Shown: positions 1 through 48,484 of the stretch, in pieces
How the letters are laid out: every line of letters starts with the position of its first letter
How positions within the stretch are numbered: the stretch's first letter is position 1
Assembly (NCBI GenBank): GCA_051294905.1
Contig: CM119372.1
Location: 40,550,001-40,598,484 of the forward strand
DNA: 48,484 nucleotides
Direction of reading: 5' to 3'
Source: Botryllus schlosseri
Lineage: Eukaryota
Notes under the pieces: model-generated
What the model saw: only the letters and a program-made list of their open reading frames with translations
What the model was told of the DNA's origin: nothing
Database searches by the model: none
Translations under genes and position numbers: made by a program

Positions 1-3000
1 GCCTGCATCGTGATTCGATATTTCACATTACGCAGGAACGGACCTAAACAGACAGTATTATCCGCGGGCCAATGAAGGTTTGTTCACGGACTCTAGATAA
101 GATTGGTTCGATTGCTGGCTTCCGAAGATTGCGCCGTGTCCAGTAAAAGGACATACGACTCAAGTACTAATCAAGCGCCTGTAATACAATCACCTTACAT
201 ATTGATTGTGTTAAGGTGAGTCCGCATTACAAAATGCTCCGAGTGCGCTCGGATTTTTCAATCAGTCGTATCTGATAAGCAGGCTTCCTAGTAGCCGAGC
301 TTGCTAGATAATTTTGAGAAATAATCTGTGAGTTTTGGCCTGCATCGTGATTCGATATTTCACATTACGCAGGAACGGAACTAAACAGACGGTATTATCA
401 GCTGGCCAATGATAGTTTGTTCAGGGTCTGTAGATAAGATTGGTTCGATTGCTGGCTTCCGAAGATTGCGCCGTGTCCAGCGAATGTACATACGACTCAC
501 GAACTACTTAAGCGCCCGTAATACAATCACCTTACATATTGATTGTCTTAAGGCGAGTCCGCATTACAAAATGCTCCTGGTGCATTCTGATTTTTCAATT
601 TGTCGTACCTGATAAGCAGTCTTCCTAGGAGCCGAGCTTGCTAGATAATTTTGAGAAATAATATGTGAGTTTTGGCCTGCATCGTGATTCGATTTTTCAC
701 ATTACGCAAGAACCGATCTAAACAGACGGTATTATCAGCTGGCCAATGATGGTTTGTTCAGGGTCTGTAGATAAGATTGGTTCGATTGCTGGCTTCCGAA
801 GATTGCGCCGTGTCCAGCAAATGTACATACGACTCACAAACTACTTAAGCGCCCGTAATACAATCATCTTACATATTGATTGTGTTAAGGTGTGTCCGCA
901 TTACAAAATGCTCCGAGTGCGCTCGGATTTTTCAATTAGTCGTATTTGATAAACAGGCTTCCTAGTAGCCGAGCTTGCTAGATAATTTTGAGAAATAAAA
1001 TGTGAGTTTTGGCCTGCATCGTGATTCGATATTTCACATTACGCAGGAACGGACCGAAACAGACGGTATTATCAGCTGGCCAATGATAGTTTGTTCAGGG
1101 TCTGTAGATAAGATTGGTTCGATTGCTGGCTTTCGAAGATTGCGCCGTGTCCAGCGAATGTACATACGACTCACAAACTACTTAAGCGCCCGTAATACAA
1201 TCATCTTACATATTGATTGTGTTAAGGTGAGTCCGCATTACAAAATGCTCCGAGTGCGCTCGGATTTTTCAATCAGTCGTATCTGATAAGCAGGCTTCCT
1301 AGTAGCCGAGCTTGCTAGATAATTTTGAGAAATAATCTGTGAGCTTTGGCCTGCATCGTGATTCGATATTTCACATTACGCAGGAACGGAACTAAACAGA
1401 CGGTATTATCAGCTGGCCAATGATAGTTTGTTCAGGGTCTGTAAATAAGATTGGTTCGATTGCTGGCTTCCGAAGATTGCGCCGTGTCCAGCGAATGTAC
1501 ATACGACTCACGAACTACTTAAGCGCCCGTAATACAATCACCTTACATATTGATTGTCTTAAGGCGAGTCCGCATTACAAAATGCTCCTGGTGCATTCGG
1601 ATTTTTCAATTTGTCGTACCTGATAAGCAGGCTTCCTAGGAGCCGAGCTTGCTAGATAATTTTGAGAAATAATATGTGAGTTTTGGCCTGCATCGTGATT
1701 CGATTTTTCACATTACGCAAGAACCGATCTAAACAGACGGTATTATCAGCTGGCCAATGATGGTTTGTTCGGGTTCTGTAGATTAGATTGGATCGATTTC
1801 TGGCTTTCGAAGATTGCGCCGTGTCCAGCGAATGTACATACGACTCACGAACTAATCAAGCGCCCGTAATACAATCATCTTACATATTGATTGTGTTAAG
1901 GTGAGTCCGCATTACAAAATGCTCCGAGTGCGCTCGGATTTTTCAATTTGTCGTACCTGATAAGCAGGCTTCCTAGGAGCCGAGCATGCTAGATAATTTT
2001 GAGAAATTATATGTGAGTTTTGGCCTGCATCGTGATTCGATATTTCACATTACGCAGGAACGGACCGAAACAGACGGTATTATCAGCTGGCCAATGATAG
2101 TTTGTTCAGGGTCTGTAGATAAGATTGGTTCGATTGCTGGCTTCCGAAGATTGCGCCGTGTCCAGCAAATGTACATACGACTCACAAACTACTTAAGCGC
2201 CCGTAATACAATCATCTTACATATTGATTGTGTTAAGGTGAGTCCGCATTACAAAATGCTCCGAGTGCGCTCGGATTTTTCAATTAGTCGTATCTGATAA
2301 ACAGGCTTCCTAGTAGCCGAGCTTGCTAGATAATTTTGAGAAATAAAATGTGAGTTTTGGCCTGCATCGTGATTCGATATTTCACATTACGCAGGAACGG
2401 ACCGAAACAGACGGTATTATCAGCTGGCCAATGATAGTTTGTTCAGGGTCTGTAGATAAGATTGGTTCGATTGCTGGCTTTCGAAGATTGCGCCGTGTCC
2501 AGTAAAAGGACATACGACTCACGAACTACTCAAGTGCCCGTAATACAATCACCTTACATATTGATTGTGTTAAGGTGAGTCCGCAATACAAAATGCTCCT
2601 GGTGCGCTCGGATTTTTCAATTTGTCGTACCTGATAAGCAGGCTTCCTAGGAGCCGAGCATGCTAGATAATTTTGAGAAATAATATGTGAGTTTTGGCCT
2701 GCATCGTGATTCGATATTTCACATTACGCAGGAACGGACCTAAACAGACGGTATTATCAGCGGGCCAATGAAGGTTTGTTCACGGACTCTAGATAAGATT
2801 AGTTCGATTGCTGGCTTCCGAAGATTGCGCCGTGTCCAGTAAAAGGACATACGACTCAAGTACTAATCAAGCGCCCGTAATACAATCACCTTACATATTG
2901 ATTGTGTTAAGGTGAGTCCGCATTACAAAATGCTCCGAGTGCGCTCGGATTTTTCAATTAGTCGTATCTGATAAGCAGGCTTCCTAGTTTCCGAGCTTGC

Positions 3001-6000
3001 TAGATAATTTTGAGAAATAAAATGTGAGTTTTGGCCTGCATCGTGATTCGATTTTTCACATTACGCAAGAACCGATCTAAACAGACGGTATTATCAGCTG
3101 GCCAATGATAGTTTGTTCAGGGTCTGTAGATAAGATTGGTTCGATTGCTGGCTTCCGAAGATTGCGCCGTGTCCAGCGAATGTACATACGACTCACAAAC
3201 TACTTAAGCGCCCGTAATACAATCATCTTACATATTGATTGTGTTAAGGTGAGTCCGCATTACAAAATGCTTCGAGTGCGCTCGGATTTTTCAATTAGTC
3301 GTATCTGATAAGCAGGCTTCCTAGTTTCCGAGCTTGCTAGATAATTTTGAGAAATAAAATGTGAGTTTTGGCCTGCATCGTGATTCGATTTTCCACATTA
3401 CGCAAGAACCGATCTAAACAGACGGTATTATCAGCTGGCCAATGATGGTTTGTTCAGGGTCTGTAGATAAGATTGGTTCGATTGCTAGCTTCCGAAGATT
3501 GCGCCGTGTCCAGTAAAAGGACATACGACTCACGAACTACTTAAGCGCCCGTAATACAACACCTTACATATTGATTGTGTTAAGGTCAGTCCGCATTACA
3601 AAATGCTCCTGGTGCGCTCGGATTTTTCAATTTGTCGTACCTGATAAGCAGGCTTCCTAGGATCCGAGCATGCTAGATAATTTTGAGAAATAATATGTGA
3701 GTTTTGGCCTGCATCGTGATTCGATATTTCACATTACGCAGGAACGGACCTAATCAGACGGTATTATCAGCTGGCCAATGATAATTTGTTCAGGGTCTGT
3801 AGATAAGATTTGTTCGATTGCTGGCTTCCGAAGATTGCGCCGTGTCCAGCGAATGTACATACGACTCACGAACGCACTTAAGCGCCCGTAATACAATCAT
3901 CCTACATATTGATTGTGTTAAGGTGAGTCCGCATTACAAAATGCTCCGAGTGCGCTCGGATTTTTCAATTAGTCGTATTTGATAAGCAGGCTTCCTAGTA
4001 GCCGAGCTTGCTAGATAATTTTGAGAAATAATATGTGAGTTTTGGCCTGCATCGTGATTCGATATTTCACATTACGCAGGAACGGACCTAAACAGACGGT
4101 ATTATCAGCTGGCCAATGATGGTTTGTTCACGGACTCTAGATAAGATTGGTTCGATTGCTGGCTTCCGAAGATTGCGATGTGTCCAGTAAAAGGACATAC
4201 GACTCAAGTACTAATCAAGCGCCCGTAATACAATCACCTTACATATTGATTGTGTTAAGGTGAGTCCGCATTACAAAATGCTCCGAGTGCGCTCGGATTT
4301 TTCAATTAGTCGTATCTGATAAGCAGGCTTCCTAGTAGCCGAGCTTGCTAGATAATTTTGAGAAATAATATGTGAGTTTTGGCCTGCAACGTAATTCGAT
4401 TTTTAACATTACGCAAGAACCGACCTAAAATACGGTGTTTTCAGCTGGCCAATGATGGTTTGTTCAGGTTCTGTAGATAAGATTGGTTCGATTGCTGGCT
4501 TTCGAAGATTGCGCCGTGTCCAGCGAATGTACATACGACTCACGAACTACTTAAGCGCCCGTAATACAATCACCTTACATATTGATTGTCTTAAGGCGAG
4601 TCCGCATTACAAAATGCTCCTTGTGCCCTCGGATTTTTCAATTTGTCGTACCTGATAAGCAGGCTTCCTAGGAGCCGAGCTTGCTAGATAATTTTGAGAA
4701 ATAATATGTGAGTTTTGGCCTGCATCGTGATTCGATATTTCACATTACGCAAGAACCGATATAAACAGACGGTATTATCAGCTGGCCAATGATGGTTTGT
4801 TCACGGTCTGTAGATAAGATTGGTTCGATTGCTGGCTTCCGAAGATTGCGTCGTGTCCAGTAAAAGGACATACGACTCAAGAACTAATCAAGCGCCCGTA
4901 ATACAATCACCTTACATATTAATTGTCTTAAGGTGAGTCCGCATTACAAAATGCTCCGAGTGCGCTCGGATTTTTCAATTAGTCGTATTTGATAAGCAGG
5001 CTTCCTAGTAGCCGAGCTTGCTAGATAATTTTGAGAAATAATATGTGAGTTATGGCCTGCATCGTGATTCGATATTTCACATTACGCAGGAACGGACCTA
5101 AACAGACGGTATTATCAGCGGGCCAATGAAGGTTTGTTCACGGACTCTAGATAAGATTGGTTCGATTGCTGGCTTCCGAAGATTGCGCCGTGTCCAGCAA
5201 ATGTACATACGACTCACAAACTACTTAAGCGCCCGTAATACAATCATCTTACATATTGATTGTGTTAAGGTGAGTCCGCATTACAAAATGCTCCGAGTGC
5301 GCTCGGATTTTTCAATTAGTCGTATCTGATAAGCAGGCTTCATAGTAGCCGAGCTTGCTAGATAATTTTGAGAAATAAAATGTTAGTTTTGGCCTGCATC
5401 GTGATTCGATTTTTCACATTACGCAAGAACCGATCTAAACAGACGGTATTATCAGCTGGCCAATGATGGTTTGTTCAGGTTCTGTAGATTAGATTGGATC
5501 GATTTCTGGTTTTCGAAGATTGCGCCGTGTCCAGCGAATGTACATACGGCTCACGAACTAATCAAGCGCCCGTAATACAATCATCTTACATATTGATTGT
5601 GTTAAGGTGAGTCCGCATTACAAAATGCTCCGAGTGCGCTCGGATTTTTCAATTAGTCGTACCTGATAAGCAGGCTTCCTAGGAGCCGAGCATGCTAGAT
5701 AATTTTGAGAAATTATATGTGAGTTTTGGCCTGCATCGTGATTCGATATTTCACATTACGCAGGAACGGACCGAAACAGACGGTATTATCAGCTGGCCAA
5801 TGATAGTTTGTTCAGGGTCTGTAGATAAGATTGGTTCGATTGCTGGCTTCCGAAGATTGCGCCGTGTCCAGCAAATGTACATACGACTCACAAACTACTT
5901 AAGCGCCCGTAATACAATCATCTTACATATTGATTGTGTTAAGGTGAGTCCGCATTACAAAATGCTTCGAGTGCAGTCGGATTTTTCAATTAGTCGTATC

Positions 6001-7438
6001 TGAAAAACAGGCTTCCTTGTAGCCGAGCTTGCTAGATAATTTTGACAAATAAAATGTGAGTTTTGGCCTGCATCGTGATTCGATATTTCACATTACGCAG
6101 CAACGGACCGAAACAGACGGTATTATCAGCTGGCCAATGATGGTTTGTTCAGGGTCTGTAGATAAGATTGGTTCGATTGCTGGCTTTCGAAGATTGCGCC
6201 GTGTCCAGCGAATGTACATACGACTCACGAACTACTTAAGCGCCCGTAATGCAATCATCTTACATATTGATTGTGTTAAGGTGAGTCCGCATTACAAAAT
6301 GCTCCGAGTGCGCTCGGATTTTTCAATTAGTCGTATTTGATAAGCAGGCTTCCTAGTAGCCGAGCTTGCTAGATGATTTTGAGAAATAATATGTGAGTTA
6401 TAGCCTGCATCGTGATTCGATATTTCACATTACGCAGGAACGGACCTAAACAGACGGTATTATCAGCGGGCCAATGAAGGTTTGTTCACGGACTCTAGAT
6501 AAGATTGGTTCGATTGCTGGCTTCCGAAGATTGCGCCGTGTCCAGCAAATGTACATACGACTCACAAACTACTTAAGCGCCCGTAATACAATCATCTTAC
6601 ATATTGATTGTGTTAAGGTGAGTCCGCATTACAAAATGCTCCGAGTGCGCTCGGATTTTTCAGTTAGTCGTATCTGATAAACAGGCTTCCTAGTAGCCGA
6701 GCTTGCTAAATAATTTTGAGAAATAAAATGTGAGTTTGGGCCTGCATCGTGATTCGATATTTCACATTACGCAGGAACGGACCGAAACAGACGGTATTAT
6801 CAGCTGGCCAATGATAGTTTGTTCAGGGTCTGTAGATAAGATTGGTTCGATTGCTGGCTTTCGAAGATTGCGCCGTGTCCAGCGAATGTACATACGACTC
6901 ACGAACTACTTAAGCGCCCGTAATGCAATCATCTTACATATTGATTGTGTTAAGGTGAGTCCGCATTACAAAATGCTCCGAGTGCGCTCGGATTTTTCAA
7001 TTAGTCGTATTTGATAAGCAGGCTTCCTAGTAGCCGAGCTTGCTAGATAATTTTGAGAAATAATCTGTGAGTTTTGGCCTGCATCGTGATTCGATATTTC
7101 ACATTACGCAAGAACCGATCTAAACAGACGGTATTATCAGCTGGCCAATGATGGTTTGTTCACGGTCTGTAGATAAGATTGGTTCGATTGCTGGCTTCCG
7201 AAGATTGCGTCGTGTCCAGTAAAAGGACATACGACTCAAGAACTAATCAAGCGCCCGTAATACAATCACCTTACATATTGATTGTCTTAAGGTGAGTCCG
7301 CATTACAAAATGCTCCGAGTGCGCTCGGATTTTTCAATTAGTCGTATATGAAAAGCAGGCTTCCTAGTAGCCGAGCTTGCTAGATAATTTTGAGAAATAA
7401 TATGTGAGTTTTGGCCTGCATCGTGATTCGATATTTCA
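1..7438 (+). repeat. 337-bp satellite DNA array, forward-orientation block (~22 monomers, truncated by the window start)
   Basis: The monomer starting GCCTGCATCGTGATTCGATATTTCACATTACG recurs every 337 bp; the spurious ORFs repeat at 409, 746, 1420 and so on. Monomers differ by a limited set of shared variant positions. Confidence 0.98.
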
Positions 7439-7456
7439 AGCGCCCGAGTTTTGGCC

Positions 7457-10400
7457 CGATGCAGGCCAAAACTCACATATTATTTCTCAAAATTATCTAG
7501 CAAGCTCGGCTCCTAGGAAGCCTGCTTATCAGGTACGACAAATTGAAAAATCCGAGGGCACAAGGAGCATTTTGTAATGCGGACTCGCCTTAAGACAATC
7601 AATATGTAAGGTGATTGTATTACGGGCGCTTAAGTAGTTCGTGAGTCGTATGTACATTCGCTGGACACGGCGCAATCTTCGAAAGCCAGCAGTCGAACCA
7701 ATCTTATCTACAGAACCTGAACAAACCATCATTGGCCAGCTGAAAACACCGTATTTTAGGTCGGTTCTTGCGTAATGTTAAAAATCGAATTACGTTGCAG
7801 GCCAAAACTCACATATTATTTCTCAAAATTATCTAGCAAGCTCGGCTACTAGGAAGCCTGCTTATCAGATACGACTAATTGAAAAATCCGAGCGCACTCG
7901 GAGCATTTTGTAATGCGGACTCACCTTAACACAATCAATATGTAAGGTGATTGTATTACGGGCGCTTGATTAGTACTTGAGTCGTATGTCCTTTTACTGG
8001 ACACATCGCAATCTTCGGAAGCCAGCAATCGAACCAATCTTATCTAGAGTCCGTGAACAAACCATCATTGGCCAGCTGATAATACCGTCTGTTTAGGTCC
8101 GTTCCTGCGTAATGTGAAATATCGAATCACGATGCAGGCCAAAACTCACATATTATTTCTCAAAATTATCTAGCAAGCTCGGCTACTAGGAAGCCTGCTT
8201 ATCAAATACGACTAATTGAAAAATCCGAGCGCACTCGGAGCATTTTGTAATGCGGACTCACCTTAACACAATCAATATGTAGGATGATTGTATTACGGGC
8301 GCTTAAGTAGTTCGTGAGTCGTATGTACATTCGCTGGACACGGCGCAATCTTCGGAAGCCAGCAATCGAACAAATCTTATCTACAGACCCTGAACAAATT
8401 ATCATTGGCCAGCTGATAATACCGTCTGATTAGGTCCGTTCCTGCGTAATGTGAAATATCGAATCACGATGCAGGCCAAAACTCACATATTATTTCTCAA
8501 AATTATCTAGCATGCTCGGATCCTAGGAAGCCTGCTTATCAGGTACGACAAATTGAAAAATCCGAGCGCACCAGGAGCATTTTGTAATGCGGACTGACCT
8601 TAACACAATCAATATGTAAGGTGTTGTATTACGGGCGCTTAAGTAGTTCGTGAGTCGTATGTCCTTTTACTGGACACGGCGCAATCTTCGGAAGCTAGCA
8701 ATCGAACCAATCTTATCTACAGACCTGAACAAACCATCATTGGCCAGCTGATAATACCGTCTGTTTAGATCGGTTCTTGCGTAATGTGAAAAATCGAATC
8801 ACGATGCAGGCCAAAACTCACATTTTATTTCTCAAAATTATCTAGCAAGCTCGGAAACTAGGAAGCCTGCTTATCAGATACGACTAATTGAAAAATCCGA
8901 GCGCACTCGAAGCATTTTGTAATGCGGACTCACCTTAACACAATCAATATGTAAGATGATTGTATTACGGGCGCTTAAGTAGTTTGTGAGTCGTATGTAC
9001 ATTCGCTGGACACGGCGCAATCTTCGGAAGCCAGCAATCGAACCAATCTTATCTACAGACCCTGAACAAACTATCATTGGCCAGCTGATAATACCGTCTG
9101 TTTAGATCGGTTCTTGCGTAATGTGAAAAATCGAATCACGATGCAGGCCAAAACTCACATTTTATTTCTCAAAATTATCTAGCAAGCTCGGAAACTAGGA
9201 AGCCTGCTTATCAGATACGACTAATTGAAAAATCCGAGCGCACTCGGAGCATTTTGTAATGCGGACTCACCTTAACACAATCAATATGTAAGGTGATTGT
9301 ATTACGGGCGCTTGATTAGTACTTGAGTCGTATGTCCTTTTACTGGACACGGCGCAATCTTCGGAAGCCAGCAATCGAACTAATCTTATCTAGAGTCCGT
9401 GAACAAACCTTCATTGGCCCGCTGATAATACCGTCTGTTTAGGTCCGTTCCTGCGTAATGTGAAATATCGAATCACGATGCAGGCCAAAACTCACATATT
9501 ATTTCTCAAAATTATCTAGCATGCTCGGCTCCTAGGAAGCCTGCTTATCAGGTACGACAAATTGAAAAATCCGAGCGCACCAGGAGCATTTTGTATTGCG
9601 GACTCACCTTAACACAATCAATATGTAAGGTGATTGTATTACGGGCACTTGAGTAGTTCGTGAGTCGTATGTCCTTTTACTGGACACGGCGCAATCTTCG
9701 AAAGCCAGCAATCGAACCAATCTTATCTACAGACCCTGAACAAACTATCATTGGCCAGCTGATAATACCGTCTGTTTCGGTCCGTTCCTGCGTAATGTGA
9801 AATATCGAATCACGATGCAGGCCAAAACTCACATTTTATTTCTCAAAATTATCTAGCAAGCTCGGCTACTAGGAAGCCTGTTTATCAGATACGACTAATT
9901 GAAAAATCCGAGCGCACTCGGAGCATTTTGTAATGCGGACTCACCTTAACACAATCAATATGTAAGATGATTGTATTACGGGCGCTTAAGTAGTTTGTGA
10001 GTCGTATGTACATTTGCTGGACACGGCGCAATCTTCGGAAGCCAGCAATCGAACCAATCTTATCTACAGACCCTGAACAAACTATCATTGGCCAGCTGAT
10101 AATACCGTCTGTTTCGGTCCGTTCCTGCGTAATGTGAAATATCGAATCACGATGCAGGCCAAAACTCACATATAATTTCTCAAAATTATCTAGCATGCTC
10201 GGCTCCTAGGAAGCCTGCTTATCAGGTACGACAAATTGAAAAATCCGAGCGCACTCGGAGCATTTTGTAATGCGGACTCACCTTAACACAATCAATATGT
10301 AAGATGATTGTATTACGGGCGCTTGATTAGTTCGTGAGTCGTATGTACATTCGCTGGACACGGCGCAATCTTCGAAAGCCAGAAATCGATCCAATCTAAT

Positions 10401-13400
10401 CTACAGAACCCGAACAAACCATCATTGGCCAGCTGATAATACCGTCTGTTTAGATCGGTTCTTGCGTAATGTGAAAAATCGAATCACGATGCAGGCCAAA
10501 ACTCACATATTATTTCTCAAAATTATCTAGCAAGCTCGGCTCCTAGGAAGCCTGCTTATCAGGTACGACAAATTGAAAAATCCGAATGCACCAGGAGCAT
10601 TTTGTAATGCGGACTCGCCTTAAGACAATCAATATGTAAGGTGATTGTATTACGGGCGCTTAAGTAGTTCGTGAGTCGTATGTACATTCGCTGGACACGG
10701 CGCAATCTTCGGAAGCCAGCAATCGAACCAATCTTATTTACAGACCCTGAACAAACTATCATTGGCCAGCTGATAATACCGTCTGTTTAGTTCCGTTCCT
10801 GCGTAATGTGAAATATCGAATCACGATGCAGGCCAAAGCTCACAGATTATTTCTCAAAATTATCTAGCAAGCTCGGCTACTAGGAAGCCTGCTTATCAGA
10901 TACGACTGATTGAAAAATCCGAGCGCACTCGGAGCATTTTGTAATGCGGACTCACCTTAACACAATCAATATGTAAGATGATTGTATTACGGGCGCTTAA
11001 GTAGTTTGTGAGTCGTATGTACATTCGCTGGACACGGCGCAATCTTCGAAAGCCAGCAATCGAACCAATCTTATCTACAGACCCTGAACAAACTATCATT
11101 GGCCAGCTGATAATACCGTCTGTTTCGGTCCGTTCCTGCGTAATGTGAAATATCGAATCACGATGCAGGCCAAAACTCACATTTTATTTCTCAAAATTAT
11201 CTAGCAAGCTCGGCTACTAGGAAGCCTGTTTATCAAATACGACTAATTGAAAAATCCGAGCGCACTCGGAGCATTTTGTAATGCGGACACACCTTAACAC
11301 AATCAATATGTAAGATGATTGTATTACGGGCGCTTAAGTAGTTTGTGAGTCGTATGTACATTTGCTGGACACGGCGCAATCTTCGGAAGCCAGCAATCGA
11401 ACCAATCTTATCTACAGACCCTGAACAAACCATCATTGGCCAGCTGATAATACCGTCTGTTTAGATCGGTTCTTGCGTAATGTGAAAAATCGAATCACGA
11501 TGCAGGCCAAAACTCACATATTATTTCTCAAAATTATCTAGCAAGCTCGGCTCCTAGGAAGCCTGCTTATCAGGTACGACAAATTGAAAAATCAGAATGC
11601 ACCAGGAGCATTTTGTAATGCGGACTCGCCTTAAGACAATCAATATGTAAGGTGATTGTATTACAGGCGCTTAAGTAGTTCGTGAGTCGTATGTACATTC
11701 GCTGGACACGGCGCAATCTTCGGAAGCCAGCAATCGAACCAATCTTATCTACAGACCCTGAACAAACTATCATTGGCCAGCTGATAATACCGTCTGTTTA
11801 GTTCCGTTCCTGCGTAATGTGAAATATCGAATCACGATGCAGGCCAAAACTCACAGATTATTTCTCAAAATTATCTAGCAAGCTCGGCTACTAGGAAGCC
11901 TGCTTATCAGATACGACTGATTGAAAAATCCGAGCGCACTCGGAGCATTTTGTAATGCGGACTCACCTTAACACAATCAATATGTAAGGTGATTGTATTA
12001 CAGGCGCTTGATTAGTACTTGAGTCGTATGTCCTTTTACTGGACACGGCGCAATCTTCGGAAGCCAGCAATCGAACCAATCTTATCTAGAGTCCGTGAAC
12101 AAACCTTCATTGGCCCGCGGATAATACTGTCTGTTTAGGTCCGTTCCTGCGTAATGTGAAATATCGAATCACGATGCAGGCCATAACTCACATATTATTT
12201 CTCAAAATTATCTAGCAAGCTCGGCTACTAGGAAGCCTGCTTATCAAATACGACTAATTGAAAAATCCGAGCGCACTCGGAGCATTTTGTAATGCGGACT
12301 CACCTTAACACAATCAATATGTAAGATGATTGCATTACGGGCGCTAAAGTAGTTCGTGAGTCGTATGTACATTCGCTGGACACGGCGCAATCTTCGAAAG
12401 CCAGCAATCGAACCAATCTTATCTACAGACCCTGAACAAACTATCATTGGCCAGCTGATAATACCGTCTGTTTCGGTCAGTTCCTGCGTAATGTGAAATA
12501 TCGAATCACGATGCAGGCCAAAACTCACATTTTATTTCTCAAAATTATCTAGCAAGCTCGGCTACTAGGAAGCCTGTTTATCAGATACGACTAATTGAAA
12601 AATCCGAGCGCACTCGGAGCATTTTGTAATGCGGACTCACCTTAAGACAATCAATATGTAAGGTGATTGTATTACGGGCGCTTGATTAGTTCTTGAGTCG
12701 TATGTCCTTTTACTGGACACGACGCAATCTTCGGAAGCCAGCAATCGAACCAATCTTATCTACAGACCGTGAACAAACCATCATTGGCCAGCTGATAATA
12801 CCGTCTGTTTATATCGGTTCTTGCGTAATGTGAAATATCGAATCACGATGCAGGCCAAAACTCACATATTATTTCTCAAAATTATCTAGCAAGCTCGGCT
12901 CCTAGGAAGCCTGCTTATCAGGTACGACAAATTGAAAAATCCGAGGGCACAAGGAGCATTTTGAAATGCGGACTCGCCTTAAGACAATCAATATGTAAGG
13001 TGATTGTATTACGGGCGCTTAAGTAGTTCGTGAGTCGTATGTACATTCGCTGGACACGGCGCAATCTTCGAAAGCCAGCAGTCGAACCAATCTTATCTAC
13101 AGAACCTGAACAAACCATCATTGGCCAGCTGAAAACACCGTATTTTAGGTCGGTTCTTGCGTAATGTTAAAAATCGAATTACGTTGCAGGCCAAAACTCA
13201 CATATTATTTCTCAAAATTATCTAGCAAGCTCGGCTACTAGGAAGCCTGCTTATCAGATACGACTAATTGAAAAATCCGAGCGCACTCGGAGCATTTTGT
13301 AATGCGGACTCACCTTAACACAATCAATATGTAAGGTGATTGTATTACGGGCGCTTGATTAGTACTTGAGTCGTATGTCCTTTTACTGGACACATCGCAA

Positions 13401-16400
13401 TCTTCGGAAGCCAGCAATCGAACCAATCTTATCTAGAGTCCGTGAACAAACCATCATTGGCCAGCTGATAATACCGTCTGTTTAGGTCCGTTCCTGCGTA
13501 ATGTGAAATATCGAATCACGATGCAGGCCAAAACTCACATATTATTTCTCAAAATTATCTAGCAAGCTCGGCTACTAGGAAGCCTGCTTATCAAATACGA
13601 CTAATTGAAAAATCCGAGCGCACTCGGAGCATTTTGTAATGCGGACTCACCTTAACACAATCAATATGTAGGATGATTGTATTACGGGCGCTTAAGTAGT
13701 TCGTGAGTCGTATGTACATTCGCTGGACACGGCGCAATCTTCGGAAGCCAGCAATCGAACAAATCTTATCTACAGACCCTGAACAAATTATCATTGGCCA
13801 GCTGATAATACCGTCTGATTAGGTCCGTTCCTGCGTAATGTGAAATATCGAATCACGATGCAGGCCAAAACTCACATATTATTTCTCAAAATTATCTAGC
13901 ATGCTCGGCTCCTAGGAAGCCTGCTTATCAGGTACGACAAATTGAAAAATCCGAGCGCACCAGGAGCATTTTGTAATGCGGACTGACCTTAACACAATCA
14001 ATATGTAAGGTGTTGTATTACGGGCGCTTAAGTAGTTCGTGAGTCGTATGTCCTTTTACTGGACACGGCGCAATCTTCGGAAGCTAGCAATCGAACCAAT
14101 CTTATCTACAGACCCTGAACAAACCATCATTGGCCAGCTGATAATACCGTCTGTTTAGATCGGTTCTTGCGTAATGTGAAAAATCGAATCACGATGCAGG
14201 CCAAAACTCACATTTTATTTCTCAAAATTATCTAGCAAGCTCGGAAACTAGGAAGCCTGCTTATCAGATACGACTAATTGAAAAATCCGAGCGCACTCGA
14301 AGCATTTTGTAATGCGGACTCACCTTAACACAATCAATATGTAAGATGATTGTATTACGGGCGCTTAAGTAGTTTGTGAGTCGTATGTACATTCGCTGGA
14401 CACGGCGCAATCTTCGGAAGCCAGCAATCGAACCAATCTTATCTACAGACCCTGAACAAACTATCATTGGCCAGCTGATAATACCGTCTGTTTAGATCGG
14501 TTCTTGCGTAATGTGAAAAATCGAATCACGATGCAGGCCAAAACTCACATTTTATTTCTCAAAATTATCTAGCAAGCTCGGAAACTAGGAAGCCTGCTTA
14601 TCAGATACGACTAATTGAAAAATCCGAGCGCACTCGGAGCATTTTGTAATGCGGACTCACCTTAACACAATCAATATGTAAGGTGATTGTATTACGGGCG
14701 CTTGATTAGTACTTGAGTCGTATGTCCTTTTACTGGACACGGCGCAATCTTCGGAAGCCAGCAATCGAACTAATCTTATCTAGAGTCCGTGAACAAACCT
14801 TCATTGGCCCGCTGATAATACCGTCTGTTTAGGTCCGTTCCTGCGTAATGTGAAATATCGAATCACGATGCAGGCCAAAACTCACATATTATTTCTCAAA
14901 ATTATCTAGCATGCTCGGCTCCTAGGAAGCCTGCTTATCAGGTACGACAAATTGAAAAATCCGAGCGCACCAGGAGCATTTTGTATTGCGGACTCACCTT
15001 AACACAATCAATATGTAAGGTGATTGTATTACGGGCACTTGAGTAGTTCGTGAGTCGTATGTCCTTTTACTGGACACGGCGCAATCTTCGAAAGCCAGCA
15101 ATCGAACCAATCTTATCTACAGACCCTGAACAAACTATCATTGGCCAGCTGATAATACCGTCTGTTTCGGTCCGTTCCTGCGTAATGTGAAATATCGAAT
15201 CACGATGCAGGCCAAAACTCACATTTTATTTCTCAAAATTATCTAGCAAGCTCGGCTACTAGGAAGCCTGTTTATCAGATACGACTAATTGAAAAATCCG
15301 AGCGCACTCGGAGCATTTTGTAATGCGGACTCACCTTAACACAATCAATATGTAAGATGATTGTATTACGGGCGCTTAAGTAGTTTGTGAGTCGTATGTA
15401 CATTTGCTGGACACGGCGCAATCTTCGGAAGCCAGCAATCGAACCAATCTTATCTACAGACCCTGAACAAACTATCATTGGCCAGCTGATAATACCGTCT
15501 GTTTCGGTCCGTTCCTGCGTAATGTGAAATATCGAATCACGATGCAGGCCAAAACTCACATATAATTTCTCAAAATTATCTAGCATGCTCGGCTCCTAGG
15601 AAGCCTGCTTATCAGGTACGACAAATTGAAAAATCCGAGCGCACTCGGAGCATTTTGTAATGCGGACTCACCTTAACACAATCAATATGTAAGATGATTG
15701 TATTACGGGCGCTTGATTAGTTCGTGAGTCGTATGTACATTCGCTGGACACGGCGCAATCTTCGAAAGCCAGAAATCGATCCAATCTAATCTACAGAACC
15801 CGAACAAACCATCATTGGCCAGCTGATAATACCGTCTGTTTAGATCGGTTCTTGCGTAATGTGAAAAATCGAATCACGATGCAGGCCAAAACTCACATAT
15901 TATTTCTCAAAATTATCTAGCAAGCTCGGCTCCTAGGAAGCCTGCTTATCAGGTACGACAAATTGAAAAATCCGAATGCACCAGGAGCATTTTGTAATGC
16001 GGACTCGCCTTAAGACAATCAATATGTAAGGTGATTGTATTACGGGCGCTTAAGTAGTTCGTGAGTCGTATGTACATTCGCTGGACACGGCGCAATCTTC
16101 GGAAGCCAGCAATCGAACCAATCTTATTTACAGACCCTGAACAAACTATCATTGGCCAGCTGATAATACCGTCTGTTTAGTTCCGTTCCTGCGTAATGTG
16201 AAATATCGAATCACGATGCAGGCCAAAGCTCACAGATTATTTCTCAAAATTATCTAGCAAGCTCGGCTACTAGGAAGCCTGCTTATCAGATACGACTGAT
16301 TGAAAAATCCGAGCGCACTCGGAGCATTTTGTAATGCGGACTCACCTTAACACAATCAATATGTAAGATGATTGTATTACGGGCGCTTAAGTAGTTTGTG

Positions 16401-17990
16401 AGTCGTATGTACATTCGCTGGACACGGCGCAATCTTCGAAAGCCAGCAATCGAACCAATCTTATCTACAGACCCTGAACAAACTATCATTGGCCAGCTGA
16501 TAATACCGTCTGTTTCGGTCCGTTCCTGCGTAATGTGAAATATCGAATCACGATGCAGGCCAAAACTCACATTTTATTTCTCAAAATTATCTAGCAAGCT
16601 CGGCTACTAGGAAGCCTGTTTATCAAATACGACTAATTGAAAAATCCGAGCGCACTCGGAGCATTTTGTAATGCGGACACACCTTAACACAATCAATATG
16701 TAAGATGATTGTATTACGGGCGCTTAAGTAGTTTGTGAGTCGTATGTACATTTGCTGGACACGGCGCAATCTTCGGAAGCCAGCAATCGAACCAATCTTA
16801 TCTACAGACCCTGAACAAACCATCATTGGCCAGCTGATAATACCGTCTGTTTAGATCGGTTCTTGCGTAATGTGAAAAATCGAATCACGATGCAGGCCAA
16901 AACTCACATATTATTTCTCAAAATTATCTAGCAAGCTCGGCTCCTAGGAAGCCTGCTTATCAGGTACGACAAATTGAAAAATCAGAATGCACCAGGAGCA
17001 TTTTGTAATGCGGACTCGCCTTAAGACAATCAATATGTAAGGTGATTGTATTACGGGCGCTTAAGTAGTTCGTGAGTCGTATGTACATTCGCTGGACACG
17101 GCGCAATCTTCGGAAGCCAGCAATCGAACCAATCTTATCTACAGACCCTGAACAAACTATCATTGGCCAGCTGATAATACCGTCTGTTTAGTTCCGTTCC
17201 TGCGTAATGTGAAATATCGAATCACGATGCAGGCCAAAACTCACAGATTATTTCTCAAAATTATCTAGCAAGCTCGGCTACTAGGAAGCCTGCTTATCAG
17301 ATACGACTGATTGAAAAATCCGAGCGCACTCGGAGCATTTTGTAATGCGGACTCACCTTAACACAATCAATATGTAAGGTGATTGTATTACAGGCGCTTG
17401 ATTAGTACTTGAGTCGTATGTCCTTTTACTGGACACGGCGCAATCTTCGGAAGCCAGCAATCGAACCAATCTTATCTAGAGTCCGTGAACAAACCTTCAT
17501 TGGCCCGCGGATAATACTGTCTGTTTAGGTCCGTTCCTGCGTAATGTGAAATATCGAATCACGATGCAGGCCATAACTCACATATTATTTCTCAAAATTA
17601 TCTAGCAAGCTCGGCTACTAGGAAGCCTGCTTATCAAATACGACTAATTGAAAAATCCGAGCGCACTCGGAGCATTTTGTAATGCGGACTCACCTTAACA
17701 CAATCAATATGTAAGATGATTGCATTACGGGCGCTAAAGTAGTTCGTGAGTCGTATGTACATTCGCTGGACACGGCGCAATCTTCGAAAGCCAGCAATCG
17801 AACCAATCTTATCTACAGACCCTGAACAAACTATCATTGGCCAGCTGATAATACCGTCTGTTTCGGTCCGTTCCTGCGTAATGTGAAATATCGAATCACG
17901 ATGCAGGCCAAAACTCACATTTTATTTCTCAAAATTATCTAGCAAGCTCGGCTACTAGGAAGCCTGTTTATCAGATACGACTAATTGAAA
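7457..17990 (-). repeat. 16-monomer higher-order repeat (~5389-5390 bp), about two near-identical copies
   Basis: Diagnostic monomer variants recur at a constant offset: 7529/12918, 8202/13591, 9885/15275, 10559/15949, 12244/17634. Confidence 0.93.
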
Positions 17991-20900
17991 AATCCGAGCG
18001 CACTCGGAGCATTTTGTAATGCGGACTCACCTTAACACAATCAATATGTAAGATGATTGTATTACGGGCGCTTAAGTAGTTCGTGAGTCGTATGTACATT
18101 CGCTGGACACGGCGCAATCGTCGGAAGCCAGCAATCGAACCAATCTTATCTACAGACCCTGAACAAACTATCATTGGCCAGCTGATAATACCGTCTGTTT
18201 AGTTCCGTTCCTGCGTAATGTGAAATATCGAATCACGATGCAGGCCAAAACTCACATATTATTTCTCAAAATTATCTAGCAAGCTCGGCTACTAGGAAGC
18301 CTGCTTTTCAGATACGACTAATTGAAAAATCCGAGCGCACTCGGAGCATTTTGTAATGCGGACTCACCTTAAGACAATCAATATGTAAGGTGATTGTATT
18401 ACGGGCGCTTGATTAGTTCTTGAGTCGTATGTCCTTTTACTGGACACGACGCAATCTTCGGAAGCCAGCAATCGAACCAATCTTATCTACAGACCGTGAA
18501 CAAACCATCATTGGCCAGCTGATAATACCGTCTGTTTAGATCGGTTCCTGCGTAATGTGAAATATCGAATCACGATGCAGGCCAAAACTCACATATTATT
18601 TCTCAAAATTATCTAGCAAGCTCGGCTCCAGGAAGCCTGCTTATCAGGTACGACAAATTGAAAAATCCGAGGGCACCAGGAGCATTTTGTAATGCGGACT
18701 CGCCTTAAGACAATCAATATGTAAGGTGATTGTATTACGGGCGCTTAAGTAGTTCATGAGTCGTATGTACATTCGCTGGACACGGCGCAATCTTCGAAAG
18801 CCAGCAATCGAACCAAACTTATCTACAGAACCTGAACAAACCATCATTGGCCAGCTGAAAACACCGTATTTTAAGTCGGTTCTTGCGTAATGTTAAAAAT
18901 CGAATCACGTTGCAGGCCAAAACTCACATATTATTTCTCAAAATTATCTAGCAAGCTCGGCTACTAGGAAGCCTGCTTATCAGATACGAATAATTGAAAA
19001 ATCCGAGCGCACTCGGAGCATTTTGTAATGCTGACTCACCTTAACACAATCAATATGTAAGGTGATTGTATTACGGGCGCTTGATTAGTACTTGAGTCGT
19101 ATGTCCTTTTACTGGACACGGCGCAATCTTCGGAAGCCAGCAATCGAACCAATCTTATCTAGAGTCCGTGAACAAACCATCATTGGCCAGCTGATAATAC
19201 CGTCTGTTTAGGTCCGTTCCTGCGTAATGTGAAATATCGAATCACGATGCAGGCCAAAACTCACATATTATTTCTCAAAATTATCTAGCAAGCTCGGCTA
19301 CTAGGAAGCCTGCTTATCAATTACGACTAATTGAAAAATCCGAGCGCACTCGGAGCATTTTGTAATGCGGACTCACCTTAACACAATCAATATGTAGGAT
19401 GATTGTATTACGGGCGCTTAAGTAGTTCGTGAGTCGTATGTACATTCGCTGGACACGGCGCAATCTTCGGAAGCCAGCAATCGAACAAATCTTATCTACA
19501 GACCCGGAACAAACTATCATTGGCCAGCTGATAATACCGTCTGTTTAGGTCCGTTCCTGCGTAATGTGAAATATCGAATCACGATGCAGGCCAAAACTCA
19601 CATATTATTTCTCAAAATTATCTAGCATGCTCGGCTCCTAGGAAGCCTGCTTATCAGGTACGACAAATTGAAAAATCCGAGCGCACCAGGAGCATTTTGT
19701 AATGTGGACTCACCTTAACACAATCAATATGTAAGGTGTTGTATTACGGGCGCTTAAGTAGTTCGTGAGTCGTATGTCCTTTTACTGGACACGGCGCAAT
19801 CTTCGTAAGCTAGCAATCGAACCAATCTTATCTACAGACCCTGAACAAACCATCATTGGCCAGCTGATAATACCGTCTGTTTAGATCGGTTCTTGCGTAA
19901 TGTGAAAAATCGAATCACGATGCAGGCCAAAACTCACATTTTATTTCTCAAAATTATCTAGCAAGCTCGGCTACTAGGAAGCCTGCTTATCAGATACGAC
20001 TAATTGAAAAATCCGAGCGCACTCGGAGCATTTTGTAATGCGGACTCACCTTAACACAATCAATATGTAAGATGATTGTATTACGGGCGCTTAAATAGTT
20101 TGTGAGTCGTATGTACATTTGCTGGACACGGCGCAATCTTCGGAAGCCAGCAATCGAACCAATCTTATCTACAGACCCTGAACAAACTATCATTGGCCAG
20201 CAGATAATACCGTCTGTTTCGGTCCGTTCCTGCGTAATGTGAAATATCGAATCACGATGCAGGCCAAAACTCACATATAATTTCTCAAAATTATCTAGCA
20301 TGCTCGGCTCCTAGGAAGCCTGCTTATCAGGTACGACAAATTGAAAAATCCGAGCGCACTCGGAGCATTTTGTAATGCGGACTCACCTTAACACAATCAA
20401 TATGTAAGATGATTGTATTACGGGCGCTTGATTAGTTCGTGAGTCGTATGAACATTCGCTGGACACGGCGCAATCTTCGAAAGCCAGAAATCGATCCAAT
20501 CTAATCTACAGAACCTGAACAAACCATCATTGGCCAGCTGATAATACCGTTTGTTTAGATCGGTTCTTGCGTAATGTGAAAAATCGAATCACGATGCAGG
20601 CCAAAACTCACATATTATTTCTCAAAATTATCTAGCAAGCTCGGCCACTAGGAAGCCTGCTTATCAGATACGAATAATTGAAAAATCCGAGCGCACTCGG
20701 AGCATTTTGTAATGCGGACTCACCTTAACACAATCAATATGTAAGATGATTGTATTACGGGCGCTTAAGTAGTTCGTGAGTCGTATGTACATTCGCTGGA
20801 CACGGCGCAATCTTCGGAAGCCAGCAATCGAACCAATCTTATCTACAGACCCTGAACAAACTATCATTGGCCAGCTGATAATACCGTCTGTTTAGTTCCG

Positions 20901-23900
20901 TTCCTGCGTAATGTGAAATATCGAATCACGATGCAGGCCAAAACTCACAGATTATTTCTCAAAATTATCCAGCAAGCTCGGCTACTAGAAAGCCTGCTTA
21001 TCAGATACGACTAATTGAAAAATCCGAGCGCACTCGGAGCATTTTGTAATGCGGACTCACCTTAAGACAATCAATATGTAAGATGATTGTATTACGGGCG
21101 CTTGATTAGTTCTTGAGTCGTATGTCCTTTTACTGGACACGGCGCAATCTTCGGAAGCCAGCAATCGAACCAATCTTATCTACAGACCGTGAACAAACCA
21201 TCATTGGCCAGCTGATAATACCGTCTGTTTAGATCGGTTCTTGCGTAATGTGAAATATCGAATCACGATGCAGGCCAAAACTCACATATTATTTCTCAAA
21301 ATTATCTAGCAAGCTCGGCTCCTAGGAAGCCTGCTTATCAGGTACGACAAATTGAAAAATCCGAGGGCACCAGGAGCATTTTGTAATGCGGACTCGCCTT
21401 AAGACAATCAATATGTAAGGTGATTGTATTACGGGCGCTTAAATAGTTCGTGAGTCGTATGTACATTCGCTGGACACGGCGCAATCTTCGAAAGCCAGCA
21501 ATCGAACCAATCTTATCTACAGAACCTGAACAAACCATCATTGGCCAGCTGATAATACCGTCTGTTTAGGTCCGTTCCTGCGTAATGTGAAATATCGAAT
21601 CACGATGCAGGCCAAAACTCACATATAATTTCTCAAAATTATCTAGCAAGCTCGGCTACTAGGAAGCCTGCTTATCAAATACGACTAATTGAAAAATCCG
21701 AGCGCACTCGGAGCATTTTGTAATGCGGACTCACCTTAACACAATCAATATGTAGGATGATTGTATTACGGGCGCTTAAGTAGTTCGTGAGTCGTATGTA
21801 CATTCGCTGGACACGGCGCAATCTTCGGAAGCCAGCAATCGAACAAATCTTATCTACAGAGCCTGAACAAACTATCATTGGCCAGCTGATAATACCGTCT
21901 GTTTAGGTCCGTTCCTGCGTAATGTGAAATATCGAATCACGATGCAGGCCAAAACTCACATATTATTTCTCAAAATTATCTAGCATGCTCGGCTCCTAGG
22001 AACCCTGCTTATCAGGTACGACAAATTGAAAAATCCAAGCGCACCAGGAGCATTTTGTAATGAGCACTCACCTTAACACAATCAATATGTAAGGTGTTGT
22101 ATTACGGGCGCTTAAGTAGTTCGTGAGTCGTATGTCCTTTTACTGGACACGGCGCAATCTTCGGAAGCCAGCAATCGAACCAATCTTATCTAGAGTCCGT
22201 GAACAAACCTTCATTGGCCAGCTGATAATACCGTCTGTTTAGGTCCGTTCCTGCGTAATGTGAAATATCGAATCACGATGCAGGCCATAACTCACATATT
22301 ATTTCTCAAAATTATCTAGCAAGCTCGGCTACTAGGAAGCCTGCTTATCAAATACGACTAATTGAATAATCCGAGCGCACTCGGAGCATTTTTTAATGCG
22401 GACTCACCTTAACACAATTAATATGTAAGATGATTGCATTACGGGCGCTTAAGTAGTTCGTGAGTCGTATGTACATTCGCTGGACACGGCGCAATCTTCG
22501 GAAGCCAGCAATCGAACCAATCTTATCTACAGACCCTGAACAAACTATCATTGGCCAGCTGATAATACCGTCTGTTTAGGTCCGTTCCTGCGTAATGTGA
22601 AATATCGAATCACGATGCAGGCCAAAACTCACATATTATTTCTCAAAATTATCTAGCATGCTCGGCTCCTAGGAAGCCTGCTTATCAGGTACGACAAATT
22701 GAGAAATCCGAGCGCACCAGGAGCATTTTGTATTGCGGACTCACCTTAACACAATCAATATGTAAGGTGATTGTATTACGGGCACTTGAGTAGTTCGTGA
22801 GTCGTATGTCCTTTTACTGGACACGGCGCAATCTTAGGAAGCCAGCAATCGAACCAATCTTATCTACAGACCCTGAACAAACCATCATTGGCCAGCTGAT
22901 AACACCGTCTGTTTAGATCGGTTCTTGCGTAATGTGAAAAATCGAATCACGATGCAGGCCAAAACTCACATTTTATTTCTCAAAATTATCTAGCAAGCTC
23001 GGCTACTAGGAAGCCTGTTTATCAGATACGACTAATTGAAAAATCCGAGCGCACTCGGAGCATTTTGTAATGCGGACTCACCTTAACACAATCAATATGT
23101 AAGATGATGGTATCACGGGCGCTTAAGTAGTTTGTGAGTCGTATGTACATTTGCTGGACACGGCGCAATCTTCGGAAGCCAGCAATCGAACCAATCTTAT
23201 CTACAGACCCTGAACAAACTATCATTGGCCAGCTGATAATACCGTCTGTTTTTGTCCGTTCCTGCGTAATGTGAAATATCGAATCACGATGCAGGCCAAA
23301 ACTCACAGATTATTTCTCAAAATTATCTAGCAAGCTCGGCTACTAGGAAGCCTGCTTATCAGATACGACTAATTGAAAAATCCGAGCGCACTCGGAGCAT
23401 TTTGTAATGCGGACTCACCTTAAGACAATCAATATTTAAGATGATTGTATTACGGGCGCTTGATTAGTTCTTGAGTCGTATGTCCTTTTACTGGACACGG
23501 CGCAATCTTCGGAAGCCAGCAATCGAACCAATCTTATCTACAGACCGTGAACAAACCATCATTGGCCAGCTGATAATACCGTCTGTTTAGATCGGTTCTT
23601 GCGTAATGTGAAATATCGAATCACGATGCAGGCCAAAACTCACATATTATTTCTCAAAATTATCTAGCAAGCTCGGCTCCTAGGAAGCCTGCTTATCAGG
23701 TACGACAAATTGAAAAATCCGAGGGCACCAGGAGCATTTTGTAATGCGGACTCGTCTTAAGACAATCAATATGTAAGGTGATTGTATTACGGGCGCTTAA
23801 GTAGTTCGTGAGTCGTATGTACATTCGCTGGACACGGCGCAATCTTCGAAAGCCAGCAATCGAACCAATCTTATCTACAGAACCTGAACAAACCATCATT

Positions 23901-26900
23901 GGCCAGCTGAAAACACCGTATTTTAGGTCGGTTCTTGCGTAATGTTAAAAATCGAATCACGTTGCAGGCCAAAACTCACATATTATTTCTCAAAATTATC
24001 TAGCAAGCTCGGCTACTAGGAAGCCTGCATATCAGATACGACTAATTGAAAAATCCGAGCGCACTCGGAGCATTTTGTAATGCGGACTCACCTTAACACA
24101 ATCAATATGTAAGGTGATTGTATTACGGGCGCTTGATTAGTACTTGAGTCGTATGTCCTTTTACTGGACACGGCGCAATCTTCGGAAGCCAGCAATCGAA
24201 CCAATCTTATCTAGAGTCCGTGAACAAACCTTCATTGGCCAGCTGATAATACCGTCTGTTTAGGTCCGTTCCTGCGTAATGTGAAATATCGAATCACGAT
24301 GCAGGCCATAACTCACATATTATTTCTCAAAATTATCTAGCAAGCTCGGCTACTAGGAAGCCTGCTTATCAAATACGACTAATTGAAAAATCCGAGCGCA
24401 CTCGGAGCATTTTTTAATGCGGACTCACCTTAACACAATCAATATGTAAGATGATTGCATTACGGGCGCTTAAGTAGTTCGTGAGTCGTATGTACATTCG
24501 CTGGACACGGCGCAATCTTCGGAAGCCAGCAATCGAACCAATCTTATCTACAGACCTTGAACAAACTATCATTGGCCAGCTGATAATACCGTCTGTTTAG
24601 GTCCGTTCCTGCGTAATGTGAAATATCGAATCACGATGCAGGCCAAAACTCACATATTATTTCTCAAAATTATCTAGCATGCTCGGCTCCTAGGAAGCCT
24701 GCTTATCAGGTACGACAAATTGAGAAATCCGAGCGCACCAGGAGCATTTTGTATTGCGGACTCACCTTAACACAATCAATATGTAAGGTGATTGTATTAC
24801 GGGCACTTGAGTAGTTGGTGAGTCGTATGTCCTTTTACTGGATACGGCGCAATCTTAGGAAGCCAGCAATCGAACCAATCTTATCTACAGACCCTGAACA
24901 AACCATCATTGGCCATCTGATAACACCGTCTGTTTAGATCGGTTCTTGCGTAATGTGAAAAATCGAATCACGATGCAGGCCAAAACTCACATTTTATTTC
25001 TCAAAATTATCAATATGTAAGGTGATTGTATTACGGGCGCTTAAGTAGTTCGTGAGTCGTATGTACACTCGCTGGACACGGCGCAATCTTCTAAAGCCAG
25101 CAATCGATCCAATCTTATCTACAGACCCTGAACAAACTATCATTGGCCAGCTGATAATACCGTCTGTTTAGGTCCGTTCTTGCGTAATGTGAAAAATCTA
25201 ATCACGATGCAGGCCAAAACTCACATATTATTTCTCAATATTATCTAGCAAGCTCGGCTACTAGGAAGCCTGCTTCTCAGATACGACTAATTGAAAAATC
25301 CGAGCGCACTCGGAGCACATTGTAATGCGGACTCACCTTAACACAATCAATATGTAAGGTGATTGTATTACGGGCGCTTGATTAGTACTTGAGTCGTATG
25401 TCCTTTTACTGGACACGGCGCAATCTTCGGAAGCCAGCAATCGAACCAATCTTATCTAGAGTCCGTGAACAAACCTTCATTGGCCCGCTGATAATACCGT
25501 CTGTTTAGGTCCGTTCCTGCGTAATGTGAAATATCGAATCACGATGCAGGCCAAAACTCACATATTATTTCTCAAAATTATCTAGCATGCTCGGCTCCTA
25601 GGAAGCCTGCTTATCAGGTACGACAAATTGAAAAATCCGAGCGCACCAGGAGCATTTTGTATTGCGGACTCACCTTAACACAATCAATATGTAAGGTGAT
25701 TGTATTACGGGCACTTGAGTAGTTCGTGAGTCGTATGTCCTTTTACTGGACACGGCGCAATCTTCGAAAGCCAGCAATCGAACCAATCTTATCTACAGAC
25801 CCTGAACAAACTATCATTGGCCAGCTGATAATACCGTCTGTTTCGGTCCGTTCCTGCGTAATGTGAAATATCGAATCACGATGCAGGCCAAAACTCACAT
25901 TTTATTTCTCAAAATTATCTAGCAAGCTCGGCTACTAGGAAGCCTGTTTATCAGATACGACTAATTGAAAAATCCGAGCGCACTCGGAGCATTTTGTAAT
26001 GCGGCTTAACACAATCAATATGTAAGATGATTGTATTACGGGCGCTTAAGTAGTTTGTGAGTCGTATGTACATTTGCTGGACACGGCGCAATCTTCGGAA
26101 GCCAGCAATCGAACCAATCTTATCTACAGACCCTGAACAAACTATCATTGGCCAGCTGATAATACCGTCTGTTTAGATCGGTTCTTGCGTAATGTGAAAA
26201 ATCGAATCACGATGCAGGCCAAAACTCACATATTATTTCTCAAAATTATCTAGCAAGCTCGGCTCCTAGGAAGCCTGCTTATCAGGTACGACAAATTGAA
26301 AAATCCGAGCGCACTCGGAGCATTTTGTAATGCGGACTCACCTTAAGACAATCAATATGTAAGGTGATTGTATTACGGGCGCTTAAGTAGTTCGTGAGTC
26401 GTATGTACATTCGCTGGACACGGCGCAATCTTCGGTAGCCAGCAATCGAACCAATCTTATCTACAGACCCTGAACAAACCATCATTGGCCAGCTGATAAT
26501 ACCGTCTGTTTCGGTCCGTTCCTGCGTAATGTGAAATATCGAATCACGATGCAAGCCAAAACTCACATATTATTTCTCAAAATTATCTAGCATGCTCGGC
26601 TCCTAGGAAGCCTGCTTATCAGGTACGACAAATTGAAAAATCCGAGCGCACCAGGAGCATTTTGTATTGCGGACTCACCTTAACACAATCAATATGTAAG
26701 GTGATTGTATTACGGGCACTTGAGTAGTTCGTGAGTCGTATGTCCTTTTACTGGACACGGCGCAATCTTCGAAAGCCAGCAATCGAACCAATCTTATCTA
26801 CAGACCCTGAACAAACTATCATTGGCCAGCTGATAATACCGTCTGTTTAGATCGGTTCTTGCGTAATGTGAAAAATCGAATCACGATGCAGGCCAAAACT

Positions 26901-29149
26901 CACATATTATTTCTCAAAATTATCTAGCAAGCTCGGCTCCTAGGAAGCCTGCTTATCAGGTACGACAAATTGAAAAATCCGAATGCACCAGGAGCATTTT
27001 GTAATGCGGACTCGCCTTAAGACAATCAATATGTAAGGTGATTGTATTACGGGCGCTTAAGTAGTTCGTGAGTCGTATGTACATTCGCTGGACACGGCGC
27101 AATCTTCGGTAGCCAGCAATCGAACCAATCTTATCTACAGACCCTGAACAAACTATCATTGGCCAGCTGATAATACCGTCTGTTTAGTTCCGTTCCTGCG
27201 TAATGTGAAATATCGAATCACGATGCAGGCCAAAGCTCACATATTATTTCTCAATATTATCTAGCAAGCTCGGCTACTAGGAAGCCTGCTTCTCAGATAC
27301 GACTAATTGAAAAATCCGAGCGCACTCGGAGCATTTTGTAATGCGGACTCACCTTAACACAATCAATATGTAAGGTGATTGTATTACGGGCGCTTGATTA
27401 GTACTTGAGTCGTATGTCCTTTTACTGGACACGGCGCAATCTTCGGAAGCCAGCAATCGAACCAATCTTATCTAGAGTCCGTGAACAAACCTTCATTGGC
27501 CCGCTGATAATACCGTCTGTTTAGGTCCGTTCCTGCGTAATGTGAAATATCGAATCACGATGCAGGCCAAAACTCACATATTATTTCTCAAAATTATCTA
27601 GCATGCTCGGCTCCTAGGAAGCCTGCTTATCAGGTACGACAAATTGAAAAATCCGAGCGCACCAGGAGCATTTTGTATTGCGGACTCACCTTAACACAAT
27701 CAATATGTAAGGTGATTGTATTACGGGCACTTGAGTAGTTCGTGAGTCGTATGTCCTTTTACTGGACACGGCGCAATCTTCGAAAGCCAGCAATCGAACC
27801 AATCTTATCTACAGACCCTGAACAAACTATCATTGGCCAGCTGATAATACCGTCTGTTTCGGTCCGTTCCTGCGTAATGTGAAATATCGAATCACGATGC
27901 AGGCCAAAACTCACATTTTATTTCTCAAAATTATCTATCAAGCTCGGCTACTAGGAAGCTTGTTTATCAGATACGACTAATTGAAAAATCCGAGCGCACT
28001 CGGAGCATTTTGTAATGCGGACTCACCTTAACACAATCAATATGTAAGATGATTGTATTACGGGCGCTTAAGTAGTTTGTGAGTCGTATGTACATTTGCT
28101 GGACACGGCGCAATCTTCGGAAGCCAGCAATCGAACCAATCTTATCTACAGACCCTGAACAAACTATCATTGGCCAGCTGATAATACCGTCTTTTTCGGT
28201 CCGTTCCTGCGTAATGTGAAATATCGAATCACGATGCAGGCCAAAACTCACATATAATTTCTCAAAATTATCTAGCATGCTCGGCTCCTAGGAAGCCTGC
28301 TTATCAGGTACGACAAATTGAAAAATCCGAGCGCACTCGGAGCATTTTGTAATGCGGACTCACCTTAACACAATCAATATGTAAGATGATTGTATTACGG
28401 GCGCTTGATTAGTTCGTGAGTCGTATGTACATTCGCTGGACACGGCGCAATCTTCGAAAGCCAGAAATCGATCCAATCTAATCTACAGAACCTGAACAAA
28501 CCATCATTGGCCAGCTGATAATACCGTCTGTTTAGATCGGTTCTTGCGTAATGTGAAAAATCGAATCACGATGCAGGCCAAAACTCACATATTATTTCTC
28601 AAAATTATCTAGCAAGCTCGGCTCCTAGGAAGCCTGCTTATCAGGTACGACAAATTGAAAAATCCGAATGCACCAGGAGCATTTTGTAATGCGGACTCGC
28701 CTTAAGACAATCAATATGTAAGGTGATTGTATTACGGGCGCTTAAGTAGTTCGTGAGTCGTATGTACATTCGCTGGACACGGCGCAATCTTCGGAAGCCA
28801 GCAATCGAACCAATCTTATCTACAGACCCTGAACAAACTATCATTGGCCAGCTGATAATACCGTCTGTTTAGTTCCGTTCCTGCGTAATGTGAAATATCG
28901 AATCACGATGCAGGCCAAAGCTCACAGATTATTTCTCAAAATTATCTAGCAAGCTCGGCTACTAGGAAGCCTGCTTATCAGATACGACTGATTGAAAAAT
29001 CCGAGCGCACTCGGAGCATTTTGTAATGCGGACTCACCTTAACACAATCAATATGTAAGATGATTGTATTACGGGCGCTTAAGTAGTTTGTGAGTCGTAT
29101 GTACATTCGCTGGACACGGCGCAATCTTCGAAAGCCAGCAATCGAACCA
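7457..29149 (-). repeat. 337-bp satellite DNA array, reverse-orientation block (~64 monomers), possibly centromeric/pericentromeric
   Basis: Reverse complement of the same monomer (CGATGCAGGCCAAAACTCAC...) with a 337-bp period up to the telomere junction at 29149. A centromeric role is inference only. Confidence 0.97.
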
Positions 29150-29620
29150 GGGTTAGGGTTAGGGTTAGGGTTAGGGTTAGGGTTAGCGTTAGGGTTAGGG
29201 TTAGGGTTAGGGTTAGGGTTAGGGTTAGGGTTAGGGTTAGGGTTAGGGTTAGGGTTAGGGTTAGGGTTAGGGTTAGGGTTAGGGTTAGGGTTAGGGTTAG
29301 GGTTAGGGTTAGGGTTAGGGTTAGGGTTAGGGTTAGGGTTAGGGTTAGGGTTAGGGTTAGGGTTAGGGTTAGGGTTAGGGTTAGGGTTAGGGTTAGGGTT
29401 AGGGTTAGGGTTAGGGTTAGGGTTAGGGTTAGGGTTAGGGTTAGGGTTAGGGTTAGGGTTAGGGTTAGGGTTAGGGTTAGGGTTAGGGTTAGGGTTAGGG
29501 TTAGGGTTAGGGTTAGGGTTAGGGTTAGGGTTAGGGTTAGGGTTAGGGTTAGGGTTAGGGTTAGGGTTAGGGTTAGGGTTAGGGTTAGGGTTAGGGTTAG
29601 GGTTAGGGTTAGGGTTAGGG
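29150..29620 (+). repeat. Internal (TTAGGG)n telomeric tract, ~78 repeats
   Basis: Pure TTAGGG run with one TTAGCG variant (C at 29187), in the same orientation as the terminal telomere. Confidence 0.99.
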
Positions 29621-29885
29621 ACTTTATTGGCGCCTTCATTTTGCGTTAAAACGTGTACGAGGTCTCATGATAATTCTCCGCCATCGTGAGCTGGTGGAGC
29701 CGCTCATGAATTTCGTACGGAGTGTAAGTGCGTCGCGCTCTCGACGTCGTGAAGGGGCCTTAGACGTATCATGATTGGCGCCACGATTTCGGAAGATTTA
29801 CCATTATTAATTCCGAAGCACGTTCAAACCTCTTTCCCCATGAATGACGATCAAAATAAAGAGTCAGAGAACAAAACTCTGTTTA

Positions 29886-32169
29886 TCAAGATTTATTATT
29901 GATTAGGAACGACTTGATCAATCTTAATTTTGAACGCATTTGTTGAAAAGTCAAATAGCATTCTGATTTATATTCGTGAACAATTTTGCTCAGTAGAGGT
30001 CCGCTGTCGTCATAAAATGCACGCAGGCGAACGTCTTTGATCAATTTCACGACTTGCTCGTTTGTCAAAGTGGTCTTGCTACCTCTCTGCCGGTTACATA
30101 TCGAGTCCGCCAGCTCCTCGACGTCATTACCTGCGCGTTTGAACGTGATCAGACATGCAATTCAGACGGTAATAGCAAATAGATTACCCTCATTTGTGAC
30201 GATCTTTGTGTCGCGGTCCGTAGCGATTAGAGGCTCCGAGCTAGATCCGTTTGAATGCATGTCATCGTCGGTGTCTAAAGTGGTGTCGTCCTTTCTTTCC
30301 GCCTCTGGTTGAACCGTGCTCGGGGCTGAAGTCGGTGTGACGATTTGTGTGTCCTGTTCCGTAGCGATTAAAGGCACTGAGGTAGCTGCGTTTGCTTGCA
30401 TATCATCCTCGTTGTGAAAATTTGTATCGTGCCTTGCTTGCGGATCTGGTTCAGCTGTAGTCGGGGTTGCGGTTGGTGATTCAAATGATCCTTAATTAAC
30501 AGTTGCGATCAGATGTATGACGTCGTAGTTTATTATGACTTTACATACCTTCATTCTGAGGAACGCTTGACGCGGCCAATTCCGAATATAGGTCGTCATG
30601 TGTACTTGACATGGCCATCCCGAGTAATTTCTTGCATAGAATCGCTCCGGCAGCCGCCCTCTTGGTTCTGCCTATTCCGTCATAGTGTCGACTCGCGATC
30701 TCTGTACTGTGGGACGAGGACATCGCGACATGATATTGTCCGATGTCGTCCAGCGAACTGGCCATCGTCGCGACTATTTTACGCAAATGCTGGTACGTGA
30801 GGCAGACTTCGTGGCGACCGAGATATTCCCCGACACAAACCGATAAATTTAGGAAGGGCTTGCCGTTGGAGTTCCGTAACGCTACTTCTTCTCGTGAAAA
30901 ATCCAAGTCTGGATTCGTTTGCTTGCAAATCTGAAATCGAAAAGAGGCTGGAGACCGCTCCATTACACGTTCACATCTTCGTAACACCTACCTGTTTGAA
31001 TCGTTCACAGTCTTGTCGACTCATTACTAACAAGCCCTGATTCGAAGGGCACTTGTTGTGGTCGACCTGTACGACTAACATTTCGGGATCGTTCACAGAA
31101 CGGACGGCGTGGCTAAGCTCGTATCCGGTCACTCTACGAAAATATGACAGTCTCGTGCCACTTTCAAGTCCAACCTGGATGATTGTCGCGGCCAAGCAAT
31201 CCCGCACGTTTTCGTTTGTTAACGGTTGATGGAGGTCTCTTTTAAACGTTTCGCTTTTGATCATTCTAGAAAAACACGCATATTAAACCTAAAACTTTAC
31301 GATATTTTAACCTTAGCACGAACCTTTTGATATTCGGCCAATTTTTATTGATGACGTCCATGTCGAAGGACAAACGTTTCTCGTGCTGCCGCTTTCTTCT
31401 TTTATTGGTCGCTCTAGAGTACGTCGCGATGATTTGTATGGCTCTCAGTTGTTTGTCCGGTGAAACCACTTTTTCCAACAATGCCGGATGGTGCATACGC
31501 GCAAATTCAAGAAATACCTTTAGCGACGTCAGGGTGTTGAAAATAGTGCTCGCGGACAGTGTCCCGTCGGCGTTAGAAATGTACGTGACTAATTCTTCCG
31601 GCTCGTCAACCACATACTTCTTGAACACTGATTTTAGTTTGCTGACGACCATTTTGGTGTTGGCTTCGTCGAGCGCTTGCACTTGGCGATGCCTTTCGTA
31701 CAGGGAGAGTAGCTGTAATAAACGGATCTGCATTATTTCGGTGAAAAGTGACACATTACCATCAGAGTTACTCACGCTTGAAAAGTCGGACTCGAAGGTC
31801 AACTTTTTAAAGTTTTCCTGGTAGGTCTCGCAACCTATCCCGAAGCCGTCGCGTATTTTATCGGAATGAATAATCCTCCAGTGGGTTGCTATATATGCCG
31901 TGGCTACTGATCTAGAGCAGAGACCACACCAAGACCGTGGACGACATTGCTTGGGATCGCGCAAGTAGCGAGCAGACCTGTGACACGTAATATTTATTTG
32001 CTTCTGGTTGTTATAAATAAGCCAACAACGATCTTACTCTTTAATTCTGTCCACGGACCACTTATGAACGTTACGAAGATGCCTCGTTCTATGACCTTTG
32101 GTTTGTATATGGCAAACTTGACACCTGTCGAGTCTGATTCTTTTCGTGGGTCGAATTGCAACGGGATCG
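29886..32169 (-). CDS. Spliced gene for a C2H2 zinc-finger + tyrosine recombinase (phage-integrase fold) protein, >=666 aa; start codon unresolved
   Basis: Exons 32169-32038, 31977-31312, 31265-30992, 30930-30549, 30490-30188 and 30130-29886 are joined in frame by GT-AG introns 32037-31978 (60 nt), 31311-31266 (46), 30991-30931 (61), 30548-30491 (58) and 30187-30131 (57). Zinc fingers: CQVC-x10-HLRNVH and CGLC-x11-HWRIIH. Core-binding-like segment: LSASTIFNTLTSLKVFLEF. Catalytic-type motifs: LESGTR (R), VVQVDHNK (K), TYQHLRKIVAT (R), VAMSSSHSTEIASRHY (H, Y). Confidence 0.85.
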
Positions 32170-32245
32170 CTACAATAGAAATATTAAAAATCGCGCCATG
32201 TTGAAGTTACCGGAGCAGAGAGAGTTATGGACCGAAAACCAACGA

Positions 32246-34630
32246 TTTTGGACTCGGTAAAAGCTATTTCGCCGAATCGCGCCACGCTTAAGCATAGGGA
32301 TTTCGAAATTAGAAGACATTTTCACTCACCCGACGACTTGAGATTCCATTATATGTTCTTGATGCACGGTAATCCACTCCAAACGTCCTTCTAACTCGAC
32401 AGTTCAATAGCATATGAGCGCGCGGCGAGAATTATCTGGAAAAAGATATTCCCGGGTCATTATTACGTCATAGATGGCCCGAAAATTTTTTTATCGAAAA
32501 TCGGTCTGGGGCCCGCCGAAACACGTTTTTTGACGATTTTTATGCATTTTGGGCGGTTGTTGACACTGTTTAAGGTCCTAAATCTCGCTGTGCAGGTAGC
32601 ATGCCAAGTCTACAAGACGCCTAAACCCGTTTTACGCGTAGCCGGCACGCACAACTACCAATATAGACGGTGCAGTACCCGCCGAAACGCTGTTTTGGAC
32701 AATTATTTTAATTTTGACCGACAATTGCGGAGCCGTCGTGCGGTTTGCGGCCCTAAATCTCGCTGTGCAGGTCGCGTGCCAAGTCTACAAGACGCCTAAA
32801 CCCGTTTTACGCGTAGCCGGCACGCACAACTACCAATATAGACGGTGCAGTACCCGCCGAAACGCTGTTTTGGACAATTATTTTAATTTTGACCGACAAT
32901 TGCGGAGCCGTCGTGCGGTTTGCGGCCCTAAATCTCGCTGTGCAGGTCGCGTGCCAAGTCTACAAGACGCCTAAACCCGTTTTACGCGTAGCCGGCACGC
33001 ACAACTACCAATATAGACGGTGCAGTACCCGCCGAAACGCTGTTTTGGACAATTATTTTAATTTTGACCGACAATTGCGGAGCCGTCGTGCGGTTTGCGG
33101 CCCTAAATCTCGCTGTGCAGGTCGCGTGCCAAGTCTACAAGACGCCTAAACCCGTTTTACGCGTAGCCGGCACGCACAACTACCAATATAGACGGTGCAG
33201 TACCCGCCGAAACGCTGTTTTGGACAATTATTTTAATTTTGACCGACAATTGCGGAGCCGTCGTGCGGTTTGCGGCCCTAAATCTCGCTGTGCAGGTCGC
33301 GTGCCAAGTCTACAAGACGCCTAAACCCGTTTTACGCCTAGCCGGCACGCACAACTACCAATATAGACGATGCAGTACCCGCCGAAACACGGTTTTGGAC
33401 TCGGTAAAAGCTATTTCGCCGAATCGCGCCACGCTAAAGTATGTGGATTTCACAACAAGAAGAAATTTTCACTCACCCGGTGACTTGAAATTCCAATAAA
33501 TGTTCCTGATGCACGGTAATCCTCTCACAACGTCCTCCCAACGCGACAGTTCAATAGCATATGAGCGCGCGGCGAGAATTATCTGGAAAAAGATATTCTC
33601 GGGTCATTATTACGTCATAGAGGGCCAGAAAATTTTTTTCTCGAAAATCGGTCTGGGGCCCGCCGAAACACGTTTTTTGACGATTTTTATGCCTTTTGGG
33701 CGGTTGTTGACACTCTTTGCGGCTCTAAATCTCGCTGTGGTTGTCGCGTGCCAAGTCTACAGGACGCCTCAACCCGTTTTACACGTAGCCGGCACGCACA
33801 ACTACCAATATAGACGATGCAGTACCCGCCGAAACGCTGTTTTGGACAATTATTTTAATTTTGACCGACAATTGCGGAGCGGCCGTGCTCTTTGCGGCTC
33901 TAAATCTCGCTGTGGTTGTCGCGTGCCAAGTCTACAAGACGCCTCAACCCGTTTTACGCGTAGCCGGCACGCACAACTACCAATATAGACGATGCAGTAC
34001 CCGCCGAAACACTGTTTTGGACAATTATTTTAATTTTGACCGACAATTGCGGAGCCGTCGTGCTCTTTGCGGCTTTAAATCTCGCTGTGGTTGTCGCGTG
34101 CCAAGTCTACAAGACGCCTCAACCCGTTTTACGCGTAGCCGGCACGCACAACTACCAATATAGACGGTGCAGTACCCGCCGAAACGCTGTTTTGGACAAT
34201 TATTTTAATTTTGACCGACAATTGCGGAGCCGTCGTGCGGTTTGCGGCCCTAAATCTCGCTGTGCAGGTCGCGTGCCAAGTCTACAAGACGCCTAAACCC
34301 GTTTTACGCCTAGCCGGCACGCACAACTACCAATATAGACGATGCAGTACCCGCCGAAACACGGTTTTGGACTCGGTAAAAGCTATTTCGCCGAATCGCG
34401 CCACGCTAAAGTATGTGGATTTCACAACAAGAAGAAATTTTCACTCACCCGGTGACTTGAAATTCCAATAAATGTTCCTGATGCACGGTAATCCTCTCAC
34501 AACGTCCTCCCAACGCGACAGTTCAATAGCATATGAGCGCGCGGCGAGAATTTTCTGAAAAAAGATATTCCCGGGTTATTATTACGTCATAGAGGGCCGG
34601 AAAATTTTTTTCCCGAAAATCGGTCTGGGC
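32246..34630. repeat. Composite tandem repeat: a ~300-bp block alternating with runs of 175-bp subrepeats (units of 1147 and 972 bp, plus a third block)
   Basis: The block TTTTGGACTCGGTAAAAGCTATTTCGCCGAATCGC starts at 32246, 33393 and 34365. The 175-bp period is visible in ORF repeats 32714/32889/33064/33239 and 33861/34036/34211. Confidence 0.95.
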
Positions 34631-34669
34631 CGATTTTTTTGAATTTTTTCGGGTTTTTGACCGACATTG

Positions 34670-35510
34670 CGGAGCCGTGACACTGTTTAAGGTCCCAAAT
34701 CTCGCTGTGGTTGTCTGGTGCAGGGCCTACAACAGGGACAGACCGCTTTTACGGGCCTCCGACAAGGACAGGGAGCGATATCGACGAAGCAGCACGCGCC
34801 GAAACACGGTTTTCGACCATTTTTGGAATTTTGCGCGACAATTACGGGGCCGTGACACTGTTTGAGGTCCTGAATTTCGCTGTGGTTGTCTGGTGCAGGG
34901 CCTACAACAGGGACAGACCGCTTTTACGGGTCTCCGACAAGGACAGGAAGCGATATCGACGAAGCAGCACGCGCCGAAACACGGTTTTCGACCATTTTTG
35001 GAATTTTGCGCGACAATTACGGGGCCGTGACACTGTTTGAGGTCCTGAATTTCGCTGTGGTTGTCTGGTGCAGGGCCTACAACAGGGACAGACCGCTTTT
35101 ACGGGCCTCCGACAAGGACAGGGAGCGATATCGACGAAGCAGCACGCGCCGAAACACGGTTTTCGACCATTTTTGGAATTTTGCGCGACAATTACGGGGC
35201 CGTGACACTGTTTGAGGTCCTGAATTTCGCTGTGGTTGTCTGGTGCAGGGCCTACAACAGGGACAGACCGCTTTTACGGGTCTCCGACAAGGACAGGAAG
35301 CGATATCGACGAAGCAGCACGCGCCGAAACACGGTTTTCGACCATTTTTGGAATTTTGCGCGACAATTACGGGGCCGTGACACTGTTTGAGGTCCTGAAT
35401 TTCGCTGTGGTTGTCTGGTGCAGGGCCTACAACAGGGACAGACCGCTTTTACGGGCCTCCGACAAGGACAGGGAGCGATATCGACGAAGCAGCACGCGCC
35501 GAAACACGGT
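34670..35510. repeat. Second, diverged 175-bp subrepeat family (~5 copies, alternating A/B variants)
   Basis: 175-bp period (34711/34886/35061/35236/35411). Variants GGGCCTCC..GGGAGCG and GGGTCTCC..GGAAGCG alternate. Shares TCGCTGTGGTTGTC and CGCCGAAACAC with the first 175-bp family. Confidence 0.95.
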
Positions 35511-35745
35511 TTTTCGCGATTTTTCCCAATTTTTTCGGGTTTTTGACCGGCGATTGCGGAGCAGTCACACTGATTCAGGGCCTGAATATCGCTGCGGTGG
35601 TCGGGTGCAGGGCTTACAAGACGCGGCAACCTCTCTTACTGGTCTCCCACACGTACAATATGGGGATTTCGGACTTGGTCGTTTCTCGCACTTCGTCCAT
35701 ACCTTAACATAGGGCCCATACCATAACACGGGCGGACCGCCTATA

Positions 35746-36625
35746 CTTGCTCGGATCGGTTCCAAACTTCGTGTGAGGGGTCTCATGGATGACTTTTTGC
35801 CGGCAAAAAAAATCAACTTTTGCCGAGGAAAATTTTGGACTTAGTCGTTTTTCGACCTCGCCCATACTTTAACATGGGGGCCTACGGTAGGTCGGCCGAA
35901 CTTGCTCGGATCGGTTCCAAACTTCGTGTGAGGGGTCTCGTGGATGACTTTTTGCCGGCAAAAAAAATCAACTTTTGCCGAGGAAAATTTTGGACTTAGT
36001 CGTTTTTCGACCTCGCCCATACTTTAACATGGGGGCCTACGGTAGGTCGGCCGAACTTGCTCGGATCGGTTCCAAACTTCGTGTGAGGGGTCTCGTGGAT
36101 GACTTTTGGCCGGCAAAAAAAATCAACTTTTGCCGAGGAAAATTTTGGACTTAGTCGTTTTTCGACCTCGCCCATACTTTAACATGGGGGCCTACGGTAG
36201 GTCGGCCGAACTTGCTCGGATCGGTTCCAAACTTCGTGTGAGGGGTCTCGTGGATGACTTTTTGCCGGCAAAAAAAATCAACTTTTGCCGAGGAAAATTT
36301 TGGACTTAGTCGTTTTTCGACCTCGCCCATACTTTAACATGGGGGCCTACGGTAGGTCGGCCGAACTTGCTCGGATCGGTTCCAAACTTCGTGTGAGGGG
36401 TCTCGTGGATGACTTTTGGCCGGCAAAAAAAATCAACTTTTGCCGAGGAAAATGTTGGACTTAGTCGTTTTTCGACCTCGCCCATACTTTAACATGGGGG
36501 CCTACGGTAGGTCGGCCGAACTTGCTCGGATCGGTTCCAAACTTCGTGTGAGGGGTCTCGTGGATGACTTTTGGCCGGCAAAAAAAATCAACTTTTGCCG
36601 AGGGAAATTTTGGACTTGGTCGTTT
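35746..36625. repeat. 155-bp tandem repeat (~5.7 copies)
   Basis: CTTGCTCGGATCGGTTCCAAACTTCGTGTGAGGGG starts at 35746, 35901, 36056, 36211, 36366 and 36521. Degenerate copies recur at ~38300-38560. Confidence 0.96.
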
Positions 36626-36629
36626 TTCC

Positions 36630-38280
36630 CGGGGGTTCGGACTTAGAAAAAATCCGAGTATTGTCGAAATTTTTTTTTCTCCGATTCCGATTTCCCGCAC
36701 ATCGGCGGACTCGTGGGAGCCCGTAGATCGCGAATACACCGTTTTCCGGGCGCTGGGAGGCCGTACGAGAAAGAAAAATTTTCACACTCGCTTTGGCATC
36801 AGGAGTCCATTTCGACTATCCGCGTAGCTCTAGGACGCACAGGAGCCGAGATACGAGTTTTTTGCGAATAGCTCGGCTCCTGTTCGGGCCAGACACACGC
36901 GGGACCCCTCGTTGGAAGCGGCGCAGCGAGACGAATCCGGGAAAAAAAAAAATTATCGAAATCGGACTTGCCGGAGCCGAGATATCTCCGGTTGAAGCGC
37001 GCCAAAATCGGACCTTTGACCGGCTCTGGAGGCCGAGCCGTTTGTCGGATCGGGATAATTCCTTTGCGGGGCGTCTTCAAACAGTGCGGGGAACGCGCCC
37101 GTGTGGTTTTCAGGCGAAAAAATTTTTTTTCGGACTTTAACTTTTTTATGATCTCGGCCCCGTGTTAAAGTATGGGGATTTCGGACTTGGAAAAAATCCG
37201 ACGAGGTCGAAAATTTTTTTTCTCCGATTTCGATTTCCAGCACACCGACGGACTCGTGGGAGCTCGTAGACCCCCGCTAGCCACTTTTCCGGTCGCCAGG
37301 AGGCCGCACGAGAAAGAAAAATTTTCACCCTTGCTTTGGCATCAGGAGTCCATTTCGACTATGCACGTAGCTCTAGGATGCACAGGAGCCGAGATACGAG
37401 TTTTTCGTGAATAGCTCGGCCCCTGTTCGGACCAGACCCACGCTGGACCCCTCGTTGGAAGCGGCGCAGCGAGACGAATCCGGGAAAAAAAAATTTTTGA
37501 AATCGGACACACCGGAGCCGAGATATCCCCGGTTAAAGCCCGCCGAAATCGGACCTTTGACCGGCTCTGGAGGCCGAGCCGTTTGTCGGATCGGGATAAT
37601 TCCTTTGCGGGGCGTCTTCAAACAGTGCGGGGAACGCGCCCGTGTGGTTTTCAGGCGAAAAAATTTTTTTTCGGACTTTAACTTTTTTATGATCTCGGCC
37701 CCGTGTTAAAGTATGGGGATTTCGGACTTGGAAAAAATCCGACGAGGTCGAAAATTTTTTTTCTCCGATTTCGATTTCCCGCACACCGACGGACTCGTGG
37801 GAGCTCGTAGACCCCCGCTAGCCACTTTTCCGGTCGCCAGGAGGCCGCACGAGAAAGAAAAATTTTCACCCTTGCTTTGGCATCAGGAGTCCATTTCGAC
37901 TATGCACGTAGCTCTAGGATGCACAGGAGCCGAGATACGAGTTTTTCGTGAATAGCTCGGCCCCTGTTTGGACCAGACCCACGCTGGACCCCTCGTTGGA
38001 AGCGGCGCAGCGAGACGAATCCGGGAAAAAAAAAATTTTCGAAATCGGACACACCGGAGCCGAGATATCCCCGGTTAAAGCCCGCCGAAATCGGACCTTT
38101 GACCGGCTCTGGAGGCCGAGCCGTTTGTCGGATCGGGATAATTCCTTTGCGGGGCGTCTTCAAACAGTGCGGGGAACGCGCCCGTGTGGTTTTTAGGTGA
38201 AAAATTTTTTTTCGGACTTTAACTTTTTCACGATCTCGGCCCCATGTTAAAGTATGGGGATTTCGGACTTGGAAAAAATC
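36630..38280. repeat. 541-bp tandem repeat (3 copies, the first more diverged)
   Basis: Identical ORF pairs 37146/37687 and 37172/37713; GCTTTGGCATCAGGAGTCCATTTCGACTAT occurs three times. Confidence 0.95.
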
Positions 38281-38734
38281 CGAGACCGAGTTGAGAGAAA
38301 GTTAAAGTCCGAGCGCCCATTCTTTAACATGGGAGCCTACGGTAGATCGGCTGGACTCGGTCCGATCGACTCCAAACTTCGTGTGCGGGGTCTTATGGAT
38401 GACTTTTGGCCGGCGAAAAAGATCGACTTTTTTCGAGGAAGATTTCGGACTTAGTCGTTTTTCGCACCTCGCCCATACCTTAACATAGGGCCCATACCTT
38501 GACACGGGCGGAACGCCTATAGTTGGTCGGATCGGCCCCAAACTTCGTGTGTGGGGTCCCGTGGGAGGCATTTTCGAAAAGTTTTTTTTTAATTATTTTT
38601 TATTTTTTCGGAAAAAAAAATTTATTTTCCGGGAAAAAAAATTTTCTTGGCCGGCGAAAATTTTCCGGCCCCCCGGCCCGGGTGCGACCCTGAAAAACGA
38701 CTAAGTAGAAAAAAGTCACCAGGGTTTCCGAAAA

Positions 38735-38756
38735 ATTACTAATATAGGAAGGGGCG
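38735..38756 (+). promoter_or_regulatory. Possible RNA polymerase I initiation-site-like motif (TTACTAATATAGGAAGGGG)
   Basis: Lies at the boundary between A/T-tract-rich spacer-like repeats and a GC-rich region containing rRNA fragments. Resembles the TATA(G)G-rich rDNA start motifs of plants and insects. Position and motif resemblance only. Confidence 0.3.
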
Positions 38757-40704
38757 CGCGCCCGGCGCCTGACGGGAGGCCGGGAGCGTAACGTTGAATC
38801 TGCCGGCGAGAGGGGCTGTCGGCGCGGCGGAATTGATCCGTCGTCACCGGTTGGAGCGAAAGCATATGGGGGTGCGAAGCCAGCACTAATCACGGGTCGG
38901 CGAACCTCGAGTCGCGGGTTTAAACGTTGCGTGTCGCCAATCGCTGCATAGAGCGAGCTTGCCCGGTATGCCGTAGACGGCGGGATATGGATGATAGTGA
39001 CCCTACACCTGTCATACAGCCATGAGGCATACCGGAGAGCGGACTCAATAAATGCTGCGCGGACGCGACGCGTTGTACTTCGGGCCTCGCGGCCCAGACC
39101 CTTCCTACGTAGCCTTGCGGCGTCGCCGAGGAGAGAATCCGGCGTCGAGAAGCCGGCAGACCGGTGTGTCGCACTCCGGCGAGCCGGCGGAGCTAAATTA
39201 TGAGCTGGGGCAGCAAAAATTCAGGCGTCGGTCGAGGGGGTAGGCCGGCGTCGCGCGAGTACGCGGCGTGGACGCGAAACGGCGGATACGCCTTTTAATC
39301 GAGAGCGTAAGTACCTACGCGGGCGCCGAGAACGGCGGCGCCGGTGTCGGAGGTAGCCGACACCCTGGTCCCCGCCCAGGGGCGGACCTCGCAGTGCGCG
39401 AGATATATCATTCAAGTGTCTACCCAAGGCATGGTAAGTGCCTTATGAACGTGCCCCGCCGCTAGAAGTGAAATTCGTCGTTCGGCGGTGGTACGAACAG
39501 TTGCGGGAACGCTCGCCAAGGGCGTTTTCATTAATCGAGAGCGAAGGTCGGTGCGTGGGCCGTAATCCCGCGCGTTGTCCAGATACGTTGCGGATGACGA
39601 TGAGACGACTCTTGACGGTGGATACTCTCCAACCGCGAATCGTGCGTGTGGAGGCCTTCGCGGGCCGCCCACGGTAAGGACAAACCTGAATGTTTGGGCG
39701 TCGGGTCGCAAGGCTCGTCGTTCTACGGTTTACGAGCGCTGTCGTCAATGCTCGGGGTCCGGGCCCTCGCCGTTTGTCGACCCGGTCGTCGCTATCGCGC
39801 CACCGTGCGCGGTACGCTCGGCCGGAGCGACTTTCGGCTTCTCGGGCGCGGCTCCGTGGCGATTGGCGGCGGTCAGAATCGAAGTGGCGAAGAGAGTTCA
39901 AATCCAGGCGGGACCGTCTTGAGGATAAACGATAAGGTCCTGTCGTCAGCTCGGGGTCGCTTTGTGTCGGGCGCGGGGGCGCGCTTCGGCGTCGGCGGGG
40001 CATCGCGCCCTGCCGCGTCGTTGCGCGCGAGTCGCACCGTCGAATGGGCTTCCCGGGGCGGGCCACGACCTGCTCGCGGTCGATGGTCTAGGTAAGGTTG
40101 TCGCGAAAGTTCGTCCGACTCCGGTTACGATTCGGGAACTGCGGTCCGTACGGCCCGTGAGTCCCGCGCTCTGCCGGAAGCGTCCGTTCGCCTCGCGACT
40201 CCTTGACCTCTCACGAGAACACGGACCTATGAACGATTATAGCGTGAACGCAAGTTGTCGGGCGAAACGAGAACCCGCAGCGATACTAGATGCCGCTCCT
40301 GCCGATTGCGGTCGGTCGGTCGGTGTTGTGAAAGAGCGTTTACGCTTGCCCGAAAGATGGTGGATAGGCGTCGCGGCCAGCCGCGCGCCTCTCGCGACGT
40401 GGCCTTCCTGGAGCCGATACATGCGATTGAGCGCCGACCGTCCGCGGAAGGCGTGCAGTTATCGAAAATGCTCCGGATAACCACGCGTAAACGGCAACTT
40501 GGGTGTTTCGTACACCGCTGCGACCGGATCAGGGTTCGATCCTAGAGAGGGAGCGCGAAATTGTGGATGGTGGTGCATAAATCGAAAGGCGCCTGTCAGG
40601 CGTCGCGTCGCCAAGCGCGTCGCATGGTGAAACCGAACGAGGTGTAAAATCATTTGTGAGCTGGGTGCACGTGACGAAAATCAGATATATGCAATTTAAG
40701 CGTG

Positions 40705-41890
40705 GCGAAAAAAATCGTTGAATTCCTTGCGGTGGAGTCGGTGTGACGCAGCCGGTCAGGATTGGCCGTTAAGGTGTAGCGAAAGTCGTCAATTGCCACG
40801 TAAGAATGCGCGGCGGCCTTAAGCAAGTCGCCGACGCGATGCGGAGCGCGAGCGGGGAACGGGTCCGAACGCCTCTAGGACCCGGTCTTCGGCCGTGGCG
40901 AACGAAACAGAATGCGAGGTGGCCTTAAGCAAGTCGCCGACGCGATGCGGAGCGCGAGCGGGGAACGGGTCCGAACGCCTCTAGAACCCGGTCTTTCGCC
41001 GCGGCGAACGAGAAAAAATGAGCGGTGGCCTTGAGCAAGTCACTGGTCGCAGAGAACGTTTTCATTGAGAAACTGTGGCGAGAAAAATCGTTGAATTCCT
41101 TGCGGTGGAGTCGGTGTGACGCAGCCGGTCAGGATTGGCCGTTAAGGTGTAGCGAAAGTCGTCAATTGCCACGTAAGAATGCGCGGCGGCCTTAAGCAAG
41201 TCGCCGACGCGATGCGGAGCGCGAGCGGGGAACGGGTCCGAACGCCTCTAGGACCCGGTCTTCGGCCGCGGCGAACGAAACAGAATGCGAGGTGGCCTTA
41301 AGCAAGTCGCCGACGCGATGCGGAGCGCGAGCGGGGAACGGGTCCGAACGCCTCTAGGACCCGGTCTTCGGCCGCGGCGAACGAAACAGAATGCGAGGTG
41401 GCCTTAAGCAAGTCGCCGACGCGATGCGGAGCGCGAGCGGGGAACGGGTCCGAACGCCTCTAGAACCCGGTCTTTCGCCGCGGCGAACGAGAAAAAATGA
41501 GCGGTGGCCTTGAGCAAGTCACTGGTCGCAGAGAACGTTTTCATTGAGAAACTGTGGCGAGAAAAATCGTTGAATTCCTTGCGGTGGAGTCGGTGTGACG
41601 CAGCCGGTCAGGATTGGCCGTTAAGGTGTAGCGAAAGTCGTCAATTGCCACGTAAGAATGCGCGGCGGCCTTAAGCAAGTCGCCGACGCGATGCGGAGCG
41701 CGAGCGGGGAACGGGTCCGAACGCCTCTAGGACCCGGTCTTCGGCCGCGGCGAACGAAACAGAATGCGAGGTGGCCTTAAGCAAGTCGCCGACGCGATGC
41801 GGAGCGCGAGCGGGGAACGGGTCCGAACGCCTCTAGGACCCGGTCTTTCGCCGCGGCGAACGAGAAAAAATGAGCGGCGGCCTTGAGCAA
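40705..41890. repeat. Nested tandem repeat: 373/479-bp units containing 2-3 copies of a 106-bp subrepeat
   Basis: TCGTTGAATTCCTTGCGG at 40715, 41088 and 41567; GGCCTTAAGCAAGTCGCCGACG at 40815/40921, 41188/41294/41400 and two further copies. Confidence 0.94.
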
Positions 41891-42159
41891 GCTGCCGACC
41901 AGAAGCAATGCGGGGCGCAAGCGTTCGTACGACTCTGGCTTCGTGTTGGGAACCGCGGGTGCGATCGGCCCGTGAGTCCCGCATGTTGTCGGGACAGTCC
42001 GTTCGCCTTGCGCAGTTAAGGAGAGTGCGTTCTCTCGTTAGTCTCCAAGGTACAACGCCGGTCGAGGGCGAGGCCGGCGCGGAAAACGAACTTTGCGGGG
42101 CGTGGCAACCCTGGCCTCCCCCGCGTCGAAGGACGCGGTAGCGCCGGGAAGCGAACTCG

Positions 42160-42653
42160 TAGCAGTGCGGGTTTTCTGTACTGAGAAATTGACTCTGGGT
42201 AAAGCAGCTCTGCCCAGTGCTCTGAATGTCAAAGTGAAGAAATTCAGCCGAGCAAGCGAAGGATGGGGCCGTTCATCAGCCCTGAATGGTGAGCACGAGT
42301 AGAAGCAGTGCCGCGAAACCGAAAGATGGTTAACAGTACGGGTACTCCGCACTGAGAAAATGACTCTGGGTAATGCGAGCTCTGCCCAGTGCTCTGAATG
42401 TCAAAGTGAAGAAATTCAGCCGAGCAAGCGAAGGATGGGGCCGTTCATCAGCCCTGAATGGTGAGCACGAGTAGAAGCAGTGCCGCGAAACCGAAAGATG
42501 GTTAACAGTACGGGTACTCCGCACTGAGAAAATGACTCTGGGTAATGCGAGCTCTGCCCAGTGCTCTGAATGTCAAAGTGAAGAAATTCAGCCGAGCAAG
42601 CGAAGGATGGGGCCGTTCATCAGCCCGGAATGGTGAGCACGAGTAGAAGCAGT
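42160..42653. repeat. 172-bp tandem repeat (~3 copies), each carrying a 38-nt conserved 28S rRNA segment
   Basis: TCTGCCCAGTG at 42209, 42381 and 42553 (period 172). Confidence 0.95.
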
Positions 42654-43299
42654 GAAGTAGAAGTGGGAGACGGTCGCTGATCTTGTCGGGATGCGGGCAG
42701 CCGTTCCTACTCCGCTTCGGGCTGTCGCGGTCGTCTATCCGGAAGGGCCCCCGGATAGACGGACGCGAGCCCGAAGCGGAGTCGGGGCGAAACACCTATT
42801 CACAACGGTGCTGCCTGCGCCCGCCTAAATCAGCAGCCGTCGTTGGAAGTAGCAAATATTTTCGTTTTTGATTTCGTGCTTGAAAGTGTGTCCCCGCGCA
42901 CGCCCCGTTAATTTGGGGCGCGCGCGGGGACTTTTTTTTTCGTCAGAGTCCGAAAAAGATCGCCACGGTTCTTGGGTGGTTTTTGGTCGGCGATCGGGCC
43001 TCGCTGCGCGCTTATTCTTTTCGTTGGAGTCCGAAAAAAATCACCGGGGTTTGGCTCGGTCTTCGTCGGCCGAACTTCAAGTATTTTTCGATCTCGACCC
43101 TGGCTTAAAGTGGAGAGATCTCGGACTTAGAAAATATTCGACAAAAAAAACTTCAACTTTTTTCGAGGTGGGTAGGCATTAACTGTTTTATACACGTGTC
43201 TATTTTTTTTTTCGATTTCAGGGGTGGAAATAATGTGAACACCTATCTTCAAAGTGAAAAGGTCCTTCCACGAAACGATGAAACAAACAGCAGCTTCGT

Positions 43300-43420
43300 T
43301 CACCCGTATTTATTTCTAATCAGACAATTTTTGATAAATCTGATTTTTTCGCGCATCTGCTGAAAACTCAGGCAGCACTCGCTCTTGTAGCCGTGTACAA
43401 TTTTGCTCAGCAGATGACCA
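43300..43420 (-). pseudogene. Truncated 3' fragment of a paralogue of the YR gene
   Basis: GHLLSKIVHGYKSECCLSFQQMREKIRFIKNCLIRNKYG* aligns without gaps to the YR C-terminus GPLLSKIVHEYKSECYLTFQQMRSKLRLIKSFLINNKS* (29886-30002). Confidence 0.88.
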
Positions 43421-43487
43421 CGCCTAGGTGGTTTAGAACGAAAAAGAAAGTAGTCGAAAAACTCCAACTGTTTTCGACCTCGACCCA

Positions 43488-45275
43488 TGTTAAGAGATAG
43501 GGAGATTTTCATGATAGGCGCCAGCTCATGATGTCGCCACCAGATACGACTTGGTCGTTTTTCGACCTAGCCCACACAAAGTAACATAGACGGGCATTTC
43601 AGACTTGCTCATATCATCTCCAGAATCCTGTGTGGGCTCTCGTTGGTGACTTTTGGCCGGCAAAAAATTGGAACTTTAGCCGGAAAAAATTCCGGACTCA
43701 TGATAGGCGCCACGTATTGAAGACGCAAATTTCGTGTCATGTTGAACCGTTGAACGCTACGGGAGCAGTAGAACGCGACCAGGGGGTTTGGAACAACGAC
43801 CCACGCATTCCTCACGGTCGAATTCACCTACGATAGGGATTTCGGACCTGGTCGATTTTCATGATGGGCGCCAGTCATGATGGCGCCATCAGATTAAGCA
43901 TAAGACCTGATCGATTTTCATGATCGGCGCCACTCATGATCGTCGCCACGAATTCAAGCATACGCCAATACTGTGACATTTCGACTTTATCCGGAAAAAT
44001 TCCGGACTCCGTCACGCTTTCGTGATCGGCTCCAGGTATCGAAGGCGCCAAATTCCGGGTATCGAAGGCACCAAACGCATGTCTGTTAAGAGATAGGGAG
44101 ATTTTCATGATAGGCGCCAGCTCATGATGTCGCCACCAGATACGACTTGGTCGTTTTTCGACCTAGCCCACACAAAGTAACATAGACGGGCATTTCAGAC
44201 TTGCTCATATCATCTCCAGAATCCTGTGTGGGCTCTCGTTGGTGACTTTTGGCCGGCAAAAAATTGGAACTTTAGCCGGAAAAAATTCCGGACTCATGAT
44301 AGGCGCCACGTATTGAAGACGCAAATTTCGTGTCATGTTGAACCGTTGAACGCTACGGGAGCAGTAGAACGCGACCAGGGGGTTTGGAACAACGACCCAC
44401 GCATTCCTCACGGTCGAATTCACCTACGATAGGGATTTCGGACCTGGTCGATTTTCATGATGGGCGCCAGTCATGATGGCGCCATCAGATTAAGCATAAG
44501 ACCTGATCGATTTTCATGATCGGCGCCACTCATGATCGTCGCCACGAATTCAAGCATACGCCAATACTGTGACATTTCGACTTTATCCGGAAAAATTCCG
44601 GACTCCGTCACGCTTTCGTGATCGGCTCCAGGTATCGAAGGCGCCAAATTCCGGGTATCGAAGGCACCAAACGCATGTCTGTTAAGAGATAGGGAGATTT
44701 TCATGATAGGCGCCAGCTCATGATGTCGCCACCAGATACGACTTGGTCGTTTTTCGACCTAGCCCACACAAAGTAACATAGACGGGCATTTCAGACTTGC
44801 TCATATCATCTCCAGAATCCTGTGTGGGCTCTCGTTGGTGACTTTTGGCCGGCAAAAAATTGGAACTTTAGCCGGAAAAAATTCCGGACTCATGATAGGC
44901 GCCACGTATTGAAGACGCAAATTTCGTGTCATGTTGAACCGTTGAACGCTACGGGAGCAGTAGAACGCGACCAGGGGGTTTGGAACAACGACCCACGCAT
45001 TCCTCACGGTCGAATTCACCTACGATAGGGATTTCGGACCTGGTCGATTTTCATGATGGGCGCCAGTCATGATGGCGCCATCAGATTAAGCATAAGACCT
45101 GATCGATTTTCATGATCGGCGCCACTCATGATCGTCGCCACGAATTCAAGCATACGCCAATACTGTGACATTTCGACTTTATCCGGAAAAATTCCGGACT
45201 CCGTCACGCTTTCGTGATCGGCTCCAGGTATCGAAGGCGCCAAATTCCGGGTATCGAAGGCACCAAACGCATGTC
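43488..45275. repeat. 596-bp telomere-adjacent tandem repeat, exactly 3 copies
   Basis: TGTTAAGAGATAGGGAG starts at 43488, 44084 and 44680; the third copy ends ...AAACGCATGTC at 45275, directly before AAGGGTTAGGG. Confidence 0.97.
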
Positions 45276-45276
45276 A

Positions 45277-48200
45277 AGGGTTAGGGTTAGGGTTAGGGTT
45301 AGGGTTAGGGTTAGGGTTAGGGTTAGGGTTAGGGTTAGGGTTAGGGGTTAGGGTTAGGGTTAGGGTTAGGGTTAGGGTTAGGGTTAGGGTTAGGGTTAGG
45401 GTTAGGGTTAGGGTTAGGGTTAGGGTTAGGGTTAGGGTTAGGGTTAGGGTTAGGGTTAGGGTTAGGGTTAGGGTTAGGGTTAGGGTTAGGGTTAGGGTTA
45501 GGGTTAGGGTTAGGGTTAGGGTTAGGGTTAGGGTTAGGGTTAGGGTTAGGGTTAGGGTTAGGGTTAGGGTTAGGGTTAGGGTTAGGGTTAGGGTTAGGGT
45601 TAGGGTTAGGGTTAGGGTTAGGGTTAGGGTTAGGGTTAGGGTTAGGGTTAGGGTTAGGGTTAGGGTTAGGGTTAGGGTTAGGGTTAGGGTTAGGGTTAGG
45701 GTTAGGGTTAGGGTTAGGGTTAGGGTTAGGGTTAGGGTTAGGGTTAGGGTTAGGGTTAGGGTTAGGGTTAGGGTTAGGGTTAGGGTTAGGGTTAGGGTTA
45801 GGGTTAGGGTTAGGGTTAGGGTTAGGGTTAGGGTTAGGGTTAGGGTTAGGGTTAGGGTTAGGGTTAGGGTTAGGGTTAGGGTTAGGGTTAGGGTTAGGGT
45901 TAGGGTTAGGGTTAGGGTTAGGGTTAGGGTTAGGGTTAGGGTTAGGGTTAGGGTTAGGGTTAGGGTTAGGGTTAGGGTTAGGGTTAGGGTTAGGGTTAGG
46001 GTTAGGGTTAGGGTTAGGGTTAGGGTTAGGGTTAGGGTTAGGGTTAGGGTTAGGGTTAGGGTTAGGGTTAGGGTTAGGGTTAGGGTTAGGGTTAGGGTTA
46101 GGGTTAGGGTTAGGGTTAGGGTTAGGGTTAGGGTTAGGGTTAGGGTTAGGGTTAGGGTTAGGGTTAGGGTTAGGGTTAGGGTTAGGGTTAGGGTTAGGGT
46201 TAGGGTTAGGGTTAGGGTTAGGGTTAGGGTTAGGGTTAGGGTTAGGGTTAGGGTTAGGGTTAGGGTTAGGGTTAGGGTTAGGGTTAGGGTTAGGGTTAGG
46301 GTTAGGGTTAGGGTTAGGGTTAGGGTTAGGGTTAGGGTTAGGGTTAGGGTTAGGGTTAGGGTTAGGGTTAGGGTTAGGGTTAGGGTTAGGGTTAGGGTTA
46401 GGGTTAGGGTTAGGGTTAGGGTTAGGGTTAGGGTTAGGGTTAGGGTTAGGGTTAGGGTTAGGGTTAGGGTTAGGGTTAGGGTTAGGGTTAGGGTTAGGGT
46501 TAGGGTTAGGGTTAGGGTTAGGGTTAGGGTTAGGGTTAGGGTTAGGGTTAGGGTTAGGGTTAGGGTTAGGGTTAGGGTTAGGGTTAGGGTTAGGGTTAGG
46601 GTTAGGGTTAGGGTTAGGGTTAGGGTTAGGGTTAGGGTTAGGGTTAGGGTTAGGGTTAGGGTTAGGGTTAGGGTTAGGGTTAGGGTTAGGGTTAGGGTTA
46701 GGGTTAGGGTTAGGGTTAGGGTTAGGGTTAGGGTTAGGGTTAGGGTTAGGGTTAGGGTTAGGGTTAGGGTTAGGGTTAGGGTTAGGGTTAGGGTTAGGGT
46801 TAGGGTTAGGGTTAGGGTTAGGGTTAGGGTTAGGGTTAGGGTTAGGGTTAGGGTTAGGGTTAGGGTTAGGGTTAGGGTTAGGGTTAGGGTTAGGGTTAGG
46901 GTTAGGGTTAGGGTTAGGGTTAGGGTTAGGGTTAGGGTTAGGGTTAGGGTTAGGGTTAGGGTTAGGGTTAGGGTTAGGGTTAGGGTTAGGGTTAGGGTTA
47001 GGGTTAGGGTTAGGGTTAGGGTTAGGGTTAGGGTTAGGGTTAGGGTTAGGGTTAGGGTTAGGGTTAGGGTTAGGGTTAGGGTTAGGGTTAGGGTTAGGGT
47101 TAGGGTTAGGGTTAGGGTTAGGGTTAGGGTTAGGGTTAGGGTTAGGGTTAGGGTTAGGGTTAGGGTTAGGGTTAGGGTTAGGGTTAGGGTTAGGGTTAGG
47201 GTTAGGGTTAGGGTTAGGGTTAGGGTTAGGGTTAGGGTTAGGGTTAGGGTTAGGGTTAGGGTTAGGGTTAGGGTTAGGGTTAGGGTTAGGGTTAGGGTTA
47301 GGGTTAGGGTTAGGGTTAGGGTTAGGGTTAGGGTTAGGGTTAGGGTTAGGGTTAGGGTTAGGGTTAGGGTTAGGGTTAGGGTTAGGGTTAGGGTTAGGGT
47401 TAGGGTTAGGGTTAGGGTTAGGGTTAGGGTTAGGGTTAGGGTTAGGGTTAGGGTTAGGGTTAGGGTTAGGGTTAGGGTTAGGGTTAGGGTTAGGGTTAGG
47501 GTTAGGGTTAGGGTTAGGGTTAGGGTTAGGGTTAGGGTTAGGGTTAGGGTTAGGGTTAGGGTTAGGGTTAGGGTTAGGGTTAGGGTTAGGGTTAGGGTTA
47601 GGGTTAGGGTTAGGGTTAGGGTTAGGGTTAGGGTTAGGGTTAGGGTTAGGGTTAGGGTTAGGGTTAGGGTTAGGGTTAGGGTTAGGGTTAGGGTTAGGGT
47701 TAGGGTTAGGGTTAGGGTTAGGGTTAGGGTTAGGGTTAGGGTTAGGGTTAGGGTTAGGGTTAGGGTTAGGGTTAGGGTTAGGGTTAGGGTTAGGGTTAGG
47801 GTTAGGGTTAGGGTTAGGGTTAGGGTTAGGGTTAGGGTTAGGGTTAGGGTTAGGGTTAGGGTTAGGGTTAGGGTTAGGGTTAGGGTTAGGGTTAGGGTTA
47901 GGGTTAGGGTTAGGGTTAGGGTTAGGGTTAGGGTTAGGGTTAGGGTTAGGGTTAGGGTTAGGGTTAGGGTTAGGGTTAGGGTTAGGGTTAGGGTTAGGGT
48001 TAGGGTTAGGGTTAGGGTTAGGGTTAGGGTTAGGGTTAGGGTTAGGGTTAGGGTTAGGGTTAGGGTTAGGGTTAGGGTTAGGGTTAGGGTTAGGGTTAGG
48101 GTTAGGGTTAGGGTTAGGGTTAGGGTTAGGGTTAGGGTTAGGGTTAGGGTTAGGGTTAGGGTTAGGGTTAGGGTTAGGGTTAGGGTTAGGGTTAGGGTTA

Positions 48201-48484
48201 GGGTTAGGGTTAGGGTTAGGGTTAGGGTTAGGGTTAGGGTTAGGGTTAGGGTTAGGGTTAGGGTTAGGGTTAGGGTTAGGGTTAGGGTTAGGGTTAGGGT
48301 TAGGGTTAGGGTTAGGGTTAGGGTTAGGGTTAGGGTTAGGGTTAGGGTTAGGGTTAGGGTTAGGGTTAGGGTTAGGGTTAGGGTTAGGGTTAGGGTTAGG
48401 GTTAGGGTTAGGGTTAGGGTTAGGGTTAGGGTTAGGGTTAGGGTTAGGGTTAGGGTTAGGGTTAGGGTTAGGGTTAGGGTTAGA
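45277..48484 (+). repeat. Terminal telomere (TTAGGG)n, ~534 repeats
   Basis: TTAGGG run to the end of the sequence, with the G-rich strand running toward the end; one TTAGGGG variant at ~45341-45347. Confidence 0.99.

Follow-up and report, generated by a model that had tools for sequence, protein, structure and literature searches.

Introduction

Mobile elements find a classic refuge in telomeres, where the well-studied residents are retroelements, including the telomere-specific retrotransposons TRAS/SART and HeT-A/TART. The Y' element of yeast encodes a helicase, and its junctions hold variable telomere tracts. Crypton DNA transposons, which form the third point of reference, include CryptonA and CryptonI, which match DUF3504, and fungal elements, which match DUF3435; they were reportedly described by Goodwin and colleagues in 2003.

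According to Kojima & Jurka (2011, PMC3212892), Cryptons carry direct repeats of 4–6 bp at their termini and have neither terminal inverted repeats nor LTRs. PMC8869645 cites TRAS/SART and HeT-A/TART as telomere-specific and, with reference to Kapitonov & Jurka (2012, Repbase Reports), cnidarian CryptonV families as microsatellite-specific. Endogenous nimaviruses of crustaceans are described by Kawato et al (2023, PMC10871703), where Nimav-1_LVa of Bao et al is also cited. They measure 278–401 kb, contain dozens of viral genes, insert into (TAACC)n telomere repeats and possess a tyrosine recombinase with C2H2 and SAM-like parts; concatemeric or episomal forms are suspected, and a sister lineage targets 28S rDNA (PMC10871703).

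These approximately 300-kb viruses in TAACC repeats are the only published recombinase-based telomere residents that we found. Telomere-entering tyrosine recombinases are thus already known from the nimaviruses, CryptonV targets microsatellites, and the kind of element reported here is not unprecedented. The suggestion of the initial annotation of our locus, that no tyrosine-recombinase element with a telomeric target had been described, was too strong (PMC10871703, PMC8869645).

Results

The window, i.e. the whole stretch of 48,484 nucleotides that was analyzed, lies at the end of contig C2 of Botryllus schlosseri. Segment 29621–45276 (~15.7 kb) is enclosed by two TTAGGG tracts of the same orientation. 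The inner, proximal tract (29149–29620, plus strand) comprises 472 bp or 78.7 units with one TTAGCG variant. It meets a 337-bp satellite at ...AATCGAACCA|GGGTTAGGG; this satellite makes up all window DNA left of 29149, and the 23-mer across the satellite/telomere junction occurs a single time in the genome. The outer tract (45277–48483, plus strand) contains 534 units with an extra G after unit 11, and as the window ends where the contig ends (length 40,598,484) it is terminal in the assembly; without the AGGG at 45277–45280, the terminal array covers 45281–48484. Chance is excluded both for the matches to three telomere units (602 in the window, none in shuffles) and for the 17-mer of the left junction with its 20 exact matches genome-wide. 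The sharp-ended segment between two telomeric tracts that had been annotated initially is therefore confirmed, with an inner tract of 472 rather than 471 bp and an end at 45276, to which the initial 45275 comes within one base. It represents a repeat-rich element with one recombinase-like gene inside the TTAGGG repeats of a chromosome end.

The left terminus ACTTTATTGGCGCCTTC... (29621–29660, plus strand) starts with ACTTTATTGGCGCC and holds the inverted-repeat arm TTGGCGCCTTC (29627–29637). The right end (43488–45276, plus strand) consists of three 596-bp repeats dense in TGATNGGCGCC, and closes with the arm GAAGGCACCAA (45256–45266) followed by ACGCATGTCA (45267–45276). The motif TGATNGGCGCC occurs 27 times in the element compared to 2.5 expected occurrences, 24 times in the last 1.8 kb and twice in the first 160 bp. 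Terminal inverted repeats or long direct repeats of the element were not found. The AGGG after position 45276 (45277–45280, plus strand) fits the element end and the telomere repeat equally. No other bases are common to the TTAGGG target, the head-to-tail junction and the right end alike, and we propose these four as a candidate crossover core.

The element is multicopy. Genome-wide, all 20 left ends read GGG|ACTTTATTGGCGCC: nine follow TTAGGG tracts of 8–472 bp with at least seven different proximal sequences, and eleven follow AAGGG after the right end of another copy. AGGG comes next after each of the 15 canonical right ends (GCATGTCA), giving ACGCATGTCA|AGGG, and beyond it stands TTAGGG (four cases) or the left end of the next copy, ACTTTA (eleven cases). 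TTAGGG repeats flank all nine non-tandem left ends and all four non-tandem right ends, and the orientation of the copies relative to the G-strand is constant. Multiple copies with constant ends and telomeric flanks had been expected from the window alone, and the genome bears this out, along with the fixed orientation, the diversity of proximal flanks and an intact, constrained gene.

Between tandem copies the head-to-tail junction retains AGGG alone, comparable to the 4–6 bp direct repeats at Crypton termini (PMC3212892), and it is spanned by an inverted repeat of 11 nt with 10 complementary positions. These AGGG-only junctions are confined to one subfamily (C30/C132), and they resemble the junction expected of a circle. 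The first 40 nt differ at two positions between the window-type and the C30-type subfamily, and at three positions from the C3 copies. Family members range in size from 14 to 23 kb, and C11 carries a gene-less derivative. Internal copies on C16 and C3 lack the terminus and the telomeric flanks and have a frameshifted gene; intact copies were found in telomeric repeats only.

The recombinase-like gene (29886–32349, minus strand) has eight exons and a product of 648 amino acids. Exons 1–4 are located at 32349–32330 (the start, predicted only), 32169–32038, 31977–31776 and 31712–31324, and exons 5–8 at 31265–30992, 30930–30549, 30490–30188 and 30130–29886. All seven introns (57–160 nt) are of the GT..AG type, with splice sites kept in 11 of 11 projected copies, and the intron 32037–31978 is backed by one spliced contig (run X1). 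The 648-residue frame is open in the window, in C114, C4, C22, C132, C30, C16 and in one C3 copy. With a Ka/Ks of 0.22 (459 codons, Ks 0.23) the gene is intact in the telomeric copies and under purifying selection.

The product contains two C2H2-like fingers, a central region, a catalytic-type domain, an acidic 47-residue repeat and a conserved C-terminal tail. In the catalytic-type domain, R, K, R, H and Y stand as in tyrosine recombinases. GTRLS(Y/H)FRR, a hairpin Lys, YQHLRK, SxHS and HYDG are conserved in paralogues as distant as 41% identity, and among these residues GTR, the Lys, LRK, SxHS and HYDG vary little or not at all. R-24-H-9-Y is the spacing, which we take to agree with Cre, lambda Int and XerD. 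The domain deviates from the usual motif in two respects: QHLR has its His one position away from that of HxxR, and Y/H takes the place of the acidic residue behind the first Arg. Feature neighbours in the ESM Atlas, which are leads only, fall into PF00589, ResT/TelK, NDC10_II and DUF3435 clusters (0.92–0.95).

Profile and structure searches with the protein gave no match to PF00589, DUF3435 or DUF3504 in Pfam at E up to 10, none in PHROGs and NCBIfam, none in the PDB with phmmer and hmmsearch, and a probability below 1% against Cre and lambda Int with hhalign. The sole profile trace was Phage_int_SAM_1 (E 0.09) on the N-terminal exon of a paralogue, and an AlphaFold2 model from a 13-row alignment was unusable (pLDDT 37). 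Two relatives were obtained among 1.84 billion representatives, and none in a viral contig collection. The zinc-finger and tyrosine-recombinase gene of the initial annotation thus holds as an intact, intron-containing gene with the motif residues in place, while none of these tools lent support to its fold. The tentative assignment to the tyrosine recombinases is based on motif order and spacing together with protein-language-model look-alikes. If this assignment is right, the element would have one recombinase-type gene and neither reverse transcriptase nor another transposase; for the 16 other ORFs compared from the segment, including those of its G+C-rich region, Pfam gave no match.

The remainder of the element is composed of repeats and host-derived modules, all given here on the plus strand. 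Tandem repeats of 175 bp, arranged in three blocks with linkers of ~300 bp, lie upstream of the gene (32577–35513), and no similarity to the rDNA spacer was found in them. They are followed by a ~3.5-kb copy of the host rDNA intergenic spacer (35665–39154) with 155-bp and 541-bp sub-repeats and the part upstream of the 18S side, collinear with C28:~59900–64314 of the rDNA array C28 at 89–94% identity. A G+C-rich (60–63%) non-coding region (39155–42179) with 106/373/479-bp repeats at 40702–41899 is 84–98% identical to the copy of family B on C9, the genes of the two being 67% identical. Finally, a 172-bp tandem repeat of 2.8 units (42180–42654) carries in each unit 45 nt of the host 28S rRNA gene (42209–42253, 42381–42425 and 42553–42597; 43 of 45 positions identical to host 28S). 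The element is a mosaic, with modules common to the rDNA spacer and to differently arranged neighbours such as family B.

Discussion

The constant ends and the recurrence of the element elsewhere in the genome suggest a mobile element homing to telomeres, though ordinary copying between chromosome ends could also be responsible. In our judgement there is an even chance that the members of the family are Crypton-like DNA elements which owe their movement to the tyrosine-recombinase-like protein that they encode and which integrate at the AGGG of TTAGGG. Recombinase fold, catalysis, a circular intermediate and integration rather than copying as the origin of the insertions are what we infer in this proposal.

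Under integration, the joined ends of a circle or of a head-to-tail pair would form the site GAAGGCACCAA-ACGCATGTCA-AGGG-ACTTTA-TTGGCGCCTTC, with 11-nt inverted arms, a 20-nt spacer and flanking arrays of TGATNGGCGCC motifs. For the tyrosine-recombinase class a 4-bp core is short and a 20-nt spacer is long. The protein, possibly guided by its two C2H2-like fingers, may carry out a strand exchange in which the AGGG of the joined ends meets that of a TTAGGG repeat. The outcome would be TTAGGG|ACTTTA... towards the centromere and ...GTCA|AGGGTTAGGG distally, in a single orientation. Tandem arrays with AGGG-only junctions could arise by integration beside a resident copy or by copying of a circle, and later recombination among chromosome ends would spread and homogenize the copies. 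The rDNA spacer and the 28S pieces would have been acquired from the host.

We further consider, as a tentative proposal with rather less than an even chance, an autonomous non-viral element whose highly divergent zinc-finger tyrosine recombinase uses a circle for site- and orientation-specific entry at the AGGG of TTAGGG repeats of the vertebrate type. Its terminal tandem arrays would resemble those of telomeric retrotransposons but be built by DNA recombination, the captured rDNA spacer may drive transcription towards the chromosome end, and the element might prefer very short telomeres and act as a back-up cap.

The strongest alternative, to which we likewise give rather less than an even chance, is a terminal repeat block comparable to Y'. 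A single ancestral insertion or an rDNA-derived subtelomere would have become embedded in a telomere and later reached other ends when critically short telomeres underwent break-induced replication or ectopic exchange, and tandems would have formed through AGGG microhomology and unequal exchange. The gene would then be a passenger or be otherwise selected, for example for resolving or excising arrays, without catalysing telomere insertion. Several observations speak for such copying. Six of the nine telomeric left flanks measure just 8–78 bp, compared to terminal arrays of at least 3.2 kb, which would not be expected if insertions fell at random within a long telomere; proximal tracts of 8, 9, 12, 15, ~29, 60 and 78 bp rather resemble healed or eroded ends that later gained the block. 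The proximal C3 copy is truncated within the element and capped by 10 repeats ahead of the next copy, and C16 carries an inverted truncated copy capped by 13 repeats. A variant with an extra G early in the distal array is common to C2 (11 units in) and C4 (9 units in) and absent from C114, so that the flank was seemingly copied along with the element. Identity between subfamilies climbs towards the telomere, from 84% at the left end through 91% in the gene and 96% in the spacer module to 98% at the right end (the last 300 bp), a gradient to be expected from repeated terminal repair by copying. The same minisatellite flank on C22 and C11 indicates segmental copying, and a mosaic of rDNA spacer, 28S fragment and rearranged modules of other ends is usual for subtelomeres.

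As the sole mechanism, however, such spread is opposed by the constrained gene and by the site-like junction. Gene intactness and purifying selection specifically in telomeric copies would require an extra explanation, and the 11 exact-AGGG tandem junctions within an inverted repeat and motif arrays are like a recombination site and not like chance microhomology. In addition, related families act as young dispersed repeats: one has copies of 98–100% identity at three interstitial sites (C1, C5 and C3). The site-specific integration into telomeric repeats that had been proposed initially is partly supported, by the constant ends and the fixed orientation among others; several of the above observations fit end-to-end recombinational copying at least as well.

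An assembly artefact, in which two telomere-bearing pieces were misjoined via the 472-bp tract and the element is the ordinary subtelomere of another end, is very improbable. The existence of C30 and C132 as unplaced contigs consisting of the array alone would fit it, but C4 and C114, whose proximal DNA and tract lengths are different, show the telomere-element-telomere layout as well, and it is also seen between copies on C3, C16 and C30, so that a misjoin at the identical nucleotide in many contigs would be needed. We give slightly less credence still to the idea that the integrase end alone survives of what was once a larger integrated virus or giant element, for example a telomere-inserting nimavirus: C2H2 fingers, a multi-exon gene and five of seven key residues parallel the telomere-associated nimaviral recombinases as described in PMC10871703, but complete copies are telomere-bounded on both sides within 14–23 kb, other coding capacity and relatives in the viral contig collection are lacking, and the cargo is host rDNA spacer.

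If the integrating-element reading is true, site-specific recombination into telomeres would have evolved in small transposons too. This might provide a simple reconstitution system of one protein, one joined-ends site of ~40 bp and one 6-bp repeat target, and a natural case of terminal arrays able to buffer telomere loss. Through its rDNA spacer and 28S pieces, the element connects two classical repeat niches, the rDNA and the telomeres. Even with purely recombinational spread, the locus records how chromosome ends of this genome were rebuilt from healed breaks.

Compared to the known systems, the element shares with the nimaviruses an orientation-constant insertion into telomere repeats and a multi-exon gene for a recombinase or recombinase-like protein with a C2H2 part, the proteins being compared by domain description (C2H2, SAM-like, five of seven residues) as given in PMC10871703. 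A sister lineage with a 28S rDNA target finds a parallel in the rDNA pieces of the element, although the nimaviral 28S target motif and the 28S piece of the element are not the same. The element differs by its 15.7 kb, its one gene and its (TTAGGG)n target, and it has no large genome with WSSV-type genes.

With Cryptons it shares a single recombinase-type gene, the lack of reverse transcriptase, of terminal inverted repeats and of LTRs, a direct repeat of four bases (AGGG) at both boundaries in every copy, and gene-less derivatives (C11). Its insertion in a simple repeat is reminiscent of what is cited for CryptonV. In contrast to Cryptons, the element matches neither DUF3504 nor DUF3435, is much larger (14–23 kb) and mostly made of tandem repeats and host rDNA spacer, and its gene, of which intact copies were found in telomeric repeats only, is divided into several exons and encodes two C2H2-like fingers.

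Orientation-specific residence in telomere repeats and terminal arrays are common to the element and to TRAS/SART and HeT-A/TART; it differs by the precision of both ends and by the lack of reverse transcriptase, endonuclease and poly(A) junction. Like yeast Y' and similar subtelomeric repeats that spread by recombination, the element occurs at chromosome ends in multiple copies, some of them in tandem and with intervening telomere repeats, and has one large ORF and a copy number varying between ends; acquisition by short telomeres would account for the short proximal tracts. What sets it apart from Y' is its recombinase-like protein and a junction that always consists of four bases and lies within an inverted repeat.

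Structure of the contig end

The assembly comprises 495.5 Mb in 219 contigs, and the window forms the final 48,484 bases of its contig C2. The whole proximal part of the window (1-29149) is filled by about 86 units of a 337-bp satellite, the orientation of which flips between 7438 and 7457, at a sign change in GC skew. It is followed by an inner TTAGGG tract of 472 bp (29149-29620) with one TTAGCG unit, by the element itself (29621-45276; 15,656 bp, starting ACTTTATTGGCGCC and ending ACGCATGTCA), and by an outer TTAGGG array of 533-534 units (45277-48483) that runs to the contig end. The segment between two TTAGGG tracts described in the initial annotation is correct within one base according to these coordinates. 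The AGGG after the element end can be assigned either to the element or to the telomere. As the 23-mer across the satellite/telomere junction is unique, the assembly holds no alternative allele with an empty site.

Copies, ends and flanks in the genome

The gene region yielded 39 DNA matches genome-wide, and the left-junction 17-mer GGGACTTTATTGGCGCC has 20 exact matches; allowing two mismatches adds 20 hits, which do not rise above the reversed-pattern control (51). The 20 left ends are located on contigs C2 (the window), C114, C4, C22, C11, C16, C3 (two), C132 and C30 (eleven). The expectation of multiple copies with one constant start and TTAGGG flanks was borne out by this tabulation: in element orientation all 20 left ends are preceded by ...GGG, their orientation relative to the G-strand is identical, and nine of them follow TTAGGG repeats. 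These tracts measure 472 bp on C2, 186 bp on C30, 78 bp on C16, 60 and 8 bp on C3, approximately 29 bp on C114, 15 bp on C22, 12 bp on C4 and 9 bp on C11. The remaining 11 left ends each lie directly behind the next copy's right end, with AAGGG as the only sequence in between.

The sequence proximal of the tracts is the 337-bp satellite, elsewhere the same satellite in opposite orientation and with another breakpoint, two different unique sequences (C114 and the proximal C3 copy), a 22-bp minisatellite (unit GAGACTCGTGGCGACTTGTCAT) common to C22 and C11, and in other cases a truncated element copy or an inverted truncated copy. There are 15 instances of the canonical right end ACGCATGTCAAGGG, followed by TTAGGG in four cases (C2, C4, C114 and one in C30) and by ACTTTA in 11; the copies on C3, C16 and C22 are without it. 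A right end of the window-type subfamily joined to a left end of that subfamily does not occur in the assembly. The copies on C4 (3.8-26.6 kb) and C3 (16-27 kb) occupy the left termini of contigs of 30 and 38 Mb. C114 measures 37.6 kb and has telomere repeats at its end, and C30 (212.5 kb) consists solely of 12 copies arrayed head to tail, each unit being 16.7-18.9 kb long.

Two internal copies (C16:213 kb and C3:8.99 Mb) are frameshifted. Both are missing the terminal 214-434 bp, and neither has telomere repeats in its vicinity.

Three further loci were noted. The proximal C3 copy (C3:17152-20316) ends inside the 541-bp repeat, and ten TTAGGG units cap it and separate it from the start of the next copy; it is a healed break within an element. 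In a gene-less derivative (C11:263691-266853) the left end is kept for its first 163 bp and then passes into a repeat of the 175-bp type. At C16:22,230,000-22,290,000, about 360-420 kb from the right contig end, a copy of the element family (family A) lies in the "wrong" orientation behind the 78-bp TTAGGG tract, together with an inverted truncated copy, a copy of the related family B and rDNA-like units. This cluster represents an old chromosome end that has become internal, or else a scaffold piece placed in the wrong orientation.

The gene and its product

The recombinase-like gene on the minus strand (29886-32349) has eight exons and seven GT..AG introns of 160, 60, 63, 58, 61, 58 and 57 nt. 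In the window the 63-nt intron contains no stop and keeps the frame; it was recognised because of a 1-nt indel in other subfamilies. One contig of sequencing run X1 skips 60 nt with minus-strand GT..AG borders, precisely where the second intron is predicted. The first exon (20 nt, with the ATG) is a prediction only. All splice sites are kept in 11 of 11 projected copies. The frame is open on C114, C4, C22, C132, C30 (two copies checked) and C16 (22.24 Mb) and in one C3 copy; the other copy on C3 contains a single stop.

Between the window and the subfamily with a 91% identical gene, Ka/Ks is 0.22 over 459 codons, with 61.2 synonymous differences at 305.5 sites and 52.8 non-synonymous differences at 1071.5 sites. 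In the last exon the ratio is 0.17-0.21, and between the C132 and C3 types it is 0.18.

The 648-aa product begins with two C2H2-like fingers (C-x2-C-x10/11-H-x4-H). In the central region the sole signal was a faint one for a SAM-like integrase N-domain, seen in a paralogue (E 0.09). The domain that follows contains the motifs GTRLSYFRR, VQVDHNK, YQHLRK, SSSHS and RHYDG, and is succeeded by an acidic 47-aa repeat and a conserved tail. The acidic repeat corresponds to a 141-bp coding repeat in exon 7 (30188-30490), the number of which differs among copies, so that this exon measures 162, 303, 432, 444 or 726 nt and always stays in frame.

Evidence for expression is too thin: 19 reads of the single-cell run X23 fall on the gene, 15 of them just 90-95% alike, and in run X1, the kind of which was guessed, the gene is covered mostly unspliced, with one spliced contig.

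Probable assignment to the tyrosine recombinases

In favour of the assignment, the motifs of this domain are invariant or nearly so across seven paralogues, down to 41% identity. Their order is Arg, hairpin Lys, Arg, His, Tyr; 24 residues separate the second Arg from the His, and 9 separate the His from the Tyr, which is the spacing of Cre, lambda Int and XerD. Against it, the usual His of the HxxR motif is displaced by one residue. In the ESM Atlas, again in favour, the paralogue domain (0.95) and the window exon (0.92) adjoin clusters with PF00589, ResT/TelK, NDC10_II and DUF3435. The outcome of the profile searches and of the structure prediction, given below, speaks against the assignment. 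On balance we regard a tyrosine-recombinase fold of the product as probable.

Searches by similarity were performed with single exons and with a paralogue carrying an in-frame intron, in place of the spliced 648-aa protein. Pfam gave no match for the exons and the other ORFs of the element, PHROGs and NCBIfam returned no integrase family for 13 family members, and PDB searches by sequence and by profile produced chance matches only (E >0.5). Aligning the family profile with P1 Cre and lambda Int by hhalign gave a probability below 1%, single-sequence templates being a weak test. The AlphaFold2 prediction for the contiguous 258-aa frame of the paralogue (13 rows) failed, with a pLDDT of 37.

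Public protein data contain hardly any member of the family. A phmmer search with exon 6 against 1.84 billion representatives retrieved two unnamed Logan proteins, and a profile search retrieved the same two; no relative was found for the exon-3 frame among longer proteins, nor in metagenome and viral contigs.

Related families

At protein level, exon 6 gives 54 matches in the genome. Family B (62-64% identical) is present at the left telomere of C9, beside the C16 copy and on C49. At C9:1-8600 a 3.7-kb CCCTAA array adjoins a shared G+C-rich module, followed by the family B gene (67% DNA identity). Here the telomere array meets the module at another point and in opposite orientation, and the junction ...CTCGCGTATCG|GGTTAGGG differs from the family A end sequence. 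A more distant family (41% identical) has three interstitial copies that are 98-100% identical to each other (C1:13.17 Mb, C5:20.76 Mb and C3:8.88 Mb), a similarity that suggests recent transposition of a non-telomeric relative. A cluster of many decayed fragments occupies C3:6.6-9.1 Mb.

The non-coding part

Outside the gene, tandem repeats make up the element, their periods being 175, 155, 541, 106/373/479, 172 and 596 bp. A 3.5-kb part (35665-39154) aligns collinearly to the host rDNA intergenic spacer with 89-94% identity, and the 172-bp units (42180-42654) each contain a 45-nt piece of the host 28S gene (43/45 identical; three pieces). Contig C28 is the rDNA array itself; its units measure about 11-16 kb, and the gene is absent from it. 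Screening of the whole window with Rfam gave no match at gathering thresholds, and at E up to 1 only sub-threshold ones to an LSU piece, SNORD38 and, on a hairpin, miRNA models. We rejected the idea of an rRNA gene in the G+C-rich part, where only the 45-nt 28S piece and spacer are present, and likewise that of the 28S piece as the nimaviral 28S target, as the motifs differ. The hairpin (42702-42794) is G+C-rich, near-perfect and about 90 nt long; its sub-threshold matches to microRNA precursors (E 1e-4 in a 651-nt search) notwithstanding, it is probably just a palindrome.

The motif TGATNGGCGCC has 27 matches compared to 2.5 expected, concentrated at both ends of the element, within 1.8 kb on the right (three 596-bp units) and 160 bp on the left. 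At the head-to-tail junction an 11-nt inverted repeat (GAAGGCRCCAA / TTGGYGCCTTC; 10/11 complementary) encloses the 20 nt ACGCATGTCA|AGGGACTTTA. Part of this symmetry is automatic because the arms contain the palindrome GGCGCC.

Integration or copying between ends

Site-specific integration of a circular form of the element into the telomere repeat would leave the pattern that is seen: constant ends, a fixed orientation, and a 4-base repeat at both boundaries that is part of the target. To this pattern also belong a constrained gene and a joined-ends site that has inverted arms and is flanked by arrays of the motif. Set against this pattern are four observations pointing to recombination between ends, and it is on this balance that we give enzyme-mediated telomere integration an even chance and consider a purely recombinational spread between chromosome ends a tentative, lesser possibility.

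At least six of the nine telomeric left flanks measure no more than 78 bp, compared to terminal arrays of 3.2 kb (C2) and 3.7 kb (C9); by our arithmetic, uniform insertion into such arrays would leave tracts that short in about 2-3% of events. An extra G occurs in the distal arrays of both C2 (unit 11) and C4 (unit 9), as the sole variant in 533 and 248 units, respectively, with none in C114. Identity between subfamilies rises towards the telomere (84, 91, 96 and 98%), and the element is a mosaic of modules common to other ends. Integration by an enzyme and spread by recombination are not mutually exclusive.

Comparison with known elements

The initial annotation knew of no described tyrosine-recombinase element with a telomere target. 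Within the full texts searched, which do not include Repbase Reports and subscription journals, this holds for a small TTAGGG-specific element. It does not hold for telomere repeats in general: according to Kawato et al (PMC10871703), endogenous nimaviruses insert into (TAACC)n by means of a distinct recombinase family, which combines a C2H2 part with a SAM-like domain and has five of seven key residues, and sister lineages of which target 28S rDNA. CryptonV families are cited as microsatellite-specific in PMC8869645. Cryptons are described in PMC3212892 with 4- or 6-bp terminal direct repeats that are taken as recombination substrates, and the pattern of the element matches this description.

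Follow-up and report, generated by a model that had tools for sequence, protein, structure and literature searches.

Worn remains of ribosomal DNA units inside a putative recombinase-encoding mobile element at telomere repeats of Botryllus schlosseri

Why should DNA near a chromosome end carry fragments of 18S and 28S rRNA on one strand, seemingly out of order? A first-pass annotation of the window (the whole 48,484-nucleotide stretch analysed here, on Botryllus schlosseri contig CM119372.1, hereafter C2) had described positions 38990-42865 as a scrambled mosaic, and had proposed either repeatedly shuffled ribosomal DNA (rDNA) debris or a selected rRNA-mimic transcript carried by an element. 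We aligned the window to the host 45S unit on contig C28 and scored each piece against 100 nulls. We read the out-of-order rRNA pieces as relics of worn rDNA units, lodged in a recombinase-encoding mobile element that is placed precisely within telomere repeats.

The pieces named in the annotation all lie on the + strand in the order that it gave. Nine rDNA pieces are at or near significance against the host unit, on the + strand throughout; the best opposite-strand match to that unit (score 38.4) is within the null (mean 35.7, maximum 50.8). Run 1 (39229-40373, about 69-76% identical to the host unit) is colinear with it, passing from the 3′ end of the 5′ETS through 18S nt 4 (39229-39409) to 18S 902-1000 (39450-39549; 76/100, reached by 0/100 nulls), ITS2 12-240 (39643-39872), 28S 391-579 (39891-40082) and 28S 810-905 (40185-40283). 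The second of these is the mid-18S piece annotated at 39459-39548. The 28S piece annotated at 40349 could be located (28S 974-1043, at 40298-40362) as a weak match whose score is reached by 32/100 nulls, and the 5.8S 5′ end in run 1 is a weak match that does not beat the null. Run 2 (40399-42170, +) is a second ascending series, with 18S 152-211 (40399-40462; 1/100 nulls), a weak match to 18S 258-274, and the annotated early-18S piece at 40528-40554, which agrees with 18S 377-403 at 24/27 positions and is borderline (6/100 nulls). These are followed by ITS1 (40831-40887), amplified as 106/373/479-bp repeats; it exceeds the null with the class-B rDNA variant alone (score 51.4; null maximum 46). 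Next comes 28S ~705-800 for a second time, in an old copy 26% diverged from its run-1 counterpart, so that this region is represented once per run. The first pass had overlooked the larger pieces: the 5′ETS/18S start, ITS2, 28S 391-579, 28S 810-905, 18S 152-211 and ITS1.

The nine pieces take 1 step back against 4 expected at random (P=0.0014), in a count that left out the weak pieces (5.8S 5′ end; 28S 974-1043, 1031-1046, 1288-1344 and 1684-1711; 18S 258-274 and 1278-1294), and the claim of scrambling is not borne out. Nor is the cargo an ordinary pseudogene colinear with one host unit, having two runs, one real break at which the order resets, and one region present twice. Because the two ascending runs are separated by a single step back, preceded by a host-type promoter and 5′ETS and followed by a 3′ETS-like hairpin and T-run, the body looks like two fused tandem rDNA units eroded by deletion. 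What survives of the debris proposal is that the pieces are rDNA-derived, carried within an element and not simply colinear; two colinear deletion series in tandem replace repeated shuffling. Only 516/5704 mature-rRNA bases are represented in the mosaic. Alignment to the host unit found neither the 18S/ITS1 nor the ITS2/28S junction in the cargo, which rules out a cargo keeping all processing junctions. A 28S deletion breakpoint in common with class B was also rejected: run 1 stops near 1043-1055 and class B at 1063, and the downstream sequence differs.

Beyond run 2, each copy of a 172-bp repeat (42180-42654, +, 2.8 copies) holds a 45-nt piece of host 28S 2490-2534 (43/45, about 95-98%; 0/100 nulls), which stops about 33 nt upstream of an RT-encoding insertion site in host 28S on C16. 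The annotation had tied this repeat to the mosaic through a recurring 11-mer, which alone is at chance level (0.75 expected in the cargo); it had also allowed that a 38-nt 28S piece might be all that aligns, and several pieces do. An Rfam scan of the window gave no SSU, LSU or 5.8S match above the gathering score, and so no functional rRNA gene by that measure. Its sub-threshold matches were mir-9242 (the tail hairpin), SNORD38 and LSU (E 0.27, the 28S piece of the repeat), with nothing rRNA-like in 39150-40950. miRNA and snoRNA readings were rejected, the matches being sub-threshold, with one further chance match in 39150-40950.

The mosaic belongs to an element of 15,656 bp (29621-45276) between telomere tracts of C2, and related elements of 15-19 kb form arrays. 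To the left, an internal telomere tract (29149-29620, +, TTAGGG x 78.7) provides the left half of the target and ends in an AGGG core; the left end of the element (29621-29637, +) contains an 11-bp arm (29627-29637) that is the inverted partner of an arm at the right (45256-45266). Inward of a recombinase-like gene lie 175-bp tandem arrays (32577-35513), with no counterpart in the canonical C28 rDNA spacer stretch examined, then 155-bp and about 540-bp repeats (35745-38353, +) common with the host rDNA intergenic spacer at about 85-95%. A host-type rDNA promoter with the first ~415 nt of the 5′ETS follows (38354-39161, +), also missed by the first pass and 94% identical to the host over 38354-39154; position and conservation suggest a putative Pol I start near 38745 (+). 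Downstream of the mosaic are a long GC-rich hairpin (42713-42778, +; z -6.3), in which the C16 and C9 copies have pair-preserving changes, and a terminal hairpin with T-run (42887-42940, +) whose pairing is kept (P(broken)=0.0025) and whose position and shape, with a weak sequence match, are those of the host 28S 3′ end/3′ETS hairpin. About three ~596-bp spacer-related repeats (43490-45276, +) reach the right end, CATGTCA, after which the AGGG core and terminal telomere (45277-48484, +, TTAGGG x 534) complete the chromosome-scale contig. Between its ends the element holds a full Pol I-type frame of spacer repeats, promoter, 5′ETS, body, 3′ hairpin and T-run.

This element has fixed ends, an AGGG core common with the telomere repeat, and inverted arms round its joined ends. 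In the genome 20 left ends were found: 8 non-tandem, 11 tandem and 1 with telomere repeats at the junction. All 8 non-tandem ends directly follow TTAGGG (left junction GGG^TTA), in tracts down to 8-9 nt, and the flanks beyond differ. The 11 tandem left ends meet a right end via one common AGGG core between the inverted arms, the insertion point being fixed in the tandem clusters, and at one array junction about 31 telomere repeats stand at exactly the tandem-junction point. The window-type right end abuts telomere repeats on C2, C4 and C114 and inside C30. The arms match at 10/11 positions (chance about 0.005); AGGG at both termini forms a 4-bp direct repeat, and no TIRs or long repeats occur beyond the subterminal arms. 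A 12-mer right-end motif has 47 genome matches, 16 of them in the element; of the remaining 31, the two that we looked at were unrelated. A single metagenome match to the junction motif was set aside as chance, as it lies inside unrelated coding sequence.

The recombinase-like gene (30541-32140, -) comprises at least three open frames: a SAM-like part (31266-32033, -), a frame with the first catalytic Arg (30971-31282, -) and one with H-x-x-R, H and Y (30541-30987, -). We place candidate GT-AG introns at about 31266-31311 and 30931-30991 (-), and a C2H2-like motif was read by eye further upstream. GTRLS, HLRK, SH and HY are conserved across most aligned frames, and R...H-x-x-R...H/W...Y are what we take to be the catalytic residues of the tyrosine recombinase (YR) superfamily. 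This pattern, together with an integrase/topoisomerase IB fold, leads us to predict a tyrosine recombinase. The predicted fold of a relative on C9 (pLDDT 70) matched XerA (Z 9.9, rmsd 3.8, 166 aligned), and 13/13 structure matches with Z>=8 were recombinases or type IB topoisomerases. Foldseek gave a best E of 0.018, which is not significant, with nearly all listed rows in the integrase/topoisomerase IB fold family; an ESM Atlas cluster matched at 0.93, of whose members 36% carry PF00589, is a lead only. The C2H2 and SAM-like N-terminal parts gave weak matches only (E 0.044 and 0.017). Pfam (including DUF3504 and every other YR family), PDB sequence and 90%-cluster protein searches with the frames returned no significant match; distant relatives are unnamed or uncharacterised animal proteins, none was found in the viral contigs searched, and dispersed relatives in the genome are without rDNA. 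Three diverged pairs with usable dS gave dN/dS of 0.30, 0.21 and 0.19, the comparisons spanning dS 0.19-1.6, so that the element encodes a protein of predicted YR fold under purifying selection. It has no RT-sized frame, no other long frame and no viral gene that we could see.

Sister copies carry rDNA of three ages. In the C22 copy, whose YR is at dS 0.015 from that of the window, the 18S is 99.7% identical to the host (5 differences); in the C30, C132 and C16 copies the 18S is at 96% and the 28S is deleted; the window mosaic, at about 70-78%, is the oldest. The conserved part of the cargo is its frame, the core promoter and 3′ hairpins. Old-lineage copies retain 34-35/40 positions of the -44..-5 promoter block and 20-22/40 just upstream, and the window has a host-type promoter (38-40/40) ahead of an old body; the core promoter has been either retained or renewed. 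A word search of sequencing runs listed none recorded as RNA; runs labelled as three other organisms contain 0.21-0.44 of the words and rows guessed to be RNA up to 0.35, which are leads only.

We propose, with a probability of roughly 60%, that the mosaic stretch forms the transcribed-region cargo of a Crypton-like YR DNA element. Such an element would target telomeres and take up Pol I units repeatedly, its body eroding neutrally. The predicted YR would excise the unit as a circle, which would recombine into TTAGGG tracts or into the element's own junction and thereby give head-to-tail arrays. Fresh rDNA would be gained by recombination with host spacer and promoter sequence, after which the body would decay; in the window, two tandem units would have merged and each then shed pieces, a course of duplication followed by loss, before local repeat expansion. 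Promoter and terminator would be the parts retained, putatively for access to rDNA replication or amplification or to nucleolar chromatin, and in circles and arrays the terminator would keep read-through from reaching the YR gene, which points the other way. The order of the rRNA-like pieces would as such have no function. Several observations count against this proposal. The C2, C4 and C114 copies are 99.8% identical and may have spread by subtelomere recombination; copies on C5, C22, C16 and C3 end elsewhere, at points of telomere-repeat addition; and class-C copies, with only one right end seen, have different ends. The youngest YR pairs have dN/dS of 0.57 and 0.66, and the rDNA-free relatives and the lack of a significant match in Pfam, PDB sequence or Foldseek also weigh here. 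Gene conversion alone could explain the promoter likeness, and kept structure in ITS2 and the tail hairpin is not predicted by pure neutrality.

Alternatively, a YR gene may once have landed beside rDNA spacer near a chromosome end, the block then spreading passively by subtelomere recombination, unequal exchange and telomere healing while the recombinase moves no rDNA. We consider this unlikely, given one fixed left end on differing flanks (some with only 8-9 nt of telomere sequence), a bare-core reciprocal junction and a tract-containing junction within one array, the inverted arms, and purifying selection on the YR.

A selected Pol I-made non-coding RNA is more doubtful still. Such an rRNA mimic or decoy might act in nucleolar tethering or small-RNA production, or might titrate factors acting on 28S near the retrotransposon insertion site. 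The promoter and 3′ hairpin/T-run look intact, one 28S piece is far closer to the host than the remainder, and the same mosaic adjoins two YR lineages separated by dS 1.6. In the tail hairpin 2 double changes occur where 0.2 would be expected (P about 0.014-0.02), and ITS2 double changes reach P=0.015 against the host and 0.010 against class B, all uncorrected for multiple comparisons. Hairpins can, however, self-correct without selection, and the ITS2 compensations may predate capture. Excess pairing conservation is lacking from the main body in 4/5 copy comparisons and from the 5′ETS, 18S and D2 pieces; most windows fold like shuffles. Copies have lost or replaced large parts of the cargo, and few mature-rRNA bases remain. 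Between C49 and C16, run 1 has diverged by 4.5% and the four-fold sites of the recombinase genes by 5.4%, and because divergence of the cargo between copies is thus about neutral, the mimic proposed in the first pass finds little support.

It is very improbable that the host has domesticated the element as a means to amplify or redistribute variant rDNA, with a functional class-B 18S and mosaic copies as non-autonomous dead ends. The class-B 18S has 60 differing positions, grouped in few regions (variance/mean 4.6), scores 1670.5 bits against 1675.9 for host 18S and belongs to an array of 11 or more units, but class-B 28S lacks nt 1064-2874 and 2945-3144, and the clustering may only reflect capture from older or foreign functional rDNA.

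How does the element we favour compare with known systems? A captain-family YR (DUF3435) is expected as the first gene of Starships; here the YR gene points toward the left end in the window class and follows the cargo in class C. Starships resemble our element as cargo-carrying YR elements, and their circular intermediate, joined at short microhomology, has been demonstrated; they are described as fungal with protein-gene cargo, whereas ours is animal, with non-coding Pol I cargo and a telomere target (bioRxiv 10.64898/2026.09.21.753150). Cryptons, as far as the available part of their description goes, share a YR as sole recognised enzyme, no long terminal repeats, 4-bp terminal direct repeats and a proposed circular intermediate (Kojima and Jurka 2011, PMC3212892). 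Our element has short terminal direct repeats (AGGG), no TIRs or long repeats and no reverse transcriptase; it differs from Cryptons (PMC3212892) in its telomere-repeat target, size, arrays, Pol I unit and lack of a DUF3504 match, and is likened to them by features. Endogenous nimaviruses show YR-linked insertion in telomere repeats and concatemers across telomere tracts, and their telomere-type YR has C2H2 and SAM-like N-terminal parts, the layout that weak matches suggest here; in the account available, they are viruses of large size (pemoniviruses, 300-360 kb) that sit in crustacean TAACC repeats (PMC10871703). Ours, by contrast, is 15.7 kb with a TTAGGG target, rDNA cargo and no viral gene seen. 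TATE of Leishmania braziliensis likewise forms YR-encoding tandem clusters at a fixed telomeric-hexamer site, GGG^TTA, identical to our left junction, but is treated as a VIPER/DIRS-like retroelement, whereas our element has no RT/RNase H ORF; the available part of that account mentions no rDNA cargo (PMC6681497). Among rDNA-containing transposable elements (Cassandra/Ajax, SINE3, SINE28, Pokey), an rDNA promoter is kept in step with the host (Cassandra, 5S) or 28S/IGS fragments are carried; the table consulted is limited to promoters of 5S, fragments of 28S and repeats of the IGS, and names neither a YR element nor a complete 45S/Pol I unit (PMC10946416). Among the papers listed by literature searches outside subscription journals and Repbase, no title or abstract opening described a YR element with 45S rDNA.

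The larger result is the carrier element; the mosaic alone is of modest interest. New chromosome-end rDNA clusters have been ascribed, in the part of the source available, to ordinary recombination and not to mobile elements (PMC10946416). Fresher rDNA in the sister copies suggests a route by which ribosomal gene clusters could pass between chromosome ends, and a promoter-to-terminator rDNA unit bracketed by element ends, a telomere site signature and three cargo ages in one genome make transposition as that route directly testable. The element also provides, for Pol I, a parallel to the 5S-promoter tracking of Cassandra, and its predicted YR is a candidate eukaryotic integrase for TTAGGG. More tentatively, this may be an active animal telomere-specific recombinase element whose purpose is to transport entire Pol I units. 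Such a mobile and selfish nucleolar organiser would excise as an rDNA-like circle, ride host rDNA amplification, land in TTAGGG and keep its promoter current with that of the host; one class would supply a variant 18S or, in the window class, a structured decoy RNA. If true, this would provide a natural telomere-targeting integrase for large cargo and a direct transposition mechanism for 'jumping NORs'.

The 40.6-Mb contig ends in the window (the genome is 495 Mb, with TTAGGG telomeres), where a 337-bp satellite (1–29149, with an inversion point near 7440–7457) is followed by an internal telomere tract (29149–29620), a 15,656-bp block holding the rRNA-like cargo and the terminal telomere (45277–48484). 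A related satellite (83%) flanks the copy on contig C4. We read the block, with a probability of roughly 0.6, as a telomere-targeted tyrosine-recombinase (YR) element with eroding captured rDNA. The YR gene (30541–32140, minus strand) has frames split by putative GT–AG introns; neither Pfam nor a PDB sequence search recognised these frames. A model (pLDDT 70) of a C9 relative, folded from its natural frame and an alignment of 26 sequences, matches XerA with a Z of 9.9, and every one of the 13 structure matches at Z ≥ 8 belongs to the tyrosine recombinases or the type IB topoisomerases. The gene is under purifying selection, with dN/dS of 0.30 in class B (copies on C30, C132 and C16), 0.21 on C3 and 0.19 in class C (C49, C16 and C9); the two youngest pairs gave 0.57 and 0.66, on few changes. 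At 29886–30161 and 30162–30491 (minus strand) lies a 91-aa short frame, kept in all three classes, with a 141-bp acidic repeat frame before it; class C has a second paralogue upstream of YR. The 91-aa frame may encode a small DNA-binding protein or supply additional exons of the YR gene.

Among the 20 left ends found, all eight non-tandem ones follow TTAGGG, with differing flanks and some tracts of only 8–9 nt; 11 are tandem, joined to a right end as CATGTCA-AGGG-ACTTTATT with one AGGG only; and the last, from the C30 array, carries about 31 telomere repeats at the exact junction point. On either side of the junction are imperfect inverted arms of 11 bp. Given how tyrosine recombinases work, this is the pattern expected for a circle integrating at a 4-bp core. 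Starship circles are joined likewise, at a short microhomology (bioRxiv 10.64898/2026.09.21.753150). The element would leave as a circle, which would then enter telomere repeats. Other copies are cut short at varied points by telomere addition. Class-C copies share a recurrent left end of their own, which also follows TTAGGG; with YR placed behind the cargo, they show the same order circularly permuted. At C3:1–27459, two YR units, stacked and bearing long 175-bp arrays, lack an rDNA body; a telomere tract truncates one of them in its spacer repeats and leads into the next left end.

The cargo forms a series of three ages. In the C22 copy, whose YR hardly differs from that of the window (dS 0.015), the 18S has five differences from the host's, the 5.8S is identical and the 28S is cut at nt 915 by telomere. 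Its 175-bp array is interrupted by a 14.6-kb mirror-symmetric non-coding insertion (C22:13075–27729), which is bounded on each side by 123-bp and 202-bp repeats in mirror image and contains no frame of at least 200 aa. Class-B units, at least 11 of them in the C30 array, carry a 96% 18S (C30:25031–26855, minus strand; also on C132 and at C16:22229050–22230873), adjoining a 28S that has lost about 2 kb (1064–2874 and 2945–3144). The 60 differences of this 18S from that of the host cluster in few regions and leave the Rfam score almost unchanged, which suggests a second, constrained-looking 18S type. The window class and class C carry the mosaic cargo. The window copy is a recombinant of A/B-type ends and YR, a host-type promoter and a class-C body; cargo would have been swapped through common spacer or promoter sequence. 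It is unlikely that the block is passive debris, that is, subtelomeric rDNA with no recombinase role in moving it. Canonical rDNA units examined on C28, C13 and C16 lack YR, and dispersed YR relatives lack rDNA. Ordinary arrays also give rise to deletion variants: 18S 1–1630 is missing from two units in the host array at C28:85001–105000, and 28S 2142–2818 from one at C13:25061477–25064522. On C16 (22274506–22280962 and 22295184–22298072), an insertion encoding an RT frame of 1149 aa (PF00078, E 1e-32; shorter copy in the next unit) breaks 28S copies at nt 2567/2573 and is presumably R2-like, given its position.

We called rRNA pieces by local alignment to the host 45S unit (C28: 18S 64718–66541, 5.8S 66847–67000, 28S 67283–71008) against a Markov null. 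The first-pass annotation had described scrambled 18S and 28S fragments on the plus strand. The strand holds, opposite-strand matches being within the null; the order is not simply colinear, but neither is it random: the nine pieces step back once, where a random order would give four such steps (P = 0.0014). Run 1 (39229–40373) reads 5′ETS end to 18S nt 4, 18S 902–1000, ITS2 12–240, 28S 391–579 and 28S 810–905; then follow 18S 152–211, 18S 377–403 (borderline, its score reached by 6 of 100 nulls), ITS1 (significant against the class-B variant only) and three copies of 28S 2490–2534. Weaker pieces mostly fit the two runs, except for weak ones close to the 3′ end, which leave room for some local shuffling. 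In both runs there is a 28S 705–800-like stretch, the copies 26% diverged, which argues for an origin from two ancestral units and not from a single transposed block. The region upstream, 38354–39154, is host promoter and 5′ETS (94% identity); on the downstream side, a hairpin and T-run resemble those of the host 28S end/3′ETS. Only 516 of 5,704 mature-rRNA bases are represented. The cargo is thus a promoter-to-terminator unit. Its body looks like two rDNA units that fused and lost most of their sequence, with repeats expanding afterwards, and the two runs would originate by duplication and loss.

The mosaic recurs on C4 and C114 at 99% and, whole or partial, on C49, C5, C16, C11 and C9 at about 89–97%. 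Its body evolves at about the neutral rate: when C49 is compared with C16, 50 of 1,100 run-1 sites differ (4.5%) versus 11 of 203 four-fold sites (5.4%) in the adjoining recombinase gene, with 3.6% in upstream DNA and 7.9% in the tail. This rate, and the deletion or replacement of large parts in some copies, make a selected rRNA mimic, which the annotation had offered beside shuffled debris, quite improbable, even though pairing is kept in ITS2 (pair-preserving change above a shuffled null, P = 0.015 and 0.010), the 3′ hairpin (P(broken) = 0.0025) and the tail hairpin (pair-preserving change, P about 0.014–0.02; all uncorrected). No such excess was found in 5′ETS, 18S or D2 pieces, and the body had one in only one of five copy comparisons; double changes summed against the host were 9 versus 3.8 ± 1.8. 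Because cargo ITS2, D2 and ITS1 are nearer to class-B than to host rDNA, some compensation is possibly older than capture. The block just before the putative start matches the host at 34–35 of 40 positions even in the old lineage, versus 20–22 of 40 immediately upstream, and in the window copy a host-type promoter stands before an old body. The frame is maintained; the body mostly drifts. This Pol I frame might conceivably be kept for rDNA replication or amplification, for nucleolar chromatin, or by gene conversion alone. The 45-nt 28S piece (2490–2534) has 95–98% identity to the host in every copy. It stops about 33 nt short, on the upstream side, of the C16 site of the RT-encoding insertions, and may be a later capture or selected. 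At a chromosome end, a class-C mosaic copy is immediately preceded by promoter/5′ETS and 18S 1–1244 with 97.8% identity to the host (C5:28198102–28200955).

The element as read here, YR-encoding and telomere-targeted, resembles Cryptons and Starships in its YR, short core and presumed circle. It shares the telomere repeat as target with TATE and telomeric nimaviruses but, unlike them, has no RT and no viral genome, respectively, and belongs to neither. Like Cassandra, it tracks an rDNA promoter. A review's section on rDNA in transposable elements (PMC10946416) names neither an entire 45S unit nor any YR element. Our literature search, over the titles and opening abstract lines of openly available papers, found no YR element carrying 45S rDNA. 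The importance of the finding comes almost entirely from the carrier and the cargo series.

Follow-up and report, generated by a model that had tools for sequence, protein, structure and literature searches.

Organization of the locus

The window analyzed here, the whole stretch of 48,484 nt of Botryllus schlosseri DNA, opens with an array of a 337-bp satellite (host flank; 1..29149), whose last unit is truncated and passes into telomere repeats in the phase xAGGG. On the plus strand follow an internal TTAGGG tract (29149..29620; ~78 units, with one TTAGCG variant), a 15.7-kb block, and a terminal TTAGGG tract (45277..48483; ~534 units) that reaches the window end. This layout, with telomere repeats on both sides of the element, was read directly from one copy. 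Because the block lies between two telomere runs, with inverted ends that match each other and a predicted recombinase gene inside, it is likely a mobile element, with telomeres as its putative insertion target. The stretch flagged by the original prediction, which read an att-like recombination site from it, is the right end of this 15.7-kb element with degenerate inverted ends.

Both junctions are readable on the plus strand. At the left junction (TAGG/GAC, 29616..29622), the final TTAGGG stops at 29620 and is followed by ACTTTA (29621–29626) and TTGGCGCCTTC (29627–29637); the proposed core has its left copy in the AGGG at 29617–29620. The right end reads GAAGGCGCCAA (45233–45243), GAAGGCACCAA (45256–45266) and ACGCATGTC (45267–45275), followed by A (45276), AGGG (45277–45280) and then perfect TTAGGG, so that the right junction is GTC/AAGG/G (45273..45280), with the right copy of the proposed core at 45277–45280. 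The letters reported by the original prediction were correct at both ends, including the 11-mer copy at 45233. Telomerase cannot make a junction such as the left one, where the G-strand of the telomere leads into the element and unique DNA follows the repeats; this junction was therefore produced by recombination or end-joining.

Most of the interior is cargo, including tandem repeat blocks with units of 175, 155 and 541 bp (32242..38326). A decayed 18S rRNA-like segment (39461..39715, plus strand) has ~70% identity over 88 nt (nhmmer E 3e-8), and a 28S rRNA piece of 45–54 nt is found with 87–100% identity in each of three 172-bp repeats (42206..42600, plus strand). A whole decayed rDNA unit was considered and rejected: 3 of 40 rRNA windows passed at z>4, two of them solid and the third (z 4.1) out of order, and therefore only rRNA fragments are claimed. 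The recombinase-like gene is the only gene identified in the element; the other open reading frames of at least 150 aa lie in repeats or in the rRNA-like tract.

The right part of the element consists of three terminal repeats of 596 bp (43488..45275, plus strand), which are 100% identical and rich in TCATGA and GGCGCC boxes. Both right-hand 11-mers are present three times, once per repeat. The unit boundary falls directly after the terminal GTC as a blunt junction, and this break at GTC is new support for a defined element end. Next to the start of the unit lies a site that resembles the terminus at 11/14 positions; the window has three such sites (a post hoc observation). Under the mechanism proposed below, the 596-bp repeat would record an aberrant event in which the cut GTC end was joined to a look-alike site inside the element.

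Predicted tyrosine recombinase gene

A probable tyrosine recombinase (YR) gene is located on the minus strand (29886..32169). Its 645-aa open frame, for which a start codon was not found, spans 5–6 GT-AG introns of 46–63 nt, and a contig of run X1 skips one of these. The predicted product has a C2H2-like finger, a SAM-like domain, an acidic linker and a helical C-terminus. It carries the motif set R-K-(Q)-R-H-Y, with the Tyr codon at 30684–30682: assigned by eye and spacing, and in model numbering, the catalytic residues are R283, K316 (candidate), R386, H410 and Y419, with Q383 in place of the H of H-x-x-R. The R-R-H-Y spacing is 103/24/9, compared with 94–119/23–31/9–10 in 8 of the 12 bacterial YRs parsed. 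Among the coding variants listed, 13 of 24 were synonymous versus 22% expected (p=6e-4; the test drew on 40 of 69 variants, selected by the software, in the left 2.8 kb of the element), a pattern that indicates purifying selection on the gene.

Profile scores of the predicted protein exceeded those of 60 of 60 column shuffles, and in hmmsearch 1 of 500 shuffles scored higher. HH probabilities were 3% and 0.6%, in alignments that placed the C-terminal motifs out of register. There was no significant match in Pfam or PHROG, and nothing matching among IMG/VR and PDB sequences. Its ESM Atlas neighbors included a PF00589 cluster at 0.92 (37% of members) and, level with such ordinary integrases, a ResT/TelK catalytic-domain cluster also at 0.92. 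Protein searches returned only two homologues, at 83% and 43% identity, and 0 matches among longer proteins. AlphaFold models of two single exons had pLDDT values of 46 and 50, and fold searches gave no meaningful match; a Myb/telobox identity for the C-terminus is unsupported because these exon models are of low confidence and the fold searches uninformative. By sequence, the YR call is weak; together with its motifs, the spliced and intact gene probably encodes a tyrosine recombinase.

Inverted ends and box families

The element is bounded by degenerate inverted ends of ~165 bp (GAC...GTC) that carry the same boxes in the same order. The left end (29620..29789, plus strand) includes a GGCGCC box at 29627–29637 and the further boxes GGAGCC-N2-TCATGA (29696–29709) and TCATGA-N-TGGCGCC (29769–29783). 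The right end (45106..45275, plus strand) holds the two 11-mers, at 45233 and at 45256, as well as the terminal GTC. There are three box types in a common order, the third located at 149/156 nt in the left end versus 146/153 nt in the right end. The first 170 nt of the element align, from the terminal GAC, to the reverse complement of the last 170 nt, with a score that 2 of 2,000 shuffles equalled and that was not reached in any of 7,712 windows from the interior or the satellite. This inverted register does not stand alone: it scores 70, versus 56.5 for the direct orientation, and other windows within the 596-bp repeats also reach 70–73.

The inverted 11-mers of the original prediction hold up above chance, a match of at least 10/11 in the last 30 nt occurring in 97 of 20,000 shuffles and an 11/11 match in the last 55 nt in 7 of 20,000. 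With up to two mismatches, the arm motif has 16 matches in the whole window, one in the left end and 15 in the right-terminal repeats, and is absent outside the element ends; at the same tolerance, all 26 matches of TCATGATNGGCGCCA are likewise confined to the ends.

Reassessment of the att-like site

Joining both ends plausibly yields a putative circle junction, in which the inner GTC-AAGG-GAC dyad is present as claimed. The 11-bp repeats had been taken as the binding arms around an AGGG crossover core. The typical spacer of a YR site is 6–8 nt (PMC3212892), and canonical sites of the lox/FRT/dif type have inverted repeats of 11–13 bp at that distance; here the spacer is 20 nt, and the best dyad with a 4–8-nt spacer in the joined site matches at only 6/11 or 7/13. 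On the 20-nt spacer and the lack of a canonical dyad, we rejected the 11-mers as core-type sites. Nor are the arms centered on AGGG, which lies 10 nt from one and 6 nt from the other in the joined site. Because they are 20 nt apart, are not AGGG-centered and are members of a box family that recurs at each end of the element, the 11-mers look like accessory sites in their sequence arrangement.

The AAGGG at the right junction had been read as a mark of the crossover. We do not retain it as such evidence: the satellite-to-telomere junction at 29149 also starts xAGGG and has no arms, (AGGGTT)n is one predicted start for telomerase healing (PMC11293586), and the base before a telomere match is non-T by definition. 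The shared AGGG itself has no statistical weight in a single copy because any insert in a repeat array has a "shared core"; in a 6-nt array, one of 0–5 nt can be defined for every pair of end phases. What stands of the att reading is two evolved ends of one element with a probable YR gene; the core-type att arms do not.

Proposed mechanism

We consider it reasonably probable that this is a Crypton-like element, which would excise as a putative circle and re-insert into TTAGGG arrays through a 4–6-nt overlap, using its own predicted tyrosine recombinase. The recombinase might cut at the edges of a short overlap centered on the GTC-AAGG-GAC dyad, either 4 nt (AAGG versus telomeric TAGG) or 6 nt (CAAGGG versus one TTAGGG unit), with the mismatch tolerated; YRs of Tn916 and CTnDOT recombine overlaps with mismatches (PMC5812530). 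The 11-mers and the TCATGA/GGCGCC boxes would then be bound during assembly of the complex, as arm-type or accessory sites rather than core sites. Since TTAGGG has no dyad, the target side may be recognized asymmetrically, perhaps via the zinc finger or C-terminal domain of the recombinase or via a telomere protein of the host. The more specific proposal of an active, non-viral chordate element, whose YR puts a 15.7-kb circle into TTAGGG through a mismatch-tolerant overlap of 4–6 nt with lambda-like arm boxes, is put forward tentatively, at somewhat less than an even chance. A pattern scan with the left-end 17-mer gave 35 metagenome matches and one viral match; by blastn, not one of these 36 extends further or is similar to the element, so that they count as chance matches, and no circle or head-to-tail junction was seen among them.

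Comparison with known systems

Cryptons have terminal direct repeats of 4–6 bp and a proposed circle (PMC3212892), and CryptonV families are characterized as microsatellite-specific (Kapitonov & Jurka 2012, as cited in PMC8869645). The present element resembles them in its proposed circular intermediate and simple-repeat target, and in that a YR is the only gene recognized, with no reverse transcriptase or DDE transposase recognized. AGGG at both ends is formally a 4-bp terminal direct repeat, although one can always be defined in a 6-nt array. Unlike Cryptons, which are described as without TIRs, it has degenerate inverted ends of ~165 bp; it also differs in its 15.7-kb length, mostly non-coding tandem-repeat and rRNA-derived cargo, and in its location in a true terminal TTAGGG array (CryptonV being compared by description).

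Nimaviral telomere YRs carry a C2H2 finger and a SAM-like domain (Kawato et al., PMC10871703), and the predicted protein is similar to them, by description rather than by sequence, in its C2H2-like finger, SAM-like domain and incomplete catalytic set. Host telomere repeats on both sides are shared as well (PMC10871703; Nimav-1_LVa, PMC7016691). For Nimav-1_LVa, the choice between site-specific entry and telomere-repeat homology is undecided and the boundaries are called undetermined (PMC7016691), whereas those of the present element can be read to the base. Endogenous nimaviruses are ~280–580 kb long, whereas this element has one gene in 15.7 kb and no viral genes. Its target is TTAGGG in a chordate host, in contrast to the nimaviral TAACC/GGTTA.

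Lambda attP has arm-type sites, and its multiple accessory boxes flanking the crossover serve as a working analogy for the element ends. A second working analogy is the short overlap of Tn916 and CTnDOT, which may mismatch the target (PMC5812530). Unlike these three systems, the element is eukaryotic, bears introns and has no excisionase or conjugation genes. Yeast Y' elements also lie between telomere tracts at chromosome ends; they are moved by homologous recombination and have neither a YR nor box-bearing ends. HHV-6 and MDV are similar in being blocks set between telomere tracts at chromosome ends but, as described in PMC7016691, use homologous recombination via telomere repeats; they have neither a YR nor inverted box-bearing ends.

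With ends that can be read, a gene that is intact and a junction predicted in concrete terms, the element makes the question of the entry route directly testable. If the proposed mechanism is true, it would offer an integrase that acts on TTAGGG arrays and would be one way in which chromosome ends are rearranged in a chordate. It would likewise supply, at base level, the att anatomy of a YR that targets telomeres in a eukaryote, and a natural integrase able to place large cargo in the vertebrate-type telomere repeat. Judged from the listings of the open-access literature searched, outside Repbase Reports (CryptonV), no paper describes a tunicate YR element inserted into TTAGGG; the searched text of the B. 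schlosseri genome paper (PMC12448946) has 0 occurrences of "recombinase" or "TTAGGG".

Alternative explanations

Homologous recombination between the flanking TTAGGG tracts could also spread the block, through Y'-like or HHV-6-like circles with telomere repeats; the ends would then have been fixed once long ago, with the YR inactive here today. Long telomere tracts on both flanks and the absence of a canonical dyad are consistent with this route, which Bao et al. keep open for Nimav-1_LVa (PMC7016691), and reads of Kawato et al. run end to end across a telomere tract (PMC10871703). It gives no account of conserved inverted, box-bearing ends beside an intact gene apparently under purifying selection, nor of the repeat boundary at GTC, and we regard it as unlikely. 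Another possibility is that a break, healed by telomerase or captured, gave rise to the right end and an unrelated end-joining to the left one, so that the "att" has been over-read. The AGGG start, common to the armless satellite junction, is a predicted healing phase, and every 596-bp unit holds the right arm. Yet both junctions lie within 6–10 nt of inverted boxes absent elsewhere in the window, the inverted-end alignment begins at the terminal base, and a random break would fall at a unit boundary in an estimated 1–2 of 596 cases; we consider this reading improbable.

Lower still we place a domesticated or ResT/TelK-like enzyme that resolves, fuses or rebuilds chromosome ends and moves no element. 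The ResT/TelK cluster in the Atlas search, a dyad site at the telomere and a spliced gene with signs of purifying selection would suit such an enzyme, but the Atlas score equals that of ordinary integrases, and ordinary telomere repeats rather than hairpins flank the ends. An assembly artefact as the origin of the internal telomere tract or of the triple 596-bp repeat is hardly credible: the three units are identical, and no junction-spanning record was seen among reads aligned to the left 2.8 kb, but this part is covered in three runs (X1, X2 and X5) and partly present in 20 of the 24 runs listed, and misassembly cannot yield mirrored ends. In the fourth run aligned, RNA run X21, the count was 0 reads, which carries no weight, and no RNA run was listed among those with part of this sequence. 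A DDE (TIR) transposon was also considered and rejected, as no DDE transposase was recognized and the sequences that border GAC...GTC, TTAGG and AAGGG, do not duplicate each other. One contig of run X2 reaches 260 letters past the first aligned base of the left 2.8 kb.

Organization of the Chromosome End

The 337-bp satellite (positions 1–29149) is followed by an internal TTAGGG tract of approximately 78 units (29149–29620), by the element, a 15.7-kb unique-and-repeat block (29621–45276), and by a terminal TTAGGG tract of approximately 534 units, which runs from the element to the end of the window. The satellite seemingly flips orientation near 7450 (7438–7457), where GC and AT skew reverse sign, and its phase breaks near 25010.

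Matching Ends of the Element

Both ends of the element carry the same boxes in the same order reading inwards, namely GGCGCC, then GGAGCC-N2-TCAYGA, then TCATGA-N-TGGCGCC, the last located at 149/156 nt from the left end and 146/153 nt from the right end. When the first 170 nt are globally aligned with the reverse complement of the final 170 nt, the alignment opens at the terminal GAC of either end with a score of 70; two of 2,000 shuffles reached this value, and no window among 7,712 from the interior or the satellite did. The same ends in direct orientation score 56.5. This register is not unique, however: with boxes that are repeated and near-palindromic, alternative registers within the 596-bp repeats score 70–73. 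From the common box order and the end-to-end alignment, we infer that the two termini are evolved, matching ends of one element, GAC...GTC, as known from the single copy in the window.

This part of the original prediction, which read 11-bp inverted arms around an AGGG core as the att-like circle junction of an excised element, is retained. All bases it quoted are found in the sequence, and the inverted 11-mers (right-end copies at 45233 and 45256) exceed chance, with 10/11 in the last 30 nt recovered in 97 of 20,000 shuffles and 11/11 in the last 55 nt in seven of 20,000. At up to two mismatches, the 11-mer motif has 16 matches in the window: the left end holds one, and the three 596-bp repeats at the right terminus hold the other 15. 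The 11-mers belong to a family of boxes. For the motif TCATGATNGGCGCCA, 29 matches were identified in the window at up to three mismatches; all 26 at up to two mismatches lie within the first 165 bp of the element or the right-terminal repeats, and the remaining three lie inside the 172-bp repeats.

Canonical att geometry was not recovered. Typical tyrosine recombinase (YR) sites have 11–13-bp inverted repeats with 6–8 bp between them (excerpt of PMC3212892); the spacer here is 20 nt, with AGGG 10 nt from one arm and 6 nt from the other, and the best dyad around a 4–8-nt spacer reaches only 6/11 or 7/13. Whatever the two end phases in a 6-nt array, a shared core of 0–5 nt can be defined, and a telomere match is by definition preceded by a base other than T. 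Arms are absent from the satellite-to-telomere junction, which likewise starts xAGGG. (AGGGTT)n is one predicted start for telomerase healing, though the study concerned observed such starts in only approximately 10% of neotelomeres (excerpt of PMC11293586). AAGGG is therefore compatible with crossover without being evidence of it.

An independent hint of the cut position comes from the final 1,788 bp of the element (43488–45275), which comprise three identical 596-bp units. The terminal GTC forms the exact end of the unit, and at internal junctions GTC is blunt-joined to the unit start. This start adjoins, at a 4-nt offset, a look-alike that matches the terminal junction at 11 of 14 positions (43483–43496); the whole window holds three look-alikes of this kind. 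Read post hoc, the simplest history would be that the GTC end is older than the repeat and on one occasion became linked to an internal pseudo-site; this would agree, again post hoc, with cleavage of the top strand after GTC, at the left-hand edge of the GTC-AAGG-GAC dyad. A possible alternative origin of the junction between the 596-bp units is homology-guided repair close to an eroded end. Relative to an in-register crossover, the internal junction (44076–44092) has 4 nt duplicated (TGTC-TGTT).

A Putative Tyrosine Recombinase Gene

A putative YR gene lies 266 bp from the left end on the minus strand, with an open frame of 645–666 aa over five or six GT-AG introns of 46–63 nt each; a start codon was not found. 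The first modelled intron is absent from a contig of sequencing run X1, and 13 of 24 coding variants (among the 40 of 69 variants listed) are synonymous versus 22% expected (p = 6e-4). Besides a C2H2-like finger and a SAM-like region, the predicted protein has the candidate catalytic residues R283, K316, R386, H410, and Y419 (model numbering), with Q in place of the H of H-x-x-R. Its motif spacing is 103/24/9, compared with 94–119/23–31/9–10 in the eight of 12 bacterial YRs that parsed.

The profile evidence for this YR assignment, though weak, is consistent. One of 500 shuffles outscored the predicted protein in hmmsearch, and none of 60 column shuffles reached its hhalign scores; the hhalign probabilities were 3% and 0.6%, with the C-terminal motifs out of register. 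Its ESM Atlas neighbours, a lead only, include unnamed animal clusters (0.95–0.97), one PF00589 and one ResT/TelK cluster (both at 0.92), and SAM clusters (0.77). Searches of Pfam, PHROGs, PDB, and folds returned no usable match, and the protein relatives found by search are only two, both unnamed (83 and 43% identity).

Proposed Mechanism and Alternatives

The predicted YR probably joins both element ends into a circle, which would then insert into one TTAGGG unit by way of an overlap of 4 or 6 nt that has the GTC-AAGG-GAC dyad at its centre. The terminal boxes would act as accessory sites, and overlap mismatch would be tolerated, as by the Tn916 and CTnDOT integrases (excerpt of PMC5812530). 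Spread by homologous recombination through telomere tracts, a route left open for Nimav-1_LVa (excerpt of PMC7016691), is a less likely explanation. It is doubtful that healing plus end-joining made the ends, although AAGGG has the phase of one predicted healing start, and a domesticated or resolvase-like role of the gene appears slightly less plausible still. An artefact is very improbable.

Operating by YR-mediated circularization and integration, the element would work like Crypton (excerpt of PMC3212892) and microsatellite-specific CryptonV (excerpt of PMC8869645), and it has target type and domain layout in common with nimaviral telomere YRs (excerpt of PMC10871703). It differs from Crypton in its inverted ends, and it is not classed as one because of these ends and a YR without tree placement. 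A nimavirus identity was rejected.

Part of the left 2.8 kb was detected in 20 of the 24 runs listed, from nine studies, and at least half of its words in 11 of these 24; reads or contigs of three runs cover it. A 2,604-nt contig of run X2 extends 260 letters beyond the left end. Because a contig is unlikely to cross 260 nt of perfect hexamer array, the left flank of this copy may be non-telomeric or possibly an end-to-end junction. Pattern scans for the element end gave 36 matches, all by chance. The analysis of the ends sharpens the testable prediction for the element, a specific end-to-end junction. Yeast Y' elements and the arm-type sites of lambda serve as further comparisons.

rDNA-Derived Cargo

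Tandem repeats make up most of the element (units of 175, 155, 541, 106/373/479, 172, and 596 bp). It contains a decayed 18S-like segment (39461–39715) and a 28S rRNA piece of 45–54 nt (87–100% identity) in three copies, one per 172-bp repeat (42206–42600), in rDNA order and orientation. Because just two of 40 rRNA windows (18S-like and 28S) have a solid match, the cargo is shown to hold rDNA-derived fragments, and a whole rDNA unit is not claimed. Sequence around the well-kept 28S piece is barely recognizable as rRNA-like; recent capture or selection may account for this good preservation.

Upstream of the 18S-like segment and after long A/T runs, the stretch TACTAATATAGGAAGGGG (38738–38755) resembles the consensus of an RNA polymerase I start site, and the repeat blocks preceding it look like rDNA spacer. 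Long perfect GC-rich hairpins occur just past the 28S-bearing repeats (42700–42790 and 42890–42940), the second followed by a T run, and are terminator-like. Three bacterial genome records (L037, L045, and L046) contain eukaryotic rDNA units, a contamination of those assemblies; L037 has two group I introns.
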